Shown here one piece after another: positions 1 through 64,000 of a stretch of DNA of 64,000 nucleotides. Below the pieces are notes generated by a model. That model was not told where the DNA came from. It was given only the letters and a program-made list of their open reading frames with translations, and searched no databases. How positions within the stretch are numbered: position 1 is the first letter of the stretch; the number at the start of each line of letters is the position of its first letter. The stretch is from Bacilli bacterium (GTDB lineage Bacteria > Bacillota_I > Bacilli_A > RF39 > UBA660): positions 15,565 to 79,564 of the forward strand of contig JAFQES010000008.1 in NCBI GenBank assembly GCA_017398945.1. Reading direction: 5' to 3'. The position numbers and the translations under genes were made by a program.

Positions 1-1
1 A

Positions 2-862
2 AATAATACCAAAGTAATACCTGCTCGTATAATTGGTAGTAAGGCTGAAACAAACGCAGTAATTGAGTTGTTACTATTAAAAGAATTAAATGATGATGTT
101 TGGGAATGTTTAGCTAAGCCAGCAAAACGTTTGAAAATAGGAACCGAAGTAACTTTTGGAGACGAATTAAAAGCAGTTGTAACCGAAAAGTTAGATGATG
201 GCATGGTTCATGTAAAATTTATTTACGAAGGAATCTTTTTACAAATATTAGATAGACTAGGGGAAATGCCACTTCCACCATATATCAAAGAAAAATTAGA
301 AGATAAAGATAGATATCAAACGGTATATGCTAAATACGAAGGAAGTGCAGCAGCACCAACTGCCGGGCTTCATTTTACTCAAGAACTTTTAGAGAAAATA
401 AAAGAAAAAAATATTCAAATTTGTTATGTTACACTACATGTGGGACTGGGTACATTTAGACCAGTTGAAGAAGAAAATATTTTAAATCATAAAATGCATA
501 GCGAATTTTACAAGATGGATGAAGAAACTGCTAATGTTTTAAACCATGCTAAAAAAAATGGAAAAAACATTATAGCTGTTGGTACAACTTCTACAAGAGT
601 TTTAGAAACCATAATGGAAAAATATAATTGTTTTAAAAAGTGTAGCGGCTATACTGAGATATTTATTTATCCTGGATATAAATTTAAAGCGCTAGATGCT
701 TTAATTACTAATTTTCACTTACCTAAGAGTACATTATTAATGCTTATTAGCGCATTAGCAACTAAAAATAATGTTCTAAACGCTTATAAAGAAGCAATTA
801 AAGAAAAATATCGTTTCTTTTCATTTGGAGATTCAATGTTTATTACAAACAAAAAATTCTGA
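2..862 (+). CDS. queA: S-adenosylmethionine:tRNA ribosyltransferase-isomerase QueA, 5' end cut by the window edge
   Basis: The frame is open from nt 2 ([29 protein letters not shown]...). QueA hallmarks are present: [68 protein letters not shown]. Confidence 0.93.
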
Positions 863-880
863 ATTTCAGAATTTTTTTTA
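851..880. terminator. Bidirectional rho-independent terminator between convergent queA and the 173-aa ORF
   Basis: Perfect 8-bp stem aattctga (855-862) / tcagaatt (866-873) with a 3-nt loop. An A-run lies 5' and a T-run 3'. It overlaps both stop codons. Confidence 0.7.
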
Positions 881-1399
881 AAAAGTTTTTCTTCCTTGTG
901 TACATTTAGCAAGATGCTCTTTAATTTCTTCATTTTTTTGTTCTTCGATCATTTGAAGATACTTTCTTTCTAACATAAATAATTTCAAATCCCAAAAACC
1001 TAGATACTTTTCGCTAAATTCTTTAATTTCAGCTATAGTCGAATTATTTCTTGATGATTCAATTAACATAAAAGTTGGATCTGTGACAAACATAATAAAT
1101 AAAAGTAATTCAGCAGCATTTTCAACAGAAACTCTCGTGCATGTTGATCCAAAAGAAAAAGAACCGATATTAATACTATTTTGAGATGCTGAACTATATG
1201 CTTTTTGAACAGCTCTAGACCATCTTGAGTTAAAAGAATATCTCTCCAATTGATTTTGTAAAGAATATTTTGCTGCCAATTCAACTAAGGAGTGTATTTT
1301 TTCAGATGGAATGTTAACTATATCAATGATTTTTAATTTTGCGTAAAATTCTATATGCTCCTTTTTTAAAGTTATTAGTTTATCAGATTTTTCTATCAT
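878..1399 (-). CDS. Hypothetical 173-aa soluble protein, second gene of the cassette inserted between queA and tgt
   Basis: Intact ORF. Its start overlaps the upstream ORF's stop in an ATGA (1396-1399). No recognisable motif. The C-terminal half resembles that of the upstream ORF. Confidence 0.7.
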   Translation of the reverse strand: MIEKSDKLITLKKEHIEFYAKLKIIDIVNIPSEKIHSLVELAAKYSLQNQLERYSFNSRWSRAVQKAYSSASQNSINIGSFSFGSTCTRVSVENAAELLLFIMFVTDPTFMLIESSRNNSTIAEIKEFSEKYLGFWDLKLFMLERKYLQMIEEQKNEEIKEHLAKCTQGRKTF

Positions 1400-1926
1400 A
1401 AATTACCTCCATCAATTTTTCTGTTTAGTACTTGCTCACTTCTATCAGAAGATAGTTTGTTTTGAAGTAAACAATAATGTAATTCAATTGCGTAAAGCTT
1501 AGGACTATAAAAACCGAATGTTAAATATAATCGTTGGCGTACATCATCAATATTTTGATATTCTGAGAATGCTGCTTTATATTCCGTTAAATATTTAAGT
1601 TCATTATCGCATACCATCATTATAATTAAACCTATTTCCTCTAAACTATTAAACGTGTAATTAAAATTACTAAGTATAGTAGTATTTTGTATATCATTTA
1701 ATAATTGTAAAGCACCACTAAAATAGTCAGCTACTGAATGATTTGCGTAATAATAATTCGGTTTTTTCGCGATTATTTTAGTTTTAATATCTTCAGACAA
1801 TATTTTTAGTTCTTCCAATCTTTCTTTTGAAATAGCTAAAATTTTTCTGGTTGGTAAAGATTCAAATCTTGACTGAACTACTTTATTATCATAAATATTC
1901 TTTTTTTCTGGCAAAAAAATCATCAT
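1396..1926 (-). CDS. Hypothetical 176-aa soluble protein, first gene of the cassette inserted between queA and tgt
   Basis: Intact ORF with a strong SD (GAGGGG) 5-6 nt upstream of ATGATG and a consensus promoter upstream. No recognisable domain. Confidence 0.72.
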   Translation of the reverse strand: MMIFLPEKKNIYDNKVVQSRFESLPTRKILAISKERLEELKILSEDIKTKIIAKKPNYYYANHSVADYFSGALQLLNDIQNTTILSNFNYTFNSLEEIGLIIMMVCDNELKYLTEYKAAFSEYQNIDDVRQRLYLTFGFYSPKLYAIELHYCLLQNKLSSDRSEQVLNRKIDGGNL

Positions 1927-1948
1927 AACCCCTCATTTCTAATGATGT

Positions 1949-1977
1949 ACTATACAATATTTTGCTAAAATTGTCAA
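1949..1977 (-). promoter_or_regulatory. Sigma-A type promoter for the 1926..878 operon
   Basis: On the minus strand: TTGACA (1977-1972), 17-nt spacer, TATAGT (1954-1949). Confidence 0.6.
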
Positions 1978-2003
1978 ATTATCTACTAATTTAGTAGTCA
2001 TTT

Positions 2004-2012
2004 TGGTATAAT
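2004..2012 (+). promoter_or_regulatory. Extended -10 element (TGgTATAAT) upstream of tgt
   Basis: tggtataat at 2004-2012. The -35 is poor. The element lies only about 10-18 nt from the candidate tgt start codons. Confidence 0.4.
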
Positions 2013-2020
2013 CTTTTTGA

Positions 2021-3452
<1,432 letters not shown>

Positions 3453-3461
<9 letters not shown>

Positions 3462-3827
3462 TTCATTGCTTTTTTTATTTATACCAATAATTGAACCAAA
3501 AACACTACTTAATAATAAAATAAAATAATATATTATTCTTTTAAAATTAAAAGAACTATTAAATAATATTAAATTTAAAATTATAAAAGATGCAATCATT
3601 ATTAAACTTACTTTAAAACCAGCTATATACCCTTTATTTTGACGTTTTTTTCCGCCTGAAAAACCCGCTATAAAAAATATAGCCACTGTTATTAATAATA
3701 AAATATATTTTGTTATATTATAACTTAAACCTAAATAATTAAATAAGCTAAGCATTGTTATTAATAAAATTACAATTCCTGCAATAATCAATCCGTTTTT
3801 TATTTTCTTTAAACATTTTACCATCAT
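3453..3827 (-). CDS. Small polytopic membrane protein, possibly YrzE/TIGR04086-like
   Basis: 124 aa with about four hydrophobic segments. It sits next to a spoVB-like gene, as yrzE does in B. subtilis. The family assignment rests on position and architecture only. Confidence 0.5.
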
Positions 3828-3897
3828 ATCACCTAATTTATCTTATTCAAATGTTTAAAAATTTATGAAAGTTATCATAATATAAATGGTGATTTTA

Positions 3898-4545
3898 ATG
3901 GAATTATTTCAGGTAGTAACCAAAACAATCTTTTTTTACTTTTTTATAATATTAGCTTACCGTTTAATGGGGAAAAGAGAAGTAGGACAACTAGGGATAA
4001 TTGATTTAATTGTAACGATTTTAATTGCAGAATTAACGGCTATTAGTATTGAAAATCCAGAAAATTCGGTTTTTTTAACAATTTTTCCTATAGTTACCTT
4101 AGTAATATTAGAAATGGGGTTATCTTTTATATCCCTTAAATCTAGAACATTTAGAACAATTTTTGGTGGAAAGCCTAGCTTAATAATTAGTAATGGAAAA
4201 GTAAATTATCATGAAATGATAAAACAAAGATATACTTTAGATGATCTACTAATGAGTTTGCGTCAAAATGAAATCAGAAACATTGAAGAAGTAGAATACG
4301 CTTTTTTAGAGCCGAATGGAAAATTATCGATTTTTAAATACGGGATATTTAAAACTAAAAAAGCTTATCCTATGCCCTTAATCGTAGATGGTAAAGTCCA
4401 AGAGAAAGCTTTATTATTCATAAAAAAAGATAAAGATTGGTTAATGAATCAAATTATTGAGAAAAACTTGAGCTTAGACAATATTTTCTATGCCTTTTAT
4501 AAAAACAATAAAATTTATGTTATTAGAACAACTAATTTAAAATAG
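3898..4545 (+). CDS. DUF421 (YetF-type) membrane protein
   Basis: N-terminal motif YRLMGKREVGQLGIIDLIVTILIAEL, typical of DUF421, followed by a soluble C-terminal domain. GGTGA SD lies before ATG 3898. Confidence 0.75.
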   Translation: MELFQVVTKTIFFYFFIILAYRLMGKREVGQLGIIDLIVTILIAELTAISIENPENSVFLTIFPIVTLVILEMGLSFISLKSRTFRTIFGGKPSLIISNGKVNYHEMIKQRYTLDDLLMSLRQNEIRNIEEVEYAFLEPNGKLSIFKYGIFKTKKAYPMPLIVDGKVQEKALLFIKKDKDWLMNQIIEKNLSLDNIFYAFYKNNKIYVIRTTNLK

Positions 4546-5829
4546 ATATTTTTTAATAAATATGCTATTTAACGAAACAACAAAAATAATATTAATTATT
4601 TCAGCATAAATTAAAGCATATATACCTAAACCAGCAAAACTTAATAAACTCATCACACTTAATTTAACAACGATACCTAAGAAAGTGATTGCAAACGAAG
4701 TTTTGGCTTTACCAATAGCTTGCATTGTACTAGTTAAAGGCCCCTCTAAATAAAATAAAACGAAAATAGGACCTAAAACTTTAATGAATTCGCTTCCAGT
4801 AGTTGTTTTGTATAAAAGAGATAAAAGGCTATCACGAAATGCCATAATTAATAAAGAAAATAATAATCCTATAATAAAAGATAATATAGTTGCTTGTTTA
4901 AATCTTTTGCGTACCCAAGTCAAATTATTATGACAATAAAATTTGCTTATTTCTGGCACAATTGATGAACAAATAGCCATGATAAAAAAACTAGGAAGAG
5001 TAAGTAAAGAAATAGCGTAGGCATTGTAAGCACCGTAATTTGCCAAAATGTAATTGTTGCTAAAACCACTATATAATAATATATTTGTAAGTAAAATGGG
5101 TTCAAAGAAAAAACCAATATTTCCAACTAGTCTCGAGGAAACCGTCGGTACACTTATACTTAAAATATCATTAAAAGTCCCTAAATCTGGTTTAATATCA
5201 GATTTTTTTATGGTAAATTTTTTAGGGGCAAAACAAAGAAATGTGATGATGGATGCAGTTTCTGATGCGATACTCATTAAAATAAGCCCGATAACTGCAT
5301 AAATAATACTTTTTTCAATTAATTTAGGAATTATCAAGATAATTAAAATAATTCTTATTATTTGTTCTATTATATTTGATAAGGCGTTGGGAAACATTTT
5401 CTGTTTGCCAAAAAAGTAACCTTTTAAGATACTTGAAATGCTTATAAATGGGATAGTAAGGGCCATCGCATATATTAATTTAGTTGCCCTAGGTTCTTTT
5501 AAAAGATTAACAGCAATATATTCGCCACATAAAAAAACAATTAAGATTATTGCTATATTTACAAGCATAATGATAAAACCAGAATTAATTAAAATCTTTT
5601 GAGGACGTTTTTTATTTTCAGCAACAAGTTTAGATATAGCAAGCGGTAAAGCTAAAGTGGCAAAGGTAATTAGAAGCGAATAAGTTGGTGTAACAATAGT
5701 ATATAAACTGATAGCTTCTTCACCAACAATTCTGGTATAAATAATTCTTATAATAAAACCTAATATTTTTGTAATTAATCCGCTACACATTAATATCAAT
5801 GTTGAAATAAAAAACTTATTGTTTCTCAT
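4537..5829 (-). CDS. MOP-superfamily flippase (SpoVB / polysaccharide biosynthesis protein-like)
   Basis: 430 aa with about 12 TM segments. The N-terminus (GLITKILGFIIRIIYTRIVGEEAISLY) is typical of the SpoVB/YtgP family. Its position matches B. subtilis spoVB. Confidence 0.7.
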   Translation of the reverse strand: MRNNKFFISTLILMCSGLITKILGFIIRIIYTRIVGEEAISLYTIVTPTYSLLITFATLALPLAISKLVAENKKRPQKILINSGFIIMLVNIAIILIVFLCGEYIAVNLLKEPRATKLIYAMALTIPFISISSILKGYFFGKQKMFPNALSNIIEQIIRIILIILIIPKLIEKSIIYAVIGLILMSIASETASIITFLCFAPKKFTIKKSDIKPDLGTFNDILSISVPTVSSRLVGNIGFFFEPILLTNILLYSGFSNNYILANYGAYNAYAISLLTLPSFFIMAICSSIVPEISKFYCHNNLTWVRKRFKQATILSFIIGLLFSLLIMAFRDSLLSLLYKTTTGSEFIKVLGPIFVLFYLEGPLTSTMQAIGKAKTSFAITFLGIVVKLSVMSLLSFAGLGIYALIYAEIINIIFVVSLNSIFIKKYLF

Positions 5830-5903
5830 AAATCACCTTTAATTCTTATCTAAATTGTTATATAATAACTATATGAAAAAAGAATGATTTTTAGGTGAGA
5901 TAA

Positions 5904-6191
5904 ATGAACGAAATAAAATTTCATAGTTTAAATGAATTATATAAAAGATTATTACCGGCTTTAAAAAGCAAAAAGAAAACCTTACATCAAAAAGGTTATA
6001 CTTATATATATGAAGAAGATATATGGAATTGCTGTAAGGCCTCTTGGTCTAAAAGAACTAATTTAGAATTATATAATATGGTAGATGATATTTTAAATAC
6101 CGATGATGAAGTATTTGATAAATATTTAAAAGATTATTTTAAAGGCAGTCACCGCCGATTAAGTAAGGATGAGATACATAGTGAGAACTGA
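5904..6191 (+). CDS. ComN/YrzD-like post-transcriptional regulator family protein
   Basis: 95 aa. The pattern LNELYKRLLPAL...EEDIWNCCKASWSK...LELYNMVDDIL and its position next to the spoVB-like gene match the B. subtilis comN (yrzD) arrangement. Confidence 0.55.
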   Translation: MNEIKFHSLNELYKRLLPALKSKKKTLHQKGYTYIYEEDIWNCCKASWSKRTNLELYNMVDDILNTDDEVFDKYLKDYFKGSHRRLSKDEIHSEN

Positions 6192-8337
6192 CATTTTAAC
6201 AATTGATGATTTATTAAAATTAGTAGACAAAAACTTTCAAAGAAATAATAGTTTAAAAAGGATCAAAAAAGCCTATGATTTTGCTTTAGAAAATCATGCT
6301 GGAAAAACTAGATTAACTAAAGATCCTTACATAATGCATCCATTAAATGTTGCTTATATATTAGCCAATTTAAATGTTGATGAAACAACGATCGTTGCAG
6401 CATTAATTCACGAAACAATAAATAATGGTAATGCTACAGAAGAAGAGATAGAAAATTTATTTGGCATTGAAGTTAAAAATATTGTAAGCATAATTTCGAA
6501 AATAAATAAACTAGAAGCAACAGATGATTCTGATTCAGCATCAATATATTTGCGCAAAGTATTAGTTGGTATGGCAGAAGATGTCAGAATTTTATATGTA
6601 AAATTAGCTGATCGTTTGCACAATATGAGAACAATCTGGGCCGTTCGAAAAGAAAAACAAAAACATAAAGCAAATGAAACTATGAATGTGTTGGTGCCAA
6701 TTGCTCATCGACTTGGAATAAATTCAATTAAAAGTGAATTAGAAAATATATGTTTACGCATTTTAAAACCTGATGTCTACCACGATATTGAAGAAAAATT
6801 AAATGAATCATTCCCTGATTCAAAAATTATTTTAAATGATATGCAAGATGCTATAACAAATATTTTAATTGAAAATGATATTAAATTCGAAATCAAAAGT
6901 CGGGTGAAAAGTGTCTATAGCGTTTACAATAAACTAAATAATGGTAAGAAGTGGAATAATATATATGACTTTTTAGCTTTAAGAATTATTTTAGAAAAAG
7001 AAAGCGATTGCTATTTAGCAGTTGGTTTAATTCATTCTAAATTTAGACCCATGCCAAATCGTTTTAAAGATTATATAGCTATGCCCAAAGAAAACATGTA
7101 TCAATCATTACATACGACAATATTTGGAGCAGATGGACATTTATTCGAAGTTCAATTAAGAACATACGAAATGGACGAGTTTGCCGAAAAAGGTATGGCT
7201 TCTCATTGGTCATATAAAGAAAAAGGCACCAAAAAAGCTCAAAATATTATGGAACAAAAACTAGAAATATTTAGGGCAGTTATCGAAAATAATCGCGATG
7301 AAGAAAATGATAGCATCTTTGCTAAAAATATTTCGGGAGAATTTTTATCAGATTTAATATATGTTTTCACCCCTAAAGGGGATGTTGTAGAACTTCCTAA
7401 AGGAGCAACTCCAATTGACTTTGCTTATCGTATCCATTCAAACGTTGGTTCTAAAATGGTTGGCGCTATCGTAAATGATGTAATGGTTCCATTAACATAT
7501 GAACTACAAGATAATGATATAGTTACCATAAAAACTAGTAATAGTGCAAAACCAAATAAAGATTGGTTAAACATAGTTAAAACATCCCAAGCCAAGAATA
7601 AAATTAAGGCTTATTTTAGCAAACAAGATAAAGCTATGTATATTGAAAGAGGAAAACAATATCTAGAAAAAGAACTGCGCAAAAGAAAACTTTCGATAGC
7701 CGAAACTTTAAGTGACGAAAACATCGAAAAAATATTAAAAGACTTAAAACTTAAAGATCTAAATGATATTTATTTTTCAATTGGATCAGTAAGATACACA
7801 GCCGGCTATATAATTAACTTAACAACTGAAGACAAGCATTCAACCCAAGAAGCATTAATTGAAAAGTTACAAGATAATAAGAAAAATATTGTTTCTAATC
7901 ACAAAAGTGAAATAATTGTTGCTGGAGCTAATGATATTATTGTTAATTTCGCTAAGTGCTGTAATCCGATCAAAGGAGACAATATTGTTGGATATATTAC
8001 TAAAAACCAAGGAATTATCATTCATAAAGAGGGTTGTAAAAATATAGAAAATAAACAAGATCGATTTGTTGATGTTATTTGGAATGAATCTAGTGACAAT
8101 TTATTTATAAGAAAATTACATGTAAAAATAAATGACAATAAAAATCACATGATGGATATTTTTACCTTAGCGGCGAAAAGAAACTTTACAATTGTTTCAA
8201 TCGATACTAAAGAAAGCTATGAAAATAATTTGCCAAACATTAACTACGAAATAAGCATAAAAATCAAAAATATTGCTGAATATAATACATTTGTAAAAGA
8301 TTTAAATAACCAAACATATATAACGGAGGTTTACTGA
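6169..8337 (+). CDS. relA: Long RelA/SpoT homologue with an intact (p)ppGpp synthetase and a degenerate hydrolase motif (RelA-like)
   Basis: Synthetase motifs are present: RVKSVYSVYNK, DFLALRII, DYIAMPKENMYQSLHTT, EVQLRTYEMDEFAEKGMASHWSYKE. A TGS domain (IYVFTPKGDVVELPKGATPIDFAYRIHS), a CC zinc-finger region and a C-terminal ACT/RRM-like domain are also present. The hydrolase HDVxEDT motif reads HETINNG. The start may be ATG 6169 or GTG 6181. Confidence 0.9.
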   Translation: MRYIVRTDILTIDDLLKLVDKNFQRNNSLKRIKKAYDFALENHAGKTRLTKDPYIMHPLNVAYILANLNVDETTIVAALIHETINNGNATEEEIENLFGIEVKNIVSIISKINKLEATDDSDSASIYLRKVLVGMAEDVRILYVKLADRLHNMRTIWAVRKEKQKHKANETMNVLVPIAHRLGINSIKSELENICLRILKPDVYHDIEEKLNESFPDSKIILNDMQDAITNILIENDIKFEIKSRVKSVYSVYNKLNNGKKWNNIYDFLALRIILEKESDCYLAVGLIHSKFRPMPNRFKDYIAMPKENMYQSLHTTIFGADGHLFEVQLRTYEMDEFAEKGMASHWSYKEKGTKKAQNIMEQKLEIFRAVIENNRDEENDSIFAKNISGEFLSDLIYVFTPKGDVVELPKGATPIDFAYRIHSNVGSKMVGAIVNDVMVPLTYELQDNDIVTIKTSNSAKPNKDWLNIVKTSQAKNKIKAYFSKQDKAMYIERGKQYLEKELRKRKLSIAETLSDENIEKILKDLKLKDLNDIYFSIGSVRYTAGYIINLTTEDKHSTQEALIEKLQDNKKNIVSNHKSEIIVAGANDIIVNFAKCCNPIKGDNIVGYITKNQGIIIHKEGCKNIENKQDRFVDVIWNESSDNLFIRKLHVKINDNKNHMMDIFTLAAKRNFTIVSIDTKESYENNLPNINYEISIKIKNIAEYNTFVKDLNNQTYITEVY

Positions 8338-8771
8338 TGAAAGTAGTAGTCCAAAGATGTGAAAAAGCTAGCGTTTCAGTTGATGATAAATTAATTAATG
8401 CCATCGAAAACGGCTTAATGATTTTAGTTGGATTTACCGAAGGGGACACCGAAAAAGAGATTGATTATATGGTCAAAAAAGTTGCTAATTTAAGAATATT
8501 TGATGATGAAAATGGCATTATGAATAAATCTGTTTTAGACATAAAAGGGAGCATTCTATCAATAAGTCAATTTACTTTATATGGTGATGCTTCCAAAGGA
8601 AATAGACCTAGTTATATCAAAGCTCTAAATGGAGAAAAAGCAACAAAATTATATGATTTATTTAATGAAAAACTAAATGAACTAGCTCCAACTAAAACAG
8701 GAGTATTTGGAGCTGAAATGAAAATTGATTTTATAAATGATGGTCCAATAACTATTATTTTAGAAAAATAA
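8337..8771 (+). CDS. dtd: D-aminoacyl-tRNA deacylase
   Basis: MKVVVQR...ASV, SQFTLYGD..KGNRPS, GVFGAEMKIDFINDGPIT. ATGA overlap with the relA stop. Confidence 0.92.
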   Translation: MKVVVQRCEKASVSVDDKLINAIENGLMILVGFTEGDTEKEIDYMVKKVANLRIFDDENGIMNKSVLDIKGSILSISQFTLYGDASKGNRPSYIKALNGEKATKLYDLFNEKLNELAPTKTGVFGAEMKIDFINDGPITIILEK

Positions 8772-8828
8772 TTGAAAGAACATTTTATATTTGTTAATAT
8801 AACAAATAAATTCAGGAGGTTTTTTAAA

Positions 8829-10658
8829 ATGGAAAAATCTAAAACTAATATACTTGTAATTTCAGAACACGAAAAGGATTATAACGCAATTAAAGCTATT
8901 GGTTACACTCACGTAGATTATATTCCCTCATCTGTAGTAGCAACTAAATACTTTAGCGGTAAAAATCGTAACGCATTAAATCAATACCATTATATATTTG
9001 TCAATCATAATATAATAGATAACAATAACTACGGAAACTATGACCACTATAAAAACGAATTTATTGATTTGTTATTTTGCAGAGGATGTCTAGTAATTGA
9101 TTATTTATCACATGAAGATAGCGATGAGATACGTGCTTCTGTTTATACAGGAGCAAAAAAATCATTATTAAATTATAATTTATATCATAATATGAAAGAT
9201 TTATTTGCAAAGTTTGATGAACTCAATTGGAAACACAAGAAAAAAGAGTATCAACCAATAAATTATATAAATCAAAAGAAACTACCTTTATGTCCCTCTT
9301 TAAAAAACATTAAAGTATTAATGTTAATACCTTATCCAGACAAAATAATTGATAAATTAAAATCATTTGCTAATGGGATTGGTATAAAAAAACTTGAAAT
9401 AGTTGAAGACCATAATTGCGCATTTAATGAAAATTACGTCACTAAATTAGCTGATTATGATATTATTTTGGCAAGTAGTCTATATTCAAGCAAAATACTT
9501 AGTTTAGCTAAAGAAGCATCTATTCAATGTCAAGCCTCTGGTAAACAATTACTTATATTACAAACATATAGCGATGTTCTTTATTATAACCAATCAAATA
9601 TACATTATAAAATAATAAAACCAAACCCAGAAAAAATAGAAGACATTTATCAAGAATGTAAATTAGGAATAACAAAAGAAGAAATAGATTTTTATAAATG
9701 GTTATTAGAAACATCGGCATATAGATATATTGCTAAAAGAAATATTATTTGTCCAAGAGGCGAAGTCTTAGAACACAATTTATATAGCGAAAAAAAATAT
9801 GAAACCATATATCAAAATGAGGTTTCTGAAAAAGAAAGAGAATTACAACTTTTTCAAGAAGTATACAGATTTATAAATCGTTATTTTACCGATAAAAACA
9901 TAGACAAAAACAAATTAAGATTGAAAAACTTAAACTTAAAAGAAACGAAATATACAAAAGATTATACAACAATATATGTATATCATGCTTTGTTTGAAAC
10001 TAAAAACAAAGAAAAATACGAAATACTAATTGATACAAAATGTGGTTATAACGGTCGTGAAATTGCTAACACCAATGCAGTTGAATTACAAATCATTAAA
10101 CCATATGACGCTAAATTTAAACCACGCAAATTAAACTTTTCTCAAATCTGGTCTCGTTATGGAGTACATGCCGATTGGGCTAATCCCGAAGATATAACTA
10201 TATTAACTGAATTGTTGCAAGTTCTAAAGCAAGAATTAAAGCCAACATTTAACAAAATAGATGCTGAACAAACTCAAATCATTAATAGAAAATACACTTA
10301 TAGTGAAATAATAAATTCAGTAAAAGAGTATCTAAAACTAGAAAATACTTCCCAAATTTATATTCCTGGTCAAATAAAAATTGAACGCAGAAAAATTGAT
10401 TATAAAATAACCTGCTATATTAACGAAAATCCTGTATCAATTATGATAATTAATAAAGAAAATTGTAGTACTCAATTTGAATTAAGTGTTTTAAATAAAA
10501 ACGGCAATTTAGCTCCAAGTCGAGTAATAAAATTAGATGAGAAACCTCCGTATAACGAGAAAGAATTAACGACACTAGAAGCAATTAAGAAAAAATTGGA
10601 ATTTCATTTAAATAAAAGCAAAGATTGTCAAAAAAGAAATAGAAAGAAGCCGGAATAA
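8829..10658 (+). CDS. Hypothetical 609-aa protein with two N-terminal flavodoxin/receiver-like modules and two beta-rich C-terminal repeats
   Basis: AGGAGG SD 9 nt before ATG 8829. Beta-alpha patterns NILVISEHEKDYNAIKAIGY and IKVLMLIPYPDKIIDKLKSF lack a phospho-acceptor Asp pair. No catalytic motif recognised. The next gene starts 1 nt after the stop. Confidence 0.7.
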   Translation: MEKSKTNILVISEHEKDYNAIKAIGYTHVDYIPSSVVATKYFSGKNRNALNQYHYIFVNHNIIDNNNYGNYDHYKNEFIDLLFCRGCLVIDYLSHEDSDEIRASVYTGAKKSLLNYNLYHNMKDLFAKFDELNWKHKKKEYQPINYINQKKLPLCPSLKNIKVLMLIPYPDKIIDKLKSFANGIGIKKLEIVEDHNCAFNENYVTKLADYDIILASSLYSSKILSLAKEASIQCQASGKQLLILQTYSDVLYYNQSNIHYKIIKPNPEKIEDIYQECKLGITKEEIDFYKWLLETSAYRYIAKRNIICPRGEVLEHNLYSEKKYETIYQNEVSEKERELQLFQEVYRFINRYFTDKNIDKNKLRLKNLNLKETKYTKDYTTIYVYHALFETKNKEKYEILIDTKCGYNGREIANTNAVELQIIKPYDAKFKPRKLNFSQIWSRYGVHADWANPEDITILTELLQVLKQELKPTFNKIDAEQTQIINRKYTYSEIINSVKEYLKLENTSQIYIPGQIKIERRKIDYKITCYINENPVSIMIINKENCSTQFELSVLNKNGNLAPSRVIKLDEKPPYNEKELTTLEAIKKKLEFHLNKSKDCQKRNRKKPE

Positions 10659-10659
10659 T

Positions 10660-11337
10660 ATGGCTGATGTAGTAAAAATTGAAGATCGTTCATTATGCGC
10701 TGAATGCGGCGGACAATGTTGCAAAAAATGTGGTTGTGATTTATTTATATCTGATATTGAAAAACCAGAATATGATTATATTAATAAGTTATTAGATAGC
10801 GGACGAGTTTCAATTGTATCAAGAATATATGTTTTGCCGTTAAAAAATGGCTCATACGCTATAAATCCATTTTTACATTTAAGAACTAGAAATATTGATA
10901 GAGAGGCAATAGATTTATTTTCTTTGAAAAAAACATGTGCATCATTAGAAGATGATGGTTGTTTTTGGGATTTATACCACCGACCAAGCGGAGCAACTCA
11001 TATTAAACCATCAAAAAATGCAGCTGGAGAGTTTACATGCAAGCCTACATTAGATCACAAAGCAGAAATAAAAAAATGGGAAAAATACCAAAAACTACTA
11101 GCTAAAATTGTTAAAGAAAGAACCGGTAACACAGTATATGAACAACTAAGATTAGATGTTATAAAAACATTTAATGACATATTAAATAGAAATTTTGAAG
11201 GAGTTAGCAAAGAAGCTTTAGAAGAGTTCGAAGAAATATTTCCAGTATTAAAATCAAGATATGCTGATGAATATAAAATCGCTCAAGAAACTTATAAAAA
11301 ACAGAACCCATTGCTTCTTAGAATTCATCGTCAATAA
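10660..11337 (+). CDS. CxxCxxCC-motif (YkgJ/UPF0153-like) zinc/iron-chelating domain protein with a helical C-terminal extension
   Basis: CAECGGQCCKKCGC near the N-terminus and CASLEDDGCFWDLYHRPSG downstream. This matches the two-part Cys pattern of the YkgJ family. Confidence 0.7.
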   Translation: MADVVKIEDRSLCAECGGQCCKKCGCDLFISDIEKPEYDYINKLLDSGRVSIVSRIYVLPLKNGSYAINPFLHLRTRNIDREAIDLFSLKKTCASLEDDGCFWDLYHRPSGATHIKPSKNAAGEFTCKPTLDHKAEIKKWEKYQKLLAKIVKERTGNTVYEQLRLDVIKTFNDILNRNFEGVSKEALEEFEEIFPVLKSRYADEYKIAQETYKKQNPLLLRIHRQ

Positions 11338-11349
11338 TTATTAAATTAA

Positions 11350-11378
11350 TTGACTAAACAACAAAAAAGTTATAAAAT
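11350..11378 (+). promoter_or_regulatory. Promoter of the hisS-aspS leader
   Basis: TTGACT (11350-11355), 17 nt spacer, TAAAAT (11373-11378). Confidence 0.5.
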
Positions 11379-11384
11379 AAAAAT

Positions 11385-11582
11385 ATAGTTTTTCTATGGA
11401 AAGACAAGTAATTTATTATTTAAAGTTTACAGAGAAGACGGATGGTGCAAAAGTCTAACAAAAATAATAAACGAAGACACTTTCATAATTAGAAACGCTT
11501 GCGAGCGATAAAATATTAAGACCTAGAAGTAAGGTGGCACCGCGGGATTATCTCGCCCTTACACGCTAGGTCTTTTTTTAGA
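11385..11582 (+). promoter_or_regulatory. T-box riboswitch leader (His specifier) controlling hisS-aspS
   Basis: AGAGA and GGTGCAA stem-I elements. GAA-GA-CAC specifier context (CAC at 11478-11480). T-box core AAGGTGGCACCGCGG at 11531-11545. Terminator aagacctag/ctaggtctt followed by a T-run (11518-11581). Confidence 0.85.
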
Positions 11583-11595
11583 AAGAAGGATAAAA

Positions 11596-12861
11596 ATGAT
11601 AACAAAACCCAAGGGAACTTATGACATTTTAGGAAAAGATGCAGTAATTAACGGATATTACAACGACATATGTGAAAGTTACGCTAAATTATATAACTTT
11701 AATTATGTTAGAACCCCAATTTTTGAAAGCAGTGACTTATATCATAGAAGTGTAGGAGAAACCAGTGATATTGTCACAAAAGAAACCTATGATTTTAAAG
11801 ATCGTTCTGAAAGAAATATGACATTACGCCCAGAAGGAACAGCTGGAGTAGTAAGATGTTTAATCGAAAATAAATTATACGGAAACAGAAATGACGCGAT
11901 AAAACTTTATTATAATGGCACAATGTATCGTTACGAAAGACCACAAGCAGGAAGAAACCGTGAATTTACTCAATTCGGCATTGAAATGTTTAATTCAAAT
12001 GACCCTTTAAGTGACGCTGAAGTAATTAGTATCGGTTATAACATTTTACAAGAATTAGGAATTGAATCATTAGTTGTAAATATAAACTCTTTAGGAGATA
12101 AAGAATCACGCCAAAACTACACAAAAGCTCTAGTTGATTATTTAACTCCAAGAATAAATGAATTATGTGAAGATTGCCAAAAAAGGCTTAAAACTAATCC
12201 ACTACGTATACTAGATTGTAAATATGATCAAAATAATGAAATTCTAAAAAACGTTCCTAAAATGACTGATTATTTAAATGAAGAAAGCCAAAAAAGATTT
12301 AAAGAAGTATTAAATAATCTAGATGTTTTAGAAGTTGATTATGTTGTAAATCCTAATATTGTTAGAGGACTAGATTATTATGATCACACTGTTTTTGAAT
12401 TCATTTTAGAAGATAAAGGTATCACTTTAGGAGCAGGCGGACGATATAATAGCCTAGTTAAAGAGCTTGGAGGCCCTGAAATACCAGCCGTTGGTTTTGC
12501 TTTTGGAAATGAACGTATCATAAATGAATTAAAAGAACATTCAGTATTTAGTGAACTACCTGAAGATTATCAAGGTAATGTTGATGTATATATTATGTCT
12601 GTTAGCGACGAAGAAAAACTAAATGCTTTAAAAATAAGTCAAAATTTACGTTTAAATGGAATTAGTTGTGAAATTAATTCGAATAATCTAAGCATGAAAA
12701 GTCAATTTAAAATAGCAGATAAATTAAATGCTAAACAATTAATCATTTTAAATAGTGAAGACTTACAAAAAGGTTTAATTAATATTAAAGATAACGCTAC
12801 TAAAGAAGAACAAAAAATTGATGAAGACGAAGTAGTAGAATACTTAGTTGGAATATTATAA
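11596..12861 (+). CDS. hisS: Histidine--tRNA ligase
   Basis: Class II aaRS HisRS motifs: GTYDIL, MTLRPEGTAGVVR, MYRYERPQAGRNREFTQFG, GGRYNSL, AVGFAFG. Confidence 0.93.
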   Translation: MITKPKGTYDILGKDAVINGYYNDICESYAKLYNFNYVRTPIFESSDLYHRSVGETSDIVTKETYDFKDRSERNMTLRPEGTAGVVRCLIENKLYGNRNDAIKLYYNGTMYRYERPQAGRNREFTQFGIEMFNSNDPLSDAEVISIGYNILQELGIESLVVNINSLGDKESRQNYTKALVDYLTPRINELCEDCQKRLKTNPLRILDCKYDQNNEILKNVPKMTDYLNEESQKRFKEVLNNLDVLEVDYVVNPNIVRGLDYYDHTVFEFILEDKGITLGAGGRYNSLVKELGGPEIPAVGFAFGNERIINELKEHSVFSELPEDYQGNVDVYIMSVSDEEKLNALKISQNLRLNGISCEINSNNLSMKSQFKIADKLNAKQLIILNSEDLQKGLINIKDNATKEEQKIDEDEVVEYLVGIL

Positions 12862-12874
12862 AAAGGTGATTAAA

Positions 12875-14614
12875 ATGAAAAATAAATATAGAACTATATA
12901 TTGTGGTGAAGTTACTAAAGAATATGTAGGTACTGAAGTAAGAGTAGCAGGTTGGGTTGATTCAATTAGAAACCTAGGAAGCTTAATGTTTATGGTAGTA
13001 AGAGATGAAACCGGAATAGTTCAATTAATTAGTAATGAACCAGAAAAATTTGCTGATGTTACAAGAGAAAGTACTATAACAGTAACAGGAATAGTAAATA
13101 AAAGAACTGATGATATGATTAATCCTAATATGAAAACCGGGGAAATTGAAATTGAAATTAAAGAATTTGAAATTTTAGGCAAATGTGCTAGTACTTTACC
13201 ATTTGAAATAAAAAAATCGAAAGAATCATTTGAAGATACTAGATTAAAATATCGTTATTTAGATTTAAGAAACAAAGAAGTACATGACCGCATTTTATTT
13301 AGAACTGAAGTAATAGATTTTATTAGACAAACTATGAAATCAATGAAATTTACCGAAATTCAAACCCCAATTATAACAGCATCATCTCCTGAAGGAGCAA
13401 GAGATTTTATTATCCCTTCAAGAAAGTATAAAGGAAAATTTTATGCTCTTCCTCAAGCCCCTCAAATATTTAAGCAATTATTGATGGTATCAGGTTTTGA
13501 TAAATATTTTCAAATAGCACCATGCTTTAGAGATGAAGACCCAAGAAGCGATCGTTTATACGGAGAATTTTATCAATTAGACTTAGAAATGAGTTTTGCT
13601 ACCGAAGAAGATGTTTATGAAGTAGGTGAAAAAATATTTTATGATATCTTCACAAAATTTGGTGATAAAGAAGTAAGTCCACTTCCATTTAGAAGAATAC
13701 CTTATAAAGAAGCAATGCTAAGATATGGAACTGATAAACCTGACTTAAGAAATCCATTAATTATTGAAGAACTAACTGATATCTTTGCAAATACAACTTT
13801 TGCTCCATTTACAAACACAACAATTAGAGGTATTAAAGTAGAAAATATTGAAAAATCTAACTCTTGGTATAAAAGTATGGAAGAATATATTAAAAGCATT
13901 GGTGGTTCAGGGTTAGCTTATATCAAAGTAAATGAAGATATGACTTTTAAATCATCTTTAGATAAATTTTTAACTGATGAAGAAAGAAAAAGTCTCATAG
14001 AAAGAATGAATCTGACTCCAAATTCAGTTTTATTCATTGTAGCTGATAAGAAAAAATGTGCCAAATTAACTGGTATGTTAAGAGATAAACTAGGTTTAGA
14101 ATTAGATTTAATAGATAAAAATAAGTTTGAATTCTGTATCATTAACGATTTCCCATTCTATGAAGAAAATGAAGAAGAAGGGACAATTGATTTTTCTCAC
14201 AACCCATTTAGTATGCCTCAAGGAGGAATGGATGCTTTAAATAATAAAAATCCATTAGATATTTTAGCTTATCAATACGATTTCGTTTGTAATGGATACG
14301 AAATGGCTTCTGGTGGTGTACGTAATCACAGCACAGAAATGTTAAGAAAAGCATTTGAAATAGCTGGTTATGATGAAGAAGTTGTCAAATCGAAATTCCC
14401 ATCTTTATATACAGCATTCAATTTTGGAGCTCCTCCTCACGCTGGTATGGCGCCTGGCATTGATCGTATCTTAATGCTTTTAAAAGATGAAGAAAATATA
14501 AGAGAAATGGTGGCATTCCCACTAAGCGCTAACGGATCTGATGCAATGATGGGATGTCCTGGTGAAGTATTTGAAAAACAACTTCGGGAAACTCATATAA
14601 AAATAAGAGATTAA
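12875..14614 (+). CDS. aspS: Aspartate--tRNA ligase
   Basis: GWV..IRNLGSLMFMVVRD, YRYLDLR, FIIPSR, ALPQAPQIFKQLLM, QIAPCFRDEDPRSDR, FSHNPF, GGVRNH, GAPPHAGMAPGIDR. GGTGA SD before ATG 12875. Confidence 0.93.
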   Translation: MKNKYRTIYCGEVTKEYVGTEVRVAGWVDSIRNLGSLMFMVVRDETGIVQLISNEPEKFADVTRESTITVTGIVNKRTDDMINPNMKTGEIEIEIKEFEILGKCASTLPFEIKKSKESFEDTRLKYRYLDLRNKEVHDRILFRTEVIDFIRQTMKSMKFTEIQTPIITASSPEGARDFIIPSRKYKGKFYALPQAPQIFKQLLMVSGFDKYFQIAPCFRDEDPRSDRLYGEFYQLDLEMSFATEEDVYEVGEKIFYDIFTKFGDKEVSPLPFRRIPYKEAMLRYGTDKPDLRNPLIIEELTDIFANTTFAPFTNTTIRGIKVENIEKSNSWYKSMEEYIKSIGGSGLAYIKVNEDMTFKSSLDKFLTDEERKSLIERMNLTPNSVLFIVADKKKCAKLTGMLRDKLGLELDLIDKNKFEFCIINDFPFYEENEEEGTIDFSHNPFSMPQGGMDALNNKNPLDILAYQYDFVCNGYEMASGGVRNHSTEMLRKAFEIAGYDEEVVKSKFPSLYTAFNFGAPPHAGMAPGIDRILMLLKDEENIREMVAFPLSANGSDAMMGCPGEVFEKQLRETHIKIRD

Positions 14615-14631
14615 AAAGAAAGGTGATTAAT

Positions 14632-16005
14632 ATGGATATTAAAGATTTATTTGACAATATAGAAAAATATTTAGATCAAGAAATAGAGATAAATGGATGG
14701 ATTAGAAACCACCGTCGTCAAAAAGAATTTGGTTTTATTGATTTCTATGATGGAACATGTTTTGGTACTATCCAAGTAGTATACGATAATAAATTAGAAA
14801 ACTTTGATGAAATTCAAAAAATGCTTGTGGGAAGCGCCCTACAAGTTAAAGGAACATTAATTAAATCAAATGGAAATCAAGATGTTGAAGTTCAAGCAAA
14901 AGACATAACCTTGCTTGGAGCGTGTCCAGATGATTATCCAATTCAACCAAAAAGACATACTAATGAATTCTTAAGAAGTGTAGCTTATTTAAGACCAAGA
15001 ACAAATCTATATAATAGTATTTTTAGAGTACGTAATGTGGCTTCATATGCAATTCATAAATATTTTCAAGAACACAACTATGTATACGTTCAAACTCCAT
15101 TAATTACGACTGCCGATTGCGAAGGCTCTGATCAAATGTTTAAAGTTACTACTTTAGATATGAATAACATTCCTAAAGAAGAAGGAAAAGCTAACTTTAA
15201 AGAAGACTTATTTGGCAAACAAGCTTATATAACAGGTTCAGGACAGTTACATGGTGAAACTTTTGCAATGGCTTATAAAAAGATTTATACATTTGGACCA
15301 ACATTTAGAACTGAAAACTCTAATACTAAAATTCACGCTAACGAATTTTGGATGATCGAACCAGAAATAGCATTCTGTGATTTAGAAGGTTTAATGAATA
15401 TTGAAGAAGATATGCTTAAATACGTTGTAGGGTATGTTTTAGATAAATGTTCTAAAGAAATAGATTTCTTCGATAAATTTGTTAATCCTGGACTTAAAGA
15501 TAAACTAACTAAACTAGTAAATAGTAAATTTACTAAAATTTCACATAAAGAAGCGGTTGATTTACTTTTAGCAGCCGATCGCAAATGGGAATTTTTACCG
15601 TCTTATGAAGACGACATTGCTAAAGAACATGAAAAGTACTTAACTGAATACTTTAATGGCCCAGTATTCATTACAAACTGGCCAAAAGATATCAAAGCTT
15701 GGTATATGAAACTTAATGATGACGGTAAAACTGTTGCTGCCGTAGATTTAGTAGTTCCTGAAGCTGGTGAATTAATGGGCGGAAGTCAAAGAGAAGAAAA
15801 TTACGATGTTTTAATGGAAAGAGCCAAAGAACTAGGTGTAGATGTTGATTCAGTTTCTTGGTACATGAATTTAAGAAAATATGGTACATGTGTTCATGCC
15901 GGATTTGGAATGGGATTTGAAAGATTATTAATCTATTTAACAGGAGTAGATAATATTCGTGATGTAATTCCATATCCTAGAACACCAGGAAACTGTGAAT
16001 ATTAA
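14632..16005 (+). CDS. asnS: Asparagine--tRNA ligase
   Basis: INGWIRNHRRQKEFGFIDFYDG, LRPRTN, FRVRN, TPLITTADCEG, FGPTFRTENSNT..HANEFWMIEPE, GGSQRE, HAGFGMGFERL. Confidence 0.9.
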   Translation: MDIKDLFDNIEKYLDQEIEINGWIRNHRRQKEFGFIDFYDGTCFGTIQVVYDNKLENFDEIQKMLVGSALQVKGTLIKSNGNQDVEVQAKDITLLGACPDDYPIQPKRHTNEFLRSVAYLRPRTNLYNSIFRVRNVASYAIHKYFQEHNYVYVQTPLITTADCEGSDQMFKVTTLDMNNIPKEEGKANFKEDLFGKQAYITGSGQLHGETFAMAYKKIYTFGPTFRTENSNTKIHANEFWMIEPEIAFCDLEGLMNIEEDMLKYVVGYVLDKCSKEIDFFDKFVNPGLKDKLTKLVNSKFTKISHKEAVDLLLAADRKWEFLPSYEDDIAKEHEKYLTEYFNGPVFITNWPKDIKAWYMKLNDDGKTVAAVDLVVPEAGELMGGSQREENYDVLMERAKELGVDVDSVSWYMNLRKYGTCVHAGFGMGFERLLIYLTGVDNIRDVIPYPRTPGNCEY

Positions 16006-16016
16006 GGAGGTATATT

Positions 16017-16313
16017 ATGAGTAAATTTACCAAAGAAATGGTAGATGATTATGCAAATAAATTATTAATCGGCCTTACGGAAGAAGAAAATAAATTAGTT
16101 TTAGATGAGTTTGAGCAAATTGATAAACAAATCGACTTAATAAATGAAATTCCTAATATTGAAAATGTAACTCCAATGACTCATGCATTAGATAATTTTG
16201 TAACTTTCTTAAGAGATGATGAAGCAAAAACATCTGATGATATTGATGATATTTTGGCTAATGCTAAAGATGTTGAAGGAAGAGAAATTCAAATTCCAAA
16301 GGTGGTTGATTAA
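16017..16313 (+). CDS. gatC: Glu/Asp-tRNA amidotransferase subunit C
   Basis: 98 aa, A.LL.GLTEEE...F..I......EI...NV.P. Sits directly upstream of gatA/gatB. Confidence 0.85.
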   Translation: MSKFTKEMVDDYANKLLIGLTEEENKLVLDEFEQIDKQIDLINEIPNIENVTPMTHALDNFVTFLRDDEAKTSDDIDDILANAKDVEGREIQIPKVVD

Positions 16314-16314
16314 G

Positions 16315-17781
16315 ATGTCTAATATGAATAAAACAATTAAAGAATTACACGAGCTTTTAAAAAATGGTGAAATTACTAGTGAAGAATTAGTCAAAGAATC
16401 ATTAGAAAAAGCTCACCAATTACAAGAAGAGTGTAATGCTTTCGTAACAATTATTGATGATGCTAATCCAGAAAAAGTAACAGATAACTTACTTTCAGGA
16501 ATTCCTTATGGAATAAAAGATAACTATAGTACTAAAGGAATACTAACTACTGGTTCTTCAAACACTTTAAAAGATTATATTCCGTACTTTAACGCAACTG
16601 CCATTGAAAAGTTAAATAAAGCTGGGGCAGTTAAAGTAACCAAAACAGTTATGGATGAATTTGGCATGGGTGGAACCGGAACTACAGGGCACACTGGAAT
16701 AGTTCTAAATCCATGGGACAAAACTCGAATTTGTGCCGGTTCTTCTGCCGGAAGTGCTTGTGCAGTTGCTGCTGGAGTATTTCCTTATGCTTTAGGTACA
16801 GATACAGGCGATTCTATTCGTAAACCAGCTGCTTACTGTGGAATTGTTGGATATAAACCAACCTACGGAATGATATCACGTTACGGGGTATTTCCTTTTG
16901 CATCTAGCTTAGATCACCTAGGAGTGCTAGCAAGAAATGTCGAAGACTGTGCTATTGTTGTGGACGAAATGAAAGGCATAGATGAAAAAGATATGACTTC
17001 GTGGGATTCAAAAAATATCAATTTATTTGCCAATTTAAAAGAAGAAACTGAAGGCAAAAAACTTTGTTATATTAAAGAATTATGTGATATTTCTAGTTAT
17101 CCAAATGCTGATGAAGAATTAAGACTTCACTTAGAAAACTTTCATAAAACTATTCAAAAATGCCGTAACTTAGGTATAGAAGTTGAAGAAGTAAGCGTAG
17201 ATAGAAAATTATTAAATGCTTTATTTAGTTCTTATATCGTTATTTATTCAGCAGAAGCATCAAGCAATATGAGCAATTTAACAGGTATTATTTTTGGACC
17301 TCGTGGAAATGCTGATAACTACATTGATATGATTAAAGATCATCGAACAAATGGTTTTTCAACGTTGATTAAAAGAAGATTTATAATTGGTTCATATGTT
17401 CTTCAAAAAGAAAATATGGAAAGATATTTTAAAAATGCCCAAAGAATCAGAAGACTAGCAGTTGATATTTGGAAAGATTTATATAAAAAATACGATGCAG
17501 TTATATCCCCAGTAGGAATTGGACCAGCTAAAAAAATAGAAGATATTAATAAATCGCACGATACAAATACTGTAACTTTAGATGAATATCTATGTATTGC
17601 CAATTTTGGAGGATTCCCATCAATTACAATTCCTAATGGTTTTGTAAATAATTTACCAGTAGGAGTAAACATTACCGGAAACTGTTTTGATGATTCCAAC
17701 GTTTTAAATATCGCCTATACATTAGAAAATGCCTTAGGATACAAAAATCAAATTGCAAAGGAAGTGAAAAATAATGAGTAA
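16315..17781 (+). CDS. gatA: Glu/Asp-tRNA amidotransferase subunit A
   Basis: Amidase signature GGSSAGSA-like (AGSSAGSACAVAAG), IPYGIKDN, GTDTGDSIRKPA. AAGGTGG SD before ATG 16315. The longer track ORF (16216) overlaps gatC and is not preferred. Confidence 0.92.
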   Translation: MSNMNKTIKELHELLKNGEITSEELVKESLEKAHQLQEECNAFVTIIDDANPEKVTDNLLSGIPYGIKDNYSTKGILTTGSSNTLKDYIPYFNATAIEKLNKAGAVKVTKTVMDEFGMGGTGTTGHTGIVLNPWDKTRICAGSSAGSACAVAAGVFPYALGTDTGDSIRKPAAYCGIVGYKPTYGMISRYGVFPFASSLDHLGVLARNVEDCAIVVDEMKGIDEKDMTSWDSKNINLFANLKEETEGKKLCYIKELCDISSYPNADEELRLHLENFHKTIQKCRNLGIEVEEVSVDRKLLNALFSSYIVIYSAEASSNMSNLTGIIFGPRGNADNYIDMIKDHRTNGFSTLIKRRFIIGSYVLQKENMERYFKNAQRIRRLAVDIWKDLYKKYDAVISPVGIGPAKKIEDINKSHDTNTVTLDEYLCIANFGGFPSITIPNGFVNNLPVGVNITGNCFDDSNVLNIAYTLENALGYKNQIAKEVKNNE

Positions 17782-19201
17782 ATATGAAGCAACAATCGGT
17801 TTAGAACTTCACTGCGAATTAAAAAGTAACTCAAAAGTTTTTTCCCCTTCTAAAAATAGCTATGATGTAACACCAAATAACAATGTTTGTGCTATTGATT
17901 TAGCATTTCCCGGAACATTACCGGTCGTTAATAAAGAATGTGTAAAAAAGGCTTTAATGATGAGTATGGCATTAAATTGTAAACAACCAGAATATATGTG
18001 TTTTGATCGTAAAAACTATTATTACCCCGATCTACCTAAGGGATACCAAATTACGCAATTTTATAATCCTGTTGGTACAAATGGAGAAATTTTAATTAAC
18101 TACGATGGTAAAGAAGTTCCAATTAAAATCCATGAAATTCATTTAGAAGAGGATACCGCAGCTCTAGAACACTTATATAATACAACTACCCTTGATTATA
18201 ATAGAGCAGGGGTCCCACTATTAGAACTAGTAACTGAACCTTGTATCACTTGTGCAGAGGAAGCTATTGCATTTATTGAAACAATTATTGGAATGTATCG
18301 TTATTGCGACATATCTGAAGTAGATACCAAAAAAGGCCAATTAAGATGTGACGTTAACGTATCAATCAAAGAAGTAGGAAGTAATGAATTAGGAACTAAA
18401 GTTGAAGTTAAAAATGTTAATTCCCTTTCTAATATTGCCAAAACAATTGATTATGAAATTGAAAGACAAACAGCTTTAGCAGAAGCAGGTCAATATGATG
18501 AAGTTGTTCAAGAAACGAGAAGATTTGATGAAGCTACTGGCGCAACTATCCATATGCGTTCCAAAGCTGATGCCATCGACTATAAATATTTTCCTGAGCC
18601 AAATATTCCTCCAATTAAAATTGATGCACAATGGTTAGAAGATATCAGAAGAGAAATTCCTGCGCTTCAAAACGAAAGAAGAAAAATCTATACAAGCGAG
18701 TATGGATTAGACGAATATGATACAAATATTATTATTAAAGATAAAAAACATGCTGATTATTTTGAAAAATGTATAGAAATTGGCATTGATGCTAAAACCG
18801 CGTCTAACTGGTTTATTGTTCAAATTTTAGGTTATTTAAATAAAAATTATCTAGATATTACAGAATTTTATTTAAAACCTGAAGATTTAAAAGTAATTAT
18901 AGATGAAATTAATAAAGGAACCATTTCAAATAAACAAGCAAAAGAAATATTTACTAAAGCTTGTGATGAAAAAGTTAGTCCAACAAAATTAATTTCCCAA
19001 GAAGATAGCCAAATATCTGATAAGAATAAATTAGAAGAAATCATCGAAAATATATTAAATAATAATCAAGCTCAAATTGAATCATATCATAACGGAAAAA
19101 CAAACCTTTTTGATTTCTTTGTTGGACAAGTTATGAAAGAAACTAGAGGAAAAGCTAATCCAGTTATAACAAAAGAAATTTTAAATGAAAAATTGAAATA
19201 A
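17774..19201 (+). CDS. gatB: Glu/Asp-tRNA amidotransferase subunit B
   Basis: YEATIGLELH.EL, DRKNYYYPDLPKGYQITQ, HLEEDTA, DYNRAGVPLLE, RCDVNVS, NVNS, C-terminal YqeY-like tail GKANP. Confidence 0.93.
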   Translation: MSKYEATIGLELHCELKSNSKVFSPSKNSYDVTPNNNVCAIDLAFPGTLPVVNKECVKKALMMSMALNCKQPEYMCFDRKNYYYPDLPKGYQITQFYNPVGTNGEILINYDGKEVPIKIHEIHLEEDTAALEHLYNTTTLDYNRAGVPLLELVTEPCITCAEEAIAFIETIIGMYRYCDISEVDTKKGQLRCDVNVSIKEVGSNELGTKVEVKNVNSLSNIAKTIDYEIERQTALAEAGQYDEVVQETRRFDEATGATIHMRSKADAIDYKYFPEPNIPPIKIDAQWLEDIRREIPALQNERRKIYTSEYGLDEYDTNIIIKDKKHADYFEKCIEIGIDAKTASNWFIVQILGYLNKNYLDITEFYLKPEDLKVIIDEINKGTISNKQAKEIFTKACDEKVSPTKLISQEDSQISDKNKLEEIIENILNNNQAQIESYHNGKTNLFDFFVGQVMKETRGKANPVITKEILNEKLK

Positions 19202-19291
19202 TTTACATAACATTTTACACACATATTTAAAAAAATATATATATTAATTCATTAATTTATTATAATAAATATATGAGGGAGCTAGAAATTT

Positions 19292-19762
19292 ATGAAAAGT
19301 CTATTTAATATTTTTAAAAAAGATAAAGAAAAACAAAGAATTATAGTAAAAATTAAAAACGGGAATGAAATATGGGAGACAAAATTAAGCAGTATATATA
19401 ATTTTGACAACTCAATGAAACCTATTGTTTTAACGATACCCGCTAATAAAGAAACAATTTCTATAACTGACGAAGACATTATATCAATGATTCAATTTAT
19501 TATGAGAAATTATCCAAACAAAGGTTTTGAACAGGCAATACAATCACTTGGAAAAATTAACATAATGTTTGCAATAGGAATTATGCCAGAAATTTTTACA
19601 GATATGACATTTAATTATGTTGATCCAACTAAAGTCACAGAAGGATTTCAATATTTTACTTCAGTAATTTTAAAAGGCGACAATAATACATCTATAGGTA
19701 CAGGTATTTTCTTTAACGTTGTAAAAGAAGAAAATATCAATAAGTATTTCACAGCAAATTAA
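19292..19762 (+). CDS. Hypothetical 156-aa protein, first gene of the accessory island after gatB
   Basis: GAGGGAG SD. No recognisable motif. The N-terminus MKSLFNIFKKDKEK resembles that of the next ORF (FSLFKKRKNN). Confidence 0.6.
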   Translation: MKSLFNIFKKDKEKQRIIVKIKNGNEIWETKLSSIYNFDNSMKPIVLTIPANKETISITDEDIISMIQFIMRNYPNKGFEQAIQSLGKINIMFAIGIMPEIFTDMTFNYVDPTKVTEGFQYFTSVILKGDNNTSIGTGIFFNVVKEENINKYFTAN

Positions 19763-19792
19763 AATATTTATAAAAATAGAGGTGATAATAAA

Positions 19793-20329
19793 GTGTTTAG
19801 TTTATTTAAAAAAAGAAAAAACAATATAATATTTGAATCAAATGTAAATAATTTTGATGAAAACAAACTAAATATAATTTACGAAAGGCTAACTAATTAC
19901 AAAGATAATTGCAATACATATGAACCAATATCAAACGTAGAAATAGAATCCAAGAATATTATTATTGGAGAAAAGTTACTTGTTAAAATTCCAAATGATT
20001 ACAAACAACTATTACAAAAAAGCAATGGTATTTATTTTGGAAATGGTATTAAATTATTAAACTGCGATGAAATTTTAGAAGAAACTGTAATTTTTAAAGA
20101 TATGATGGAAGATTGGGAAATTGGAAGAATTACTAAGCCGTTTTTAGAAATTATCAGATATCATGACGGCAATGGATTTGTTTTTTGGTATTCTGAAATC
20201 AATAAATATGTTGTTGCAGATTACATAACTGATTATGAGTTGGATGATTTAAAATCTCTTAAAACATTTGATAATATATGCGAAGTAATAGAAGATCTAG
20301 AAAATAGATACATAAAAAGAGTAAATTAA
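19793..20329 (+). CDS. SMI1/KNR4 (SUKH-1) family protein, immunity-protein-like
   Basis: GTG start after a GAGGTGA SD. SUKH-1 hallmark IPNDYKQLLQKSNGIYFGNGIKLL, plus a downstream aromatic-rich beta region (GNGFVFWYSE). Confidence 0.65.
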   Translation: MFSLFKKRKNNIIFESNVNNFDENKLNIIYERLTNYKDNCNTYEPISNVEIESKNIIIGEKLLVKIPNDYKQLLQKSNGIYFGNGIKLLNCDEILEETVIFKDMMEDWEIGRITKPFLEIIRYHDGNGFVFWYSEINKYVVADYITDYELDDLKSLKTFDNICEVIEDLENRYIKRVN

Positions 20330-20351
20330 TTTTTACTTTTTTTATTTGCTA

Positions 20352-20360
20352 TGGTATAAT
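20352..20360 (+). promoter_or_regulatory. Extended -10 promoter element (TGgTATAAT) upstream of the HerA-like gene
   Basis: tggtataat at 20352-20360, 26 nt before ATG 20386, followed by an AGAGG SD. Confidence 0.45.
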
Positions 20361-20385
20361 TTTATACATAATAGAGGTGACTAGT

Positions 20386-22167
20386 ATGTTTGGAAGAATT
20401 TTATATATTTCCGATAATATTGCAGAAGTAGAAAATGTAGCACAAGGAACAATTACAGCTGACTTAATGAATGTTCATGTGATTTTCGAATCACAAGATC
20501 AAAGAATTTTAGGAGAAATTACAGAATTAAACGATAAAACCATGAAAATAAGGTTTTTAGGAGAATACATTAATGGTAAATACGTAAATGGTATTATGCG
20601 TAAGCCATTATTATCTTCTAAAATAAGAATTATTAGTAATAATGAATTATTAGAATTAGTTGGACAACCAACCAATAAAAGTTTTACTTTAGGAAAAAGT
20701 GCTGTATACAAAAACTATACCATTTATCCGGAAATAAATAGTTTTTTTTCAAGCCATCTAGCTATATTTGGTAACTCAGGTAGTGGTAAATCTTGTGGAG
20801 TAGCAAGAATTGTTCAAAATGTATTTTCTAATCCAAGCATGTTATCATCTAATGCGAACCTTTTTATTTTTGATGCTTATGGTGAATATAAAAATGCCTT
20901 TGCAGCTATAAGTAATTACAACGAAAACTATAATTATAAATTTATAACTACAAACCCAGAAGATGAAAATGATTTTCTACTTCAAATCCCAACTCATTTA
21001 CTTACATTAGATGACTGGGCATTAATGTTACAAGCATCTAATCATAGTCAATTACCAATCATTGAAAGAACTATCAAGCTAGCTAAGATATTTGCTCAAA
21101 ATGACCAAGCTGCTCAAGCATATAAGAGTCATCTAATAGCTAAAGCTCTACTTGCTGTATTATTTAGTAGTGAAACAACCGCCTTAAAGAAAAATCAAAT
21201 CTTTACTATTATTGAAGTATGTAATACCCCTGAATTTAACTTTGGTAGTGTAATTCCTGGATTAGGTTATACTAGAACATTAAGCGAATGCTTTGAAATA
21301 GATTCCAACGGAAACTTTGGTGAAAGTGTTTTAATTACTAATTATATTCTAAGCTTTATCAAAGATGATATTGAAAATATTACCGTACCAACTGATAGTT
21401 TCTATTCGATAAGAGATTTTGCTAAAGCCATGGAATTTACTTTGATTAGTGAAGGATTCCAAAACAATGAAAACTTATATTCAGATTCAATTATTTTAAA
21501 AGTACGTTTAAACGCTATTATAACAAGTAAAGTAGGTAGCTATTTTGAGGGAAATGGTTATACACCAGTTGAAAAATATATTACATCATTAATCGATAAA
21601 CGTGGTAAAAAATCGCAAATTATTAATATTAACTTAGAAGATATCGACGATGTTTATGCTAAAGTAATTGTTAAAATATTCTGTCGCTTATTATTTGAAT
21701 ATAATAAAAATCGTAAAGAAAGAGCTCAAGTACCATACCATTTATTCTTAGAAGAAGCTCATAGATACATTCAAAAAGATTCTGATACATTCTTAATCGG
21801 ATACAACATCTTTGATCGTATCGCTAAAGAAGGAAGAAAATACGGTGTTATTTTAGATATAATTAGTCAACGTCCAGTTGAAATATCAGATACAGTTATA
21901 GCTCAGTGTTCAAACTTTTTAATCTTTAAAATGACCCATCCACTAGATATAAAATACATTGAAGAAATGTTACCAAATATCTCTAGTGATGTAATTGAAA
22001 AGCAAAAAGTATTACAACCGGGAAGTTGTGTAGGTTTTGGAGGGGCATTCAAAATTCCTATGATTGTTAAATTAGACATGCCAAATCCATCACCAGCATC
22101 TGCAAACTGTGATGTATCAACTTGTTGGGCAAACAATAATCAAATAGAAAACGGAAACGAGGTTTAA
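20386..22167 (+). CDS. HerA/DUF87-family ATPase with an N-terminal HAS-barrel
   Basis: HAS-barrel-like N-terminus (GRILYISDNIAEVENV...ILGEITELNDKTMKIRFLGE). Walker A AIFGNSGSGKSCGV. Walker B YHLFLEEAHRY. EGRKYGVILDIISQRPVEISDTVIAQCSNFLIFKMTHPLD and LQPGSCVGFGGAF, typical of the HerA/COG0433 C-terminus. Confidence 0.8.
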   Translation: MFGRILYISDNIAEVENVAQGTITADLMNVHVIFESQDQRILGEITELNDKTMKIRFLGEYINGKYVNGIMRKPLLSSKIRIISNNELLELVGQPTNKSFTLGKSAVYKNYTIYPEINSFFSSHLAIFGNSGSGKSCGVARIVQNVFSNPSMLSSNANLFIFDAYGEYKNAFAAISNYNENYNYKFITTNPEDENDFLLQIPTHLLTLDDWALMLQASNHSQLPIIERTIKLAKIFAQNDQAAQAYKSHLIAKALLAVLFSSETTALKKNQIFTIIEVCNTPEFNFGSVIPGLGYTRTLSECFEIDSNGNFGESVLITNYILSFIKDDIENITVPTDSFYSIRDFAKAMEFTLISEGFQNNENLYSDSIILKVRLNAIITSKVGSYFEGNGYTPVEKYITSLIDKRGKKSQIININLEDIDDVYAKVIVKIFCRLLFEYNKNRKERAQVPYHLFLEEAHRYIQKDSDTFLIGYNIFDRIAKEGRKYGVILDIISQRPVEISDTVIAQCSNFLIFKMTHPLDIKYIEEMLPNISSDVIEKQKVLQPGSCVGFGGAFKIPMIVKLDMPNPSPASANCDVSTCWANNNQIENGNEV

Positions 22168-22169
22168 AA

Positions 22170-23324
22170 ATGAAAAAGATAGAAAAATATATAATAGCAG
22201 TAATAACCCTAATCGCAATTGGAGCTATAGGAACAGCAATTTATTTTGGGCTGAATAAAACTGATGAGGTGAATAACAAGCTTGAAAACAATGTTGAAAC
22301 AAATAAAGATGATCAAGAAAATACTACAAAAAAAACTACTTTAACATTTTATAAAAATGATAAAGTACTATCTACGTTTGAATGTGATGGAGAATGTCGT
22401 GTGGTAACTTTCGATCAGGATTATTTCGAAGATTCGGATTACTATGTTAAAATTAAAGAAAATATTGAAGGTGAATCAGTTCAATATTTAGGATCTCAAA
22501 ATATTAATGTAATTATAGAATATTGTAAAAATGATATCTGTCAAGGCATAAATTCTTATAACAAAGATTACTTTGAACCTAAAATCGAAAAAAATAAGGC
22601 TGTCGGAATAGTATTATTATATAATATAGAAACCGGAAATTATAATAATTATAATAACATATCGAAAACTTTTTATGGAACTAATATGACTATTTTAGAA
22701 AATAAACAAAACAACGAATACAATTACACAGTATTACTTAAAAATGGTTTTTCACGCGAATTGACAACAACGCCAACTATCTATGATGAAGGAAATCGCC
22801 ATATGAAATTCCCTAAAACAGACGGGGACGTGTTAATTAGCGAAAATAATTATAAATTTGGTGTAGAAGAATTAAAAACTGGTAAAGTGATTATTAAACA
22901 CGAATACGATGACATTTACAGCTACGATGAAGATACATATGTTGCGAAAAAAGATGGTTCATATAATGTATACAATTCCAAAACAAATACAAAATTATTT
23001 AATAAAGATTACAAAATAATTTATAAAATTAATAACAACTCATATATGGTCTTAAATGAAAATAAAGTTCAAGTTATAAATGAAAAAGAGAAGATAATCT
23101 CTAAAAATAATTTTGAAGTTAAAGAAGTTTGTAAAAATTCATACATGCAAAGAGGTTATAGGGCATATGAACAGGATGGTAAATATCATATCGATATATG
23201 TGCATCAGATAAAATAGATAAAAATGGTGTAGCTATTGGCAGCTATGAAGCAGAACTTAACTATAAATATGATCTAAAAACAAGAAAATTTGAAGGAATA
23301 ATTAATTATAATTGGTCTGAATAA
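22170..23324 (+). CDS. Membrane-anchored extracytoplasmic protein with a Cys-rich region and WG-repeat-like beta repeats
   Basis: Starts 2 nt after the HerA-like stop, with its SD (GAGG) inside the HerA 3' end. N-terminal TM segment YIIAVITLIAIGAIGTAIYFGL. Repeats of the type YKFGVEELKTGKVIIKHEYDDIYSYDEDTYVAKKDGSYNVYN. Confidence 0.65.
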   Translation: MKKIEKYIIAVITLIAIGAIGTAIYFGLNKTDEVNNKLENNVETNKDDQENTTKKTTLTFYKNDKVLSTFECDGECRVVTFDQDYFEDSDYYVKIKENIEGESVQYLGSQNINVIIEYCKNDICQGINSYNKDYFEPKIEKNKAVGIVLLYNIETGNYNNYNNISKTFYGTNMTILENKQNNEYNYTVLLKNGFSRELTTTPTIYDEGNRHMKFPKTDGDVLISENNYKFGVEELKTGKVIIKHEYDDIYSYDEDTYVAKKDGSYNVYNSKTNTKLFNKDYKIIYKINNNSYMVLNENKVQVINEKEKIISKNNFEVKEVCKNSYMQRGYRAYEQDGKYHIDICASDKIDKNGVAIGSYEAELNYKYDLKTRKFEGIINYNWSE

Positions 23325-23382
23325 AAATCATGTAAACATATGTAAAAAATACATAAGGAATTACATATTATTATAATATTTG

Positions 23383-23391
23383 TGTTATAAT
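23383..23391 (+). promoter_or_regulatory. Extended -10 promoter (TGtTATAAT) for the structured RNA
   Basis: tgttataat at 23383-23391. The predicted start near G23398 coincides with the 5' arm of the closing helix. Confidence 0.5.
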
Positions 23392-23397
23392 AAAAAT

Positions 23398-23578
23398 GCC
23401 TGAGAAGAGTAGTTTGTTTTATATAAAACCGACTAAGATAAAATATAGGGAATCTAATTGGTGTATTGTGTTGAAGACTGATCCATTAAGTGAATCAGAA
23501 TCCTAATATGCATCATGTGATGCCCACCTCGCGAGAGCGGGTTTTTATCACTGACAAACTCCTTCTTGGGTTTTTATT
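23398..23578 (+). ncRNA. ssrS: Candidate 6S RNA (ssrS / bsrA-like) in the aspS-side to tcdA intergenic slot
   Basis: About 180 nt with its own promoter. The 5' end CCTGAGAAG..TTTGT (23399-23417) pairs with the 3' end ACAAA..CTTCTTGGG (23554-23570). A second helix pairs ATAAAACCG (23423-23431) with CGGGTTTTTAT (23538-23548). There is a large internal region with an apical hairpin (CTGAT/ATCAG, 23478-23498) and a U-tract at 23571-23578. B. subtilis 6S-1 (bsrA) is encoded in the aspS-yrvM(tcdA) intergenic region. Confidence 0.5.
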
Positions 23579-23590
23579 TGGAGGTAAAAT

Positions 23591-24274
23591 ATGTTTGATA
23601 AGCTAAATAAACTTATATCAGAAAAACATTTTAAAATAATGCAAAATACCCACATATTACTAGTAGGTATAGGTGGAGTAGGAGGTTATGCTTTTGAAGC
23701 TCTAGTACGTAGCGGAATAGGCAAAATAACCATTATTGATCACGATGTAATTGATATTACAAATTTAAATAGACAAATCATTACAAATCAAGAGAATATT
23801 AATCAAAAGAAAATTGCTGAAGCAAAAAAAAGAGCTTTAGAAATAAATCCTGGATGTGAAATAATTACTCATGATTTATTTTTAGATGAATCAAATATAG
23901 ATGAAATATTTAAAGATAAATTTGATTATATCATCGATGCTTGTGATACCATTACTACAAAAGTTTTACTTGTAAAAAAAGCTCAAGAATTAAATATTAA
24001 ATTAATTTCTTGTATGGGTACTGGAAATAGATTAGATCCTTCTAAAGTAATGATTACAAAACTAAATAAGACTTATAATGATCCATTAGCTAAGGTAATG
24101 CGTAAGCTTTTAAAAGATAATAATTTAAAGACAAATATCAATGTTGTTTGGAGTAGTGAATTGCCAATTAAAACTCGTGATAGAAAACCAAGTTCAATTA
24201 TCTTAGTTCCAAGCGTAGCCGGAATTTATGCTGCTTCATATATAATTAATGACATATTAAAAACTGATTTATAA
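23591..24274 (+). CDS. tcdA: tRNA threonylcarbamoyladenosine dehydratase (ThiF/MoeB-fold, TcdA/YrvM)
   Basis: HILLVGIGGVGGYAFEALVRSGIGKITIIDHDVIDITNLNRQI, IIDACDT, CMGTGNRLDP, YNDPLAKVMRKLL. Confidence 0.85.
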   Translation: MFDKLNKLISEKHFKIMQNTHILLVGIGGVGGYAFEALVRSGIGKITIIDHDVIDITNLNRQIITNQENINQKKIAEAKKRALEINPGCEIITHDLFLDESNIDEIFKDKFDYIIDACDTITTKVLLVKKAQELNIKLISCMGTGNRLDPSKVMITKLNKTYNDPLAKVMRKLLKDNNLKTNINVVWSSELPIKTRDRKPSSIILVPSVAGIYAASYIINDILKTDL

Positions 24275-24283
24275 TCGGTCTTT

Positions 24284-25477
24284 TTATTTGGTAAATTCTT
24301 GATGAATCTTATTTATATTATTTTCATATTTATTATTAGCTGGATGATAATATTTTTTATTTTTAATCTTATCTGGTAAATATTGTTGCTTTACATAACT
24401 ATTTGGATAATTATGGGGATACAAATAATCTATGCTATGGGTTTTAATGTGATTAGGAACTTGCCCAGTATTTCCTTTTTCTAAATCTTCTAAAACTGCA
24501 TTCAAAGCTATATGAGCACTATTACTTTTAGGAGATAAAGCCATCTCAGTCACAATAGTACCTAAAGGAATTCTGGCTTCTGGTAACCCAACTAATTCAC
24601 TAGCTGAAATAGCTGCCATAATCTTAGGACCAATACCAGGATTAGCTAAACCAATATCTTCATAAGCAATTACTGATAAACGTCTATAGATACTATCTAA
24701 ATCGCCACCTTTAATTAACTTTCCCAGGTAATATAATGAAGCATCAACATCACTACCACGAATCGACTTTTGTAAAGCACTTAAAATATCATAGTGATTA
24801 TCTTCATCATTATCAAAAGAAAAGTTAGCTTTACTTGAAATTGTTTTTAATAAATCAATATCTATACGTTTATCAGAAGAAGAGTAGTAAGCTACTTCTA
24901 AAGTATTTAAAGCATTTCTTAAATCTCCTCCGGCATGATAAGTAATATATTTAATTGCATCACCATCAATTTGACAATCAGGTAAAGCTTTAGCCCCTTT
25001 TAAAATACCGTCTTCGATATCTTCATCATTTAAATCATGTAATTCAAATATTTGGCATCTGCTTCTAATCGCTGGATTTATTTTAAAATATGGATTAGAT
25101 GTAGTTAAACCTATCAAAATAATTAAGCCAGATTCAATATGAGGAAGCAGTATATCTTGTTTATCTTTATTCATTCGATGAATTTCATCAACCACCAATA
25201 TTAATTCACCATACATTGCAGCTTCTTTTATAGCAATATCAAAATCACTTTTATTATTAATTGTAGCATTTAAAAAACGATGATGAATATCAAGCTCACT
25301 AACAATCGCCTGAGCAATACTTGTTTTACCAATACCAGGTCGACCATACAAAATCATCGAAAATAATTTCTTATTTTTAATCATATTACTAATAACTTTA
25401 TTTTCTCCAACTAAATGTTTCTGACCAATTACTTCGCTTAAAGATTTTGGTCTTAGTTCATTTGATAAAAGCTTCAT
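24284..25477 (-). CDS. rarA: Replication-associated recombination protein A (AAA+ ATPase)
   Basis: LRPKSLSEVIGQKHL, Walker A LYGRPGIGKTS, Walker B LVVDEIHR, NPA..SRC, YHYD..SA..KS.RGSD.DA..YYL, GLPE. Confidence 0.92.
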   Translation of the reverse strand: MKLLSNELRPKSLSEVIGQKHLVGENKVISNMIKNKKLFSMILYGRPGIGKTSIAQAIVSELDIHHRFLNATINNKSDFDIAIKEAAMYGELILVVDEIHRMNKDKQDILLPHIESGLIILIGLTTSNPYFKINPAIRSRCQIFELHDLNDEDIEDGILKGAKALPDCQIDGDAIKYITYHAGGDLRNALNTLEVAYYSSSDKRIDIDLLKTISSKANFSFDNDEDNHYDILSALQKSIRGSDVDASLYYLGKLIKGGDLDSIYRRLSVIAYEDIGLANPGIGPKIMAAISASELVGLPEARIPLGTIVTEMALSPKSNSAHIALNAVLEDLEKGNTGQVPNHIKTHSIDYLYPHNYPNSYVKQQYLPDKIKNKKYYHPANNKYENNINKIHQEFTK

Positions 25478-25558
25478 AAAATCACCTTAAATTATTATAA
25501 CAAATAATTCTTGTTTTACCAAATTATGTTTAATATAATAAAGATGAGGATTGATTAC

Positions 25559-26434
25559 ATGAAAGAGTTAGAAAAATATCTTGATTATTTACGATTCGAA
25601 AGAAAATTATCAAATAATACAATTGCATCTTATGAAAACGATTTATTAATGCTATATAATACATTAAATAAACCTTTTACAAGCATCACAACATCAGATA
25701 TAAGAGATTACTTAGTAAAATCTAATCAAAAAAGCGATCGTACAAGAGCTCACAATATAACCGTATTTAATAATTTTTATACTTTTTTAGTATCAGAAAA
25801 TATAATGGCTAAAAATCCATGCGAAGATATATCTCAACCAAAATTAACTAAAAAACTTCCTAAATACCTTACTATAGAAGAAGTAGATAAACTATTAGAT
25901 ATTAAATTAAATACACCTTTAGATTATCGTAATAAAGCGATGTTAGAACTATTATATGCAACCGGTGTTAGAATAAGTGAACTTCTTGATTTAAAATTAA
26001 GCGATATTGATTTAGAAGAAGCTTTTATTAGAGTAATAGGAAAGGGTGACAAACAAAGAATAGTTCCCATGGGAGATATTGCAATTAAATACTTAAAAAT
26101 GTATCTTTTAGAAAACCGTAATTTTTTAATAAAGAAAAAATCTAGTGAATATGTATTCTTAAATAATTATGGAAATCAAATGACTAGACAAGGTTTCTTT
26201 AAAATACTAAAAAAACAGTGCCTTATAAGCGGAATTAAGCAAGATATTAGTCCACATACTCTAAGACATTCTTTCGCTTCACATTTGCTAAATAATGGGG
26301 CAGATTTAAGAGTAATTCAAGAACTTTTAGGACATACTGATATTTCTACAACCCAAATATATACACATTTATCTACAGATAAATTAAAAAGTGATTATAA
26401 AGCACATCCCCATCAAAAAAAGGAACATAATTAA
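25559..26434 (+). CDS. xerD: Tyrosine site-specific recombinase XerD/XerC type
   Basis: YLDYLRFERKLSNNTIASYENDL, ELLYATGVRISEL, GKGDKQRIVP, HTLRHSFASHLL..GADLR.IQELLGH..ISTTQIYTH. GAGGA SD before ATG 25559. Confidence 0.88.
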   Translation: MKELEKYLDYLRFERKLSNNTIASYENDLLMLYNTLNKPFTSITTSDIRDYLVKSNQKSDRTRAHNITVFNNFYTFLVSENIMAKNPCEDISQPKLTKKLPKYLTIEEVDKLLDIKLNTPLDYRNKAMLELLYATGVRISELLDLKLSDIDLEEAFIRVIGKGDKQRIVPMGDIAIKYLKMYLLENRNFLIKKKSSEYVFLNNYGNQMTRQGFFKILKKQCLISGIKQDISPHTLRHSFASHLLNNGADLRVIQELLGHTDISTTQIYTHLSTDKLKSDYKAHPHQKKEHN

Positions 26435-26452
26435 CGTTCCTTTTGTTTTTTA
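26417..26452. terminator. Bidirectional terminator between xerD and the small basic ORF
   Basis: aaaaaaaggaac-ataattaac-gttcct-tttgtttttt: a 6-bp GC-containing stem flanked by an A-run and a T-run. Confidence 0.45.
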
Positions 26453-26457
26453 AATAA

Positions 26458-26613
26458 CTATTTACTGTTGTTATTACGTTTATTAGCATTACTTCTGCTA
26501 CTATTATTCTTGCTATTTCTAGATTCTTGTTGTTTAGAAGATCTTTCATTAGCACGAGAATTATTATTTCTAGCATTAGCCTTGCTATTATTATTTCTTG
26601 AACTATTATTCAT
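26458..26613 (-). CDS. Unannotated 51-aa highly basic Asn/Ser/Arg-rich low-complexity protein
   Basis: GGAGG SD 7 nt upstream of ATG (26613). Translation: MNNSSRNNNSKANARNNNSRANERSSKQQESRNSKNNSSRSNANKRNNNSK. Contains RNNNS[KR]AN repeats. Below the 60-aa ORF-track cutoff. A terminator follows. Confidence 0.55.
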   Translation of the reverse strand: MNNSSRNNNSKANARNNNSRANERSSKQQESRNSKNNSSRSNANKRNNNSK

Positions 26614-26689
26614 AATCTTACCTCCTACTTATATTATGGTAAGAATTTAATTAATAATGCGATATAAATAGTGGTAATAATTGGCTAAT

Positions 26690-27094
26690 TTATTCTGGTT
26701 TAACACGTATTTTATAATGTTTTGCTCTAAAGCAGTAATCCGGATAGTCTTCCCAAGAAGGTATTAATATCCCTCCATTATTTAGAGCCACTTTAGATGA
26801 AGCTTTATTTACCGCTACTATATATAATTCTAGTAAATCATCTTGATATATATTATACATTAATCTTTTTAATAAGCCTAATGCATCTGTAGCAATATGC
26901 ATTTTTTGGTATTGAGGAAAAACAGAATACATGACTTCATTATTCATTTCTGGATCAAAACCAATCGTCCCAACAACTTCATTTGTCTTAAGTAAAATAA
27001 TATTATAAATTTTTCTCATAGTGCTACTAGATTTGTGCGATAAAACTAGAGCAATACGATCATCATTTATTATATAAGCATCATTACTTTCCAT
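26690..27094 (-). CDS. GNAT-family N-acetyltransferase-like protein
   Basis: 134 aa. IGF...V.P.YQ..HIATDALGLL motif-A-like segment and NKASSKVALNNGG, typical of the RimJ/RimL-type GNAT C-terminus. Confidence 0.5.
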   Translation of the reverse strand: MESNDAYIINDDRIALVLSHKSSSTMRKIYNIILLKTNEVVGTIGFDPEMNNEVMYSVFPQYQKMHIATDALGLLKRLMYNIYQDDLLELYIVAVNKASSKVALNNGGILIPSWEDYPDYCFRAKHYKIRVKPE

Positions 27095-27121
27095 AAAAAA
27101 TCCCCCAAGTAGATACTATTG

Positions 27122-27154
27122 TAACATAAAAATTATATGTTTTCATGAAATTTA
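27122..27154 (+). repeat. Direct repeat copy 1 (33 nt, 32/33 identical to copy 2)
   Basis: taacataaaaattatatgttttcatgaaattta. Contains the imperfect palindrome AACATA-N7-TATGTT. Confidence 0.9.
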
Positions 27155-27191
27155 ACAATTATTATATTTTTATAAAAAGCTATTTGTTTGC

Positions 27192-27220
27192 TTGTTTTAA
27201 AAATATATCTGTAGTATATT
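27192..27220 (+). promoter_or_regulatory. Candidate promoter of the small-peptide mRNA
   Basis: TTGTTT (27192-27197), 17 nt spacer, TATATT (27215-27220). The predicted start is just before the 5' helix arm at 27229. Confidence 0.4.
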
Positions 27221-27228
27221 AGTTACTA

Positions 27229-27460
27229 GGAAATACTAACTGTTGAGTACTTGCCAAACTTCAAAAGAAGGGTGGCTTGATATTATGAAGAGAAAAGATC
27301 TATTAATCTCATTTCTAATACTAATTATCATTTTATTAATAGTCTCTTTAATGATTCTATGCATAAAAAAATAGTACTCAATCCGAAGAATAAGTACTTA
27401 AACAATTAACTTGGGCAAGTACTCAACAAGCGAAAGTTAAGTATTTCCCATTTTTATTTT
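27229..27460 (+). other. Small-peptide mRNA with a 5'/3' long-range helix and a terminal U-tract
   Basis: gttgagtacttgcc (27242-27255) is perfectly complementary to ggcaagtactcaac (27414-27427). ggaaatactaac (27229-27240) pairs with gttaagtatttcc (27436-27448) with one bulge. tttttatttt follows at 27451-27460. Confidence 0.6.
27285..27374 (+). CDS. 29-aa hydrophobic peptide, type I toxin-like
   Basis: MKRKDLLISFLILIIILLIVSLMILCIKK: charged ends and a single TM helix. SD-like GAAGGGTGG lies about 10 nt upstream. Below the ORF-track cutoff. Confidence 0.5.
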   Translation: MKRKDLLISFLILIIILLIVSLMILCIKK

Positions 27461-27480
27461 ATGCAAGATTTCTTTCTTAC
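27365..27480 (-). ncRNA. Candidate cis-antisense RNA (antitoxin-like) overlapping the 3' end of the peptide mRNA
   Basis: Minus-strand promoter: TTGTCA (27515-27510), 17 nt spacer, TACTAT (27492-27487). Minus-strand terminator: AGTACT-tatt-C(UUCG)G-attg-AGTACT hairpin (27373-27398) followed by U7 (plus-strand A-run 27365-27371). Confidence 0.4.
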
Positions 27481-27536
27481 ATACTAATAGTATCATAACT
27501 TTACTATTTTGACAAGTAAAGCATTTTAAATAAAAA

Positions 27537-27569
27537 TAACATAAAAATTATATGTTTTCATAAAATTTA
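27537..27569 (+). repeat. Direct repeat copy 2, immediately upstream of the zupT SD
   Basis: taacataaaaattatatgttttcataaaattta, 415 bp from copy 1. Confidence 0.9.
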
Positions 27570-27580
27570 TTGGTGATTTT

Positions 27581-28336
27581 ATGAGACTTATAGCTGCATT
27601 ACTTATTTCAACAATAGCTGGTTTTGCTACCTTAATTGGAGGATTACTATCCTATTTAAAAATATCAAAAGAGAATATTAATAAATTTATAACTTTTTGT
27701 TTAAGTTTTTCATTAGCAATTATGTTAAGTCTAAGTGTTTTTGAACTAATACCTGAAACTTTTATTACTTTAATTAAAAGTTATAAGTTAGATTTAACAT
27801 TATTAATTATAGGAATAGTATTCTTACTAGGAGTAGGGCTGATCTTGATATTGAATAAAATTATCAGTAAATTATCATCAAATACTAATAATTTATATAA
27901 ACTAGGTATTTTAAATATGATTGCTTTAATGGCTCATAATCTTCCCGAAGGAATTGCAACTTTTATGTCATCTTATAATGATATAAGTCTTGGAATTAAA
28001 ATAGCAATAGCCATAATGCTTCATAATATACCTGAAGGTATAAGTATAGCCATACCAATATATTATGCTACCAAAAGCCGTAAAAAAGCTTTAAAAATGA
28101 CTGCTATTTCTAGTTTAGTAGAACCACTTGGAGCAATTTTATGTTACATGTTTTTAAAAGATTATATTAATGATACTTCAATAGGGATAATTTTAACATT
28201 AGTAGCGGGAATAATGATAACACTAGCCATTCACGAACTATTACCTGAAGCAAAAAAATATAATGAAGAAAAAATTTTGTCGTTAGGAATTATTACTGGA
28301 GTTATAATTATGATAATAAATATATTTATATTATAA
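27581..28336 (+). CDS. zupT: ZIP-family zinc transporter
   Basis: 8-TM protein with the paired motifs AHNLPEGIATF and LHNIPEGISIA, and HELLPEA. Confidence 0.88.
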   Translation: MRLIAALLISTIAGFATLIGGLLSYLKISKENINKFITFCLSFSLAIMLSLSVFELIPETFITLIKSYKLDLTLLIIGIVFLLGVGLILILNKIISKLSSNTNNLYKLGILNMIALMAHNLPEGIATFMSSYNDISLGIKIAIAIMLHNIPEGISIAIPIYYATKSRKKALKMTAISSLVEPLGAILCYMFLKDYINDTSIGIILTLVAGIMITLAIHELLPEAKKYNEEKILSLGIITGVIIMIINIFIL

Positions 28337-28350
28337 GAGGGGAGTAGTTT

Positions 28351-28956
28351 ATGAAAAAAAGAGTAGGGGTAATACTACGAACAGAAAAAATAAATGACGT
28401 ATTAAAACATTATGTCAGAAATAGTATGTTAGAAAAGCTTACTAAATATGATATAGAAATAATTTGTATTCCAATAATTAATAATTTAGAAAATATTTAT
28501 AGTATAATTGATACCTGTGATGGAATTATTTTCCCTGGCGGAGACGATGTAGTAGCTAAAGATCTTGAAATATTAAATTATGTATATAAAAATAACACCC
28601 CTACTTTAGGTATTTGTTTAGGAATGCAAGAAATGGCTATTTTTAAAAATGGTATGATGATTGATTTAAATGACGATAAGCATAATATGAAAGATAATGA
28701 GACTCATGAAGTAATAATTGATATATCATCTAAATTATATGAAATAATTGGTAAAGAAAAGATTACAGTTAATTCAAGACATCATAGTATTATTTCTAAA
28801 ACAGATTTAAATATTAGCGCACATTCAACTGATAATATTATTGAAGCTGTAGAAGATCCATCTAAAGATTTTTTTGTTGGCGTTCAATGGCATCCTGAAG
28901 ATTTAGAAGTAGAAGAGACATATTTACTATTAAATTATTTTATAAATTGCTTATGA
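28351..28956 (+). CDS. Class I glutamine amidotransferase / peptidase C26 (gamma-glutamyl hydrolase, PuuD-like)
   Basis: IIFPGGDD, nucleophile elbow LGICLGMQEM, VGVQWHPE His/Glu motif. Confidence 0.8.
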   Translation: MKKRVGVILRTEKINDVLKHYVRNSMLEKLTKYDIEIICIPIINNLENIYSIIDTCDGIIFPGGDDVVAKDLEILNYVYKNNTPTLGICLGMQEMAIFKNGMMIDLNDDKHNMKDNETHEVIIDISSKLYEIIGKEKITVNSRHHSIISKTDLNISAHSTDNIIEAVEDPSKDFFVGVQWHPEDLEVEETYLLLNYFINCL

Positions 28957-29004
28957 ATTGAAAGTTTACATAATATATATTATGCGAAGTTCAATTTTAA
29001 TAAA

Positions 29005-29028
29005 AAGTGATGAATAACTTCATCACTT
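29005..29028. terminator. Bidirectional terminator between the convergent amidotransferase and HTH genes
   Basis: 10-bp stem aagtgatgaa (29005-29014) / ttcatcactt (29019-29028), 4-nt loop. Confidence 0.6.
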
Positions 29029-29032
29029 TAAT

Positions 29033-29815
29033 TTAAACTTTTCTAGATTGAATCTCCGCAATTTTTTCAAATACTTCAGCTGCATTAGATTCATTGATTT
29101 CTGTATAACCAAGTTCACGTAACGCTTGAACTTTTGTAGTATTTAATTGTTGCGTACGACTTAGTTTTTCTTCATTTTTTTGTTCGATCTCTTGAACAAA
29201 TCTCTTATGGCTTTCAGCTAATTTACTACGGCTAGCTCCCCCATTATTATATAAAGTTAGAGCAGAGTACAAGATTCCTTCAAAAATAAATTGTTTATCT
29301 TCATCAAATTTAAATTCATCTGGTGATATAAATCCAGTTGTTTTTGACATATATCCAAAGATATATTTTATTTCTGGAACATTATCTAAAGATTGTAACA
29401 TATGATATAAATATAATAGGGCAAAATAGTTTTCTTTTTTTCTAGAACTCTCCCCTTCTAAAAGCTTTTCTTTAAGTAGGTAAGTTATATCTGCAATTAA
29501 GTTTTGTTCCTCTTTATTAAGACCATTTAAATCAAAATAGCTATCAAAATCAGAAGCTGATTTAACACCTTGATTTAATCTGCTTTCTACAGCCATTAAA
29601 TATTCAGTTGTAACTTTAATAGAGTTAATACTCCCCTCTTCTCCGTCTTCAATATCAAGTAATTTTAAAAGAAGTATTTTCTTTTCTTTTGGCCATTTAT
29701 TTAAATCTTCTAACTCTAAATAGTTATAAACCATTTGACGAGAAACGCCTAAATATTTAGCAAGTCTTACTTTAGAAACCCCTAATTCTTGTAATAAACT
29801 ATTTATTTTTTTCAT
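29033..29815 (-). CDS. XRE-type helix-turn-helix protein with a large helical C-terminal domain
   Basis: N-terminal HTH LQELGVSKVRLAKYLGVSRQMVYNYLE. The remaining roughly 220 aa are unrecognised. Confidence 0.7.
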   Translation of the reverse strand: MKKINSLLQELGVSKVRLAKYLGVSRQMVYNYLELEDLNKWPKEKKILLLKLLDIEDGEEGSINSIKVTTEYLMAVESRLNQGVKSASDFDSYFDLNGLNKEEQNLIADITYLLKEKLLEGESSRKKENYFALLYLYHMLQSLDNVPEIKYIFGYMSKTTGFISPDEFKFDEDKQFIFEGILYSALTLYNNGGASRSKLAESHKRFVQEIEQKNEEKLSRTQQLNTTKVQALRELGYTEINESNAAEVFEKIAEIQSRKV

Positions 29816-29891
29816 TATAATACCCACTTTCAAAAAACAAAACAATATTTACATTAATTATAATAAACTTAACACTTATTTGTCAATTGTT

Positions 29892-31016
29892 TTATGGTAA
29901 ATACCACAAGTCATTATTATTCTTCATAACTTTCTTTATAAAGCCACAACCTAAACAATAATCTCCGCTATATAATACACAAGCTTGCCCAGGTGTAACA
30001 GATTTAACTTTTTCGGGATATGATACTAATATTTCCGAATCATTTAAATGTTTTAAACTTACAGGATAATCTTCGCCACGATAACGAAATTTTGCTGTAC
30101 AATTCTCCGGTAATTTATCAGTTAAAAGATTTATGTTATCAATAATACAGGAATCGCTATATAGATATTCTTCATCATTATCTTTAGCAAAAGCCACATA
30201 TAAAATATTTTTTGCCACATCCTTACCACAAACATAATGGCGATTTTCATTACCGCTTATACCAACACCACGTCTTTGACCAATTGTATAATTCATTAAA
30301 CCGGTATGGCACCCAATAACTTCTTTCGTACTAACATCAATTATGTCTCCTGGATTAGGTTTTAAATAACTACTTATAAATTTTTGATAATTACGTTCTC
30401 CAATAAAACATATTCCTGTTGAATCTTTTTTACTAGCTACAGGAATTTCATTATCTAAAGCTATTTGTCTAATTTCACTTTTTAAATAGTCTCCAACAGG
30501 AAATAATACATCTTTAAATTGACTTACAGGAACATCAGCTAAGAAATAACTTTGATCTTTTGATAAGTCTTTAGCTCGCATTAATTTTCCATCACAAATT
30601 TTAGCATAATGACCTGTGGCAATTTTATCAGCCCCCAGTCTTTTAGCTTCTTTAATAAATAAATCAAATTTAATAAACTTATTGCATAGTAAATCAGGAT
30701 TTGGAGTACGTCCTTTTTTTAATTCTTCTAAAAAATAAGTAAAAACATAATCCCAATATTCTTTTATAAAATCAACTCTTTTTAAAGGTATATTTAAAGT
30801 ATTACAAACAGCTAAAGCATCATTATAATCTTTTTCTTGAGGACATATATTTTCCTCCTGAATTTTCATTCCTTCACCATCATTATTTAGAGTAGAATCC
30901 CAATTACGCATAAATAAACCGATTACATCGTAACCTTGTTTTTTTAGTAAATAAGCAGCAACTGCACTATCTACTCCCCCACTCATTCCTATAACTACTT
31001 TTTCCATAGACATCAC
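29892..31016 (-). CDS. mnmA: tRNA-specific 2-thiouridylase
   Basis: PP-loop VIGMSGGVDSAVAAYLL, GRTPNPDLLCN..IKF, ATGHYA, KDQSYFL, KKDSTGICFIGE. The start may be M4. Confidence 0.93.
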   Translation of the reverse strand: MMSMEKVVIGMSGGVDSAVAAYLLKKQGYDVIGLFMRNWDSTLNNDGEGMKIQEENICPQEKDYNDALAVCNTLNIPLKRVDFIKEYWDYVFTYFLEELKKGRTPNPDLLCNKFIKFDLFIKEAKRLGADKIATGHYAKICDGKLMRAKDLSKDQSYFLADVPVSQFKDVLFPVGDYLKSEIRQIALDNEIPVASKKDSTGICFIGERNYQKFISSYLKPNPGDIIDVSTKEVIGCHTGLMNYTIGQRRGVGISGNENRHYVCGKDVAKNILYVAFAKDNDEEYLYSDSCIIDNINLLTDKLPENCTAKFRYRGEDYPVSLKHLNDSEILVSYPEKVKSVTPGQACVLYSGDYCLGCGFIKKVMKNNNDLWYLP

Positions 31017-31037
31017 GTCAAATATTATAGCATAAGT

Positions 31038-31613
31038 TTAAAGAATTAGAAAAGAAAAATAACAACATAATCTATTGAGTATAGGCACTAACAAGATTTC
31101 ATTTAAAGTTGCTAAAAGCATGAAAGCGATATTACACTTAAAAATAGCGTACATTTTTAAATAATAATCTTGCATTTTATGTTTCTTTAATATATTTTTA
31201 AAAATCTTAAATGATATTATAGTCATCCCTAAAAGCAAAGCCAAAAATATTAGTTTTGCACTAATTGTGTAAATTATCACATACACTAAACCTTTTAGTG
31301 TTTTTTTACCAAAAAACAAAGAAAACATCATACCAGCCGAAAAACCTTCATAAAACAACGCAAAAACACTAAAAAAGGGCCCAATTAAGATATAACTGAA
31401 AATGGGAACAAATGAAATAATACTAAGATGATACCAATTAGCATTTAAAACTTTTTTTCTGTCTATTAAGTCAAAAAAACAATCAAAAATATTATTCTTG
31501 AGTGAGTTATCCAGCCTATAATTGTAATATAAGCCAGCAAAAAAACCTATAGCAACTATGAATAATAAGAAGAACAATAAAAATTTATATTTTTGATAGC
31601 TTGTCCTAATCAT
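31038..31613 (-). CDS. Polytopic membrane protein, possibly SpoIIM-like
   Basis: 191 aa with about 5 TM segments. The family call rests on size and topology only. Confidence 0.35.
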   Translation of the reverse strand: MIRTSYQKYKFLLFFLLFIVAIGFFAGLYYNYRLDNSLKNNIFDCFFDLIDRKKVLNANWYHLSIISFVPIFSYILIGPFFSVFALFYEGFSAGMMFSLFFGKKTLKGLVYVIIYTISAKLIFLALLLGMTIISFKIFKNILKKHKMQDYYLKMYAIFKCNIAFMLLATLNEILLVPILNRLCCYFSFLIL

Positions 31614-31681
31614 ATTAATATCACCAATAAATCATATTGCAAAACATTTAAAATTATGCTAAATTAAATATGGTGATTGTA

Positions 31682-31774
31682 ATGAAAAAGAAAACGAAAA
31701 AAATTCTTGCTTGGGTAATGCTAATCATAATGTTATTTAGTGTCGCAGCTACTTTTTTAGCTTACATTATATAA
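31682..31774 (+). CDS. Candidate 30-aa single-TM peptide, convergent with the prepilin peptidase gene
   Basis: MKKKTKKILAWVMLIIMLFSVAATFLAYII. GGTGA SD 5 nt upstream. Possible promoter TTGCAA-17-TAAATT. Below the ORF-track cutoff. Overlaps the peptidase 3' end by 13 nt. Confidence 0.35.
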   Translation: MKKKTKKILAWVMLIIMLFSVAATFLAYII

Positions 31775-32541
31775 ATAAATAAATAATTTAATAAATTTAC
31801 AAACTTAGGTAAAAAAACATATATTATAGCACAAGCGCTAATTATAAAAGGTCCAAAAGGGACTTCTTTTTTTTGGCCTAAAAACAGATTTAAAAAAGCA
31901 TACGGAAAAGCTAAGAAAGTCGATAAAATTAAAGCGCATAACCCCAATCTTAAGCCTAATATTAAACCAACTACAAAAGAAAGTTTAATATCTCCTCCCC
32001 CTAAAGATTCCCTTTTAAATGCAAAATCACCAATTTTTTTTATTAAAAGCATAAAAGTAAAAAGCATTAAACCACTCACAATGGCAATTATTAAAGTTTT
32101 AAAATCAAAAAAGAAAATTTTAAATACCATAACTAAAATACTAGTTACTAACAAAGGCGAATCTAGAATAATATAATATTTAAAATCGCTGATATAAATA
32201 TTTATACATAATGAAAACAATGTAATACAAACAACTAATTCATAACTAAAACTAGGCCCATATAAATAATATGCCAAACAAAATAACATTCCGGTACTAA
32301 ATTCAACCGCAAAATACTCAAAAGAAATTTTTTTCTTACAATAATGACATTTTCCCCCATTAAAAAGGTACGACAATAAAGGAATTAAATCATACCACTT
32401 TAATGCATGTTTACAATCCGAACAGTAAGAACCAGGTTTAATGATTGATTCGTTCATAGGGCCTCTAGTATTTAAAACATGAAAGAATGACCCAAAAACT
32501 GTTCCAAAAACGAACAAAAAGAAGTAAACAAAACCTTGCAT
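31762..32541 (-). CDS. Type IV prepilin peptidase (PilD/ComC family, A24 aspartic peptidase)
   Basis: N-terminal Zn-Cys pairs CSDCKHAL...CHYC. Catalytic Asp motifs ISDFKYYIILD and GGGDIKL. GGGAGG SD before M5 (32541). Confidence 0.85.
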   Translation of the reverse strand: MQGFVYFFLFVFGTVFGSFFHVLNTRGPMNESIIKPGSYCSDCKHALKWYDLIPLLSYLFNGGKCHYCKKKISFEYFAVEFSTGMLFCLAYYLYGPSFSYELVVCITLFSLCINIYISDFKYYIILDSPLLVTSILVMVFKIFFFDFKTLIIAIVSGLMLFTFMLLIKKIGDFAFKRESLGGGDIKLSFVVGLILGLRLGLCALILSTFLAFPYAFLNLFLGQKKEVPFGPFIISACAIIYVFLPKFVNLLNYLFIYIM

Positions 32542-32552
32542 GCAACCTCCCA

Positions 32553-34106
32553 TTAAATTGCACTATACATTTGGAACATTGGAACAATAACCGCCAACAA
32601 TATTCCTCCAACAATCAAAGCAAGACTAGAAATCATAATGGGTTCTATAAAGTTTTTTAAGTTTCCAACAATGTTACGATGCATATCTTGATAATATTCA
32701 CTTACTTTTTGCATCATTTCGGCAAGTTCTCCAGTTGATTCACCTGTAACAATCATATAATAAGCTACATCAGGTATTGCCCAATGATTATTAAAAGATT
32801 CTGATATTTTATTTCCTCTAACAATATTATCAATTGTATTCGCCATAATTTCTTTATATACTTCATTATTAGTAATCTTACTTAATATCTCCATGCTATT
32901 TGTAATAAATACATTGTTTTTTAACAAAGAAGCAAAAGTTTTAGTAAAAATTGTAATTTCGTTATAAATAATTATTTTGCCAACAATTGGAATACGCATT
33001 GTTATGTTTTGAAAAAACGCTCTAATTGGCTGAACATTTTTATATAAGACGGCCATAATTATAACAAAAAGAACTATACCTAAGATAATAAATAATCCAT
33101 TATTTATTAGAAACTCACTTAAATTAATTATAAAACGAGTTATACCAGGAATTTCAATATTTGATGATTCATAAATATCTACAAATTGAGGAATTACAAA
33201 GACAATTATAAAAACAACTACAGCTAATGCAAAAACAGTTATAATAGTTGGATAAGTCATTGCACTAACCATTTGTTTTTTAGTTTTATCTATTTCAGTA
33301 TAATAATTTGCCATATCATCTAAAGTTTCAATTAATGTTCCCGTTGCTTCTGCTGCCCTGACCATATTGATTAACAAAGAAGGAAACATCTTTCCTTGTT
33401 TTTCCATTGCTGTCGAAAAAGATTCTCCCACAGTTAATTCATATGACAAAGATTGTAAAGCTTTTAATTTATGACGATTTTTTCTACCCATTTGCTTTGA
33501 TAAAATTCTCACAGATTCCGCCAATGTTATACCAGCTTTTAGATAAGTAGATAATTGTGTTAACCAAAAAATTAAATCTTTAACAGACATTTTAGGTTGA
33601 AACATTGTACTGCCACCATACAAAAAGTTAACTGATTTAGAAGTTTTAATACTATAAACTTCATAACCTTCATTAACTAAAAAAGTATTAACTTCTGCCT
33701 TAGAAAAACCATTAATGGTATCTGTAATAATTTTTCCTTCTGGCGTTTTAGCTTTATAAACAAAAGTTACGGCTTCTTTGCTCCTTGTAGCATTTGGATC
33801 TTGCAACTCGTTTATAAGGATTTCTCTTTCTTTTTCTAATTTGGCCAAAGTACTTGAACTATATTTGTATGTTTTTCGGTTTGAATTCATTGGTTTATGA
33901 TTAATATTTGAATTATTTGTACCTGAAAAATTGCGATAAGTTTTATCTAAACGAAAACTTATTATGTCAAAAATATTTTTTGGCAACCGAAAAAAAACAT
34001 AAACAACTCCATTAATAAAATTCAAAAAAATAAAGTAAATATTTTGAAAAGGAAACAATAACCAATTAATCTTTATTTCTTCTTTTTTGATATTACTCTC
34101 AACCAT
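32553..34106 (-). CDS. GspF/PilC/ComGB-family type IV pilus platform protein with an N-terminal extension
   Basis: Two T2SSF-type repeats (LSTYLKAGITLAESV..., TFASLLKNNVFITNSM...), the PilC N-domain (FVYKAKTPEGKIITDTINGFSKAEVNTFLVNEGYEVYSI) and a GESTGEL motif. About 120 extra N-terminal residues include a TM segment. AAGGAG SD before ATG 34106. Confidence 0.8.
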   Translation of the reverse strand: MVESNIKKEEIKINWLLFPFQNIYFIFLNFINGVVYVFFRLPKNIFDIISFRLDKTYRNFSGTNNSNINHKPMNSNRKTYKYSSSTLAKLEKEREILINELQDPNATRSKEAVTFVYKAKTPEGKIITDTINGFSKAEVNTFLVNEGYEVYSIKTSKSVNFLYGGSTMFQPKMSVKDLIFWLTQLSTYLKAGITLAESVRILSKQMGRKNRHKLKALQSLSYELTVGESFSTAMEKQGKMFPSLLINMVRAAEATGTLIETLDDMANYYTEIDKTKKQMVSAMTYPTIITVFALAVVVFIIVFVIPQFVDIYESSNIEIPGITRFIINLSEFLINNGLFIILGIVLFVIIMAVLYKNVQPIRAFFQNITMRIPIVGKIIIYNEITIFTKTFASLLKNNVFITNSMEILSKITNNEVYKEIMANTIDNIVRGNKISESFNNHWAIPDVAYYMIVTGESTGELAEMMQKVSEYYQDMHRNIVGNLKNFIEPIMISSLALIVGGILLAVIVPMFQMYSAI

Positions 34107-34236
34107 AATCAACAACTCCTTATTATGAAACAAGTATAACATATATAATAATTTATTACCATTATTTTTTTCTTTTTTAACAATATTTTAATATTACAAA
34201 ATAATATCTAAGCATATAATAATATAGGTGATTCTA

Positions 34237-34512
34237 ATGTTTCCAAATATTTCATCTCAAGGTTTATCAATAACAAAGGTTTTAACAGGAATTTCTAAAA
34301 CATTAAATGTAGCTAATCAAATAATTCCTATTTACAATCAAGCTAAACCAATGATAAATAACGCTAAAAACATTCTCGCAGTTTTAAAAGATATTAATGT
34401 AAAGCCAAACAAAAACAATAATAGCTCTATCAAAAAGTCTCAACCAGTTAATAATACTCAAATAAAAAAAACGGACTTTCCTTTAACAAATGAACCCGTT
34501 TTCTTTACTTAA
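34237..34512 (+). CDS. VrrA/YqfQ-like small protein
   Basis: Pattern ITKVLTGISKTLNVANQIIPIYNQAKPMINNAKNI. Located next to trmK-sigA-dnaG, as yqfQ is near this operon in B. subtilis. AGGTGA SD. Confidence 0.45.
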   Translation: MFPNISSQGLSITKVLTGISKTLNVANQIIPIYNQAKPMINNAKNILAVLKDINVKPNKNNNSSIKKSQPVNNTQIKKTDFPLTNEPVFFT

Positions 34513-35142
34513 GTATTTATTTAAATAATATATTTGTTTTTGATATTTTAACCTTTTAAAGAGATGTTTCCTTGGAATAGACTTTAAAATATTCGTGTTA
34601 ATATTTATCCAGATTTTATATTCATCAACATTATCTTGATTATAAAGTCCGACTAGTTTTTCTTTTTTAGTTAATTTCCCTTCTTCTTTAGTAAAAACCA
34701 TAATAGAATACAATTTTTTATTTTCATAAATTAGTTTTTCTTTTCGCAAAGAATAATTTAATTTAATAAGATTTTCTCTAATCAAATCCCAATGATTGTT
34801 AGATTGAATTATTAATTTTTGGGCTTTACTATCCTTTTTTAATATATTAATTATTGTATGAGCGCCAAGTCCCGATAATACTATTGTATTGTATTCTTCA
34901 TGTATATTCTCTATTCCACTTGTACAATAAGTCTTTATTTTGTTATCTAAATTATATTTAGAAATGTTTTCTCTCGTTGATTTTATAACTAAAGGAGAAA
35001 TATCTGATGCTATAATCATTTTGTTCTTTTTATTTAGAGCTAAATATATATCAAGATAACCATGATCACATCCGACATCCACAATTTTATCTTTACAATC
35101 TATATAATTAGCAATAGCTAATAATCTTGACGATAACTTCAT
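34483..35142 (-). CDS. trmK: tRNA (adenine22-N1)-methyltransferase
   Basis: MKLS.RL..IA.YI.....I.DVGCDHGYL.IYL, ASD....P, GLG. Conserved position downstream of sigA. Confidence 0.85.
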   Translation of the reverse strand: MKLSSRLLAIANYIDCKDKIVDVGCDHGYLDIYLALNKKNKMIIASDISPLVIKSTRENISKYNLDNKIKTYCTSGIENIHEEYNTIVLSGLGAHTIINILKKDSKAQKLIIQSNNHWDLIRENLIKLNYSLRKEKLIYENKKLYSIMVFTKEEGKLTKKEKLVGLYNQDNVDEYKIWININTNILKSIPRKHLFKRLKYQKQIYYLNKYLSKENGFIC

Positions 35143-36227
35143 TATTCAGTTAAGAAGTCTTTTAATTTTTTGGCACGAGATGGATGTCTTAATTTTCTTA
35201 ATGCCTTAGCTTCAATTTGTCTAATACGTTCTCTAGTTACGTTAAATCTTTTTCCAACTTCTTCTAAAGTATGGCAAGTACCATCAACCAACCCAAATCT
35301 TAATTCGAGCACTTGTTGTTCACGTTCTTGCAAAGTCATTAAAACACTTTTTATTTCTTCTTTTAAAATTTCATTAGTAGCATATTCTTCAGGAGACATA
35401 CTACTTTCATCTTTTAAGAAATCTCCTAAATGTGAGTCATCCTCTTCTCCAATAGGAGTTTCTAATGAAACTGGTTCTTGACTAATTTTAATTACTTCAC
35501 GTACTTTTTCTACTCCAATACCCATTTTTTCGGCCAATTCTTCTTCAGATGGTTCCCTATTTAACTCTAAGGTAAGCTGTCTTTGAATACGTGACATTTT
35601 ATTAATAGTTTCAACCATATGAACCGGTACTCTTATTGTTCTTGCTTGATCAGCTAAGGCTCTTGTAATAGCTTGACGAATCCACCATGTCGCATAAGTA
35701 GAAAATTTAAAACCCTTATCATAATCAAACTTGTCTACCGCTTTCATAAGACCAATATTTCCTTCTTGAATTAAATCTAAAAATAATAAGCCACGTCCTA
35801 CATAACGTTTTGCAATCGAAACAACTAATCTAAGATTTGACTCTGCCAACTGTCTTTTGGCATCTTCATTACCATTAGATACTTCAACGCTTAACTTAAA
35901 TTCCTCATCTGGTGATAACAAACTGATTCTTCCAATTTCTTTTAAATACATTCTAACAGGATCATTAATATTCATATCCTTAGTAATTTCCGCATCATTT
36001 AAAATAATCGGTTCATCTTTTAAAGAGCCACCTTCAGCATCTTCGTCTTCAGTAACAATCTCGATGTTATTATCAACAAAAAAATTATATAACTCATCTA
36101 AATCATCTGGTTCAATTTCTAACCCTTTTAAAGATTCTGCTAATTGTTCATAGGTTATATGCCCTTCTTTTTTTCCCAGTTCTAACAATTCATTTTTTCT
36201 TTCTTCTAATGTTTTAATTTCTTTCAT
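35142..36227 (-). CDS. sigA: Primary RNA polymerase sigma factor
   Basis: [101 protein letters not shown]. Confidence 0.95.
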
Positions 36228-36229
36228 AA

Positions 36230-37957
36230 TTACACTTCTTTCTTCAATTTTATTATTTCATTTGCGATAGATATTTTTTTATTGACATCCAATGTGGTTT
36301 TTAATTCATTTTTCAATTTCCTTATTTTATCTTCGTTATTTATTTTTGTCAAATTAATAATATACTGCTCAAAATTATCATTTTCAATATCTTCCTCGAT
36401 ATCACTAATTATTTTTAGAAATAGCTCATTTAAAGAATTAGTACTCATATAAGAAATAAACTCTGCCATACTTATTGTTTTATTCTTTTTATAATAATAT
36501 ATTATTTCATTTATAAGATTTCTATATTTTTGATCATTTATAAAAAGATTGCTTTTTTCAAATTTAATTATATAAGCTGGATCGCTAATTAAATAGAATA
36601 TAATTCTTTGAATGATCTTTTGATATTTTGAGGTTTTGACCTTGTCTTGCATAATAGGTTCTTGATTAACTTTATCTTTTTTTAAATCATTTAAATGTTC
36701 TTTTAATAGTTCAATTGGGATATCGTATTGTTCACTTAATTTTTTTAAAGTAATTTCTCGAGTTAATTTGTCTTTAATGTTTTCAACACTACTTAATATT
36801 TGTTTAATGTAAGTAATTAAATCATATGTATTATTTAGATCTTTGTTTTGGCGATAATAAAATAATTTAAATTCTAAAAAACTAATTGAAGACGAAATTA
36901 AACTTTCAATTTTTTCTGTTCCCATCTTTATTATGTACTCATCCGGGTCTTTATAGTCACTTAAACGAACTACAAAACATTCAATATTATCATTTTCTAA
37001 AGCTTGTCCAATCGATAATGTTGCCAGTTCTCCTGCTTCATCATTATCTAACATTAAAATTACTTTAGCCCTTAGCTTCTTTATTATCTGTCTTTGCTCT
37101 TTAGTTAGTGAAGTCCCCATTAAGGCAATCGTATTTTTTATCCCCGAGGCATACATTCTAATAGCATCCATATTGCCTTCAACTATAACTACTTCTCTTT
37201 TTTGTTTTATAAATTCTAATGCTCGATGATAATTATATAATATTTGGCCTTTTTTAAAAATTTTTGATTCACGCGAATTAAAATATTTGCTCGTCTTTTC
37301 ACAACCATATATTCTTCCCGTAAACGCAATTGGATGACCTTCTAAATTATGAATAGGAAAAATAATTCGATTACAAAACGAATCATATATTCGTGCTCCA
37401 TCAACATTTATAAGGCCTACTTCTTTCAAAGTATTTTGATCAAAACCTTTCTTTAACAACAAAGTTGCTAAATTATCTTTAACAAATGGTGATAACCCAA
37501 TATCAAAAGTTTTTATAACGTCATCAGATAGTCCACGCTCATTTAAATATTTTCGAGCTTTCTCCCCATCCTTCGTTTTTAAGTAGTTTTGATAAAATTT
37601 TAAAGCCAAGTCCATAGCTTCCAATTCTTTAGTGTTTTTGGCTGTTTTGGTATTAGGAGTAATTATTTTAATATTATAACCAATCTTTTGCGCTACAATT
37701 TTAACACTTTCCAAAAAAGATACATTCTCATAATCCTTAACAAACGAAAAAACATTTCCTGCTGCTCCACATGAAAAACATTTGTAAATTTGCTTATCCG
37801 TTGATACACTCATACTTGGCGAATGATCCTCGTGAAAAGGACAGACCCCAAAATAATTTTTCCCTTTTAAAGTTAAAGGTATATAACTGGAAATAATATC
37901 TACAATATTTGCACTAGATCTTATAGATTCAATCTCTTTATCCGACAATATCGCCAT
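36230..37957 (-). CDS. dnaG: DNA primase
   Basis: Zinc ribbon [13 protein letters not shown]....[14 protein letters not shown] and a TOPRIM domain ([17 protein letters not shown]). Confidence 0.93.
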
Positions 37958-38010
37958 AAAATCGCCCTCTAATAATATTTATTGCCAAAAAAAACGGATT
38001 TTCCTTTTTT

Positions 38011-40263
38011 TTATTTAATTTTTTTTAGAAAATCCACTTTTTTGGGCTTGTTTAACATAAAAATCCCTAAAATCATCATAAATATACCAACTTTTAAAAA
38101 GCAACAACATTTTAAAAACGAATCACCAGTTTGGGGATTAGACACTTCTTCTTTTGGCATATCAAATTCAGGAATAACTTCTTCTGGTTTAGAAACAATA
38201 ATTGGTGGAATAATTATTTCCGTTTTAGAATCATTAATATTAGGGGTAATTATTCCTTCTGGAATTACAATTTCTTCTTCAGGTAAAACTTCTTTTATAC
38301 TTTCTTTTTCTTTTAAATAATTAATTATTTCCAAATTGTTATTTAAACCACTAAATATAACTTCAATGGGTTCAAGCGGTTTGTAATCTTCACTTGTATC
38401 TTCTAAAAAATAGTAATTTCCATACCATAAGTTAGAAAATGAAGCGATTGCATCTTTATTAGTTATTTGACATTGAATTAGCTCATTTTTACTATAAATT
38501 AAATCTTTGCTTTTAAAGATATCTTCATTTGCATATAAACAAAATTTAATATCAATTCCCGGAGCTAAAATTTTTGTTTCTTCATGAGATATCTCTTGTT
38601 TTTTCAAAATATTAATATTATATCTTTTTTCTTTATTAATTAGAACAATTTCAACTTTATCATTATTACTTTCATCTATTATAAATTCTTTCTTAACACC
38701 CGTTTCGTAATAATCATTATCTTCTTCTAGTTCTTCAATAATATAGGTTCCGAAAGGAAGCTTTATTGGCAAGATAATTTGACCATTTTCCGCAAATTTA
38801 AATATTTCCTTATTTTCATACAATATATAACAATTTCTCTTTACATCATAAATTTTAAACTGAAAACTCATATTTTTTATAAGTTCATTATTTTCATCAA
38901 ACTTTTTGACAGTTACCTGTGATAAAACCGGCTCATTTAAAATAGTTTTATCTATGATTAATGATTCAGTTACACTAATAATTATTTCATCTGCCAACTT
39001 ATAACCAACCTTACCAGCTATTTGTTTTATTTTATAATCTCCATAAGGAATTTTAAATGTTAACTCGCCGTTACTATTTGTTTCTTTTTTTATAAGTAAA
39101 TTATCTTCCAAATCATATATTCCAAACAACGCGTTATTTTCTAAAATCAAATTATCCCAATCATTGTAATATTTTTTTATATTAAGGCGCATTACAATTG
39201 GTTTTTCCCAAACTGTTATCTCATTAATTGCACCATCAGAAACCTCTATTTGATATATTGTTTCATCAAGTTCATAGCCAAGGCTAGGAGAAATCTCTTT
39301 AATATAATATTTTCCTACTTTTAAATAATCCGTTAAAATAACTCCATTAGAATCGGTATTAAATTCTTGATAAAAAGAATCATTATATATAGCATACTTT
39401 GCGCCTTGTAGACTAATTAAAGGACTTTTAAAATCAACAGCAGCATTATCAATTGATTTTTTTAACAATCTAATTTGTCCTTTTTTTACGTGCACATTAT
39501 AAGTTAGTTCTTTAGAGGGTAAAGTTCCTCTTGTTATAACAGACTGAGCGCCATCATATTTATATAATATAGGAGCAATACCCTCTGTTTTTAATCTCAG
39601 TTTAAAAGAGAAATCATCAATAACATTATTTAAATATAAATAATTAGAATTAACTGAAACATTATTATTTGTTATTAATTCATAATTATTTAAAACATTA
39701 TTATAGTCTATTATTCTTCTGGTTTCTAAATAATCAAGTTCAATATTTTGACTAACCGTAGGATTTAAATAATAATTATTTACTAAAGCTAAAATTTCGT
39801 TTATTTTATCATCATACTTATTTATTTTCTCTCCTCTTAACTTATCAGTAAAATAAACATCCCAGCCATCTGGTAATACTTCTAACCAAATAAGGTATTG
39901 CGTAACCGCATACCATTCTAAATCTTGATGATTGTCATATTGATATCCATAATAAGCAATAAGATTAATCTTTTCCCAAGTTTTTTCACTAACATTTAAA
40001 TGACTCCACTGATTTGTTTCATATGCATTATAAACCTCTTCGGCATTTATAGCTACTCCCGGCATAACACAATAAACAAAAGCGTTATCACTTTTTCTTC
40101 TAATTACTTTCACATAATTAGCAGCCTTCTTGTACCCCTTATCCATTAAAGTATAAACTCCCGGTATTGGCAAGTCCAAAAAAAACATTTTTGAACTATC
40201 CGCTTTGATACATAAAGGGATTAAAAATAACCCAAATAAAACCAATAATATTTTCTTAATCAT
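38011..40263 (-). CDS. Sortase-anchored surface adhesin: N-terminal thioester (TQXA-type) domain plus about four SpaA/Cna-B (prealbumin-fold) repeats and an NPQTG sorting signal
   Basis: Signal peptide MIKKILLVLFGLFLIPLCIKA. Candidate thioester Cys in FVYCVMPGV and Gln in AVTQYLIW. Repeats of the form GAKYAIYN...TDSNGVILTDYLKVGKYYIKEISPSLGYELDE. C-terminal NPQTGD, then a hydrophobic stretch and a KKVDFLKKIK tail. Confidence 0.8.
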   Translation of the reverse strand: MIKKILLVLFGLFLIPLCIKADSSKMFFLDLPIPGVYTLMDKGYKKAANYVKVIRRKSDNAFVYCVMPGVAINAEEVYNAYETNQWSHLNVSEKTWEKINLIAYYGYQYDNHQDLEWYAVTQYLIWLEVLPDGWDVYFTDKLRGEKINKYDDKINEILALVNNYYLNPTVSQNIELDYLETRRIIDYNNVLNNYELITNNNVSVNSNYLYLNNVIDDFSFKLRLKTEGIAPILYKYDGAQSVITRGTLPSKELTYNVHVKKGQIRLLKKSIDNAAVDFKSPLISLQGAKYAIYNDSFYQEFNTDSNGVILTDYLKVGKYYIKEISPSLGYELDETIYQIEVSDGAINEITVWEKPIVMRLNIKKYYNDWDNLILENNALFGIYDLEDNLLIKKETNSNGELTFKIPYGDYKIKQIAGKVGYKLADEIIISVTESLIIDKTILNEPVLSQVTVKKFDENNELIKNMSFQFKIYDVKRNCYILYENKEIFKFAENGQIILPIKLPFGTYIIEELEEDNDYYETGVKKEFIIDESNNDKVEIVLINKEKRYNINILKKQEISHEETKILAPGIDIKFCLYANEDIFKSKDLIYSKNELIQCQITNKDAIASFSNLWYGNYYFLEDTSEDYKPLEPIEVIFSGLNNNLEIINYLKEKESIKEVLPEEEIVIPEGIITPNINDSKTEIIIPPIIVSKPEEVIPEFDMPKEEVSNPQTGDSFLKCCCFLKVGIFMMILGIFMLNKPKKVDFLKKIK

Positions 40264-40281
40264 AAATCCACCCTTTCAAAC

Positions 40282-40305
40282 AAAAAAATTCCTTATACAG
40301 GAATT
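40282..40305 (-). terminator. Rho-independent terminator after the RnfD-like gene
   Basis: 7-bp stem aattcct/aggaatt (40287-40293 / 40299-40305) with a 5-nt loop, followed on the minus strand by T7. Confidence 0.55.
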
Positions 40306-40349
40306 TTAAGTTTGTTATAACATGCCAAGATTAAGAAGTTTGTCATATT

Positions 40350-41210
40350 TTAGTTTAAAAGAAATTTTTTATCAAAAAGCTTTTTTATAATACTAGCAAT
40401 TACTACTACAATAGCAATTCCTTCATATGGTAAAGCTAATACACTAACTAAAGCTCCAAATAAACCAACAAATACCCCAAATAGCCACTGGCCCTTTAAT
40501 GTATATGAACTATATTCATTTAAAGGAGCAATCATCACCATCTCAAATAAAATACTAGCAGAAAGTATCAATTCGAAAACTCTAGCTTCACTAATAAACA
40601 ATGCAAACAATAACAAAACAACAATATAACTTGCTATAGCTGGTACACTAATATTTTTTTTGTACAAAGGATGAAATAATAAAATAATAAAACTGATTAT
40701 AACTAATATTAAATTTGAAGTTGCAATTCCCCCTACTTGATTTTTGAAAAATAAATCAGTAAAAGAATAAACATATAATCCACTGGCTTCATAATAATTC
40801 TGGTAACTATATTTAGATAATAAAAATAAAATTAAGACACAAAATAGCTTTGATAGCATAATTGGATGGACAAAATCATTTAATTTTAAAAGACTTAACC
40901 ACAGAATTCCAAAACCAGCAACATATAACCAAAAAGGAGTACCTACCGGTAATATCATCCATAAAAATAAAGCAGATATAGTAAAACGATTTACTTTTAT
41001 TGTTTTAGTAAATTTATAATCCATTAAAAATCCTAAACCCAAAGATAGTATTAAACTGATAATGGGTTTTACTAGCAATAAAACTTGTTTACTTTCTAAA
41101 TAAACCATTAAAGAATTTTTGTATAATCCATAAACAATAAATGGAATACATAGGAAAAAGATAAATTTATAATAATTATTTAAATCATTTTTAGAATGAT
41201 TAATTGTCAT
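40350..41210 (-). CDS. Polytopic membrane protein, RnfD/NqrB-like (divergent)
   Basis: 286 aa with about 8-9 TM segments. Overlaps the RnfC-like gene by 11 nt. The segment VGGIATSNLILVIISFIIL resembles the RnfD G.IGE.S motif. The assignment is weak. Confidence 0.4.
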   Translation of the reverse strand: MTINHSKNDLNNYYKFIFFLCIPFIVYGLYKNSLMVYLESKQVLLLVKPIISLILSLGLGFLMDYKFTKTIKVNRFTISALFLWMILPVGTPFWLYVAGFGILWLSLLKLNDFVHPIMLSKLFCVLILFLLSKYSYQNYYEASGLYVYSFTDLFFKNQVGGIATSNLILVIISFIILLFHPLYKKNISVPAIASYIVVLLLFALFISEARVFELILSASILFEMVMIAPLNEYSSYTLKGQWLFGVFVGLFGALVSVLALPYEGIAIVVVIASIIKKLFDKKFLLN

Positions 41211-42327
41211 TTAGTTCACCTACTTCTATAGCAGCTTTTAAATTAATATAAGAAGGACATACATAATTACATAAACCACATTTTAAACACTTATCTAAGT
41301 ATTTTTTAGAAACAATTTTACTATTTTCATAAATATATTTAGGATTAATTTCAGCTGGACAATAAGCTTTGCATAAACCACAACTAATACATTTAGCTGT
41401 TTTCTCTTCTTCCTTTTTATTAAAAACTAAGGCTCTTAAATCTTTCGTGACAATTAGTTCATCAAGCTGTGTTACTTTATTGCCGGAAATACATCCATTT
41501 AAAAATATATCACAATCATTATTCTTAATTTTAGCAAATCTTAAAATCTCGCTTACTTTGGTTCCTAATTTAACATTTATTACGCAAGATTTGATATCTG
41601 TTCCACTAATACTTAAATATTTCTCTGTCACATTTTTCTTACACCTTAAAACATTATTAATTTCATAAACTTCTTCTGGATTAAGAATAATCCCTTCTTT
41701 TATATTTAGAATATTATATAAATAGTCTGTATTTAAAATTGGATAAACATTTGGAACTGTCACCAATTTTATATAAGGAAAAATACCCAAAGTACTAATT
41801 AAATTTTCAATATTTTTCTTTTCGTTATCTTTAATAACAATATATATATTTTTAAACTTCTCAAGGTCATTCAAATAATCAATGGTATCTAATAAATCTT
41901 GAAAATGATTATTAACTAACATTGAATAAGTATAAACTAGTGGTTCATCTTCAATAATACTAAAAATCAAGTTAGTTGATTTCTTTTGTAATTTTTTACT
42001 TAAATCAGTTCTTAAATATTTTAGCATTTCTTCGTTAGACATTTTTTTAATCTTTTTGTTTTGTTCTTTAAAATCATTTTCTATTACTAAACAGCTTTTA
42101 ATACCATTTACGGTAAGACATTTTTTAATTCCACAAGCGCTTCCTGAAACATAACTAACTGACGCATCTGTTATAAAATCTCCTTTTAATACCTTTTTAT
42201 TTTCTTTTAAATTTAATTTAAAATTTTCTTCTAAAGGCACATATACATAATCAGGGGACAAATAATTTTTTAATTTTGGAGTGCCGATGGTCATTATATT
42301 TGTTTCCAACTTCATAAGTTTTCGCAT
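41200..42327 (-). CDS. RnfC-like protein with two 4Fe-4S ferredoxin motifs
   Basis: RnfC N-terminal barrel-like segment. IIEDEPLVYTYSMLV corresponds to the RnfC GAECEPYLT motif. SLBB-like region present. CISCGLCKAYCP and CLKCGLCNYVCP. No obvious Gly-rich NADH/FMN motif. Confidence 0.6.
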   Translation of the reverse strand: MRKLMKLETNIMTIGTPKLKNYLSPDYVYVPLEENFKLNLKENKKVLKGDFITDASVSYVSGSACGIKKCLTVNGIKSCLVIENDFKEQNKKIKKMSNEEMLKYLRTDLSKKLQKKSTNLIFSIIEDEPLVYTYSMLVNNHFQDLLDTIDYLNDLEKFKNIYIVIKDNEKKNIENLISTLGIFPYIKLVTVPNVYPILNTDYLYNILNIKEGIILNPEEVYEINNVLRCKKNVTEKYLSISGTDIKSCVINVKLGTKVSEILRFAKIKNNDCDIFLNGCISGNKVTQLDELIVTKDLRALVFNKKEEEKTAKCISCGLCKAYCPAEINPKYIYENSKIVSKKYLDKCLKCGLCNYVCPSYINLKAAIEVGELNDN

Positions 42328-42389
42328 ACTATCACCTAACTTATCTTAAACTTAATATTCATTATACACTATAAATAACATAATTCTAA

Positions 42390-44156
42390 CTATTTTTTAA
42401 ACTCATCTATAAATTTTTTTAAATTAACGGCTACATTAACAGGAATAATCTGTTGTAATTCTTCTAAAGAAGCTTGTTTTAACTTCATAATACTTCCATA
42501 TTTTTTTATTAATAATTTTTTACGTTCTTTTCCAATACCTTCAACATTATCTAAAATACTTGAAATAGATCCTTTACTTCTTATACTTCGATGATAATTA
42601 ATTGTAAATCTATGTACTTCATCTTGCATTCTTGTTAAATAGAAAAATACTTGGCTATCTTTAGGAATATTTACCACATCATATGTATCCCCATCTAACA
42701 AATCATTTGTTCTATGATGTGCATTCTTTTTTAAACCGCATACCTTGATATTTAAATTTAAGTCTTCTAAAACACTTTTAGCAGCATTGATTTGATTAAT
42801 TCCCCCATCAACAATAATCAAACTTGGTAATTCTGTTTTTTCTAATAAAGCTTTATAATAACGACGATATATAACTTCTTTCATCATATTATAATCATCA
42901 TTTTTATCTAAACTAATTTTATATTTACGATATTCATTTTTATCTGGTTTACCATGGCGAAAAACGACCATCCCACTAACGCTAAATGTTCCAAACAAAT
43001 TGGAATTATCAAACAAATCAATTCTATTTAAATTAGCTATATTTAAGATTTGTCCTAATTCTTCGTTAGCTTTATCTGTTTTTTCTAATTCTTTTTCCAC
43101 TATTTTCAAATGATTTTCTAAAGCAACTTTAGCATTCATAGTTGCCATATCAAGTAATTTCTTCTTACTGCTTTTTACTGGTGTAACTAATTTAGCAGCA
43201 ATTAATTTCATAATTAGTTCTTTATTAATTTCTTCAGGGACTAGTATTTCACTAGGAATTTCTTTAGTTTGATAAAAGTTTGCTATATATAATTCTAATT
43301 GTTCTAATGCATCATCTACTAAAATCAAATAATCTTGATGAGACCCAACCAATTTTCCGTTACGAACAAAAAAGATTACGATTGCTAAGTAGCCATTATC
43401 ATAATGATATGATATAACATCTCGATTAGCTAAATCCGTTAACTCTACTTTTTGTTTTTCTTCTAAAATTGTAATATAATCTAATTCTTGTTTTAATTCA
43501 TTAGCCATTTCATAATTTAATGATTCACTATATAAATTAATCTTTTCCATTATTTTATCTTTTAAAGTTTTGTTGTTACCTCTTAAAAAAGCTAAAATAT
43601 CTTTTTCCATTTGTTCTAATTTTTCTTGATCATAACCTTTCGTACAGTATCCCAAACATTCATGGATATGATAATATAAACAAGGTTGTTTTGGCATCGA
43701 ATCGCATTTTTTTAACGGATATAATCTATTCAATAAATTAACTATTCTTCTCGCCGCATAAGCATTTGGATAAGGTCCAAATAGCATTTTTTTATCTTTC
43801 TTTTTAATATTTAAATAGCGAGATACTTTAACTTTGGGAAATGGTTTAGAAATATACTCAATATAAGGATAACTCTTATCATCTTTAAGTAAAATATTAT
43901 AATACGGATTATATTTTTTTATTAAATTGATTTCTGTAATAAACGCTTCTGCTTCCGTATTTGTAATTATATATGTAAAATCAATTATTTGACCAACTAA
44001 CATCGCTGTTTTTCCTGTGTGTTGCCGATTAAAGTAAGAAGAAACGCGTTTATGTAAATTTTTTGCTTTTCCCACATAAATAATTTGCTTATCTTTATTA
44101 AGCATTTGATAACAACCTGGTAAATGTGGAACTAATTTCAGTTTTTCTTGAATCAT
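42390..44156 (-). CDS. uvrC: Excinuclease ABC subunit C
   Basis: GIY-YIG (PGCYQM.NKDKQIIYVGKAKNL..RV.SYF), a UVR domain, an endonuclease V domain and a C-terminal (HhH)2 (VEGIGKERKKLLIKKYGS). AAGGAG SD 9 nt before M7 (44156). Confidence 0.93.
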   Translation of the reverse strand: MIQEKLKLVPHLPGCYQMLNKDKQIIYVGKAKNLHKRVSSYFNRQHTGKTAMLVGQIIDFTYIITNTEAEAFITEINLIKKYNPYYNILLKDDKSYPYIEYISKPFPKVKVSRYLNIKKKDKKMLFGPYPNAYAARRIVNLLNRLYPLKKCDSMPKQPCLYYHIHECLGYCTKGYDQEKLEQMEKDILAFLRGNNKTLKDKIMEKINLYSESLNYEMANELKQELDYITILEEKQKVELTDLANRDVISYHYDNGYLAIVIFFVRNGKLVGSHQDYLILVDDALEQLELYIANFYQTKEIPSEILVPEEINKELIMKLIAAKLVTPVKSSKKKLLDMATMNAKVALENHLKIVEKELEKTDKANEELGQILNIANLNRIDLFDNSNLFGTFSVSGMVVFRHGKPDKNEYRKYKISLDKNDDYNMMKEVIYRRYYKALLEKTELPSLIIVDGGINQINAAKSVLEDLNLNIKVCGLKKNAHHRTNDLLDGDTYDVVNIPKDSQVFFYLTRMQDEVHRFTINYHRSIRSKGSISSILDNVEGIGKERKKLLIKKYGSIMKLKQASLEELQQIIPVNVAVNLKKFIDEFKK

Positions 44157-44258
44157 AAACAACATCTCCTTCAAAATTATTATACTACAAAAAAAATTAA
44201 TTATCTAAAAAACATTGTGTAAAACAATATACATTTCTATAGGATGATTTGACTCATT

Positions 44259-44287
44259 TTGACACAATTAATTAAATATGTTATAAT
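44259..44287 (+). promoter_or_regulatory. Perfect-consensus sigma-A promoter
   Basis: TTGACA (44259-44264), 17 nt spacer ending in TGt, TATAAT (44282-44287), followed by a GGGGGG SD. Confidence 0.65.
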
Positions 44288-44312
44288 CAAACCATCTATG
44301 GGGGGGTAAATA

Positions 44313-45278
44313 ATGGCTAATGAGTATTTTAAAAATAAAAGGAATTTGATAAATTCTCGAGAATTTATTAGAAAAACTTTGATGGATACTTTGGATACAG
44401 CTAAATTTAACGCCTCCCTAATAACAACAGGATGTATACCGCCAGAATTTTCGGGTATGATTTTTGTTATTCAACTCTATTCTATTTATTTTCATACATG
44501 TTATAATGCACTAAATATATTTTTTAAAAAAGAGAATAAAGAATACTTAAAACTGATTGAAAAATATAATACTTTTATAAATGAAATAGCAGAACTTTTT
44601 AGAAGTTTTGGAGAATTAGATATATATGAAATAAATGTGTTATATAATATATTACTTTATCAAGGAACATTTTCAAAAACAGATACATTCTCTTACTATA
44701 AATATGCAATTGATAACGCAGAAATAGAAACATTAGGATCACGAGTTACATCAGGAACAGGGGTATGCCGCCATATAAGCGCAAATTTACTTGATATCTA
44801 TAAGAAGTTAGGATATAAGGGATTCGAAATAGAATGCAGTAACAGTTGGAAAAAAATCAGGATACACCCTAACCATCAAATAATAGGTGTGTATGACAAG
44901 AACACTTTGCTAATATCTGATCCAACCAATGAATATATAGGATATTTTTCTACTGATTCAACCCAAACAATTATAATGTCACCCATAAATAATATGAATT
45001 TAAAAATAGAATATTATGTTCCAATATTAGAATATTTATTAAATTATGATGAACACAGAAAAATGGTTAAAGCTCACAACATACCAAGCTATATAGAAGA
45101 AAAAGGAATTGAAGAAATGACTAAAAGTTTTGATAAAATTTATACATTAGTTGAACAAAATAAATTAGCAGTTCAAAAATGGAAAGAAAAAAACTTTGTC
45201 TTAATTCAAGAAATAAGCCAATTAGAAAAACAAATAACAGATTACAGAGATCAACCAACAAGAAAATTGAAAAGGTGA
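44313..45278 (+). CDS. Transglutaminase-like (Cys-His-Asp) putative cysteine peptidase with a coiled-coil tail
   Basis: GTGVCRHISANLLDIYKKLGY (Cys), HPNHQIIGVY (His), LLISDPTN (Asp), in the order typical of the transglutaminase core. One hydrophobic N-terminal segment. Confidence 0.5.
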   Translation: MANEYFKNKRNLINSREFIRKTLMDTLDTAKFNASLITTGCIPPEFSGMIFVIQLYSIYFHTCYNALNIFFKKENKEYLKLIEKYNTFINEIAELFRSFGELDIYEINVLYNILLYQGTFSKTDTFSYYKYAIDNAEIETLGSRVTSGTGVCRHISANLLDIYKKLGYKGFEIECSNSWKKIRIHPNHQIIGVYDKNTLLISDPTNEYIGYFSTDSTQTIIMSPINNMNLKIEYYVPILEYLLNYDEHRKMVKAHNIPSYIEEKGIEEMTKSFDKIYTLVEQNKLAVQKWKEKNFVLIQEISQLEKQITDYRDQPTRKLKR

Positions 45279-45282
45279 TTAA

Positions 45283-45630
45283 ATGAAACTAATTAAGAAA
45301 ATAGAAATAATCGAAAAGAAAAGTAAATTTATTGCTTATTATTATGAAATAAATTCAGAAGATGAAGCTAAACAAATCATAAATGAATTAAAAGAAGAGC
45401 ATAAAAAAGCTAGACATATCCCCTACGCTTATAAATTACCATCTACAGCACGTAAAAGCGATGATAAAGAACCATCTAATACTGCTGGAACTCCAATCTA
45501 TAATTTAATCGAAAAAAAAGGACTAAACAATGTTTTTATTGCCGTAGTCCGTTACTTTGGTGGCACTAAATTAGGTGCCGGTTTACTTACTAGAACTTAC
45601 TTAAAAGCTGCCAGTAATGTTATTTCATAA
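45283..45630 (+). CDS. YigZ/IMPACT-family N-terminal domain protein, short form
   Basis: EKKSKFIAYYYEI, ARHIPYAYKL, DDKEPSNTAGTPI, VVRYFGGTKLGAGLLTRTY. Lacks the usual C-terminal DUF1949 domain. Confidence 0.7.
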   Translation: MKLIKKIEIIEKKSKFIAYYYEINSEDEAKQIINELKEEHKKARHIPYAYKLPSTARKSDDKEPSNTAGTPIYNLIEKKGLNNVFIAVVRYFGGTKLGAGLLTRTYLKAASNVIS

Positions 45631-46894
45631 AAGGTAACACTTTAGTAATACTTACATTACTTACCTCTAAAGATTTAATAACTTTATTTACATTAGATAA
45701 AGTTATTTTTTTATACATTTCTTTAATATTATCATGAATAGTTCCATACATAATTAAATCACTTTGAATATCATTACTTACTAATTCAATATCATCATAT
45801 TTTAAAATTAAATTAGCTATAGAGCCATTTAAAGATCTAGTTAAATCTTTTTCTGTCACATTTATATTCTCTAGTTGCTCTTTTATTTTTCCTATTACTG
45901 CCTCTGGCATTTTAGATTCAAAAGTAAAATTAATTAATAGATAATCATCATAAAAACTAGCATTATAAGTAAAACTTAATATCATGTTATTTTCTAGTAG
46001 TTCTTCATTAAAATCAGTTACACTACCAAAATTAGTATTTAAAATGATATCTAAAATTGCTTGTAACTTAACATCTTCAAAGTCTTTAAATCTCTTTTTG
46101 GGTATTTTCAAACAATACTTAACTTTAGGTAATTCAACATTATCATAATAAGTATCATCTATTTTAAATACTTTAATTGGTTCTTTTTCTTTAATAATCT
46201 CTGGTCTAGAATATTTTTTAATATTTAATTTTGCCAACGTATCATTAACAATTTGTATAGATTCATAAGGATTTATGTTACCAGTAATAACTAAGAACAT
46301 ATTTTCGGGATGATAAAAAGCTTCAAATATTAATTTAATATCCTCTAAAGTAATATTCTTGATATCTTTAACATCACCTGCTACTCGATTACGATAATGA
46401 CTTCTTTTAAATACATTACTTAACGAATTAAAAAACAAATTAGAGTATGGATTATCTTTATCCATTTTTATTTCTTCCGTAATAATTCCTTTTTCATTAG
46501 CAATAATTCCTTTAGTAAAATATGGAGTTAAAACATATTTTATTAAATGAGACAGATTATCTTCTAAATTATCATTACCAAACACTTCATAATTAGTATA
46601 TTCAAATGTTGTAAAAGCATTTATATCGCTACCTAATTTTTCAAAATAATCATTTGCTTTTACCCCTTTTTTCTCATTAAATTTAATATGTTCCATAAAA
46701 TGAGCAATTCCTAAAGGCATATGATAAGTTTTATTCTTAAAATTAAAATCGGTATGTAAAGATCCATATTTAACACATAAAGATAAATAAAAACCATTTA
46801 ATTTAGGATTTTGCCATATATAAACAGGCATATTATGTAAAGATTCTTCATAAAAAATTGTTTCGTCTAAACCATTTAACTCAATCTTTTTCAT
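45620..46894 (-). CDS. M16-family zinc peptidase, active-type subunit
   Basis: Inverted zinc motif HFMEH (GIAHFMEHIKFN) and downstream NAFTTFEYTNY. Confidence 0.85.
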   Translation of the reverse strand: MKKIELNGLDETIFYEESLHNMPVYIWQNPKLNGFYLSLCVKYGSLHTDFNFKNKTYHMPLGIAHFMEHIKFNEKKGVKANDYFEKLGSDINAFTTFEYTNYEVFGNDNLEDNLSHLIKYVLTPYFTKGIIANEKGIITEEIKMDKDNPYSNLFFNSLSNVFKRSHYRNRVAGDVKDIKNITLEDIKLIFEAFYHPENMFLVITGNINPYESIQIVNDTLAKLNIKKYSRPEIIKEKEPIKVFKIDDTYYDNVELPKVKYCLKIPKKRFKDFEDVKLQAILDIILNTNFGSVTDFNEELLENNMILSFTYNASFYDDYLLINFTFESKMPEAVIGKIKEQLENINVTEKDLTRSLNGSIANLILKYDDIELVSNDIQSDLIMYGTIHDNIKEMYKKITLSNVNKVIKSLEVSNVSITKVLPFMK

Positions 46895-48159
46895 ATATTG
46901 CTACCCTCTTCTAAAGTATAAATTGTATTAAGTTTTAATTTCTTAGCAAACATCATAATATCTTCTTTAGATAACTCTCTTATTATTTTAATTCGATCTT
47001 CTGGCAATGGAAAATCATCAAAAGTATTAAAAATATAATTTCCTAACAAAGCCACCTGATTATCCCCCGCCATATTAATTGAAAATATTGCACTTTTTTT
47101 CGCATCTTCTAAATTTTCTTCGGTAAAATCTCCTTTAATCATTTCATTTAAAGCTTTTTTAATCAATTTAATTGCTTTAGAAACATTTTCTTTAGCTAAA
47201 GATACTTTTATCATCGCTAAATTATCGTATTTTAAATACATGAAATTTACCCCATAACACATGGCATTTTCTTCTCTTAAATATCTGTATAGTTTACTAT
47301 TTAAAGTACCATTTCCAAAAATACCATTAAATATATAAGGAATAATATTTCTCTCATTAAAATTTAAATCACATGTATTATAAATCATAATTAAATTTGA
47401 TTGACCAAAATTACCTTGATCGTTTACTTCTTTTACTTTTTTTATCACATTATTATTTAAATATAAAGTTGATTTAGTATTTTTAATGACTCTATTTAAA
47501 AAATATTTATTAATAACACTTGCTATAGCATCTAAATCAATATCTCCAATAACAAATATATCACATACATCATTTTTTAACATGTCATGATAAACTTCCC
47601 ATAACTTACTTGTGGTAATATCACTTAAATACTCTTTTTGATCAATTAATCCATAACTAGATGGCGAATTATTATCTAAAGCTTTCAAAGCATTAATAAT
47701 AGATATTTTATTTGGATTTTCCTTTATAGTTTCTATTTCACTTAATAAATTGTTTTTATTTATATTAAAACTTTTTAAATCAAATTCTTTGTTGGTAATA
47801 TTTGGTTTAAAAATTATTGTCATAAGTAATTTAATTACTTCATCCAAATAATTACTTTCATCAATATATTTTGGATTTACAAAACTAGAACAATAACTAG
47901 TAAATAAACTATTTCCTAGGCGATTAATAACTCCCGTATAGTTAACATTATATAATTCTTCACATCTAATAACAAAATCTTTTCTTTTTTTATAATCTTT
48001 ATTAGAATGAAGCATTGTATCAACTAATAAACTTCTTTCTACCAAATCATGTTCTAAAATATTTTTACGAAATATAACTTCGATATGACAACTTTTAAAT
48101 TTATCATTTTTAATGCCGTATATATTATAATTAGGATATTCAAACTTTTTATATACCAT
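46891..48159 (-). CDS. M16-family peptidase-like protein, non-catalytic partner
   Basis: Same size and fold pattern, 4-nt overlap with the downstream M16 gene, and no HxxEH motif (the corresponding region reads LLVDTMLHSN). Confidence 0.7.
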   Translation of the reverse strand: MVYKKFEYPNYNIYGIKNDKFKSCHIEVIFRKNILEHDLVERSLLVDTMLHSNKDYKKRKDFVIRCEELYNVNYTGVINRLGNSLFTSYCSSFVNPKYIDESNYLDEVIKLLMTIIFKPNITNKEFDLKSFNINKNNLLSEIETIKENPNKISIINALKALDNNSPSSYGLIDQKEYLSDITTSKLWEVYHDMLKNDVCDIFVIGDIDLDAIASVINKYFLNRVIKNTKSTLYLNNNVIKKVKEVNDQGNFGQSNLIMIYNTCDLNFNERNIIPYIFNGIFGNGTLNSKLYRYLREENAMCYGVNFMYLKYDNLAMIKVSLAKENVSKAIKLIKKALNEMIKGDFTEENLEDAKKSAIFSINMAGDNQVALLGNYIFNTFDDFPLPEDRIKIIRELSKEDIMMFAKKLKLNTIYTLEEGSNI

Positions 48160-48188
48160 CTAACTCACCATTTATTATTATAGCATAA

Positions 48189-49307
48189 TTACTTTATTTT
48201 ATTATATTGTTTTATAAAATAATCATCAGTCATCCCACCAATATAATCGATAACAATTCTTTCTTTAGAATTACAATTTTTATATTCTAAAGACATATTA
48301 TTTAAAAACGAGCTATAGATTAAAGACTCTTGATTATTTTCTTCAACATCTTTTAAATATTTATTAAATAACTTTTCAAACATTTCTTGATATTTTTCTA
48401 TTTGTTCTTTAGAATTTGCTTTTAAATAGATATTTTCATAATTAAAATTCTTTAATTCAACAATTGCTTGATATACATCTTTACTCAATTTAAGATATGG
48501 TTTATCAATACTATTATTAATAATATCTAATATTATCGTATTTACAATAGCACTATTATTATCGCCTAATACACTAACTATGTTAGCAGAAATATCTTCT
48601 TTTTTAATTAATTTCATTCGGTAAGCATCTTCTAAATCTCTTCCTAAATAAGCTATCATATCACTTATTCTTACCACACAGCCTTCCAAGCTCATTGCTT
48701 TTAATTCTTTGGTATCAGCACTTTGATAAGATGCACTATATTCACTTATAAAGTTTTCTTTTGTTTTATTATAATCCGGTTCTATTTTATCAATAGCAAA
48801 CTCACCATTATGACACATAATACCATCCAATACTTGCATACTAACATTTAACCCATTACCATAGTTTTCTACATTCATAAGCATCCTAACACTTTGAATA
48901 TTATGATTAAAATATCCTTCACCGTGTTTCAAACTTAAATCACTTAAAATCTTTTCGCCAACATGCCCAAACGGTGTATGTCCTAAATCATGCCCTAGAG
49001 CTATTGCTTCAATTAAATCTTCATTTAAAGCTAATGCTCTACCAATAGTTCTCGCTATTTTACTTACATATTGGACATGCAGCATTCTTTTCGTAATATG
49101 ATCAGATTCATTAAAAGAAAATACTTGGGTTTTATCCATATAACGAATAAAAGATAACGCATACAAAATCTTATCACAATCATGAAAATAATTAGAACGT
49201 ATATCTTCCTTTTTAGCTTTAAAATAAATTGCTTGCTCATCAAGACAAGCATACTTACTTAAACTATTATTATGTCTTTGCATCTTTTCTTTTATTAAAT
49301 TATTCAT
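48189..49307 (-). CDS. dGTP triphosphohydrolase-like HD-domain protein
   Basis: R..F..D.D.I..S..FRR...KTQVF, HITKRMLH, LGHDLGHTPFGHVGE, DGIMCHNGE. GGAGG SD 6 nt before M6 (49307). Confidence 0.85.
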   Translation of the reverse strand: MNNLIKEKMQRHNNSLSKYACLDEQAIYFKAKKEDIRSNYFHDCDKILYALSFIRYMDKTQVFSFNESDHITKRMLHVQYVSKIARTIGRALALNEDLIEAIALGHDLGHTPFGHVGEKILSDLSLKHGEGYFNHNIQSVRMLMNVENYGNGLNVSMQVLDGIMCHNGEFAIDKIEPDYNKTKENFISEYSASYQSADTKELKAMSLEGCVVRISDMIAYLGRDLEDAYRMKLIKKEDISANIVSVLGDNNSAIVNTIILDIINNSIDKPYLKLSKDVYQAIVELKNFNYENIYLKANSKEQIEKYQEMFEKLFNKYLKDVEENNQESLIYSSFLNNMSLEYKNCNSKERIVIDYIGGMTDDYFIKQYNKIK

Positions 49308-49407
49308 AGCATCCTCCATCATATATATTAAAAGTTTAAACTATTTTTAATTAAAATACAATGAATTTAAATTTATTATAAAAATATACTTTATTAGGTG
49401 ATTTTAA

Positions 49408-50106
49408 TTGTTTTTAAATTTTATTAATATTATTAAAGATATGTTATTTTTTACAGGAAGTTATTCCAATAATGTCTTTCCGGAACCACTAAGTAAAGAA
49501 GATGAAGATTACTATGTAAATAAAATGTTACAACACGATAAAGAAGCCAGAAACATTTTAATTGAAAGAAACCTTCGTTTAGTAGCACATATTGTTAAAA
49601 AATTTGAAACAAAAAACATTGATACGGATGATTTGATAAGCATTGGAACAATCGGACTTATTAAAGGAATTGATACTTATAAAGAAAACAAATCAACCAA
49701 AATTACAACCTATGCCGCAAAATGTATTCAAAACGAAATTTTAATGTATTTTAGAAGCAATAAGAAAAATCAAAATAATGTCAGCATTAATGATTCGATC
49801 GGCTATGATAAAGAAGGAAATGAAATTAATTTAATAGATGTTTTACAAAACGAAGATAAAGAAGACTTTGCTGACTCTATTCATAAAGAACATAATATCG
49901 AATTATTAAAAAAATACTTAGTAGTTTTATCTAAAAGAGAAAAAGAAATTATCATCAAAAGGTATGGACTTTGTATGCAAGACGAGAAAACTCAAAAAGA
50001 AATAGCCAAAGAAATGGGAATCTCAAGAAGTTATGTATCTAGAATTGAAAAAAGAGCATTAACTAAGATGCTCCGTGAATACTTAAAAAATAATCAAGAA
50101 ATATAA
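49408..50106 (+). CDS. sigK: Sporulation-type pro-sigma factor, closest in motif pattern to SigK (SigE/SigK family)
   Basis: TTG start 6 nt after a GGTGA SD. FFTGSYSNNVFPEPLSKEDE matches the SigK pro-sequence junction (SY..NN.FP.PLS). LIERNLRLVAHIVKKFE, DLISIGTIGLIKGIDTY, KITTYAAKCIQNEILMYFR. Region 4 reads QKEIAKEMGISRSYVSRIEKRAL. Confidence 0.75.
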   Translation: MFLNFINIIKDMLFFTGSYSNNVFPEPLSKEDEDYYVNKMLQHDKEARNILIERNLRLVAHIVKKFETKNIDTDDLISIGTIGLIKGIDTYKENKSTKITTYAAKCIQNEILMYFRSNKKNQNNVSINDSIGYDKEGNEINLIDVLQNEDKEDFADSIHKEHNIELLKKYLVVLSKREKEIIIKRYGLCMQDEKTQKEIAKEMGISRSYVSRIEKRALTKMLREYLKNNQEI

Positions 50107-50113
50107 AAACGTC

Positions 50114-50542
50114 TCAATTAAGACGTTCATCAATATCATCAATATCTTTTATTTGTTCTTCTAAAGCTTGTTTAAAGCGACGTTTAAATACAATAACTTT
50201 TCTTTTTAAATTTTGGGCTTCGTATTCAACCCTTTCAGCTTTAAGAAGTGCATCATTAACAATTCTTGATGCATTTTTCTTCGCATCTTCAATAATCGAA
50301 TTAGATTCATCACGAGCAACTCGTTTTATATTATTTGAAGCATCTTCTGCAACCAAAATTGCTTTATTTAATGTATTTTCTAAGTTTTTATATTTTTCTA
50401 ATTCATTTTTTAAACTTAAAATTTCTTGGTCACGTCTTTTTAAATTAGTAAGCATGTTTTCATATTCTTTAGTAACTTCTTTTACAAAATTATTTACTTC
50501 TATTTTAGAATATCCCTTAAAACTAGTACTAAATTTTTTCAT
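50114..50542 (-). CDS. divIVA: DivIVA-domain protein
   Basis: F..SFKGYSKIEVNNFV, followed by a coiled coil. Adjacent to sepF. Confidence 0.75.
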   Translation of the reverse strand: MKKFSTSFKGYSKIEVNNFVKEVTKEYENMLTNLKRRDQEILSLKNELEKYKNLENTLNKAILVAEDASNNIKRVARDESNSIIEDAKKNASRIVNDALLKAERVEYEAQNLKRKVIVFKRRFKQALEEQIKDIDDIDERLN

Positions 50543-50572
50543 GCTTCACCAACTTTCTACTTCATACTTTAA

Positions 50573-50983
50573 TTACCATTCTAATTCGTCATCATTTGCT
50601 GTTTCTTTTTTTGCTCGTTCATCAGTTATTTTACCTTGAACATTAACGTTTTTTGGAGTACAAAGGTAAATGCCTACTCCTATTTTTTGCATCGTCCCCC
50701 CAATAGCATAAATGCATCCACTTAAGAAATCAATAATACGCTTAGCTTGTTCAGTTGTAACTCTTTTCAAATTTACAACAACACTATTACGATTTTTTAA
50801 ATAATCCGCAATTTGTTGACTTTCTGAATAAGCTCTAGGTTCTAAAAGAATCATTTTATTTCCGCATTTATCTGCTTCTTTGATTGCTTCTGTTTCACTC
50901 ATATTATAATATTCATCTTCAGTACCCAAAAGAGTATCATCTTCTTCATCAGAAAACATTTTTTTTAATTTATTAAATGCCAT
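50573..50983 (-). CDS. sepF: Cell division protein SepF
   Basis: ILLEPRAYSESQQIADYLKNRNSVVVNLKRV..EQAKRIIDFLSGCIYAIGG.MQKIG..IYLCTP.NV. Confidence 0.88.
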   Translation of the reverse strand: MAFNKLKKMFSDEEDDTLLGTEDEYYNMSETEAIKEADKCGNKMILLEPRAYSESQQIADYLKNRNSVVVNLKRVTTEQAKRIIDFLSGCIYAIGGTMQKIGVGIYLCTPKNVNVQGKITDERAKKETANDDELEW

Positions 50984-51057
50984 TGCTATTCCTCCTATAT
51001 TACATTTCTTATTCTAACAAAATTTATCATATTTAGCAAGTAGCTAGTTTAATATTT

Positions 51058-52725
51058 TTAACGACTTCCGCCGCCACCTCTGCCACCGCCGAAGGACCCG
51101 CCACCGCCTCCGCCGGAAGAAAATCCGCCACCACCAGATGAATAGCCCATCGCAGCACTTCTTGCTGAAGATGCTGAATGATACCCAGTAAAAGCTAATC
51201 TATCAATAAATATAAAAGTATCATAATCAAACTCAGCAAATTCATTTATTTCCGGATAAAAATCTTTAAATTGTTTAGCTACTTTATCAGCGATACCAAA
51301 TAATTGAGCAAAAATTAAATACTCTTGCCACAAGTGAACTTCAATCGGAGCCTTTTCTTTAATGTTCGAAAATTCTATTAGATATTTCTTTAATCCATCA
51401 ATTTTACAAGCCTCTTCATATAATTTTGGAGTAGCATAACGGTAATTTATTTTTAAAGGGCTTGATTCAGACTTAGTTGTTATCCAACCTTTAGAAATTA
51501 AAACTTCCCTAGTAACCCGATAATTATCATCGTACCATTCCAATATATCTTTATAAAAAGTTTTACAATACCAAGCAAAATCCTTTTTTTCAAGCACATC
51601 GTTATTACTTGCGCCATACATCCACTTAAACAATTCTCTTTCTGGATCATATAATGTATAATTTTCAGGTAAAACTTTATACATAAATCGTATAACATTT
51701 AATCCCTTATCATTTTTTTCTATTTTTATAATGCTATCTTTAAGCCATTTTAATAATAAGCATCCCATGAAATTAGAATTATTTTTATCAAGTTTATAAG
51801 CATTTGCAATATAACTAGCAATATAAATATCTTTTTCACAAGGAATTTCTCTAAATAAAGGATTGTTTTTTGAAATCTTACTTGATACTCCCTCATAACG
51901 CAATTTAGTATATTTTGATTGATTATTAAAAGATTTCTTAGCAACTAGAAGAAAAATTAAAATATATGGAATAACACCGATTATAAAAAATCTAAAAATA
52001 TCCAATAAATAATTATATTTTGAAGCCCCTTCTTGCGCCATGCTTAAATAATATTCAAAATTATTATTTAAATCAGAGGATGTCTGGAAAGTCCCGCTCG
52101 GGATTTTTGCTAGCAAAACAACATACTCGCTTGACTTCATTGCATCTTCATTTGACAATTTTATTTCTCCGTTAGATACATAAGCATAGTCACCTTTAAC
52201 TCCATAACCCCATACATCAATACTATCTTCAAAATAATAATTTGCCCTTATTGTTATATCATAATTATATGGTGCTGGGTCCATTTTTTTAGGAATAAGT
52301 GTCCAATAAATCATTTGAGCATCTGCCACATTTATTACAAAATTAGATATCTCATATGTCAATTTATATTGCATATTTCCATATTCACTAATACCCCAAC
52401 ATAGCTCTAAACCTTCACTAGTATGGTTAATTCCACTTTTGTAAGCTTTATAATTAAAAGTTTCATCTATATCCCAATAAGTTAATGGTTCAAATTCTTT
52501 ATTTCCTACACTAACTCTAAAATTAGAAATATGTGAATCACCTAAATTACCATAGGATTTATAATTTTCTGTTCCTTCATTAGTATCCATATCCCAATAT
52601 TCAGTCACATGAGCTGTTCCATATTCATCAATATAAATATCCATATCAATGTTATTTATCGTATTTGCGTAAGAAACAGTAACCGTCAAAAACAAAACAA
52701 ATAAACTAAAAATAATTTTTTTCAT
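51058..52725 (-). CDS. DUF2207-family membrane protein with a C-terminal Gly-rich tail
   Basis: Signal peptide, large ecto-domain, internal TM segment (FFIIGVIPYILIFLLVA) and a terminal SSGGGGFSSGGGGGGSFGGGRGGGGSR. Adjacent to lemA, as is typical. Confidence 0.75.
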   Translation of the reverse strand: MKKIIFSLFVLFLTVTVSYANTINNIDMDIYIDEYGTAHVTEYWDMDTNEGTENYKSYGNLGDSHISNFRVSVGNKEFEPLTYWDIDETFNYKAYKSGINHTSEGLELCWGISEYGNMQYKLTYEISNFVINVADAQMIYWTLIPKKMDPAPYNYDITIRANYYFEDSIDVWGYGVKGDYAYVSNGEIKLSNEDAMKSSEYVVLLAKIPSGTFQTSSDLNNNFEYYLSMAQEGASKYNYLLDIFRFFIIGVIPYILIFLLVAKKSFNNQSKYTKLRYEGVSSKISKNNPLFREIPCEKDIYIASYIANAYKLDKNNSNFMGCLLLKWLKDSIIKIEKNDKGLNVIRFMYKVLPENYTLYDPERELFKWMYGASNNDVLEKKDFAWYCKTFYKDILEWYDDNYRVTREVLISKGWITTKSESSPLKINYRYATPKLYEEACKIDGLKKYLIEFSNIKEKAPIEVHLWQEYLIFAQLFGIADKVAKQFKDFYPEINEFAEFDYDTFIFIDRLAFTGYHSASSARSAAMGYSSGGGGFSSGGGGGGSFGGGRGGGGSR

Positions 52726-52760
52726 AATTTCTCCTATAAAAAAACTTACTTAAGTAAGTT

Positions 52761-53318
52761 TTAAAATTTAACTGAAACGCTTTCTCTTTCAGATTCCAGT
52801 GCTTCAAAGAATGATTCTTGTTTAAATTTAAACATACTAGCAATAATATTAGACGGAAACATTTCAATCTTATTATTATAATTCATTACTACATCATTAT
52901 AAAATTGTCTAGCATAAGATATTTTATCTTCTGTTTCTTTTAATTCATTTTGTAAATTTAAAAAATTCTCATTCGCTTTTAGTTCTGGATAACTTTCTGC
53001 TAAAGCAAACAATTTTGTTACTGCACTAGTTAATTCATTAGCAGCTTTCATTTCTTTTTCAGGAGTATCAGCAGATTCAAAACTATTTCTAGCTTTTACA
53101 ACATCCTCAAGGGTATCTTTTTCATGTTTCGCATATCCCTTTACCGTTTCTACTAAATTAGGAATTAAATCAAAGCGTCTTTTCAAATAAACATCAATTT
53201 GGGCCCATTGATCTTTCACTTTATTTCGTAAAGACACTAATGAGTTATAAACAGATGCAACATAAATTGCAATTAATACTACTGCTACAATTAAAATAAT
53301 AAGTCCAATATTCATCAA
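52761..53318 (-). CDS. lemA: LemA family protein
   Basis: N-terminal TM segment, then YNSLVSLRNKVKDQWAQIDVYLKRRFDLIPNLVETVKGYAKHE and ARQFYNDVVMNYN. Confidence 0.88.
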   Translation of the reverse strand: MMNIGLIILIVAVVLIAIYVASVYNSLVSLRNKVKDQWAQIDVYLKRRFDLIPNLVETVKGYAKHEKDTLEDVVKARNSFESADTPEKEMKAANELTSAVTKLFALAESYPELKANENFLNLQNELKETEDKISYARQFYNDVVMNYNNKIEMFPSNIIASMFKFKQESFFEALESERESVSVKF

Positions 53319-53367
53319 AAAACCTTCTTTCTATTATCATTATATCGCATAAAAAATAAAACAACAA

Positions 53368-53673
53368 TTATTTATTTTTATAAATGTCTAATAACTTGTC
53401 AAAATCATCATCTAAAGCCATAATGTTTTTTCGAAAGCTTCCACATTTTTCACATTTATATATAATTTTATACGTATTCTTATATTTTTCTAATTCAACA
53501 GGCACAAGTTTACCATGACAATCTTCGCTTCGATCACCGGGATTTATATCAACATGTTTTGATGCCAAACAATAAGGACAATGGTCTCTGGCTGTATAAC
53601 TTAATCTATTTACTTCTTTACCACAATATTCACAAATAAAATCTTCATCAATCATCGTAAACTTCTTTGGCAT
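53368..53673 (-). CDS. RNHCP-domain zinc-ribbon protein
   Basis: FICEYCG...ARDHCPYCL.SKHVD...C.G.L....CEKCG, which fits the RNHCP pattern. Confidence 0.65.
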   Translation of the reverse strand: MPKKFTMIDEDFICEYCGKEVNRLSYTARDHCPYCLASKHVDINPGDRSEDCHGKLVPVELEKYKNTYKIIYKCEKCGSFRKNIMALDDDFDKLLDIYKNK

Positions 53674-53677
53674 AATA

Positions 53678-54379
53678 TCACCCCAATAAGTATTCTAACA
53701 CAACTGGTGCCAAAATAATAAGCATCATTATTGGTAAAAAAAACAATACTGATATAACACTAATCTTAGTTGGCAATTTAGCGATTTGAGCTTTAATGTT
53801 TAATATTTGTTGCTCCCTTAAAAAATCAATTTGATTATATAAAGATTCAATAATACTATTTCCAAAAATATTTGATTGTGTGATATTTAAAATTGTATTA
53901 TTTATTATATCGCTAGGAATCCTTTTTTTCATATCTTCTAAAGCTTCTACTAAACTTTTTCCTAAATCAACTTCTTCAAGCATTCTTTTAAACTCGCTGG
54001 ATATATCATTATTAATGTTTTTGGTTGTTATTTCTAAAGATGCTTTTAAATTTCGTCCACTTTCAAGTGTTAAGGCCAATACTTCAAAAAAATAGATCGC
54101 TTCATTTTCCAAACTTTTTTTTCGTTTGTTTATTTTAACATCTAATAACAAAAATTCATATGCATAAAAATACATTAAACTAATTAATGGTGCCAAAATA
54201 AACCCTTTATCTGATAAAATTAAGATAGCAAAGAATATCATTAATGTAGTAAGCAAACGAACATTTAAAAAATCTAACGAATCAAATTTATTTAACATTC
54301 CAGCTTTAATAATTTTTTCTTTAATTTTTTTAATAGTACTTTTTCGATAAATCTTTAAAATCATTTTACTACTTTTCAT
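53678..54379 (-). CDS. tadC: Tad pilus inner-membrane platform protein TadC-like (T2SSF domain)
   Basis: TM-soluble-TM architecture with a T2SSF-type helical domain (FFEVLALTLESGRNLKASL). 4-nt overlap with the tadB-like gene. Confidence 0.7.
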   Translation of the reverse strand: MKSSKMILKIYRKSTIKKIKEKIIKAGMLNKFDSLDFLNVRLLTTLMIFFAILILSDKGFILAPLISLMYFYAYEFLLLDVKINKRKKSLENEAIYFFEVLALTLESGRNLKASLEITTKNINNDISSEFKRMLEEVDLGKSLVEALEDMKKRIPSDIINNTILNITQSNIFGNSIIESLYNQIDFLREQQILNIKAQIAKLPTKISVISVLFFLPIMMLIILAPVVLEYLLG

Positions 54380-55389
54380 AATTTCACCTTTAATAGTCTT
54401 TTTATTACAACGATATACATGCTGTATAGTAATATAATTATTCCTAAAATTAACATTCCTATTTTATTTTCAAACAAGGGAAGAAAATATTCTGGATTTA
54501 AAATGAAAATAACCAAACTAAACAAAAATGGTAATAAAACTAGCATTCTAAAAACAAATACACTTGAAGCTGTCAAACTGTTTAATTCATTTCTTAATTT
54601 CTTTTTATCAAAGAAAGATTTTTCAATCATTGAAAAAACTTTAACGATATTACCACCAGTTTTATTAAGTAAAGACAAACTAGAAGTAATATATTGCGCA
54701 TCTTCTAACTTAACTCTCTCATAAAAACGTTTAAAAACAACTTCCAAACTTAAACCATAATTAATATCAATATAAATTTTTTTAAACTCATCTCTAATTG
54801 GACCATCTAACTCTTGTTTTACAATTTCTACCGCTTGCGTAACATTGCTCCCTGACTTAAATGCATTATTCATAATAATAACAGCTTTTAATAAATCATC
54901 TTCTACCAATTTACATTTTTTATTAAATTGAAAACTCCAATAGGCATCAGGTAAAAAGAATGCTAAAGATGCAGCTATAATTGCCGTATATATATTAAAA
55001 TGAGCATATTGAAACATCAAAGTAAATAAATATAATATTTCAATGATAATAACTAGAATTATCTTGAAAGAAACGAAATCCACTTCATCTTTAAAATCTT
55101 TTTCTTCAAAAGTTATATACCTTTCATATCTCTCAGCATATCGACTCAAAAAAACCGACTTTTTCAAAATGGCTGATATTTTTCTTAATATTTGCCATCC
55201 TTTATAAAATAACTTATCAAATAAAGATTCTTCATCTTCAATATCAGGGTCTAAAGCAAATTTACTAATTCTTCTTTCATACTTTAAGGCTTTTGTCTGA
55301 CGCAATAAAACAATTATAGCAACAATAAAACCTAAAATCGAAATCACTTGAATAATAAACGCTTCCCAAATAATTGATTCTTGCGTCAT
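54376..55389 (-). CDS. tadB: Tad pilus platform protein TadB-like (T2SSF domain)
   Basis: N-terminal TM segment, T2SSF helical domain (LLKAVIIMNNAFKSGSNVTQAV) and C-terminal TM segments. Downstream of cpaF. Confidence 0.7.
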   Translation of the reverse strand: MTQESIIWEAFIIQVISILGFIVAIIVLLRQTKALKYERRISKFALDPDIEDEESLFDKLFYKGWQILRKISAILKKSVFLSRYAERYERYITFEEKDFKDEVDFVSFKIILVIIIEILYLFTLMFQYAHFNIYTAIIAASLAFFLPDAYWSFQFNKKCKLVEDDLLKAVIIMNNAFKSGSNVTQAVEIVKQELDGPIRDEFKKIYIDINYGLSLEVVFKRFYERVKLEDAQYITSSLSLLNKTGGNIVKVFSMIEKSFFDKKKLRNELNSLTASSVFVFRMLVLLPFLFSLVIFILNPEYFLPLFENKIGMLILGIIILLYSMYIVVIKRLLKVKL

Positions 55390-55405
55390 AATTTTCCTTC
55401 CTTAT

Positions 55406-56740
55406 CTATTTTTTATCTTCAAACATATCATCAACCGAATTTATTCCTCTAGCTTTTAATTTCTTATAAACTTTTGGAATAACATCATACAAAATATATG
55501 TTCCGTCAACTTCGTTATTTTCAGTTAACCCTTTTTGCTTAAATGCAAATATTTCTTTCATTTTTATTTCATCATCGGAAAAACCAATTAGTTCTGAAAT
55601 GCTGGTAACTTTTCTTCTTCCATCACTCATTCTTTCAATATTAATTACCAAATCAATGGCATTTACAATATACTCTCTTATCGCTTTAATTGGAATTTCC
55701 ATCCCACCCATTAAAACCATCGTTTCCAATCTATTTAAAGCATCAATCGGACTATTTGCATGTAATGTAGTCATTGATCCATCATGCCCTGTATTCATCG
55801 CTTGTAACATATCAAAAGCTTCTTTTCCACGTACTTCTCCAACAATAATACGATCAGGTCTCATACGTAGTGAATTAATAACTAAATCACGAATCGTAAT
55901 TTCTCCTTCACTTTCATAATTAACATTTCTGGTCTCCAAAGAAATAACATGGTTTTGGTTCAATCTAAGTTCTGCAGCATCCTCTATTGTAATAATACGT
56001 TCATTTTCATTAATAAAACCACTTAAAATATTTAAAAGAGTTGTTTTTCCACTACCAGTACCACCGCAAATTAACATATTTACTCTTCCTTGGACACAAG
56101 CTTCCAAAAATCTCGCCATATAAGGAGTTAATGAGCCAATTCTAATAAAATCATCAATTGTTGACATGGTTTCTTTAAATTTACGAATAGTTATAACTGG
56201 ACCTTTCGTTGATAAAGGTGGAATAACTGCGTTAATACGCGAACCATCTTGTAATCTTGAATCAACCATCGGAGTAGTAGCATCTATCGTTCTTCCTAAA
56301 GGTTGAATTAATCTTTGTACAGTTCTAATTATATGTTCATCATTAATAAATGAAACACTTTCATCCTTAATAATTTCACCATCAATTTCAATATAAATTT
56401 CATCAGGACTATTAACCATAATTTCCGTAATGTTTTTATCTTCTAATAACTCTGTAAGAGGCCCAAGGCCATTTATTTCATTATCAATTAAATTAAATAA
56501 ATGACTTCTTTCTAAATTAGATAAATCATAACCCTCAATTGTTTTATCTATTTCATCATATATCCACTCATTTAATTGCTTATCCTTAGGCATTTCATTA
56601 TCAATTAAATTTTCTACTATCTTCGTTCTTAATTGATCTAACAATCTCTTATCAGGAAATATATCATAATCAGTTATATTACGATAAGTATTTTTTGTTT
56701 TTTCAAAAGAGAAGGCATCTCTTAACGTTTGTCTAGACAT
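55406..56740 (-). CDS. tadA: Tad/Flp pilus assembly ATPase CpaF/TadA
   Basis: GLGPL..LL.D..ITEIMVN, IRKF, Walker A CGGTGSGKTTLLN, IITIEDAAEL, RMRPDRIIVGEVRG.EAFDMLQAMNTGHDGSMTTLHAN. Confidence 0.92.
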   Translation of the reverse strand: MSRQTLRDAFSFEKTKNTYRNITDYDIFPDKRLLDQLRTKIVENLIDNEMPKDKQLNEWIYDEIDKTIEGYDLSNLERSHLFNLIDNEINGLGPLTELLEDKNITEIMVNSPDEIYIEIDGEIIKDESVSFINDEHIIRTVQRLIQPLGRTIDATTPMVDSRLQDGSRINAVIPPLSTKGPVITIRKFKETMSTIDDFIRIGSLTPYMARFLEACVQGRVNMLICGGTGSGKTTLLNILSGFINENERIITIEDAAELRLNQNHVISLETRNVNYESEGEITIRDLVINSLRMRPDRIIVGEVRGKEAFDMLQAMNTGHDGSMTTLHANSPIDALNRLETMVLMGGMEIPIKAIREYIVNAIDLVINIERMSDGRRKVTSISELIGFSDDEIKMKEIFAFKQKGLTENNEVDGTYILYDVIPKVYKKLKARGINSVDDMFEDKK

Positions 56741-57513
56741 TATTTAACCTCCTTTTTTTCTAAAAACTCTGAAGCAATTGTCATTAAAGTAACATAATCT
56801 TTATTAAATACATTTGGCATTTTAGGATCTAATGTAACAATTTTCCCTTCTAAAGTATATAGATCTAAATTTTTAATAAATAAATCACTTGATAACGTAT
56901 AATCAATATTATTTTTTAAGATATTTTTCATATCATACATCGAAAAATATTTTTTAAATGGATCCCTACTATTATTTAATAACACCTTATAATAATCTAA
57001 TCCAACATCTTTAAATACTGCTAATAAATTCCGCATATTTTTTAAATCTTGAACATCATTAGTTAGTACAAATAATATTTCATCAACTTTATCCATCATA
57101 GAAATATTAAATTCATTTAAATTATGATTAGTATCAATTAAAACAACATCATAATTATGAATAGCCTTATCTAAAACTATTTCAATAAATTTAGAATCAA
57201 TTCTTGTTGCTTGACGAGGATCTTTTGGTGCAGCTAAAAAATCTATATTTTCATTATAAATATACTTAGTAATATAATTATTAAAATCTTTATAACGATT
57301 ATTATTATAATCATCTACAAAATTATATAAACTCTTATCAAAAGGCGTGTTTAAACAAACCGCAATCGAGCCGCCTGATAAGTCAAAGTCTATTATTAAC
57401 ACTCTTTTTTCTAATTGTGCAAATATTCCAGCTAAAGATGTAGTTATAAATGTTTTTCCTACACCACCTTTAGAAGAGGAAATGCATAACGATTTACCTT
57501 TCACACTTGCCAT
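56740..57513 (-). CDS. ParA/MinD-type ATPase, CpaE/TadZ-like, without a receiver-like N-domain
   Basis: Deviant Walker A SSKGGVGKTFITTSLA and VLIDTN. Start overlaps the cpaF-side stop by 1 nt. Confidence 0.75.
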   Translation of the reverse strand: MASVKGKSLCISSSKGGVGKTFITTSLAGIFAQLEKRVLIIDFDLSGGSIAVCLNTPFDKSLYNFVDDYNNNRYKDFNNYITKYIYNENIDFLAAPKDPRQATRIDSKFIEIVLDKAIHNYDVVLIDTNHNLNEFNISMMDKVDEILFVLTNDVQDLKNMRNLLAVFKDVGLDYYKVLLNNSRDPFKKYFSMYDMKNILKNNIDYTLSSDLFIKNLDLYTLEGKIVTLDPKMPNVFNKDYVTLMTIASEFLEKKEVK

Positions 57514-57530
57514 AATTATACCCTCTATTC

Positions 57531-57899
57531 TTATTTAAAAATCACTTTATTATTCTTAATTTCCCCTGTTATGTCTATTTCTAATTCATAATTGTTAAAT
57601 CCAACTACTTTACCAAATATACTATTAATAAAATAATGATTTTTTATATTTAATTTACCTTTTTCTCTTATAATTTCTAATTCATCAGTTGGAATGTTAT
57701 TTTTTTTTAAAAGCATCTTTATTTTATCATTGTCAATTTGAGTTTTTATCAAATCATTCCTAATTATATCTTTAGTTACATTTTTTAAATGTAACTTTTC
57801 ATTTACTATCATTGAATTATCAATTATAAGAGCCGCGAGAATCATAAAAAGCGGAATTAAAAGAACAAATACAACTAACGTTTGACCTTTCTTATCCAT
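57531..57899 (-). CDS. TadE/TadG-like pseudopilin
   Basis: N-terminal KKGQTLVVFVLLIPLFMILAALIID, characteristic of Tad minor pilins. Confidence 0.65.
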   Translation of the reverse strand: MDKKGQTLVVFVLLIPLFMILAALIIDNSMIVNEKLHLKNVTKDIIRNDLIKTQIDNDKIKMLLKKNNIPTDELEIIREKGKLNIKNHYFINSIFGKVVGFNNYELEIDITGEIKNNKVIFK

Positions 57900-58248
57900 A
57901 AGGCAGCGTCCTGATTACTCTTACATTGTAAGGTTTTCCTAATATTAAATTCAAGCCTGGAGTAACTATATCTGTTTCCCGCGATATTTCAAAAATAATA
58001 TATTCATCTTTCTCATTAGTAACCTTAATTAAAGTATTCTTATTATTTTTCTTAAAATAACTTTCTACTTCCGCATAAGTTTTACCATTATTATACATCG
58101 ATATCGTTTCGTCCATTAGACTTTCTAAATCACTTTTATAATAAAAAATCTTACCAAAATCTACTAAACAAAATATCATCATAATCATAACTGGCATAAT
58201 TATAATAAATTCAACTAATGCTTGGCCCTTTTTACCAACTTTTATCAC
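57892..58248 (-). CDS. TadE-like pseudopilin
   Basis: KKGQALVEFIIIMPVMIMMIFCLVDFG: prepilin G/QALVEF processing motif plus a TadE hydrophobic segment. Confidence 0.7.
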   Translation of the reverse strand: MIKVGKKGQALVEFIIIMPVMIMMIFCLVDFGKIFYYKSDLESLMDETISMYNNGKTYAEVESYFKKNNKNTLIKVTNEKDEYIIFEISRETDIVTPGLNLILGKPYNVRVIRTLPYG

Positions 58249-58285
58249 TTTATCACCCCTACTATAGCTTTTTTATTATAGCATA

Positions 58286-58507
58286 TTATTCTTCATTTAA
58301 AAACTCTTTTGAAACACAAGTTGCTTCTCCTGGTTTGTTTCCTTCTTTGTATTCTTTATCTACTAAAGAACACGATGTTTTAGTTATTGAATCTTTTAAA
58401 AAACCTCCAAAATAATTTACTAAACCAATTACAATAACGCTTACAACAGCAATAATTAAAACATATTCGACTAACGCTTGACCGTTACGATTTAAATAAC
58501 GTTTCAT
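58286..58507 (-). CDS. flp: Flp-family type IVb prepilin, long form with a Cys-containing C-terminal tail
   Basis: MKRYLNRNG/QALVEYVLIIAVVSVIVIGLV: Flp G-x4-EY motif. AGGTGGAG SD. Confidence 0.8.
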   Translation of the reverse strand: MKRYLNRNGQALVEYVLIIAVVSVIVIGLVNYFGGFLKDSITKTSCSLVDKEYKEGNKPGEATCVSKEFLNEE

Positions 58508-58529
58508 CTACTCCACCTACTTTAATTTA

Positions 58530-58558
58530 AGTTTACTTCATCTTAATCTTTTTGTCAA
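58530..58558 (-). promoter_or_regulatory. Candidate promoter of the flp-tad operon
   Basis: Minus strand: TTGACA (58558-58553), 17 nt spacer, TAAACT (58535-58530). Confidence 0.45.
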
Positions 58559-58631
58559 TTTAATGAAAAGAAAAATCACTTTTTTGGAATATCTAAAAAT
58601 TTTTTTGATATGATTATATTAGGTGATTAAA

Positions 58632-58961
58632 ATGTATTTAACAATCGGCAAAAATAAATATAAAATTATTAAAGCTACTTCTTTTTTTAAAAGATTAATA
58701 GGATTAATAGGAAAAATCGATATTGATTACGGAATGTTATTTCCTAATTGTAATAGTATTCATACTTATTTTATGAAAGAAAATATTGATATAATTGGAT
58801 TAGATGAAAATAACGAAGTCATCTACAAATATCAAAATTTACAAAAAAATCAGATAATTCATATTAATAATCCCCAAAAGAAAACTAGCATCTTAGAATT
58901 ACCTAATAATGCCAGCAAAAAAATTAAATTAAATTCAATATTACTCTTTGAAGATGAATAA
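58632..58961 (+). CDS. DUF192-family protein, divergent from the tad operon
   Basis: A.SFFKRLIGLIG......GMLFPNCNSIHTYFM...IDIIGLD....V, which fits the DUF192 pattern. AGGTGA SD before ATG 58632. Confidence 0.65.
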   Translation: MYLTIGKNKYKIIKATSFFKRLIGLIGKIDIDYGMLFPNCNSIHTYFMKENIDIIGLDENNEVIYKYQNLQKNQIIHINNPQKKTSILELPNNASKKIKLNSILLFEDE

Positions 58962-60215
58962 ATAGTCTAAAATCTGAACTTCATCTCCCCGTTGGGCCCC
59001 TAAACGCTCTAATTCTTCTTCAATACCCATTCCTTTTAATTTACGAGCAAATCTTCGAATGCCTTCATCTTCCGTAAATTTAGTCATTTTAAATAGTTTT
59101 TCGACTTCATCGCCCTTAATAATCCATATACCATCTTCATTAGTAATTGTATACGGTTTTTCATTTTTAAATTTATAAATCACATGACTCTCTAATTGTT
59201 CATCGTTATATAACTCTTCTTGTTCAGTTTGGGCAATAATATCTGCTAACCGAAGCAACAATTTATCTAACCCTTGATGAGTAACTGCACTAATTTCAAA
59301 TACTTCAATATTTGGATATTGCTCTTTAAATTTAGCTAAATTATTTTGAGCATCCGGTAAATCCATTTTATTAGCAATTACAACTTGTTTCTTATTCGCT
59401 AATTTATCACTGTATTTTTTTATTTCGTTATTAATAATTTCAAAATCATTAATTGGATCTCTACCTTCAAACGATCCCATATCAAGTACATGCGCTAAAA
59501 TTTTAGTTCGCATAGCATGACGTAAAAATTTATGTCCTAAACCTGCACCATCACTAGCATTTTCGATTAACCCAGGTAAATCAGCTATTGTATAATTTCT
59601 GTTATCACTCAATTTTACAACTCCTAAATTGGGACTTAATGTTGTAAAGTGATATGCTCCTATTTTCGGCTTAGAAGAGCTAACTACAGAAAGCAAGGTG
59701 CTTTTTCCGACACTTGGCATTCCAATTAATCCTACTTCTGCTAAAACTTTTAGTTCGCATTTAATTAATCTTTCTTCACCAGGCTCACCATATTCACTCA
59801 ATTTAGGAGCCGGTTCATTTTGGGTAGCAAACGCTTTATTTCCTCGGCCCCCGCGACCACCTTTAGCAACAATAACTTTATCATCAGGATTAACTAGGTC
59901 AGCAATAACTAAATTAGTATCTAAATCAATTACTGTTGTACCTTGAGGAACTTTTATTATGACATCATCAGCCATCGCCCCAGTTCTGTTAGAACCTTTA
60001 CCATTTGTTCCCTTATCACCTTTAATAATTTTATGATATTTTAAATCAATTAAAGTTTTTAAGCCAGCGTCAACAATAAATACTATATCAGCACCTTTTC
60101 CTCCAGAACCACCATCAGGGCCTCCCATTGGCACGCATTTTTCTCTTCTAAAAGATGTGCATCCATCTCCACCTTTCCCTGCTTCAACCTTTATTGTAAC
60201 TTCATCTATAAACAT
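58941..60215 (-). CDS. obg: GTPase Obg/CgtA
   Basis: MFIDEV.I.V.AGKGGDG..SFRREK..P.GGPDGG.GG.G, G1 GMPSVGKSTLLS, DLPGLIE.AS.G.GLG..FLRH, NKMD, C-terminal OCT domain. Confidence 0.94.
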   Translation of the reverse strand: MFIDEVTIKVEAGKGGDGCTSFRREKCVPMGGPDGGSGGKGADIVFIVDAGLKTLIDLKYHKIIKGDKGTNGKGSNRTGAMADDVIIKVPQGTTVIDLDTNLVIADLVNPDDKVIVAKGGRGGRGNKAFATQNEPAPKLSEYGEPGEERLIKCELKVLAEVGLIGMPSVGKSTLLSVVSSSKPKIGAYHFTTLSPNLGVVKLSDNRNYTIADLPGLIENASDGAGLGHKFLRHAMRTKILAHVLDMGSFEGRDPINDFEIINNEIKKYSDKLANKKQVVIANKMDLPDAQNNLAKFKEQYPNIEVFEISAVTHQGLDKLLLRLADIIAQTEQEELYNDEQLESHVIYKFKNEKPYTITNEDGIWIIKGDEVEKLFKMTKFTEDEGIRRFARKLKGMGIEEELERLGAQRGDEVQILDYLFIFKE

Positions 60216-60318
60216 AATTTCACCTCTTTTTAACAACATTATTATCATACCACACTTTGTTTAAAATAAAAATAATTCATTAAAAAAAAGATTCTTATTA
60301 TGAATCTCGTTTTATTTC

Positions 60319-61287
60319 TTATAATATTTGTAAATCTTGAAGTTCTCTTTCCGTTTTTTCTTCCCAACTAGAAGCTTGCACCTCTGCTATATGTCTACAT
60401 CCCAGAATTAACATCAAAACTCTTGATTGACCAATACCACCACCAATTGTGTATGGTAATTCTTTATTAATAATTTTTTGATGATATGGTAATATTAATC
60501 TATCCATTGCATCAGCTTTTTCTAATTGAGCTAATAATGATTTTTCATCAACTCGAATTCCCATAGATGAGATTTCAACTGCTTTATCAATAATTTCATC
60601 ATATATTAATAAATCTCCATTCAACTCCCAGTCATCATAATCAGGACTTCGTAAATCATGAGGAATACCAGATTGTAATTTTTCTCCTACCCCAATTATA
60701 AAAACGGCTTTCTTATTTTTACAAATAATATCTTCACGTTCTTTTGGGGTTTTATCAGGATATATATCTTCTAATTCCTGACTATCAATAAAATAAACAT
60801 CAGAAGGTAAATCTATATACGAAAAACCATATTTTTCTTTAATTAAACTTACTGTTTCTTTTAAAGCATCATATATAGCTCTTATTGTTTCTTTTAAATA
60901 ATCTATTGTTCGGTCTTCTTTTAGTATAACTTTTTCCCAATCCCATTGTTCAACATACAAAGAGTGTAAAGCATCTACAACTTCATCTTTTCTGATTGCT
61001 TTCATGTCCGTATACAAACCACGATTAATTGGAAACGCATATTTTCCTAATGCTTCTCTTTTCCATTTTGCTAACGAATGAACTATTTCAAATGACTCAT
61101 CGCCTTTTGTAAAGCCAACAGCTTTTTCTACCCCTGTTAAACCATCCTGTAATCCAGAAGAAGTTTTAACAAACAACGGGCTTCCTACTTTTATTAAACT
61201 TAACTTTGCTTCAATTTTTTCTTCAAAACATTTTTTTATTTCAGCAATTAATTTTATTTTTTCTAAATAACTTATATCTTTTTTCAT
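60319..61287 (-). CDS. asnA: Aspartate--ammonia ligase (asparagine synthetase A)
   Basis: L.L..V..PLFV...SGLQD.L.G.EK.V.F, VHSLAKWKR, RKDE..D..HS.YV.QWDWE, GIGQSR..M. Start taken at M25 (MKKDISY). Confidence 0.88.
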   Translation of the reverse strand: MKKDISYLEKIKLIAEIKKCFEEKIEAKLSLIKVGSPLFVKTSSGLQDGLTGVEKAVGFTKGDESFEIVHSLAKWKREALGKYAFPINRGLYTDMKAIRKDEVVDALHSLYVEQWDWEKVILKEDRTIDYLKETIRAIYDALKETVSLIKEKYGFSYIDLPSDVYFIDSQELEDIYPDKTPKEREDIICKNKKAVFIIGVGEKLQSGIPHDLRSPDYDDWELNGDLLIYDEIIDKAVEISSMGIRVDEKSLLAQLEKADAMDRLILPYHQKIINKELPYTIGGGIGQSRVLMLILGCRHIAEVQASSWEEKTERELQDLQIL

Positions 61288-61390
61288 TATAATCCTTCTT
61301 TCTCTTAATTTTAATTTACGTATAAAACGTCTCTTAATTTTATGAAACATCACAAACAATTATTATCTTCTTTCAAAAAATCACACCCTT

Positions 61391-61669
61391 AAAAAAACCC
61401 GTTTCATCCCAAACATAAGGACGAATACGGGTATTTCGCGGTGCCACCTTAATTTATTACTAAAGGTTATTATACCTTTTATTTTAGTAATCTCTTTTGC
61501 TCTATTAAGCATTAGCAATATGATAACGGTTTGCATCCGAACTAGTCTACTAAGATAATTCCTTTCGGCAGTTTGCTCTAAGGTGTTCTTTCACAATATC
61601 CCTATAATCAGTTCACACTATACCTGATTCACTCGTATAAGCAATAAGGTTACTTTTCCTCTTCATCGC
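61391..61669 (-). promoter_or_regulatory. T-box riboswitch leader (Asn specifier) controlling asnA
   Basis: Minus strand: GCGATGAAGAGG...AGTA stem-I base. GAA-AG-AAC-A specifier context (AAC = plus 61585-61587). T-box core AAGGTGGCACCGCG (61450-61437). Terminator ACCCGTATTCGTCC...GGATGAAACGGGTTTTTTT (61433-61391). Confidence 0.85.
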
Positions 61670-61675
61670 AAAAAC

Positions 61676-61704
61676 AATATAGCATAAATAATTTTTTTTG
61701 TCAA
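61676..61704 (-). promoter_or_regulatory. Sigma-A promoter of the asnA T-box leader
   Basis: Minus strand: TTGACA (61704-61699), 17 nt spacer, TATATT (61681-61676). Confidence 0.6.
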
Positions 61705-61724
61705 ACTTAACCTACTTAATGAAA

Positions 61725-63191
61725 CTATTTACCAATATATTGCTTAATCTTTTTTCTAGCATAGGATGTTTGAGCATAAGAAAGCCATTCTTCTGAACAT
61801 GTAGTATTATCGTCTTCTACTATAACTGTAACTCGATCATCATTTTGCAATCTTTCAAACTTGTTTGCTTCAATACCATTAATTAATACTCGATCCATTT
61901 TAGCCCCAATATCACTATGAATTTTAAAAGCGAAATCTATTGCTGTAGCATCTACTGGTAATTCGACTATATATCCATTAGGAGTCTTAACATAAATATT
62001 ATTTGCCAATAATTCATCTTTTACTTTTGAAGCAAAATCTTTTGTCCCATCATTTGCCTCTCTAAGTTTTAATAGTTCCTCGTAGAACTGTAATGATTGG
62101 AATTTATCTTGCATTATTTGACTTGCTTTTCCAGGTTCTAAAATCCAATAAGCAGATAAGCCATAAGAAGCAATTGTTGCCATATCAAAAGTTTTAGGTT
62201 GGAACTGAATCAAGTGGCCAAAGGATGAATTTACGGTCGTATGAATAGATTGATACATATTAGTTTTAGGATTAAAAATAAAATCTTTAAAATATTTATT
62301 TTCCGGTTTATAACACATATGAACAGCCATTAAAGCTTTATAACACTCCTCTATTTTTTTTACCAACACATTAATAACCATTATGTCATGAATCTCATCA
62401 AACTCAATTCCCTTTGCTAATTTCAAATGAATACCAAAAATATCTTTGAATTTTATACGCAGCTGACTATCTACTCCTAGATTAAAAAGTTTATTTTGCA
62501 CTGTTATTTTCATCGCATCTAAGTCGTTAAAATGAGTTTCCTTTAAAAACTCTCTTTTTTGATAAATATCATTGTATTCGGAAGGTTTTAAATATTTAAA
62601 AGATAAATCCTGCAATTCCTTCATGATTCGGTAAGCCCCAATTTTTCCCGCTATTCTTGAATATATTTCTAAAGTTTCTAAAGCCTTTTCTTTTTGTTTA
62701 AATGAATTTTTATAATTTAGCGTTCTCATATTATGTAATCGATCCGCTAACTTTATAATAAGAATTCTAATATCCACCAAACAACTTTTTAATAATTTTT
62801 CTTCATTAGCAGCTTTTTCTTCTTCTTTTGAAGTAAAAGAAATATTATCTATTTTAGTTACACCTTGAACCAAGGTTAAAACAGTTTGACCAAAAAGCTT
62901 TAAAATTTCTTCTTCTAAAGCAGACGTATCTTCTAAAACATCATGTAACAAAGCTGCACAAATTGTATTACTATCGGCATGCATCTGCGCCAAAATTAAG
63001 GCAACATTTAAAGGATGAGTTATAAAAGGCTCTCCACTATTACGTTTTTGGCCAAAATGATATCCATTTGCATAATTATATGCTTTTATAATACGTTCTT
63101 CATCAATAGGCATATAACTATTTGTTTTATCAATCAATTGTTTTAATAATTCTGCTCCTACAATATCGTAGCTATTTACATTACAATTCAT
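61725..63191 (-). CDS. Second long RelA/SpoT homologue: intact HD hydrolase, degenerate synthetase, TGS domain, C-terminally truncated (SpoT-like, hydrolase-only)
   Basis: Hydrolase motifs are intact: GQKRNSGEPFITHPLNVALILA, LLHDVLEDT, LADRLHNMRT. The synthetase positions are altered: DIMVINVLV (Arg lost), DFIFNPKTNMYQSIHTT, and IQFQPKT in place of EVQ(I/L)RT, with YW.ILE in place of HW.YKE. TGS: IYVKTPNGYIVELPVDATAIDFAFKIHS. Ends shortly after the TGS domain (488 aa). Confidence 0.85.
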   Translation of the reverse strand: MNCNVNSYDIVGAELLKQLIDKTNSYMPIDEERIIKAYNYANGYHFGQKRNSGEPFITHPLNVALILAQMHADSNTICAALLHDVLEDTSALEEEILKLFGQTVLTLVQGVTKIDNISFTSKEEEKAANEEKLLKSCLVDIRILIIKLADRLHNMRTLNYKNSFKQKEKALETLEIYSRIAGKIGAYRIMKELQDLSFKYLKPSEYNDIYQKREFLKETHFNDLDAMKITVQNKLFNLGVDSQLRIKFKDIFGIHLKLAKGIEFDEIHDIMVINVLVKKIEECYKALMAVHMCYKPENKYFKDFIFNPKTNMYQSIHTTVNSSFGHLIQFQPKTFDMATIASYGLSAYWILEPGKASQIMQDKFQSLQFYEELLKLREANDGTKDFASKVKDELLANNIYVKTPNGYIVELPVDATAIDFAFKIHSDIGAKMDRVLINGIEANKFERLQNDDRVTVIVEDDNTTCSEEWLSYAQTSYARKKIKQYIGK

Positions 63192-63264
63192 CCCAAACCA
63201 CCACTTTTTATTTAATTAACTATATAATAATACGTTTTAAAAAAAAACACAAATAAAAAAGCGC

Positions 63265-63549
63265 TTAGTTTTCGTAAACGCTTACTTTCTTCTTATCTCT
63301 TCCTAATCTTTCAAAACGAACTGTTCCACTAACTTTAGCAAATAATGTATGATCTTTGCCCATTCCAACATTAGTTCCTGGGTAAATTTTAGTACCTCTT
63401 TGACGATATATAATAGAACCAGCAGTAACTACTTGACCATCGCTTGCTTTAGCACCTAAACGACGTCCACGAGAGTCACGACCATTATCGGTTGAAGATT
63501 GACCTTTTTTATGAGCGAATAATTGAATATTCAAAATCATAAATTTCAT
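63265..63549 (-). CDS. rpmA: 50S ribosomal protein L27 with a cleavable N-terminal extension
   Basis: [55 protein letters not shown]. Confidence 0.95.
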
Positions 63550-63552
63550 GTT

Positions 63553-63846
63553 TCATCCTCCTATAATTTTTATATTTTCTTCGTATTGACTTGCTAAATC
63601 TTTTAACATGTCTAACATATTTTTTATTATTGTTAATGTTATTTTATCTTTTTTTAAAACTTCAATTTCTAAACCATCTTTATTTTCTTGATAACTAATC
63701 GCATCTTTATCAAATTGTAATACACAATTAATTGAAGATATTATAATTGATGATGCACTAGCACAAACAATATCTTTACCATAATCATCATATAAAGCAT
63801 GGCCAGTAATTATAATTTTATCATTCTTAACATTTACTTTAATCAT
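63553..63846 (-). CDS. prp: Ribosomal-processing cysteine protease Prp
   Basis: 97 aa between rplU and rpmA. Motifs GHA......G.DIVCASASS. Confidence 0.88.
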   Translation of the reverse strand: MIKVNVKNDKIIITGHALYDDYGKDIVCASASSIIISSINCVLQFDKDAISYQENKDGLEIEVLKKDKITLTIIKNMLDMLKDLASQYEENIKIIGG

Positions 63847-63848
63847 AA

Positions 63849-64000
63849 TTATTTAACAATTTTCTTAACAACTAATTTAGTATATGGTTGTCTATGTCCT
63901 TTTTTATTACGATATTTTTTCTTTGGATGATATTTAAAAACAACTACTTTTTTGTTTTTACCATGTTTTTCAACATCACAAACAACTTTTGCTCCACTAA
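63849..64000 (-). CDS. rplU: 50S ribosomal protein L21, 3' part only (the gene runs off the window)
   Basis: The minus-strand frame ends ...[16 protein letters not shown]-stop (stop = 63849-63851). Conserved rplU-prp-rpmA order. Confidence 0.85.

What the first reader, a model, noticed from the sequence alone, without database searches (positions are those of the whole stretch)
878..1977. Self-promoted antisense two-gene cassette of paralogous unknown proteins splits the conserved queA-tgt pair
queA and tgt are adjacent and co-oriented in B. subtilis (ruvAB-queA-tgt-yajC). Here a 1.05-kb minus-strand unit sits between them. It has its own near-consensus promoter (TTGACA-17-TATAGT, 1977-1949) and a strong GAGGGG SD. 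Its two ORFs of 176 and 173 aa are coupled by an ATGA overlap (1396-1399). It ends at a perfect bidirectional hairpin shared with queA (851-880). Neither protein has a TM segment, a signal peptide or any motif I recognise. Their C-terminal halves align by eye: SLEEIGLIIMMVCDNELKYL...RLYLTFGFYSPKLYAIELHYCLLQ versus NAAELLLFIMFVTDPTFMLI...EKYLGFWDLKLFMLERKYLQ. That suggests a duplicated hetero-pair. A compact, autonomous, coupled pair of paralogues at a synteny break fits a toxin-antitoxin, abortive-infection or other accessory two-component module.
Basis: partly seen in the sequence, partly recalled or inferred. Interest (0 to 1): 0.6.

Follow-up and report, generated by a model that had tools for sequence, protein, structure and literature searches.

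The report
Fast-evolving orphan paralogue pair beside tgt
The two antisense genes between queA and tgt are real, anciently duplicated members of an undescribed, very fast-evolving helical protein family that has held this slot across many genera of uncultured small-genome gut Bacilli, as single, paired or fused copies; nothing supports a toxin-antitoxin system and the function is unknown.

Summary
Two coupled minus-strand ORFs (about 175 and 173 aa) lie between queA and tgt, with their own promoter, Shine-Dalgarno sites, an ATGA overlap and a weak shared hairpin.

The two proteins are true paralogues over their whole length (hhalign of their two subclades: 98.7%, E 2e-16).

They are not a newly inserted cassette. 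They belong to an undescribed family with about 78 clusters among 1.84 billion representatives. It has no Pfam, NCBIfam, PADLOC, PHROG, PDB or Foldseek match.

I found the family only in this order, in 36 other sampled genomes. In 29 of them the gene sits in the queA|tgt gap, usually divergent from tgt.

Relatives carry one gene, a tandem pair (three independent cases) or a fused two-domain protein (two independent fusions). This suggests a dimer as the working unit, here an A-B heterodimer (inferred).

The pair evolves 13-17 times faster than its neighbours (dN/dS 0.47-0.63 against 0.03-0.09). In a sister species the upstream copy is a decayed stump.

Toxin-antitoxin and abortive-infection readings have no support. 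Function is unknown; a non-catalytic binding or regulatory dimer is my best guess.

The scan has noted variable orphan genes in the queA|tgt gap in other phyla before.

The parts
2..862 (+). queA, 3' part (the gene runs off the window start)
   Evidence: ORF. It is 92% identical to the G002 queA. The L041 orthologue carries Pfam Queuosine_synth.
851..877 (.). AT-rich bidirectional hairpin between the convergent queA and ORF B: 12-bp stem, 3-nt loop, 2 G-C pairs, overlapping the queA stop codon
   Evidence: Sequence and fold (z = -2.05). The consensus terminator scan does not call it.
878..1399 (-). ORF B, 173 aa, B-type member of the new helical family
   Evidence: The AlphaFold model has pLDDT 88 and pTM 0.82.
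1405..1410 (-). Shine-Dalgarno site GGAGGT of ORF B, inside the 3' end of ORF A, 5 nt before the ATG; the ATGA stop/start overlap is at 1396-1399
   Evidence: Read directly from the sequence.
1396..1926 (-). ORF A, 176 aa (more likely 175 aa from the ATG at 1923), A-type member of the same family
   Evidence: The AlphaFold model has pLDDT 80 and pTM 0.75.
1929..1934 (-). Shine-Dalgarno site GAGGGG of ORF A
   Evidence: Sequence. The same site is present in G002.
1949..1977 (-). Sigma-70-type promoter of the A-B unit, TTGACA-17-TATAGT
   Evidence: 11 of 12 matches. The TTGACA hexamer and the -10 element are conserved in G002, G003, G004 and the L041 species.
1983..1997 (.). Perfect 7-1-7 palindrome CTACTAATTTAGTAG between the two divergent promoters
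   Evidence: Sequence. It is not conserved in G002 or the L041 species, so its role as an operator is doubtful.
2004..2012 (+). Candidate extended -10 promoter of tgt (TGgTATAAT)
   Evidence: Read from the sequence. TATAAT is conserved in all five congeners. This is an inference.
2021..3160 (+). tgt (tRNA-guanine transglycosylase); the likely true start is the ATG at 2030 (MKFEY...)
   Evidence: The orthologue carries Pfam TGT.

Best explanation
ORF A and ORF B are two anciently diverged paralogues of an undescribed, lineage-restricted family of soluble, mostly helical proteins of about 150-190 aa. Each has seven or eight helices and one beta-hairpin.

The family is an old resident of the queA|tgt slot in one order of uncultured small-genome gut Bacilli. 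It is normally transcribed away from tgt from its own sigma-A-type promoter. It is not a mobile cassette.

I infer that the working unit is a dimer. Single-gene relatives would form homodimers, fused two-domain relatives an internal pseudo-dimer, and the window's pair an A-B heterodimer. Coupled translation (B's own Shine-Dalgarno site plus the ATGA overlap) would keep the two proteins in roughly equal amounts.

The conserved residues are mostly hydrophobic core positions and helix-capping Asp/Ser-Pro motifs, with two conserved Glu. No Cys or His stands out as conserved. I therefore think it is a non-catalytic binding or regulatory protein whose partner changes fast, not an enzyme. The partner is unknown.

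Shown: the genes, the paralogy, the family, its distribution, its position and its rate of change. Inferred: dimerisation and non-catalytic binding.
For: Homology of A and B: (hhalign 98.7%, E 1.9e-16).

Family size and architectures: 78 representatives, either single-domain (140-195 aa) or two full domains (275-314 aa).

No known family or fold.

Tree:
- The A and B subclades each hold representatives beyond the window's own gene (10 more in the A subclade, 4 more in the B clade proper).
- The N and C domains of the fused forms are each monophyletic, so one old fusion.
- P0027 is a second, independent fusion.
- Independent tandem pairs occur in G477 and G448, in other clades.

Position: 29 of 36 other genomes have the gene in the queA|tgt gap or directly divergent from tgt. 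Two more have it one small gene downstream of tgt.

Vertical descent: presence clusters by genus. dS is about 1.0-1.2 for A and B, against about 0.7-1.0 for the neighbouring genes, with NG86 near saturation. G+C is 26-27% against 27% for the window.

Confident models with the same topology.

Coupling signals.
Against: No interaction was tested. The structure tool takes one chain only, and the fused relatives could not be handed to it.

Duplication and fusion also happen to proteins that do not dimerise.

Three acidic positions (E97, D107, E148 in A numbering) are invariant or nearly so in every clade and in both halves of the fused forms. A metal or catalytic site is therefore not excluded.

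The family was detected in only about 5-7% of the order's genomes. The 'old resident' reading therefore needs many losses, or divergence beyond detection.
Confidence: 0.5

Rival explanations
1. Conflict-type accessory genes. The proteins would be immunity-like or anti-phage specificity factors that evolve in an arms race. The queA|tgt gap would be a tolerated slot for such cargo.
For: - dN/dS is 0.47-0.63 against 0.03-0.09 for all the neighbouring genes compared.
- Copy number varies within one genus: pair, single, none, or single plus stump.
- The family is patchy across the order.
- In related genera the same gap holds unrelated cargo: GGDEF, a RimK-like ATP-grasp protein, a second orphan family, and giant ORFs.
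- Earlier scan notes report orphan, HEPN or Abi-like genes in this gap in other phyla (leads only).
Against: - There is no PADLOC hit and no toxin or effector gene nearby.
- No relatives were found in phage, plasmid or viral collections.
- The family stays at one locus with genus-level vertical descent and shows no compositional anomaly.
- dN/dS is below 1, which relaxed constraint explains equally well.
Confidence: 0.2
2. A tgt- or queuosine-linked factor. The protein would regulate tgt or assist Tgt or tRNA handling in organisms that depend on salvaged queuosine precursors.
For: - The gene is divergent from tgt, with back-to-back promoters, in most carriers.
- In genus g88 and in the P0096 contigs queA is no longer adjacent, and the gene stays with tgt.
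- The genome has tgt, queA and queH. No QueC, QueF, QueT or YhhQ was found in a 95%-complete assembly.
- About 20 of the top 50 Foldseek hits of model B are ribosomal protein uS7, an RNA-binding fold with the same helix-hairpin-helix order (the uS7 topology is from my own knowledge).
Against: - Most genomes of the order have tgt without this gene.
- In G167 the gene stays by queA, with 6.5 kb of cargo between it and tgt. Several fused forms lie elsewhere.
- The uS7 hits are not significant (E at least 0.66, TM 0.15-0.19), and hhalign against a uS7 alignment gives a probability of 0.1-0.2%.
- No DNA-binding motif was found, and the intergenic palindrome is not conserved.
- Conserved order-level synteny alone would keep any gene born in this gap next to tgt.
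Confidence: 0.12
3. Young or decaying genes of no function that drift nearly neutrally.
For: - dN/dS is high.
- A sister species holds a truncated stump.
- The distribution is narrow, and there are no known domains.
Against: - Frames are intact in at least 13 genera although dS is saturated.
- Motifs are conserved across all clades.
- AlphaFold models are confident (pLDDT 80 and 88).
- Promoter and Shine-Dalgarno sites are conserved.
- dN/dS is clearly below 1.
Confidence: 0.1
4. A type II toxin-antitoxin or two-component abortive-infection module.
For: The unit is compact and self-promoted, has two coupled genes and is dispensable.
Against: - Both genes encode the same fold.
- Single-gene forms predominate in the family.
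- No toxin, antitoxin or defence profile matches.
- One partner has decayed in a sister species while the other is kept.
- Fused single-chain versions exist.
Confidence: 0.03

Closest known systems
Type II toxin-antitoxin operons (e.g. RelBE, MazEF)
   Same: Two small genes, translationally coupled, with their own promoter, and dispensable between close relatives.
   Different: Here the two products are paralogues with one fold. Most relatives are single genes or fused chains. No toxin or antitoxin domain or DNA-binding domain was detected.
Orphan or poly-immunity loci of polymorphic toxin systems (SUKH/SMI1-KNR4 and Imm families)
   Same: Small soluble proteins that evolve fast, occur as tandem paralogues and include decayed copies.
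   Different: No toxin gene lies nearby, and no Imm or SUKH profile matches. The family keeps one chromosomal slot across many genera. Fused two-domain forms are common.
Paralogous hetero-complexes that arose from homodimers by duplication (e.g. B. subtilis YlbF/YmcA; from my own knowledge)
   Same: Small helical paralogues, and a series of single, paired and fused forms that would be expected if the unit is a dimer.
   Different: There is no sequence relation (Pfam is negative). Dimerisation has not been tested here.
Ribosomal protein uS7 (Pfam PF00177)
   Same: The same order of secondary structure: three helices, a beta-hairpin, then three or four helices. About 20 of the top 50 Foldseek hits of model B are uS7 chains.
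   Different: TM-scores are 0.15-0.19 and E is at least 0.66. The hhalign probability is 0.1-0.2%. The hairpin is the most variable part of this family, whereas it is conserved and basic in uS7. Model A gives no uS7 hits.
ruvAB-queA-tgt(-yajC) block of Bacillus subtilis and E. coli
   Same: The flanking genes and their order; ruvA-ruvB-(folD-glyA)-queA ... tgt is seen in L008 and L041.
   Different: An antisense orphan gene or gene pair lies between queA and tgt. Related genera carry other cargo in the same gap.

Membership tests
Type II toxin-antitoxin system | One product carries a recognisable toxin domain (RelE, MazF, VapC, HipA, Doc, etc.) | tested here: not met
   Pfam, NCBIfam and PADLOC give no hits for A, B or 56 family members.
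Type II toxin-antitoxin system | Two different proteins, a toxin and a cognate antitoxin that usually has a DNA-binding domain | tested here: not met
   A and B are homologous end to end and share one predicted topology. No HTH, RHH or AbrB match was found.
Type II toxin-antitoxin system | One gene is toxic alone and is neutralised by the other | not testable with these tools
   This needs expression in a laboratory host.
Known anti-phage defence systems (PADLOC-DB) | Match to a profile of a known or candidate defence protein | tested here: not met
   One search gives no family at E up to 1.
Mobile cassette or genomic islet | Foreign composition, mobility genes or repeats, relatives on phages or plasmids, and a phylogeny unlinked to the host | tested here: not met
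   G+C is 26-27%, as for the window. There are no phage, plasmid or viral relatives. Presence clusters by genus at one locus. dS is about 1.1-1.2 for A and B and 0.7-1.0 for the neighbouring genes, with NG86 near saturation. No formal congruence test was done.
Ribosomal protein uS7 fold | Significant structural or profile similarity to uS7 | tested here: not met
   The best Foldseek E is 0.66 with TM 0.15-0.19. The hhalign probability is 0.1-0.2%.
New family defined here (helical protein of the queA|tgt slot) | Full-length match to the family profile, with the motifs E-x9-D-P and G-F-Y/F-D/S-x-K-L-x3-E | tested here: met
   An HMM built from clades II and III only scores A at 42.6 bits and B at 74.2 bits. 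The motifs are visible.
New family defined here (helical protein of the queA|tgt slot) | Located in the queA|tgt gap and transcribed away from tgt | tested here: met
   See the window. The same holds in 29 of 36 other carrier genomes.

The most novel reading that the evidence does not exclude
The family is a new fold of tRNA- or Tgt-associated accessory protein, with a helix-hairpin-helix order like that of the RNA-binding protein uS7. It would tune queuosine insertion in gut bacteria that lack de novo preQ1 synthesis and every known precursor transporter. Its rapid change would reflect adaptation of that salvage step.
Probability: 0.08. Interest if true: 0.8.

Novelty: new variant of a known kind. 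Interest (0 to 1): 0.4.

Why it matters
The result adds a well-delimited protein family with no known fold relative. The family shows, within one order, the whole series from single gene to tandem pair to fused two-domain protein, each step more than once. That makes it a natural test case for how homodimers become heterodimers and then single chains.

It also shows that the queA|tgt junction in these reduced genomes is a long-lived slot for fast-evolving genes. This matches notes from other phyla in this scan.

If the family turned out to act on Tgt or tRNA, it would bear on how salvage-dependent gut bacteria handle queuosine. As it stands the function is unknown and the organisms are uncultured, so the immediate value is modest.

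Tried and rejected
1. Single-sequence and six-sequence searches of the 5.8-billion-protein index found only the genus's own proteins.
2. Two metagenome-contig scans (A3, A2) and one viral-contig scan (A7) found nothing. The search for related loci with A1 failed because it had no conserved stretch to search with.
3. Pfam, NCBIfam, PADLOC and PHROGs gave only noise: OTCace_N, rpoE and a few PHROGs at E above 0.04.
4. A PDB sequence-profile search gave one chance hit, glyoxalase I at E 0.11.
5. Foldseek of model A against the PDB and BFVD gave no significant hit.
6. The uS7 lead from Foldseek of model B was rejected on TM-score and on hhalign.
7. The operator idea for the 15-bp palindrome at 1983-1997 was dropped, because the palindrome is not conserved in G002 or the L041 species.
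8. Rfam found no RNA family in 1-4000, so no preQ1 riboswitch.
9. The A-clade profile found nothing among about 350 genomes of other families of the class.
11. A literature search for queA, tgt and hotspot gave nothing relevant.

Full report
**What is there**

The window starts inside queA (to 862, plus strand) and tgt follows at 2021-3160 (plus strand). Between them lie two minus-strand ORFs: A (1396-1926, 176 aa) and B (878-1399, 173 aa).

The sequence shows the ATGA overlap at 1396-1399. It also shows a GGAGGT site 5 nt before B's ATG, and a GAGGGG site before A. That site is 2 nt from the first ATG and 5 nt from the second, so A probably starts at 1923. This agrees with the 175-aa database cluster P0001 and with the G002 orthologue.

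TTGACA-17-TATAGT (1977-1949) is the best promoter-like site in the region, 11 of 12. The region as a whole has no excess of such sites.

The hairpin at 851-877 is real but weak. It has a 12-bp stem with 2 G-C pairs, z = -2.05, and the terminator scan does not call it.

G+C of A and B (26-27%) equals that of the window (27.2%). No Rfam family lies in 1-4000.

**Are A and B paralogues?**

BLASTP alone is borderline: E 0.058, aligned at the same positions in both proteins.

With relatives the answer is clear:
- A six-sequence alignment runs end to end.
- hhalign of the A pair against B plus the single-copy relatives gives E 2e-4.
- With the window's own proteins left out, hhalign of the A clade against the B superclade gives 98.7%, E 1.9e-16, over 146 columns.
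- The A-clade HMM scores B at 40.6 bits, and the B-superclade HMM scores A at 34.9 bits.
- An HMM built only from the distant clades II and III scores B at 74.2 and A at 42.6 bits.

The AlphaFold models (A: pLDDT 80, pTM 0.75; B: pLDDT 88, pTM 0.82) share one topology: three helices, a beta-hairpin, then four helices, the last one long.

**The family**

No Pfam, NCBIfam, PADLOC or PHROG model matches A, B or 56 relatives. No PDB sequence matches. No PDB or BFVD fold matches.

The word-indexed search of 5.8 billion proteins found only the genus's own proteins. The exhaustive HMMER search of 1.84 billion representatives found 78 at E up to 1e-3.

These come in two architectures. One is a single domain of 140-195 aa. 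The other is 275-314 aa with two full copies of the domain.

Conserved features (A numbering):
- an N-terminal F-Y-x2-L ... I-x2-E-R-I-x-E motif;
- E97;
- D107, usually followed by P, at the end of helix 4;
- G-F-Y/F-D/S-x-K-L;
- E148.

Both halves of the fused forms keep them. Most of these positions look like core residues or helix caps. No Cys or His stands out as conserved.

**Where it lives**

The genome is a 1.2-Mb, 95%-complete MAG of a small-genome lineage of class Bacilli. Its congener G002 is 'Bacilli bacterium RGIG3081, goat rectum'.

Within the genus:
- G002 has the A-B pair at the same spot. A is 44% and B 33-35% identical, while queA and tgt are 92-93% identical.
- G003 and G004 have one antisense gene of the B superclade.
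- G001 has queA and tgt 26 bp apart.
- A further close species (L041; tgt 94% identical) has a B-type gene behind the same promoter. A 393-bp gap upstream of it holds a stop-interrupted stump of a second family member. The stump matches the N-terminal part of the family HMMs at 17 bits, E 2e-7 for a single comparison.

Across the order, profile scans of about 400 sampled genomes each found the family in 19 of 400 and 29 of 400. Presence clustered by genus.

I checked the flanks with tblastn. Of 36 other carrier genomes:
- 29 have the gene in the queA|tgt gap or directly divergent from tgt;
- two (G084, G400) have it antisense, one small membrane-protein gene downstream of tgt;
- three (G065, G266, G195; all fused forms) have it elsewhere;
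- two could not be placed.

Where queA is no longer next to tgt, the gene stays with tgt (genus g88 and the P0096 contigs). In G167 it stays next to queA, with two giant ORFs between it and tgt.

No relative was found in about 350 genomes of other families of the class. None was found in phage, plasmid or viral-contig collections.

**How it evolves**

The maximum-likelihood tree puts A and B in two well-supported subclades of clade I. Each holds representatives beyond the window's own gene (10 more with A, 4 more in the B clade proper), so the duplication predates the genus.

The N and C domains of the fused proteins are each monophyletic, which means one old duplication plus fusion. P0027 is a separate fusion. 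Tandem pairs in G477 and G448 belong to other clades, so they are independent duplications.

Between G000 and G002, dS is about 1.1-1.2 for A and B and about 0.7-1.0 for the five neighbouring genes; NG86 is near saturation. dN, however, is 0.54 for A and 0.70 for B, against 0.027-0.082 for the neighbours. The resulting dN/dS is 0.47 and 0.63 against 0.03-0.09.

The genes are therefore kept, but under much weaker or diversifying constraint.

**What it probably is**

The evidence does not fit a mobile cassette or a toxin-antitoxin pair. It fits a resident, lineage-specific, fast-evolving gene family.

The repeated appearance of single, paired and fused forms is what one expects if the working unit is a dimer. 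I therefore read A-B as a heterodimer made in roughly equal amounts by coupled translation. This is inference; no interaction could be tested.

The lack of a catalytic-looking signature points to a binding or regulatory protein whose partner is unknown.

Three rival readings remain open:
- A conflict or immunity-like role. It fits the rate, the copy-number changes and the slot, which holds unrelated cargo in related genera: GGDEF, RimK-like ATP-grasp, PpiC plus a repeat protein, and a second orphan family shared by G022 and G008 at E 5e-33.
- A link to tgt or queuosine. It fits the divergent promoters and a genome with tgt, queA and queH in which no QueC, QueF, QueT or YhhQ was found. But adjacency in a syntenic block is weak evidence, and most tgt-bearing genomes of the order lack the gene.
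- Near-neutral drift of a functionless gene. Intact frames, conserved motifs and confident folds across at least 13 genera argue against it.

**The uS7 lead**

About 20 of the top 50 Foldseek hits of model B are ribosomal protein uS7. From my own knowledge, uS7 has the same helix-hairpin-helix order.

The hits are not significant, however (E at least 0.66, TM 0.15-0.19). Model A gives none. hhalign against a uS7 alignment gives 0.1-0.2%. I keep this only as a lead.

**Comparison with earlier notes of this scan**

One search lists several follow-ups on other genomes that found orphan, hypervariable or defence-like genes in the queA|tgt gap (e1-957106, e1-946928, e1-803234, e1-1333095, e1-763093). 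By sequence look-up none is the same family.

They agree with my finding that this junction is a recurrent slot for variable genes. I did not test their claims beyond my own order.

**Limits**

- No multimer prediction was available, and no AlphaFold-DB fold library.
- Counts are from sampled genomes and incomplete MAGs, so absence is 'not found in those searched'.

**Verdict**

This is an undescribed family with an instructive evolutionary pattern and unknown function.

Noticed in passing
whole genome G000; queH at L095 (G000:C20:92577-93098): The 95%-complete genome has tgt, queA and queH. No QueC, QueF, QueT or YhhQ/Vut_1 was found. It seems to depend on salvaged preQ1 or queuine-type precursors, taken up by an unidentified transporter.
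   Followed up: partly
window 1983-1997: A perfect 15-bp palindrome, CTACTAATTTAGTAG, lies between the divergent A-B and tgt promoters. It is not conserved in G002 or the L041 species.
   Followed up: partly
window 2004-2030: tgt seems to have an extended -10 promoter (TGgTATAAT) only about 18 nt before its likely start (the ATG at 2030, MKFEY...). It has no good -35 element, so the leader would be very short. The listed GTG at 2021 is probably not the start.
   Followed up: no
window 3132-3461 (+): A 109-aa protein with a single TM segment overlaps the 3' end of tgt. It is conserved downstream of tgt in other genera (37% identity to the G084 protein, E 3e-12; also in G400 and G002). It sits where yajC sits in model bacteria, but it was not identified.
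   Followed up: partly
L012 455-1651 (G022) and L023 1000-2163 (G008): A second orphan family (398 and 387 aa, 26% identity, E 5e-33, no Pfam match) occupies the same queA|tgt gap in two other genera.
   Followed up: partly
L126 1714-5304 and 5370-8111 (G167): Two giant ORFs (1196 and 913 aa) with similar-looking N-termini lie between the family gene and tgt.
   Followed up: no
L040 166-645 (G003:C122): G003 has a second family member (159 aa, the 'copy2' clade of the B superclade) away from tgt, next to a 166-aa membrane-anchored protein. This clade has five other representatives.
   Followed up: partly
L129 3906-5468 and L131 3869-5430 (G065, G266): Here the fused 297-aa family member lies next to a 192-203-aa P-loop protein (GPSGVGKT), far from tgt. 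This is a different neighbourhood for the fused form.
   Followed up: no
window 1405-1410; P0001: A 99%-identical strain variant of A (P0001) reads ...DVGNL instead of ...DGGNL. This change would fall inside B's GGAGGT Shine-Dalgarno site.
   Followed up: no

Follow-up and report, generated by a model that had tools for sequence, protein, structure and literature searches.

The rel locus and a truncated paralogue

Two long RSH genes lie in the window, a stretch of 64,000 nucleotides from a draft genome (35 contigs, 95% complete, roughly 1.2 Mb, 27% GC) of an uncultured member of the Bacilli. The first, rel (6169..8337, forward strand), was delimited from its open reading frame, Pfam matches and alignments. 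It ends in TGA, encodes a full-length protein of 722 residues (718 if the alternative GTG start at 6181 is used) and is predicted to be of the Rel[hS] type. Its Pfam domains follow the order HD_4, RelA_SpoT, TGS, RelA_AH_RIS and ACT_4, the architecture of a complete long RSH. Against TIGR00691 (spoT_relA) it scored 648.7 bits, with a cut-off of 499.2, and covered model positions 1-681 of 687. The HD_4 domain, a predicted pseudo-hydrolase (6271..6720, residues 35-184), keeps its fold, with a model pLDDT mostly above 93. It is followed by the synthetase domain RelA_SpoT (6898..7227, residues 244-353), the TGS domain (7357..7536), whose conserved His lies within DFAYRIHSNVG (residues 417-427), and a helical and RIS/zinc-finger region (7570..8025). 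The RelA_AH_RIS match stops at 8025 and the zinc-finger motif AKCCNP...HKEGC (7951-8037) runs 12 nt beyond it. The ACT/RRM domain (8104..8334) scored 21.7 bits against ACT_4, below the 27-bit cut-off, and the TIGR00691 alignment reaches residue 717.

The start of rel is overlapped by a gene for a comN-like post-transcriptional regulator (5904..6191) and its stop, by 1 nt (TGATG), by the start of dtd, encoding D-Tyr-tRNA deacylase (8337..8771). Both genes are on the forward strand and are conserved neighbours, the conserved surroundings being a spoVB-like gene (reverse strand), the comN-like gene, rel and dtd. The original prediction had placed rel in an apt-relA-dtd arrangement, which was right about dtd downstream but not about apt, which is not upstream. 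Use of an alternative genetic code was rejected, as the frames of rel and its paralogue end in TGA and TAG and table 11 yields full-length proteins from both. In promoter and terminator scans around the two genes, sites were no commoner than in shuffled sequence. The only usable signals from those scans were a terminator-like hairpin at rpmA and a T-box at asnA.

The second gene (61725..63191, reverse strand) encodes a long-RSH paralogue of 488 residues with HD, pseudo-SYNTH and TGS domains, predicted to be of the Rel[Hs] type. The protein stops after the TGS domain, so it lacks the AH, RIS and ACT domains and with them the full-length architecture with regulatory C-terminal domains; its TIGR00691 score of 469.5 bits is under the cut-off. 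Its HDxxED motif is intact (H83-D84-V-L-E87-D88; 62928..62945, reverse strand). By contrast, the codon at the site of the catalytic Glu (RelSeq E323) is CAG, giving Q329 (62205..62207, reverse strand). In RelSeq numbering the synthetase changes are E323Q, R269N and R241K, with D264 and Q325 kept. The reciprocal paralogue that had been proposed at this position is real. All 11 truncated paralogues found lack the catalytic Glu, ten having Gln and one Asn. Breakdown of (p)ppGpp is probably carried out by the 488-residue paralogue, which would combine a live hydrolase site with a dead synthetase and no ribosome-binding C-terminus.

A profile search of the genome with PF04607 and PF13328 matched only Rel and the paralogue, and no small alarmone synthetase (RelP or RelQ) was found in it. 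PF13328 missed a small, Aph1-like HD protein encoded at 48449-48961 of the genome's contig C1, so the inventory of only two RSH proteins was corrected. Together with ten NUDIX matches, this protein means that the paralogue need not be the sole route of alarmone removal.

Synthetase and hydrolase sites of the full-length Rel

All synthetase strings quoted for Rel were found in it: RVKSVYSVYNK (residues 245-255), DFLALRII, DYIAMPKENMYQSLHTT, EVQLRT and AEKGMASHWSYKE. The protein carries R245, K247, K255, D267, R272, K300, Y302, K307, Y311, H315, E327, Q329 and R331, and the RelSeq synthetase set (R241, K243, K251, D264, R269, K297, K304, Y308, H312, E323 and Q325) is complete. Across 51 aligned sequences, the motifs of the synthetase, TGS and ZFD are unbroken and do not vary. 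The TGS His and the zinc-finger Cys and His residues are present, and synthesis may be stimulated by the ribosome and deacylated tRNA. Rel would use its TGS, helical, zinc-finger and ACT/RRM domains to bind the ribosome together with deacylated tRNA in the A-site, and its synthetase site would transfer pyrophosphate from ATP to GTP or GDP.

The hydrolase site is degenerate. LIHETINNG was confirmed at residues 79-87, and its core H81-E82-T-I-N85-N86 (6409..6426, forward strand; codons CAC GAA ACA ATA AAT AAT) occupies the place of RelSeq H77-D78-x-x-E81-D82. Alignment of H81, E82, N85 and N86 was without gaps to RelSeq H77, D78, E81 and D82 (phmmer, 1vj7), and equally to LHDVVED of RelBsu (6yxa) and H76, D77, E80 and D81 of RelTt (6s2t). 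In RelSeq numbering the changes are D78E, E81N and D82N, with H53, H77 and D144 kept. The hydrolase set of a bifunctional Rel[HS] (H53, H77-D78, E81-D82 and D144) is therefore incomplete in the 6169-8337 reading frame. As foreseen, the substitutions map in all three structure chains to the Mn-ligand Asp and the catalytic Glu-Asp pair, and no second intact HD..ED was found elsewhere in the N-domain. The segment GKTRLTKDPY, expected in place of GQxRxSGEPY, is also there. The stretch from R48 to H57 (6310..6339, forward strand) keeps the substrate- and metal-binding residues R48, Y54 and H57 (RelSeq R44, Y50 and H53) and has Leu for K45, Lys for G47 and Asp for E48. Further along, A147-D148-R149-L-H-N152-M-R-T155 (6607..6633, forward strand; RelSeq D144, R145, N148 and T151) is intact.

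Single substitutions E80Q, D81N and D81E abrogate hydrolysis by RelTt (bioRxiv 10.1101/670703), and substitution of E82 or D83 makes SpoTAb HD-inactive (PMC9974481). These published mutants cover two of the three positions changed in Rel, E81 and D82 (RelSeq numbering). With Glu in place of the Mn-ligand Asp and Asn in place of each catalytic carboxylate, the HD domain is predicted to be unable to hydrolyse. Rel very probably makes (p)ppGpp but cannot break it down.

The pocket residues R44, Y50, H53, H77, D144 and N148 (RelSeq numbering) are all kept in Rel, so residual or altered catalysis is formally possible. Rel would then still be bifunctional, with Glu82 binding the metal and other residues activating water for slow hydrolysis or for another substrate. 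The persistence of metal ligands H57, H81 and D148 and of a carboxylate at 82 fits such an enzyme, as do relatives with the same motif in which a second hydrolase is not detectable. We nevertheless consider it improbable, since any one of the RelTt or SpoTAb changes kills hydrolysis and Rel has three at once, and since all genomes of the genus have kept a dedicated paralogue of the hydrolase type.

An AF2 model of residues 1-390 (pLDDT 86.9) had Rel N-terminal domains as its top PDB matches. It superposed on S. aureus Rel (7oiw) with a TM of 0.92 and an rmsd of 2.5 Å, and on RelSeq (1vj7) with a TM of 0.87-0.88. Across the NTD-only chains 8acu (RelBsu), 1vj7 and 7oiw the TM was 0.84-0.92, compared with 0.58 for 6yxa, whose chain far exceeds the NTD model.

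Conservation and origin of the pair

The HE..N[N/H] motif was present at this site in 119 of the 120 best cluster representatives, which were 58-100% identical to Rel and came from many independent assemblies (ENA, NCBI, JGI and Logan). Neither chance nor error accounts for this. The same Rel and paralogue pair was carried by all five genomes of the genus, our own and those of four other species. A DNA pattern for L-H-E-x-x-N-N-G picked out about 28 of the 301 genomes sampled from the order (31 hits, three of which look like chance), an undercount because it misses NH variants and two genomes with Ile before the His (G000 and G002). The corresponding pattern for L-H-D-x-x-E-D was noisy, with frequent hits in the reversed-pattern control, and serves as a rough indicator only. 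Judged on these sequences, the HD change is neither decay nor assembly error. An artefact or a strain-specific mutation in the assembled genome, which a source in 35 contigs might suggest, is refuted by the spread of the motif over the representatives, the genus and the order, and we dismiss it. A homologue 61% identical to Rel carries the name 'Mycoplasma sp. CAG:776', and the lineage is presumably of RF39 type.

Each of the 26 genomes sampled from the order has an unbroken rel reading frame, and conservation among sequences down to 58% identity was 0.80 in the HD domain, 0.83 in SYNTH and 0.71 in the CTD. These values, with the invariant synthetase motifs, the conserved operon setting and the likewise conserved coupling of translation to dtd, make it very unlikely that the stringent system is vestigial, with Rel heading for loss and both activities weak or absent. 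Such an outcome could be read from a small genome with no small alarmone synthetase and from sister lineages in which the HD site decays further.

The Rel HD domain was degenerate in 16 of the 26 genomes and 13 of those 16 encode another protein with an intact HDxxED. In a few relatives with a degenerate Rel HD (G018, G021 and G023) a second hydrolase was not visible, and a simple division of labour leaves them unexplained. Tested on the tree, the co-occurrence of a degenerate HD with a second hydrolase gave only one or two independent contrasts, hence no power, and the association is descriptive.

When the paralogues were placed on an RSH tree, as had been suggested, the 11 truncated copies formed one clade (100/99 support), sister to the full-length Rels of the order; no Bacillus RshC sequence was included. 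This indicates that the duplication is old and lineage-specific. The sister position to the Rel of the same order (100/99) also led us to reject horizontal gain of the truncated copy. Rel itself is nested among Bacilli Rel (clade 100/99) and, with its dtd context, is orthologous to Firmicute Rel. Long branches (G008, G019 and G025) and a shared AT-rich composition call for caution in reading the tree.

Taken together, we think it likely that a vertically inherited Rel became a Rel[hS] synthetase and that hydrolysis was delegated to the 488-residue paralogue after an old duplication. A single duplication, no later than the base of the order, would have been followed by complementary loss. The residues, the domain layout, the conservation, the tree and the genome's gene content in this account are observed, and every enzyme activity and all regulation are inferred. 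All sequence tests run supported the original prediction of a synthetase-only Rel and a hydrolase-only paralogue.

The HD domain of such a Rel[hS] would retain its fold and, no longer hydrolysing, would be kept as a regulatory pseudo-enzyme module. A refinement of this account, rather than an alternative to it, is that the pseudo-HD pocket senses product, binding Mn2+ and (p)ppGpp without hydrolysis, and switches the synthetase off (or on) by the HD-SYNTH allostery that bifunctional Rel is known to have. We put this forward tentatively, as something that is probably not the case but has several observations in its favour. Only the catalytic carboxylates are altered, each being replaced by an amide or by a carboxylate with a longer chain, the type of change used for substrate traps. 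Among 37 non-redundant hS sequences, and with hS and HS pooled, R48, H57, H81, K145, D148, R149, N152 and T155 are invariant; in the hS set the substituted residues E82 and N85 are likewise invariant. The HD domain is conserved to the same degree as SYNTH. By contrast, the pseudo-HD of E. coli RelA scored only 54.7 bits against the HD domain of Rel, and RelSeq scored 142 bits. Against the sensor, these pocket residues sit on helices that also contribute to the core of the domain and to its interface with SYNTH, and they may be conserved for structural reasons. Further, the K45 position is Leu in all members and D144 or N148 has decayed in sister lineages G015, G018, G020 and G011. That the H-E-x-x-N-N pocket is a natural substrate trap, in which product would keep the enzyme in its closed 'hydrolase-ON / synthetase-OFF' form, seems to us similarly doubtful. 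If true, an active site would have been turned into a product-feedback sensor on a ribosome-bound synthetase, a mode undescribed for RelA, in which the pocket is destroyed.

Relation to other long RSH proteins

In Firmicutes, the textbook case is one bifunctional Rel with small synthetases. Rel is from the same orthologous lineage as Firmicute Rel[HS] (RelSeq 1vj7, RelBsu 6yxa, S. aureus 7oiw; 38-39% identity), with the same domain order and loop lengths and with dtd downstream. It differs in D78E, E81N, D82N, K45L and the change of GEPY to KDPY, and its genome is without RelP and RelQ.

Rel resembles RelA[hS] of E. coli and other gammaproteobacteria as a full-length ribosome-type protein with a predicted live synthetase, a dead HD domain and a hydrolysing second long RSH. 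Both would retain a catalytically incompetent pseudo-HD. Rel is not a RelA orthologue, scoring 429 bits against NF008124 (cut-off 728), being nested in Bacilli Rel and having Rel proteins as its best PDB matches. E. coli RelA has lost the entire HDxxED motif (FPLADA; bioRxiv 10.1101/670703) and has an extended alpha6-alpha7 H-loop and a longer Core (PMC8012599, PMC9974481). Neither extension occurs in Rel, relative to which RelA needs insertions; median H-loop and Core segments are 23 and 48 residues in hS proteins and 23 and 50 in HS relatives. RelA reportedly has EXDD in place of RXKD before the G-loop, whereas Rel has RFKD (R298-F-K-D301). H77, the residues of the pocket, loops of normal length and RFKD are all retained in Rel, unlike in RelA. 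Its earlier description as RelA-like stands for the dead catalytic residues but not for the H-loop, the Core or EXDD.

The further suggestion that the pair mimics the RelA/SpoT split was borne out in the reciprocal pattern of residues. It fits less well in that the partner is a C-terminally truncated [Hs] protein and E. coli SpoT is bifunctional. With such a partner, the logic is nearer to that of Moraxellaceae SpoT[Hs]. In Moraxellaceae, as is predicted here, RelA[hS] and SpoT[Hs] (A. baumannii SpoT, 7qpr) are fully and reciprocally subfunctionalised and the dead domains are kept as pseudo-domains. SpoTAb is full length, needs its C-terminal domains to activate hydrolysis and has lost the Mg-binding Asp and Gln (PMC9974481). 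The pair described here differs in its independent origin, in Bacilli rather than Gammaproteobacteria, and in a partner that ends after TGS and keeps D264 and Q325.

Other duplicated long RSHs are also known. Six Bacillus strains are reported to have, as second long RSH, RshC[HS], which breaks off within the helical domain and is of ambiguous, possibly horizontal origin; in Bacteroidetes, duplication of Rel gave RshB[HS], whose HD domain has diverged strongly (Atkinson et al. 2011, PMC3153485). RshB shows that splits of this kind recur. RshC shares the HD-SYNTH-TGS architecture of the partner, the two having been compared by architecture alone. Unlike RshC, the partner is [Hs] and was duplicated within the order, whose Rel proteins are its sister group, and unlike in both RshB and RshC, it is the canonical full-length copy that has lost hydrolase residues. 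Rel carries amide-for-carboxylate changes at the two positions that are altered in engineered hydrolase-dead RelTt (E80Q, D81N and D81E). The state in Rel is natural, fixed and conserved across the clade, and includes D78E.

A split between maker and breaker is, to our knowledge, otherwise known from Beta- and Gammaproteobacteria and is complete only in Moraxellaceae. In our literature search, which covered papers other than subscription-only ones, the clade's Rel[hS]/[Hs] pair was undescribed. The pipeline label 'bifunctional (p)ppGpp synthetase/hydrolase' is probably wrong for the Rel proteins of this clade. The natural E-to-N and D-to-N changes in Rel offer a variant for studies of HD-SYNTH allostery. 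Going by the sequences, the split was probably reached independently in an uncultured clade of gut Bacilli with small genomes. The solution here would be a different one, with the sensor copy inactivated by point changes in its catalytic carboxylates, its pocket fully conserved and its hydrolase partner without ribosome-binding domains. The clade would offer another natural experiment, independent of the first, on what makes bifunctional stringent factors split, and would allow us to ask which features of RelA (H-loop, long Core and EXDD) monofunctionality needs and which are accidents of lineage.

Hydrolase and synthetase sites of Rel

The rel gene at 6169-8337(+) encodes a 722-aa protein, or 718 aa (the form in P0002) from a GTG at 6181. 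Pfam places HD_4 at residues 35-184, RelA_SpoT at 244-353, TGS at 397-456, RelA_AH_RIS at 468-619 and, below threshold, ACT_4 at 646-722. NCBIfam TIGR00691 matches at 648.7 bits, the alignment covering positions 1-681 of the 687-position model. This domain set and the near-full-length match indicate that Rel is a complete long RSH. The GC content of the window is 27% and its genetic code is the standard bacterial one, with the two RSH genes ending in TGA and TAG. The start of dtd overlaps the rel stop (TGATG), a comN-like 'post-transcriptional regulator' gene overlaps the rel start and a spoVB/murJ-like gene lies upstream, divergent. Thus, the expected apt-relA-dtd position holds for dtd, with no apt gene there. 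The order spoVB(-)/comN/rel/dtd was found again in the relatives checked. Directly after dtd lie a 628-aa ORF with no Pfam match (8772-10658(+)) and a 225-aa Cys-rich ORF (10660-11337(+)).

In phmmer alignments against chains of solved structure, Rel aligned without gaps across the hydrolase motif. Its AALIHETINNG matches GFLHDVVEDT in both RelSeq (1vj7) and RelBsu (6yxa) and GLLHDTLEDC in RelTt (6s2t), confirming the degenerate LIHETINNG of the original prediction and placing the changes on D78, E81 and D82 (RelSeq numbering). Rel numbering is RelSeq plus 4, giving H57=H53, H81=H77, E82=D78, N85=E81, N86=D82, D148=D144 and N152=N148. The predicted alteration at GEPY was likewise recovered as KDPY, and K45 is replaced by Leu; the R44 and Y50 equivalents are retained. 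We searched the N-domain for an intact HD..ED elsewhere and found none. Modelled with AlphaFold2, residues 1-390 (pLDDT 86.9, most HD blocks >93) superposed best on Rel N-terminal domains, with TM 0.92 and rmsd 2.5 A against 7oiw (S. aureus Rel) and TM 0.87-0.88 against 1vj7. The pseudo-HD domain is thus predicted to keep its fold.

In T. thermophilus Rel, hydrolysis is abrogated by E80Q, D81N and even D81E, as it is when the HDxxxED motif of RelSeq carries GD or EV changes (bioRxiv 10.1101/670703). Substitution of Y51, E82, D83 or N147 in A. baumannii SpoT produces an HD-inactive enzyme (PMC9974481). Both ED positions and the Asp of HD are altered in Rel; no direct D78E mutant was found in the literature. 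Judged from these mutants of homologues, Rel is probably unable to hydrolyse (p)ppGpp. As predicted, the synthetase motifs are all kept: R245, K247, K255, D267, R272, K300, K307, Y311, H315, E327, Q329 and R331 are present, and none of them varies among 51 aligned sequences. Rel likewise retains the His of TGS (DFAYRIHSNVG) and the CC...H...C motif of the zinc finger. Three replaced carboxylates, inactive homologous mutants and a full set of synthetase residues support the proposed synthetase-only enzyme, and we consider it likely that Rel is synthetase-competent and hydrolase-dead.

The truncated paralogue and other candidate hydrolases

The partner at 61725-63191(-) encodes 488 aa and stops after TGS, ahead of which lie HD_4 and a RelA_SpoT domain that matches more weakly. 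The HD site has the canonical sequence (GQKRNSGEPF, THP, LLHDVLEDT, KLADRLHNMRT). The catalytic Glu of the synthetase is replaced by Gln (IQFQPKT; codon CAG, 62205-62207), R269 by Asn and R241 by Lys; D264 and Q325 are retained. E319Q of E. coli SpoT is the standard synthetase-dead allele. With HDxxED intact and these synthetase changes, the sequence of the partner agrees with its predicted role as a hydrolase-only paralogue.

The partner sits after rplU-prp-rpmA (rplU tentatively assigned) and before asnA-obg. A terminator-like hairpin with a T-run (63259-63283(-)) overlaps the rpmA end, 68 nt upstream of the partner start. Expression may come by read-through from the rplU-prp-rpmA operon or from a promoter of its own. 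The asnA-like gene (60319-61359) is preceded by a promoter-like site, TTGACA-17-TATATT, at 61704-61676, a T-box leader (RF00230, 103 bits) at 61414-61675(-) and a terminator-like hairpin at 61425-61403. With a promoter-like site and T-box leader belonging to asnA itself, the partner is not expected to share a transcript with asnA-obg.

Across the assembly (1.21 Mb, 35 contigs, 95% complete), PF04607 and PF13328 matched Rel and the partner only, and no RelP/RelQ-type small synthetase was found; NUDIX matches numbered ten. A search of the genome with an L-H-D-x-x-E-D DNA pattern recovered a third candidate missed by PF13328, a 171-aa HD protein outside the window that adjoins serS (contig C1 48449-48961(-), equal to L066 1234-1749(-)). 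It carries LLHDVIEDT and KLADITHNM and matches Aph1, a (p)ppApp-specific hydrolase (PDB 7smg; E 2.7e-14). Equivalents of D24 and R119, the specificity residues of Aph1 (PMC10083569), are retained, but Tyr is aligned with the first metal His. ppGpp is not a substrate of Aph1 and the 171-aa protein is sporadic among relatives (G002, G010, G014, G028, G038); we therefore read it as a putative accessory (p)ppApp hydrolase and not the ppGpp hydrolase.

Origin and distribution of the pair

A homologue named 'Mycoplasma sp. CAG:776' shares 61% identity and probably points to the RF39 order. All long RSHs were extracted from 40 relatives. The same pair occurs in the four other species of the genus, and truncated paralogues occur further in G005, G008, G012, G019, G020 and G025. 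The catalytic Glu is absent from all 11 truncated copies (10 Gln, 1 Asn) and R269 is present in none. When both paralogues were placed on an RSH phylogeny (IQ-TREE, LG+C20, HD-SYNTH-TGS region), the truncated copies formed one clade (100/99). Its sister group comprises every full-length Rel of the order (95/84), and the two together stand apart from other Bacilli Rels (100/99). This topology implies that a single duplication took place no later than the base of the order and that the short copy was ancestrally synthetase-dead, subject to the long branches in the tree (truncated G008, G019 and G025; the second full-length copy of G026) and to an AT-rich composition common to the sequences. A 15-row clade (98/91) and G009 account for the full-length Rels that lost the ED pair. 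With the HD domain left out of the tree, the lost-ED state needs 2-3 changes and an 11-row HE subclade including our genome has 100/99 support.

The Rel HD is degenerate in 16/26 sampled genomes of the order, 13 of which encode another protein with an intact HDxxED. In nine of the 13 this protein is the truncated paralogue; G011, G015 and G022 have a small alarmone hydrolase (SAH) joined to an AAA_28 P-loop domain, and in G009 the SAH stands alone. Such a second protein is found in 3/10 genomes with an intact-HD Rel. As independent contrasts number only 1-2, the association is not a statistical result. The fusions, of SAH-type HD_4 with AAA_28, have about 450 aa in G022 (L057 2053-3405(-)), G011 (L060 2014-3384(-)) and G024 (L058 2086-3402(-)), and an extra N-terminal HD domain in G015 (L059 2007-3965(-)). 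They combine an intact LHDVVEDT with the P-loop GTPRTGKT and occur in relatives without the truncated Rel paralogue. In G018, G021, G023, G086, G093, G098 and G271 the hydrolase motif of Rel is degenerate, and neither an L-H-D-x-x-E-D coding motif nor another HD_4 protein was found in these assemblies (90-96% complete). No (p)ppGpp hydrolase is thus visible in any of the seven, and a simple division of labour does not account for G018, G021 and G023. G026, from another Bacilli family (2.1-Mb genome; L044 1442-3490(+), L016), has a normal 712-aa Rel with HDxxED intact and a second full-length long RSH of 683 aa. This copy has a thoroughly degenerate HD, without HD, ED or DRLHN, and intact SYNTH, TGS and ACT; it looks like another, independent hydrolase-dead Rel paralogue in Bacilli.

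Bacilli typically have a bifunctional Rel plus RelP/RelQ (Atkinson et al. 2011, PMC3153485). Second-copy long RSHs are known as RshB in Bacteroidetes, with a diverged, RelA-like HD, and as RshC, which breaks off within the helical domain and was described from six Bacillus strains (PMC3153485). Complete subfunctionalisation is given only for Moraxellaceae (PMC3153485) and A. baumannii SpoT is hydrolase-only (Tamman et al., PMC9974481), so the principle of a maker/breaker split is already known. Unlike the known splits, this one goes back to a duplication within an order of gut Bacilli with small genomes, the dead-hydrolase copy is the canonical, syntenic, full-length Rel and the predicted hydrolase lacks a C-terminus for ribosome binding or regulation. 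Compared with RelA, Rel has point changes of carboxylates, with pocket, loop lengths and RXKD unchanged; EXDD, a RelA hallmark, is absent. Two further hallmarks, the extended H-loop of RelA (PMC8012599) and its longer Core, are absent too. The supposed mimicry of the gammaproteobacterial RelA/SpoT split thus appears to extend to the pattern of one maker and one breaker, but not to these RelA features. No description of such a pair in this lineage was found in literature searches of limited library coverage.

Conservation of the altered hydrolase site

The motif [LIV]HE[TV]xN[NH] is present in 119/120 best cluster representatives (58-100% identity; ENA, NCBI, JGI, Logan). After reduction of these to 37 non-redundant sequences (85% identity), column conservation averages 0.80 in HD, 0.83 in SYNTH and 0.71 in the C-terminal half; R48, L49, H57, H81, E82, N85, K145, D148, R149, N152 and T155 are invariant. 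We also surveyed 301 evenly sampled genomes of the order (nearly all one family; 127 genera). A strict L-H-E-x-x-N-N-G coding motif was found in 31/301, about 28 of them credible, a lower bound as the pattern is blind to Ile or Val before His. These genomes cluster in few genera, with 12/15 positive in one genus. The degenerate HD is neither an artefact nor the product of free decay.

Pocket residues stay invariant once bifunctional relatives are included, indicating that the catalytic carboxylates alone are replaced in the pseudo-HD; the replacements are fixed too. This looks like the pattern of a pseudo-enzyme domain under purifying selection, whose dead pocket might still bind metal and nucleotide. 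In that case the conserved pocket might serve as a product sensor.

Follow-up and report, generated by a model that had tools for sequence, protein, structure and literature searches.

The two genes that lie between dtd and hisS in the analysed DNA (64,000 nucleotides of a Bacilli genome, here called the window) are not a conserved two-protein system, and they came to lie side by side only recently and by accident. The first gene, BIG, encodes an orphan multi-domain protein and the second, SMALL, encodes a cysteine-cluster protein. On balance it is probable that they are two independent and dispensable accessory genes, which were placed back-to-back by a recent insertion in the conserved relA-dtd-hisS-aspS cluster of an uncultured gut Bacilli bacterium. 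SMALL is the older resident of this cluster, whereas BIG entered the interval between dtd and SMALL later, within a single species-level clade. The probable coupling of the two genes is a local packing effect and not a conserved partnership.

The interval between dtd and the T-box-controlled hisS holds two open reading frames, one of 609 aa (BIG, 8829-10658) and one of 225 aa (SMALL, 10660-11337), and the wider gene order is a ComN-like/relA/dtd/.../hisS/aspS/asnS/gatA/gatB cluster. The stop codon TAA of BIG occupies 10656-10658 and the ATG of SMALL begins at 10660, which leaves a spacer of 1 nt. The initial annotation had described two frames packed 1 nt apart between dtd and hisS with no terminator ahead of the hisS promoter; the coordinates 10658/10660 agree with the first statement, and a simple scan from 8772 to 11400, in which no terminator-like site was found, agrees with the second. 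The flanking features are as follows.

8337-8771, plus strand: dtd (D-Tyr-tRNA deacylase), the flank upstream of BIG (PF02580, E 2.7e-57)
11350-11378, plus strand: hisS promoter-like site TTGACT-17-TAAAAT (consensus scan; kept in relatives without the BIG/SMALL cassette)
11391-11563, plus strand: hisS T-box leader (RF00230, by local search at 76.8 bits and E 4.6e-17, under the Rfam gathering score of 93)
11596-12861, plus strand: hisS, the flank downstream of SMALL (PF13393, 6.5e-42, and PF03129)

The linkage of the two families was counted in about 20 kb around each match, so the counts describe adjacency and not genome-wide co-occurrence. None of the 80 genome loci of SMALL has an adjacent BIG; at one of them (L018) a BIG-family gene lies 8.4 kb off on the other strand, and thus at least one genome carries both families unlinked. 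Conversely, the BIG family was located at 8 loci, which represent about 7 distinct settings, and SMALL was found at none of them. The tblastn search with 84 BIG-family proteins placed BIG beside SMALL only in the window's own clade, in four stretches (L004, L005, L102 and L103) having 87-93% nucleotide identity to the window. Over 35 unrelated families are represented among the genes upstream of SMALL homologues; TyrS, ThrS, LysS, MurE, Tex, GroEL and PTS components are examples. The initial annotation had regarded BIG and SMALL as a coupled system and had named neighbourhood co-occurrence as the check; with adjacency of 0/80 and 0/8 beyond the clade, and with so many other partners upstream of SMALL, that reading is unsupported and, by the annotation's own standard, refuted.

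Within the clade the packing is tight in every strain having both genes, and in L005, L102 and L103 the two genes overlap by 8 nt, as against the 1-nt spacer in the window. BIG and SMALL are probably co-transcribed and translationally coupled there. Such tight packing is compatible with co-expression, and a functional link confined to this lineage could lie behind it.

The order of events can be read from the related genomes: SMALL was present first, BIG was inserted, and both were later deleted in some strains. In L016 and L038, whose RelA is about 60% identical to that of the window, the order murJ-like/ComN-like/relA/dtd/SMALL is found with no BIG, and in L016 the cluster runs on into hisS-aspS. 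Since these genomes carry relA-dtd-SMALL(-hisS) without BIG, BIG is a late insertion. In the close relatives L106, L107 and L108, whose HisS is 97.6% identical to that of the window, the following segment is missing.

8781-11245, no strand assigned: segment absent from L106, L107 and L108, covering BIG and most of SMALL (blastn breakpoints)

A decayed remnant of the 3' end of SMALL is left in these relatives, and the hisS promoter and T-box that come after it are nearly the same as in the window (at least about 98%). The joint absence of the two genes was considered as a sign of their linkage and rejected, because one deletion of 2.5 kb which left the SMALL remnant explains the loss of both. 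Where they are present, BIG and SMALL are both under purifying selection, with dN/dS against a relative of 0.205 and 0.148, respectively, and of 0.036-0.075 for the flanking genes.

This presence and absence among near-identical strains, together with the faster evolution of both genes than their neighbours and their annotation as hypothetical, would agree with a cassette, mobile and accessory or serving anti-phage defence, that was inserted into a housekeeping operon. That explanation is nevertheless extremely unlikely, as PADLOC models gave no match at E up to 0.1 for BIG, SMALL or three BIG relatives, PHROG matches were insignificant, the IMG/VR viral contigs held no relatives of either family and the BFVD fold search returned low TM-scores only. 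The borders of the segment showed no integrase, and its G+C content is that of the surroundings. The polymorphism itself is a deletion leaving a gene remnant and not an insertion site, and distant relatives keep SMALL vertically in the relA-dtd cluster.

The open reading frame of BIG opens at TTG 8772; the likely start is ATG 8829, which gives 609 aa and agrees with the NCBI protein. The features of the gene and the modules of its product are given below.

8814-8819, plus strand: Shine-Dalgarno AGGAGG of BIG, 9 nt ahead of ATG 8829 (read from the sequence)
8829-10658, plus strand: BIG, 609-aa orphan multi-domain protein, NCBI MBQ4583464.1, hypothetical (open reading frame, start, homologues, dN/dS)
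8841-9221, plus strand: residues 5-131, predicted CheY-like beta-alpha module 1, a pseudo-receiver with Asn at CheY Asp57 (AF2 secondary structure, local Foldseek matches to CheY and PleD)
9306-9656, plus strand: residues 160-276, predicted CheY-like beta-alpha module 2, a pseudo-receiver (AF2, hhalign against CheY)
9843-10172, plus strand: residues 339-448, helix and beta-meander copy 1 (hhalign self-match; AF2 strands in 368-435)
10293-10541, plus strand: residues 489-571, helix and beta-meander copy 2 (hhalign self-match; AF2 strands in 509-568)
10557-10655, plus strand: residues 577-609, terminal helix and basic tail ending QKRNRKKPE (AF2; basic tails recur in homologues)

The AlphaFold2 model of BIG, built from an 84-sequence alignment, has a pLDDT of 81.5, and both beta-alpha modules and both helix and beta-meander modules are visible in it. 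The initial annotation had proposed a duplication at both ends of the protein and receiver-like N-terminal modules lacking the acidic pocket, and both proposals are supported, the duplications by profile comparison and the receiver-like character by local fold matches and a weaker profile match. The C-terminal copies 339-448 and 489-571 match each other strongly in hhalign (probability 96%, E 1.4e-9); this repeat is seen only by profile-profile comparison, a BLASTP between the two C-terminal halves being not significant (E 1.5). Modules 1 and 2 match each other more weakly (probability 60%, E 8.5e-5), and module 2, which carries the family motifs LGDYDIIIAS and ESTEQCKDTGR, matches CheY (probability 60%, E 8.8e-5) with Ser aligned to Asp57. 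For module 1 a weak hhalign alignment places Asn at the same position. The acidic pair after beta-1 is absent in the modules, where CheY Asp12/13 are aligned to non-acidic residues. Only local stretches of BIG, 58-87 residues long, match CheY in Foldseek (probability 0.85-0.97); PleD is also matched locally, and neither PDB nor BFVD yielded a global match (query-normalised TM-score at most 0.14). Modules 1 and 2 are predicted pseudo-receivers, which could not be phosphorylated on the canonical Asp.

No family was found for BIG in Pfam, NCBIfam, PADLOC or PHROG, a PDB sequence-profile search with the BIG family found nothing, and the helix and beta-meander repeats and the basic tail had no match in the libraries searched. 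A sub-threshold Pfam match to BrxL_N was the sole match among 10 BIG relatives, seen in 1 of them, and was taken as chance. Exhaustive phmmer recovered 88 homologues among 1.84 billion cluster representatives; it was needed as the word-indexed search, with the single BIG sequence and with the 84-sequence alignment, was swamped by 8000 low-complexity candidates and returned none. Across the family the architecture is two pseudo-receiver modules, a helical linker, 1-3 helix and beta-meander copies and a basic tail, with modules 1 and 2 as the best-conserved part. The BIG family is a sparse, fast-evolving orphan of which only the receiver-like modules have known relatives. From this architecture we infer, as a guess, that BIG may be a non-enzymatic adaptor or scaffold.

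Elsewhere the BIG-family genes lie in unrelated contexts, mostly with flanking genes on the opposite strand. GerA, CotE and SpoVA genes were seen near three BIG relatives. A sporulation link was set aside: genes of this kind occur widely in spore-formers, and none was recognised among the approximately 30 open reading frames inspected in the window (about 4.5-45.5 kb).

The features of SMALL are as follows.

10660-11337, plus strand: SMALL, 225-aa cysteine-cluster protein, NCBI MBQ4583465.1, hypothetical (open reading frame, homologues, dN/dS)
10696-10737, plus strand: residues 13-26, CX2CX3CC-X4-C, comprising C13, C16, C20, C21 and C26 (invariant in 80-81 of 81 members)
10936-11040, plus strand: residues 93-127, C93-X7-C101-X6-R108-P109 and, further on, C127 (invariant columns; sub-threshold PF03692 matches in relatives)
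11056-11331, plus strand: residues 133-224, predicted helical bundle tail (AF2 helices 133-155, 159-175, 184-200, 202-215 and 217-224)

Homologues of SMALL were found in at least 115 gut Bacilli or Tenericutes-type MAG stretches, which represent species-level genomes, at 35-45% identity. The family length is about 215 aa, and the gap from the upstream gene to the homologue is typically 40-90 nt. CAECGGQCCKKCGC and C93...C101...R108-P109 are found in SMALL and are invariant across the family, which has eight invariant cysteines in an alignment of 81 members. Foldseek of SMALL against PDB gave no match at E up to 0.001, and nothing was found in a PDB sequence-profile search with the family. The most frequent Pfam family among the relatives is PF03692, which ranks first for 4 out of 25, scoring 17-18 bits where the gathering threshold is 23. 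The lowest E-value among these 25 relatives is 4.5e-4; residues 9-106 are covered, up to profile position 64 of 85. The SMALL protein of the window itself had no match to PF03692 at E up to 1. The comparison of the SMALL alignment with E. coli YkgJ in hhalign gave a probability of 0.5%, the single-sequence target being too weak for a test. The helical tail noted in the initial annotation is seen in the AF2 helices. Its assignment of SMALL to a YkgJ-like family stands in part: the distant, sub-threshold relation to PF03692 and the second cysteine pair followed by RP were retained, while the motif is CX2CX3CC and the window protein is without a match.

The position of SMALL in this cluster would be explained if it were tied to translation, for example in a tRNA or aminoacyl-tRNA-synthetase-related modification or in redox sensing, with BIG being irrelevant. 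The window clade, L016 and L038 have SMALL within relA-dtd-(hisS), and in L003 and L012 it precedes hisS. Its immediate upstream gene is TyrS at 5 loci, ThrS at 3 and LysS at 2 (enzymes identified by eye from the sequence), and the YkgJ relative DpdM is proposed to modify a nucleobase. Most SMALL loci, however, have no translation gene beside them, the counts are not independent as synteny is common to related genomes, and in a small genome with about 20-25 synthetase genes it is not rare to lie close to one of them by chance. SMALL is also missing at this locus in the strains with a 97.6% identical HisS, and we consider this explanation unlikely.

A lineage-specific pair may also be imagined, in which SMALL would be a FliB-like [4Fe-4S]/SAM methyltransferase and the lysine-rich BIG, whose gene is directly upstream and translationally coupled, its substrate or regulatory partner. 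This would agree with the 1-nt spacer or 8-nt overlap retained in four strains, with the similarly elevated rates at which BIG and SMALL evolve, and with the FliB-like X3CC spacing and eight conserved cysteines of SMALL. Against it, at least 115 genomes keep SMALL without a neighbouring BIG, L016 and L038 have dtd-SMALL with BIG absent, no SMALL lies near the BIG relatives, and the joint loss is a single deletion. Further, 25 members of the SMALL family gave no relevant match at E up to 10 in the NCBIfam library, which is assumed to hold the FliB model. Such a pair, for which fliB beside the flagellin gene is the analogy, is very unlikely. A more specific form, in which a FliB-like [4Fe-4S]/SAM enzyme SMALL captured the inserted pseudo-receiver scaffold BIG in one clade as a translationally coupled substrate or regulator, is highly improbable; if true, it would be a young and still dispensable two-protein module caught at birth.

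Under the favoured reading of two independent accessory genes, the data have several uses. The family of SMALL is conserved across over 100 gut Bacilli species, which are uncultured and genome-reduced, and Pfam, NCBIfam, PHROG and PADLOC models do not recognise it. The family of BIG is sparse and orphan, and combines tandem predicted pseudo-receivers with a repeated module unmatched in the structure libraries searched; it merits structural and functional work. In nature the locus has SMALL only, BIG and SMALL, or neither, and these three conditions provide ready comparisons.

Among known systems, the nearest to BIG are the pseudo-receiver domains, of which KaiA, CikA and the plant PRR proteins are examples having a CheY-like fold without the phospho-acceptor. 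The N-terminal modules of BIG share with them a predicted CheY-like fold lacking the phospho-acceptor Asp57; they differ in having no global structural match and no Pfam Response_reg match (PF00072, searched in BIG and 10 BIG relatives). BIG itself would act as a non-enzymatic adaptor or scaffold.

SMALL compares most closely with PF03692 (CxxCxxCC; the YkgJ family, described as a putative zinc- or iron-chelating domain). Like this family it has a C-X2-C…CC cluster near the N-terminus and, about 70 residues on, C…C…RP, and both regions fall under the sub-threshold matches. The spacing in SMALL is CX2CX3CC, one residue longer than the PF03692-type CX2CX2CC. SMALL also carries an additional helical bundle (about 90 aa) and the motif RPSGG, at the position of which canonical PF03692 members have RP-x-x-C. 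SMALL is a sub-threshold relative of PF03692 and appears to be a divergent branch within the YkgJ/FliB cysteine-cluster group. The helical bundle may serve as a substrate-binding or oligomerisation domain.

The flagellin lysine-N-methyltransferase FliB of Salmonella, about twice the size of SMALL, is encoded beside the flagellin gene; no flagellar genes were seen in the window parts inspected, and no NCBIfam or Pfam match ties SMALL to FliB. In FliB a CX4CX3CC motif binds a [4Fe-4S] cluster required for SAM-dependent methyl transfer, and eight cysteines are conserved (PMC8598068). The X3CC end of the motif and the eight conserved cysteines are common to FliB and SMALL, and the first spacing is X4 in FliB and X2 in SMALL. 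By this analogy we infer that SMALL may bind a [4Fe-4S] cluster or another metal such as zinc. DpdM (DUF3109), a phage-encoded proposed preQ1 methyltransferase for which E. coli YkgJ is given as a homologue (bioRxiv 10.1101/2023.04.13.536721), is a second cysteine-cluster case tied to methyl transfer and, like the presumed group of SMALL, is YkgJ-related. It belongs to a phage 7-deazaguanine pathway, whereas SMALL has no viral relatives and no such pathway was seen beside it. By analogy with these two enzymes, SMALL could be a single-subunit metallo-enzyme, possibly a SAM-dependent modifier like FliB or DpdM, and all characterised members of the YkgJ/FliB group that were found are unusual Fe-S or SAM methyltransferases.

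The window, part of a MAG that NCBI lists as "Bacilli bacterium", has a G+C content of about 27%, and the segment around BIG (a 609-aa protein) and SMALL (a 225-aa cysteine-cluster protein) is arranged as follows:

5904-6191, + strand, ComN-like post-transcriptional regulator
6169-8337, + strand, relA
8337-8771, + strand, dtd
8772-10658, + strand, long TTG-opened ORF (BIG)
10660-11337, + strand, 225-aa ORF (SMALL)
11596-12861, + strand, hisS, followed by aspS, asnS, gatA and gatB

The ORF of BIG opens with TTG at 8772, and its likely start is the ATG at 8829, which is preceded by AGGAGG (8814-8819) and gives 609 aa, the same as the NCBI call MBQ4583464.1. SMALL corresponds to MBQ4583465.1, and both are labelled hypothetical protein by NCBI. 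The stop codon of BIG ends at 10658 and the ATG of SMALL stands at 10660. In the dtd-hisS interval the consensus scan placed a promoter-like site (TTGACT-17-TAAAAT) at 11350-11378 and detected nothing resembling a terminator. The hisS T-box leader (11391-11563, +) was matched with 76.8 bits (E 4.6e-17) and falls under the Rfam gathering score of 93 for lack of the central model positions (roughly 102-130); the leader appears to be a reduced T-box, with a CAC (His) triplet where the specifier would be expected. The initial annotation had described the ORFs, the 10658/10660 spacing, the lack of a terminator-like site, the promoter-like site and the T-box correctly. A second T-box leader, over the gathering score with 103 bits, was located at 61414-61675 (-), upstream of a 346-aa ORF (60319-61359, -).

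It had also been proposed that BIG and SMALL form a novel coupled two-protein system, a claim that a lack of co-occurrence of both families in other genomes was to refute; this is not supported, and outside the clade of the window the two families were not found side by side. Over 35 unrelated families are represented among the genes upstream of SMALL at 82 loci (e.g. TyrS, ThrS, LysS, MurE, Tex, GroEL and PTS components), usually with a gap of 40-90 nt before SMALL. When all 84 BIG-family proteins were searched by tblastn against the SMALL loci, an adjacent BIG was found only in L004 and L005, and in L018 an unlinked BIG-family gene lies 8.4 kb from SMALL on the opposite strand. From the BIG side, eight family loci representing about seven distinct genomic settings were surveyed; the neighbours are mostly opposite-strand genes in unrelated chromosomal contexts, and none of the eight has a SMALL gene within the flanking DNA examined. 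The pair is limited to the clade of the window (L005, L004, L102 and L103, 87-93% nucleotide identity), and in L005, L102 and L103 the two genes overlap by 8 nt.

Some neighbours of these genes were recorded as separate observations. At SMALL loci L010-L089 an aminoacyl-tRNA synthetase is often the immediate neighbour (TyrS in five loci, ThrS in three and LysS in two, named by eye, in counts uncorrected for shared synteny), and HisS adjoins SMALL in the window clade and in L003; this proximity may be chance. In L001 (3461-3619) and L003 (1037-1195) a SMALL homologue is closely preceded by a 52-aa ORF; the two ORFs are unrelated, one Tyr/Pro-rich with a hydrophobic stretch and the other small, hydrophobic and possibly membrane-inserted. 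On a spore-former contig (L096 5084-10352) a gene for a 963-aa uncharacterised protein is immediately followed by one for a BIG-family member (783 aa, with further C-terminal modules), both being downstream of a sigma-factor/SpoVA operon, and further BIG relatives occur near CotE or GerA genes, which may be coincidence.

The comparison of related loci suggests how the arrangement arose. L016 and L038 (sharing about 60% identity with the window in RelA and about 63% in HisS) carry murJ-like, ComN-like, relA, dtd and SMALL genes without BIG, the order in L016 running on into hisS-aspS, and SMALL lies upstream of hisS in L003 and L012. Gene order therefore points to SMALL as the older resident of the cluster and to BIG as a later insertion between dtd and SMALL. 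L106, L107 and L108, in which HisS is 97.6% and the flanks 89-96% identical to those of the window, lack positions 8781-11245 and keep a decayed remnant of the last ~70 nt of SMALL, with a 3-nt deletion; the hisS promoter and T-box that come next are near-identical. This state is a secondary deletion in which both genes went in one event, and such natural loss shows that neither is essential at the locus. A distant full-length BIG paralogue (P0079; 660 aa, 27% identity) is encoded at L090 10001-11983, some 13.5 kb away from hisS and flanked by ruvA and a RhuM-like gene; L090 and L106 share one contig (scaffold_91), so a genome without the BIG and SMALL segment carries P0079. The corresponding position in the window is just beyond its left end.

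Both genes are under purifying selection, yet evolve faster than their neighbours (dN/dS 0.205 for BIG and 0.148 for SMALL; 0.036-0.075 for relA, dtd, hisS and aspS), a pattern which suits accessory genes. A defence or mobile cassette is unlikely, since no PADLOC model was matched, IMG/VR viral contigs yielded no relatives for either family and the borders show no integrase or composition shift.

Elsewhere in the window, a probable replication terminus lies near 24 kb (22000-27000), where GC skew passes from positive values to negative ones and gene orientation changes from + to -, so that the genes converge. Two genes named by eye lie at this switch, for a RarA-like ATPase (24284-25477, -) and for a XerD-like recombinase (25511-26434, +), with a 6S RNA (23394-23576, +; RF00013, 62.2 bits, over the gathering score) just before it. 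At 20377-23324 (+) a HerA-like DUF87 ATPase (596 aa, PF01935 1.7e-18) is followed after 2 nt by a protein of 384 aa whose N-terminus carries a hydrophobic segment, a pairing kept in L102 and L106. A 750-aa protein (38011-40263, -) that begins with a signal-like sequence and has an NPQTG motif before a hydrophobic tail at its C-terminus looks, from its translation read by eye, like a sortase-anchored surface protein.

BIG matched no Pfam, NCBIfam, PHROG or PADLOC family, and exhaustive phmmer found only 88 relatives among 1.84 billion cluster representatives, two of them fragments of the same protein. The others have about 450-780 aa and share only residues ~5-250 at 25-35% identity, P0079 being one that aligns across residues 2-571; in most, an additional domain of about 120 aa stands at the N-terminus and the C-terminal module is single, P0017 apparently having more than one. 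The AlphaFold2 model, built on an 84-sequence alignment, is confident (pLDDT 81.5, pTM 0.75) and predicts:

residues 7-131, beta-alpha module 1
residues 162-275, beta-alpha module 2
residues 285-354, helices
residues 368-435, beta-meander
residues 453-505, long helix
residues 509-568, second beta-meander
residues 577-601, terminal helix, then a basic tail

Foldseek gave no global match in PDB or BFVD, only local ones to CheY and PleD receiver domains (probability 0.85-0.97, 58-87 residues). The domain-level reading of the initial annotation was largely right. Internal duplication at both ends was supported by profile-profile comparison, at 96% probability (E 1.4e-9) for C-terminal modules 339-448 and 489-571, a repeat undetected by BLASTP alone, and at 60% (E 8.5e-5) for the N-terminal modules. 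Receiver-like modules without the acidic phospho-acceptor pocket found support as well: module 2 aligned with E. coli CheY (probability 60%, E 8.8e-5), with Ser ("IIAS/ILAS") in place of Asp57 and non-acidic residues in place of Asp12/13; in module 1, by a weak alignment, Asn takes the place of Asp57. "Tandem pseudo-receivers" is a fair description of this N-terminus, and BIG keeps a modest interest as a sparse orphan family of that type.

SMALL is of similarly modest interest as a widely conserved, unannotated cysteine-cluster family. A word-indexed search returned six relatives, and a scan limited to a single genome for each species returned 115 genome stretches encoding relatives at 35-45% identity; the source MAGs are all of gut "Bacilli", "Tenericutes" or "Mycoplasma sp. 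CAG" type. Across 81 distinct members the same eight cysteines show essentially no variation (C13, C16, C20, C21 and C26, forming CX2CX3CC-X4-C, with C93, C101 and C127); LYLRARN, R108-P109 and W140-x2-YQ are also invariant or nearly so, and the SGG after R108-P109 is conserved for the most part. The AlphaFold2 model (pLDDT 76, low confidence around a metal-free cysteine knot) combines a beta-sheet core with a helical bundle (133-224) and had no match in PDB.

The window protein has no Pfam match. When 25 members were scanned singly, PF03692 (CxxCxxCC) was the most frequent family (4/25), scoring 17-18 bits, under the cut-off of 23, with a best E of 4.5e-4. As these sub-threshold matches span both cysteine regions, SMALL appears to be a distant YkgJ-family relative; the relationship in the initial annotation stands as a distant one, and threshold-level membership does not. 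Functional leads for SMALL come from the literature only. In FliB, which has eight conserved Cys, CX4CX3CC binds a [4Fe-4S] cluster required for SAM-dependent lysine methylation (PMC8598068). A lineage-specific enzyme-substrate link between SMALL and BIG, on the model of FliB and flagellin, has a low probability, the tight gene packing being the sole point in its favour. The phage protein DpdM is a proposed preQ1 methyltransferase, and its authors give YkgJ as the E. coli homologue (bioRxiv 10.1101/2023.04.13.536721). As a putative distant relative of the YkgJ family, SMALL differs from it in a cysteine spacing one residue longer and in the added helical domain.

Follow-up and report, generated by a model that had tools for sequence, protein, structure and literature searches.

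The ATPase gene at positions 20386-22167 of the window (the whole stretch of DNA analysed, 64,000 nucleotides) probably encodes an orphan housekeeping HerA motor rather than one half of a two-gene system, and lies between two accessory-gene hot spots in RF39-type/Acholeplasma-like gut Bacilli. The original prediction had coupled this ATPase to the membrane protein encoded immediately downstream as a dedicated HerA-ectoprotein system. This proposal did not hold, since conservation of the ATPase in other genomes does not extend to the downstream gene, whose ectodomain is swapped between strains with 97% identical HerA proteins. The features of the locus are as follows.

17774-19201, + strand: gatB (identified from its translation), the conserved left anchor of the locus
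19202-20329, + strand: strain-variable cassette upstream of herA, with orf156 (19292-19762) and a SUKH-like 178-aa gene (19793-20329)
20332-20360, + strand: promoter-like site TTTACT-17-TG-TATAAT upstream of herA, a consensus match only
20386-22167, + strand: herA, encoding a 593-aa orphan HerA/FtsK-superfamily ATPase with a HAS-barrel-like N-terminus; motifs Walker A (G129-S136), Walker B (L455-E457), EGRKYG (482-487) and SQRP (494-497)
22170-22261, + strand: constant 5' module of the downstream gene, signal anchor MKKIEKYIIAVITLIAIGAIGTAIYFGLNKT, from the comparison of same-species strains
22262-23324, + strand: swappable ectodomain, here WG-repeat, all-beta and Cys-containing, delimited by breaks in same-species homology
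23394-23576, + strand: 6S (SsrS) RNA gene, a full-length match to Rfam RF00013 (62.2 bits against a gathering score of 46.4)
23591-24274, + strand: tcdA (ThiF family; Pfam ThiF 135 bits), the conserved right anchor

The window ATPase is a true HerA-family motor ATPase with a HAS-barrel-like N-terminus and the HerA fold, in agreement with the full HerA signature that had been predicted. The reading frame in the ORF listing opens at a GTG at 20377; the start of herA is the ATG at 20386, which has a GAGGTG Shine-Dalgarno sequence 8 nt before it and gives a product of 593 aa, equal in length to the database protein P0001. The three motif strings GNSGSGKS, LFLEEAHRY and GRKYGVILDIISQRPVEISDTVIAQCSNFLIFKMTHPLD are all present in the translation, and both Walker A (GNSGSGKS) and Walker B (LFLEEAH) are invariant among 28 homologs. 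The protein is a member of the Pfam family DUF87/HerA PF01935 (68 bits, E 1.7e-18, cutoff 23.2) and scored 357 bits against the PADLOC HerA model PDLC04102. Its scores were below the cutoffs of the NCBIfam HerA equivalogs (117.5 versus 800 bits for NF040937 and 79.3 versus 970 for NF040819) and far below those of the NCBIfam anti-phage HerA models (148.9 versus 800 bits for NF042943 and 165.5 versus 850 for NF042944). The structure model displayed an N-terminal beta-barrel at residues 1-82 (strands 2-82, pLDDT approximately 80), and the top 47 PDB matches obtained with Foldseek were all HerA chains, with E-values down to 3.5e-17. Owing to a shallow alignment, confidence was low in the ATPase core, and the model was therefore used for fold assignment alone.

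The unit had been assigned to an accessory island, which applies to the flanks but not to herA itself. As judged from 80 related loci of RF39-type Bacilli, gathered via HerA itself, herA is a vertically inherited, syntenic chromosomal gene under very strong purifying selection. Its identity ranges from 69 to 98% across these genomes and its position is a fixed synteny, gatB..herA..6S RNA..tcdA-rarA-xerD, with gatB homologs upstream in 40 and tcdA downstream in 62 of the 80 loci. The 6S RNA gene, predicted as a 6S-like RNA and confirmed by the Rfam match, was also detected in the herA-tcdA interval of 6 out of 10 other loci scanned. The divergence of HerA is lower than that of gatA, gatB, rarA and tcdA, and its dN/dS is approximately 0.02, as compared to 0.08 for gatB and 0.065 for tcdA. 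Vertical descent was tested by a Mantel test, which showed that the pairwise distances of HerA follow those of the flanking core genes (r 0.37-0.83, p 0.001); a rank correlation of identities to the window gave no information, because distances from a single reference are star-like. The clade spans uncultured, prevalent gut Bacilli, with a total of at least 232 species-level genomes. The organism labels among the HerA protein matches were 'Acholeplasma sp.', 'Candidatus Faecisoma' and 'Bacilli bacterium' only.

This conservation suggests a housekeeping role for HerA, which could consist of end processing, recombination or chromosome handling, for example. Solved HerA relatives are hexamers, and by likeness to them the protein would assemble into a ring and, with ATP, move along DNA or pump DNA through its pore. 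A partner may be encoded elsewhere in the genome, or the motor may have none.

HerA is part of the FtsK-HerA superfamily, and the orphan could alternatively serve as the FtsK/SpoIIIE-like pump of the lineage, acting in chromosome segregation or dimer resolution at the division site. RF39 herA is located approximately 3 kb or less from rarA and xerD, and 7 loci of the wider clade have the gene between M16 peptidase genes and sepF-divIVA, the latter following it directly. Long disordered tails are seen in some distant members; short motifs recur in these tails and their end is acidic-hydrophobic, so that they resemble FtsZ or SSB docking tails. No FtsK-like gene occurs within the 64-kb window, which is a weak argument. 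However, HerA has neither a membrane domain nor a gamma (KOPS/XerD-binding) domain, and the link to xerD and rarA represents inherited synteny rather than an independent association, these genes being in separate operons. A segregation pump is thus very unlikely, and the least probable of the alternatives that we weighed.

To our knowledge, all HerA ATPases characterised so far are paired with an effector, which is NurA, SIR2 or DUF4297. The predicted lack of a nuclease partner was borne out in the window, where no nuclease gene adjoins herA and none of these three effectors is found beside it. The search for NurA gave no conserved neighbour family in 160 loci and no Pfam match in 24 window and neighbour proteins. 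Searches with two SIR2 proteins from plasmids (blastp, phmmer, hhalign) identified no SIR2 among the 1748 ORFs of the 160 loci, and a degenerate SIR2 among the upstream genes was considered and rejected, as none was found. DUF4297 (Cap4-like nuclease) likewise had no Pfam or PADLOC match among the window proteins and neighbour representatives scanned. Fusions to effector domains in the longer clade members (753-943 aa) were rejected, since the extensions are low-complexity tails. A literature search on HerA in RF39 or Mollicutes returned nothing relevant.

The nearest characterised relatives are the ATPases of the anti-phage SIR2-HerA and DUF4297-HerA systems, with approximately 30% identity; these are immune rather than housekeeping ATPases, which speaks against a housekeeping role. 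The HerA protein of SIR2-HerA (Nezha; PDB 8wiv, 8yho, 8j4u) is similar in length and architecture and gives the top structural matches, sharing with the window HerA the N-terminal barrel, a RecA-like core that contains a helical insert, and the conserved P..P..W tail at the C-terminus. Among annotated relatives, the closest belong to the SIR2-HerA operons of Listeria pPIR00540 and Lactobacillus pWW2 (approximately 30% identity over 90-97% of the length). In these plasmid operons the SIR2 gene is located immediately upstream of herA and overlaps it, whereas the window clade has no adjacent SIR2 in 160 loci and the window herA is chromosomal, syntenic, under strong purifying selection and not mobile. 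Of the solved structures, DUF4297-HerA (PDB 9c1m, 8xau, 8ziq) matches best in sequence (183 bits using the family profile), and the alignment covers the N-terminal region as well as the ATPase core, but no DUF4297/Cap4-like nuclease gene is adjacent to the window herA. The HerA-NurA end-resection machine of archaea and Deinococcus (PDB 4d2i, 9x1l, 7wrw) belongs to the same superfamily and shares the ring-translocase fold, and its housekeeping role in DNA repair is of the type that we propose for the window HerA. The relationship is more remote (75-123 bits, the C-terminal half alone aligning; Deinococcus HerA was a weak Foldseek match, E 1.4e-6), and no NurA, Mre11 or Rad50 genes are located near the window herA.

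These relationships could also mean that the gene encodes a fixed or domesticated defence ATPase which descends from SIR2-HerA-type immune systems and still functions in immunity, either with effectors recruited from the variable slots beside it or as the constant centre of a defence island. The relatedness to the plasmid operons, the best PDB matches and the PADLOC HerA score agree with this view, as do the SUKH-like gene and the presence in flanking slots of other genomes of SoFic (162 bits), another Fic protein and PDC-S13 (362 bits). However, synteny throughout the order, a dN/dS of 0.02 and conservation above that of the tRNA-amidotransferase genes do not fit a defence gene, and the anti-phage equivalog scores fall far short (165 versus 850 and 149 versus 800). 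No conserved effector was observed and many loci contain no candidate effector at all; SoFic and PDC-S13, which act as single-gene systems, are separate systems in PADLOC. A continued role in immunity is thus improbable. The housekeeping reading is of wider interest in that a whole HerA clade, with no effector gene alongside, matches translation genes in its degree of conservation. This points to an unrecognised core function for the HerA motor in reduced-genome Firmicutes, and raises the question of whether the immune HerAs or a housekeeping HerA came first.

The coupling of herA to a 384-aa protein was correctly described at the level of the gene junction. The downstream gene (22170-23324) begins 2 nt (AA) past the herA stop codon TAA at 22165-22167, and its ATG at 22170 is served by a GAGG Shine-Dalgarno sequence at 22159-22162, within the 3' end of herA. 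The predicted protein features were also all found: a single N-terminal hydrophobic anchor, the Cys-rich strings FECDGECRVV and EYCKNDICQG, and WG-like beta units. The protein is a marginal member of the Pfam family WG_beta_rep PF14903 (26.6 bits, cutoff 25.6), with a single repeat at residues 236-265. The AlphaFold model (mean pLDDT 72.8) shows an all-beta fold that resembles beta-propellers only loosely (TM 0.3-0.4 in Foldseek).

Comparison of strains revealed that, within the species, the constant part of this gene is the first 92 nt alone, corresponding to the membrane anchor. Same-species homology ends at 22248-22261 and restarts at 23322-23323, the ectodomain being exchanged exactly from codon 31 to the stop codon. 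Three ectodomain types (WG, 191-aa and 280-aa) occur in strains with 97% identical HerA, and the identical anchor is joined to at least four unrelated ectodomains. The WG alleles are approximately 50% identical while the HerA proteins of the same strains are 96-98% identical, and dS is 1.5 for the WG ectodomain versus 0.15-0.27 for the flanks. Judged from this divergence, the ectodomain alleles are far older than the flanks. The proposed pairing is further contradicted by the distribution of the genes. WG-type homologs were found in only about five strains, and other chromosomal sites harbour a WG-type paralog as well as a further gene that shares the anchor; anchor-family genes away from herA lie between greA and hrcA, and beside clpB. 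Moreover, of the 75 loci with a callable downstream gene, 18 have tcdA as the next gene after herA, and in one locus (L004) the order is gatB-herA-tcdA with nothing between. By these comparisons, the downstream membrane protein is one of several interchangeable, strain-specific surface-protein cassettes and not a fixed partner. A 2-nt gene junction alone does not define a system.

The flanks of herA are hypervariable on both sides, with approximately 90 largely unrelated neighbour clusters in the 80 RF39-type loci, and some genomes have no variable neighbour of herA whatsoever. In keeping with cassette behaviour, other genomes carry unrelated accessory and defence genes in these slots, among them SoFic, another Fic protein and PDC-S13. 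Among 39 clusters (741 profile-profile pairs), only c17, c27 and c54 were weakly related, and the neighbours are therefore not one diverged family. A phage origin was also rejected, with two weak terminase-like phage matches only. In RF39, an adjacent, co-directional and N-terminally anchored protein was observed in 57 of 71 loci (odds ratio approximately 11 versus other genes of the same loci); core genes are excluded from this count, as a Rossmann segment of tcdA scores as a membrane helix. These anchored neighbours represent nine unrelated families without a conserved cytoplasmic tail. Their intergenic gaps are operon-like: a cadherin-like surface-protein family precedes herA by -1 to 18 nt and a second anchored family by mostly 31-47 nt, and the gap in the window is 2 nt. 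In 80 more diverse metagenome loci from the wider clade, herA is found by yqeG-yqeH, M16 peptidases, sepF-divIVA, RNase J and prsA. No partner was conserved among these loci, and anchored neighbours were not enriched.

The idea of a HerA acting with a membrane protein is thus retained in part, in that RF39 herA is usually close to and co-oriented with an anchored protein, but these proteins belong to nine unrelated families. The frequency of such neighbours in RF39 stands against a pure hot-spot reading, and their tight, operon-like spacing is not predicted by a pure hot-spot model and is left unexplained by it. One account is that HerA functions at the membrane together with any bitopic envelope protein that happens to be co-expressed, the latter serving as a sensor, receptor or tether whose ectodomain is free to diversify and may even be replaced by non-homologous proteins. 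The 57 of 71 loci, the narrow gaps and the retention of both the 2-nt coupling and the anchor across three ectodomain cassettes in one species would all fit. However, the cytoplasmic parts of the neighbours comprise just 6-20 residues, are not conserved between families and are conserved no better than the ectodomains. The gene is also found without such a neighbour (L004 and the 18 loci that lead straight to tcdA), the wider clade shows no enrichment, anchor-family genes occur away from herA, and the nine families, as each was passed on within a subclade, represent few independent events. We consider this account unlikely, albeit the least unlikely of the alternatives. Similarly doubtful is a bolder version, in which the orphan HerA is a new housekeeping, envelope-associated motor that is obligately co-expressed with a bitopic membrane protein repeatedly replaced by non-homologs. 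Such a motor could be, for example, the FtsK substitute of the lineage or a DNA or protein pump, and the window HerA with its anchor and swappable ectodomain would be one instance.

Of the two hot spots around the probable housekeeping motor, the left slot in this strain holds a strain-specific 1.1-kb insertion, the pair of orf156 and the SUKH-like gene. The right slot combines a constant Sec-type signal anchor, the first 31 codons, with an ectodomain exchanged as a cassette between strains, here of the WG-repeat, propeller-like type. The anchored protein would be inserted by Sec and displayed outside the cell, and replacement of alleles, probably driven by phages or the host, may diversify it. 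Its gene would use the herA promoter and be translationally coupled to herA, taking no part in the ATPase function.

The strain comparison of the left slot identified orf156 and the SUKH-like gene as a strain-specific insertion of 1.1 kb. Among strains with 97% identical HerA, the slot is empty in L085-L087, contains the same pair in L088 and an unrelated 329-aa gene in L001 and L081; same-species homology reaches 19201-19210 and restarts at 20313-20317. The 178-aa protein scored 24.9 bits against the SUKH Pfam family SMI1_KNR4 (cutoff 25.4) and 23 against the NCBIfam YrhA family (cutoff 55), and the cassette gave no PADLOC match. The promoter-like site is located in a block conserved in strains with and without the cassette. 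The suggestion that the unit has its own extended -10 promoter stands as far as this consensus site is concerned, but such sites are not enriched in the AT-rich region (32 found versus 35.9 expected).

The locus offers a clear natural case in which ectodomain cassettes are exchanged while the membrane anchor before them stays constant, and could mark strain-level surface variation in RF39-type organisms. It resembles core-genome hot spots and variable surface-protein loci in its exact replacement boundaries, constant 5' anchor, alleles older than the flanks and presence/absence cassettes between core genes, beside a small RNA gene. It differs from such loci in that neither an integrase nor repeats nor a tRNA were seen where the cassettes begin and end, and in that two hot spots flank one conserved ATPase gene.

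The window is core chromosomal DNA of low GC content (~28%) from an uncultured Bacilli organism, and the closest genome is the goat-rectum MAG RGIG3081. Its relatives carry labels such as Bacilli, Tenericutes and 'Mycoplasma sp. CAG:776', corresponding to an RF39-type lineage. From left to right, the locus carries aspS, asnS, gatCAB, orf156, a SUKH-like gene, herA, the WG-repeat gene, 6S RNA, tcdA, rarA (on the minus strand) and xerD; the succession of gatB, herA, 6S RNA and tcdA is as described in the original prediction.

20386-22167, plus strand: herA, 593 aa, ATG start at 20386 preceded by GAGGTG
22170-23324, plus strand: WG-repeat gene, encoding the 384-aa protein WG384
23394-23576, plus strand: 6S/SsrS RNA, full-length Rfam match (62 bits), directly 5' of tcdA

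All HerA signature motifs quoted previously were found in the translation. Profile searches returned DUF87 (68 bits) and the PADLOC HerA model (357 bits), whereas the scores against the four NCBIfam HerA equivalogs all lay well short of the curated cutoffs. The top solved-structure matches were DUF4297-HerA (9c1m, 8xau, 8ziq) and SIR2-HerA (8wiv, 8yho, 8j4u), with the archaeal and Deinococcus HerA of NurA machines ranking behind these. The nearest annotated genes, with ~30% identity, belong to plasmid-borne SIR2-HerA operons of Listeria and Lactobacillus, in which SIR2 lies immediately 5' of herA and overlaps it, whereas the window herA has no such gene. No SIR2 homolog was found among 1748 ORFs from 160 loci, and no NurA or DUF4297 domain beside herA in the scanned proteins of the window and the neighbour representatives, in line with the predicted lack of a nuclease partner. 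The window protein is a HerA-family member outside every described partner-defined system.

Relatives were scanned using one genome per species, which gave 232 genomes with a HerA relative. All loci were recovered through HerA, and the counts refer to herA-bearing loci rather than to lineage-wide frequencies. In the best 80 of the 232 genomes, HerA is 69-98% identical to that of the window, and herA stays between gatB and tcdA-rarA-xerD in most of these loci. The median identity to the window was 71% for HerA, as compared to 69% for gatA, 67% for rarA, 63% for gatB and 51% for tcdA, and the mean pairwise distance was 0.25-0.26 for HerA versus 0.28-0.49 for these four neighbours, whose distances are tracked by those of HerA (Mantel r 0.37-0.83, p 0.001). 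Relative to locus L001, which encodes a 98%-identical HerA, dN/dS was 0.02 for herA (0.006/0.266), 0.08 for gatB and 0.065 for tcdA. HerA conservation equals or exceeds that of the housekeeping neighbours, and herA has been conserved and passed on vertically. The conserved synteny, the vertical signal and the dN/dS of 0.02 speak against the proposal that herA is itself part of an accessory island. Such a pattern is not shown by accessory or defence genes, and a domesticated defence ATPase, one reading of the likeness to SIR2-HerA and DUF4297-HerA, is improbable. The best-supported reading is that herA is a core gene under strong constraint, encoding an orphan HerA motor and located between two accessory hot spots. 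The protein would act as a ring translocase in a housekeeping role; that this role is FtsK-like seems unlikely.

The downstream gene starts 2 nt past the herA stop, with GAGG within the herA 3' end, and WG384 has a single N-terminal hydrophobic anchor and four conserved cysteines, confirming what had been observed in the sequence of the gene pair. A marginal WG_beta_rep match was obtained, and the model is all-beta with no more than a loose likeness to a beta-propeller. Only ~5 WG-type homologs were found among 5.8 billion proteins searched, with ~50% identity to WG384; for those recovered in a context beside herA (L001/L081 and L084), the adjoining HerA proteins are 96-98% identical to that of the window. 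According to ORF clustering, a homolog occurs in only one of the 80 related loci, and the genes adjoining herA in the 80 loci form ~90 unrelated clusters, among which profile-profile comparison revealed no hidden kinship. In 18 of 75 loci tcdA lies directly 3' of herA, with the 6S gene in that gap where tested, and in L004 gatB and tcdA are the sole flanks. The 6S RNA was located between herA and tcdA in six of ten other loci scanned (L002, L004, L037, L051, L075 and L086). The downstream gene is not conserved with the ATPase, which refutes a dedicated system of HerA and a WG ectoprotein.

The slot boundaries were defined by alignment with strains of the same species. On the left, homology ends at the gatB stop (19201) and restarts at 20313-20317, just 5' of the promoter-like site of herA. 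It then continues to 22261, covering herA together with the initial 92 nt of the gene that follows, and is lost on the right until the stop codon at 23322. The left slot is empty (L085-L087), holds orf156 and the SUKH-like gene (window, L088) or an unrelated 329-aa gene (L001, L081). In the right slot, every strain compared has the constant anchor start MKKIEKYIIAVI.LIAIGAIGTA.YF, followed by WG-type (384-464 aa, five alleles), unrelated 191-aa or unrelated 280-aa ectodomains, all sharing the tight herA junction. The WG ectodomain alleles differ by a dS of 1.5, versus 0.15-0.27 in the surroundings, indicating that they are far older than their flanks and that alleles have been replaced rather than changed rapidly in place. 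The anchor family is also present away from herA, with a 261-aa member between greA and hrcA (L169 217-1002) and a WG-type member beside clpB and thrS (L083 181-1413); the anchor of WG384 is therefore the mark of variable surface proteins that form a multi-copy family in the species. In the best-supported reading, one hot spot is a surface-protein gene with constant anchor and swappable ectodomain, which would ride on herA expression.

Other RF39 genomes contain defence-type genes (SoFic, another Fic protein and PDC-S13) in the herA-flanking slots, which fits general accessory-gene hot spots.

L074 4784-5878: SoFic-like Fic protein (PADLOC, 162 bits)
L071 5010-5954: another Fic-domain protein
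L039 8585-9493: Bro-N protein matching the candidate system PDC-S13 (362 bits)

In L075 (Mycoplasma sp. CAG:776), the herA-6S slot is filled by a full-length ROOL RNA (7994-8573, minus strand; Rfam RF03087, 179 bits) in place of a protein gene.

In 57 of 71 RF39 loci, herA has one or more co-directional neighbours whose product bears a membrane anchor or signal at its N-terminus (odds ratio ~11 versus other genes in the same loci). These proteins belong to nine unrelated families, and their spacing to herA is operon-like.

Upstream of herA, gap -1 to 18 nt: family c10, cadherin-like surface protein
Upstream, gap mostly 31-47 nt: family c9, unknown function
Downstream, gap 2 nt: WG384 anchor family (window)

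Others look like glucosaminidase-type and GH25-type wall hydrolases, as judged from reading their sequences. The enrichment could mean that HerA works with whichever anchored protein lies adjacent, which would serve as its modular membrane partner. However, the cytoplasmic parts of the neighbours are tiny and lack conservation, the anchored families are inherited within subclades and represent few independent events, and the pattern is absent from the wider clade, which makes such a partnership unlikely.

The wider clade includes full-length relatives (31-51% identity) from further gut Bacilli of low GC content, which carry the labels 'Acholeplasma sp.' and 'Candidatus Faecisoma'. In 80 metagenome loci of this clade, herA is found amid the housekeeping genes yqeG-yqeH, two M16 peptidases, sepF-divIVA, RNase J and prsA, with no conserved neighbour and no enrichment of anchored neighbours; one abundant member adjoins a bacteriocin-type ABC transporter cluster. 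The distant members P0129, P0130, P0134 and P0137 have C-terminal low-complexity tails of 80-350 aa, in which short motifs recur (LVxF, EHNPALDFG) and the final peptide is acidic or hydrophobic, resembling a disordered linker with a docking peptide. No effector domain was fused to the long-tailed members. The Walker motifs of P0137 are degenerate.

Several other features of the window were observed. Two unannotated genes between dtd and hisS (8772-11337, plus strand) encode proteins of 628 aa and 225 aa, the latter Cys-rich and with the N-terminus MADVVKIEDRSLCAECGGQCCKKCGCD, and may represent a further accessory insertion in the core gene row. Two putative RelA/SpoT homologs were recognised by eye, one full-length (722 aa, 6169-8337, plus strand) and one shorter paralog (488 aa, 61725-63191, minus strand). 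A T-box leader (61414-61675, minus strand; Rfam 103 bits) lies upstream of a 346-aa ORF (60319-61359) that, by eye, resembles an aspartate-ammonia ligase of the AsnA type. Also by eye, the minus strand carries a putative Tad-like pilus or secretion cluster at 53678-57513, made up of a ParA/TadZ-like protein, a TadA-like ATPase and two TadB/C-like membrane proteins. A candidate prepilin peptidase gene and one for a PilC-like platform protein lie apart from it, at 31762-34142 on the minus strand. The 750-aa secreted repeat protein encoded at 38011-40263 (minus strand) ends in NPQTGD and a hydrophobic tail, which resembles a cell-wall sorting signal of the sortase type and suggests that the organism has a wall.
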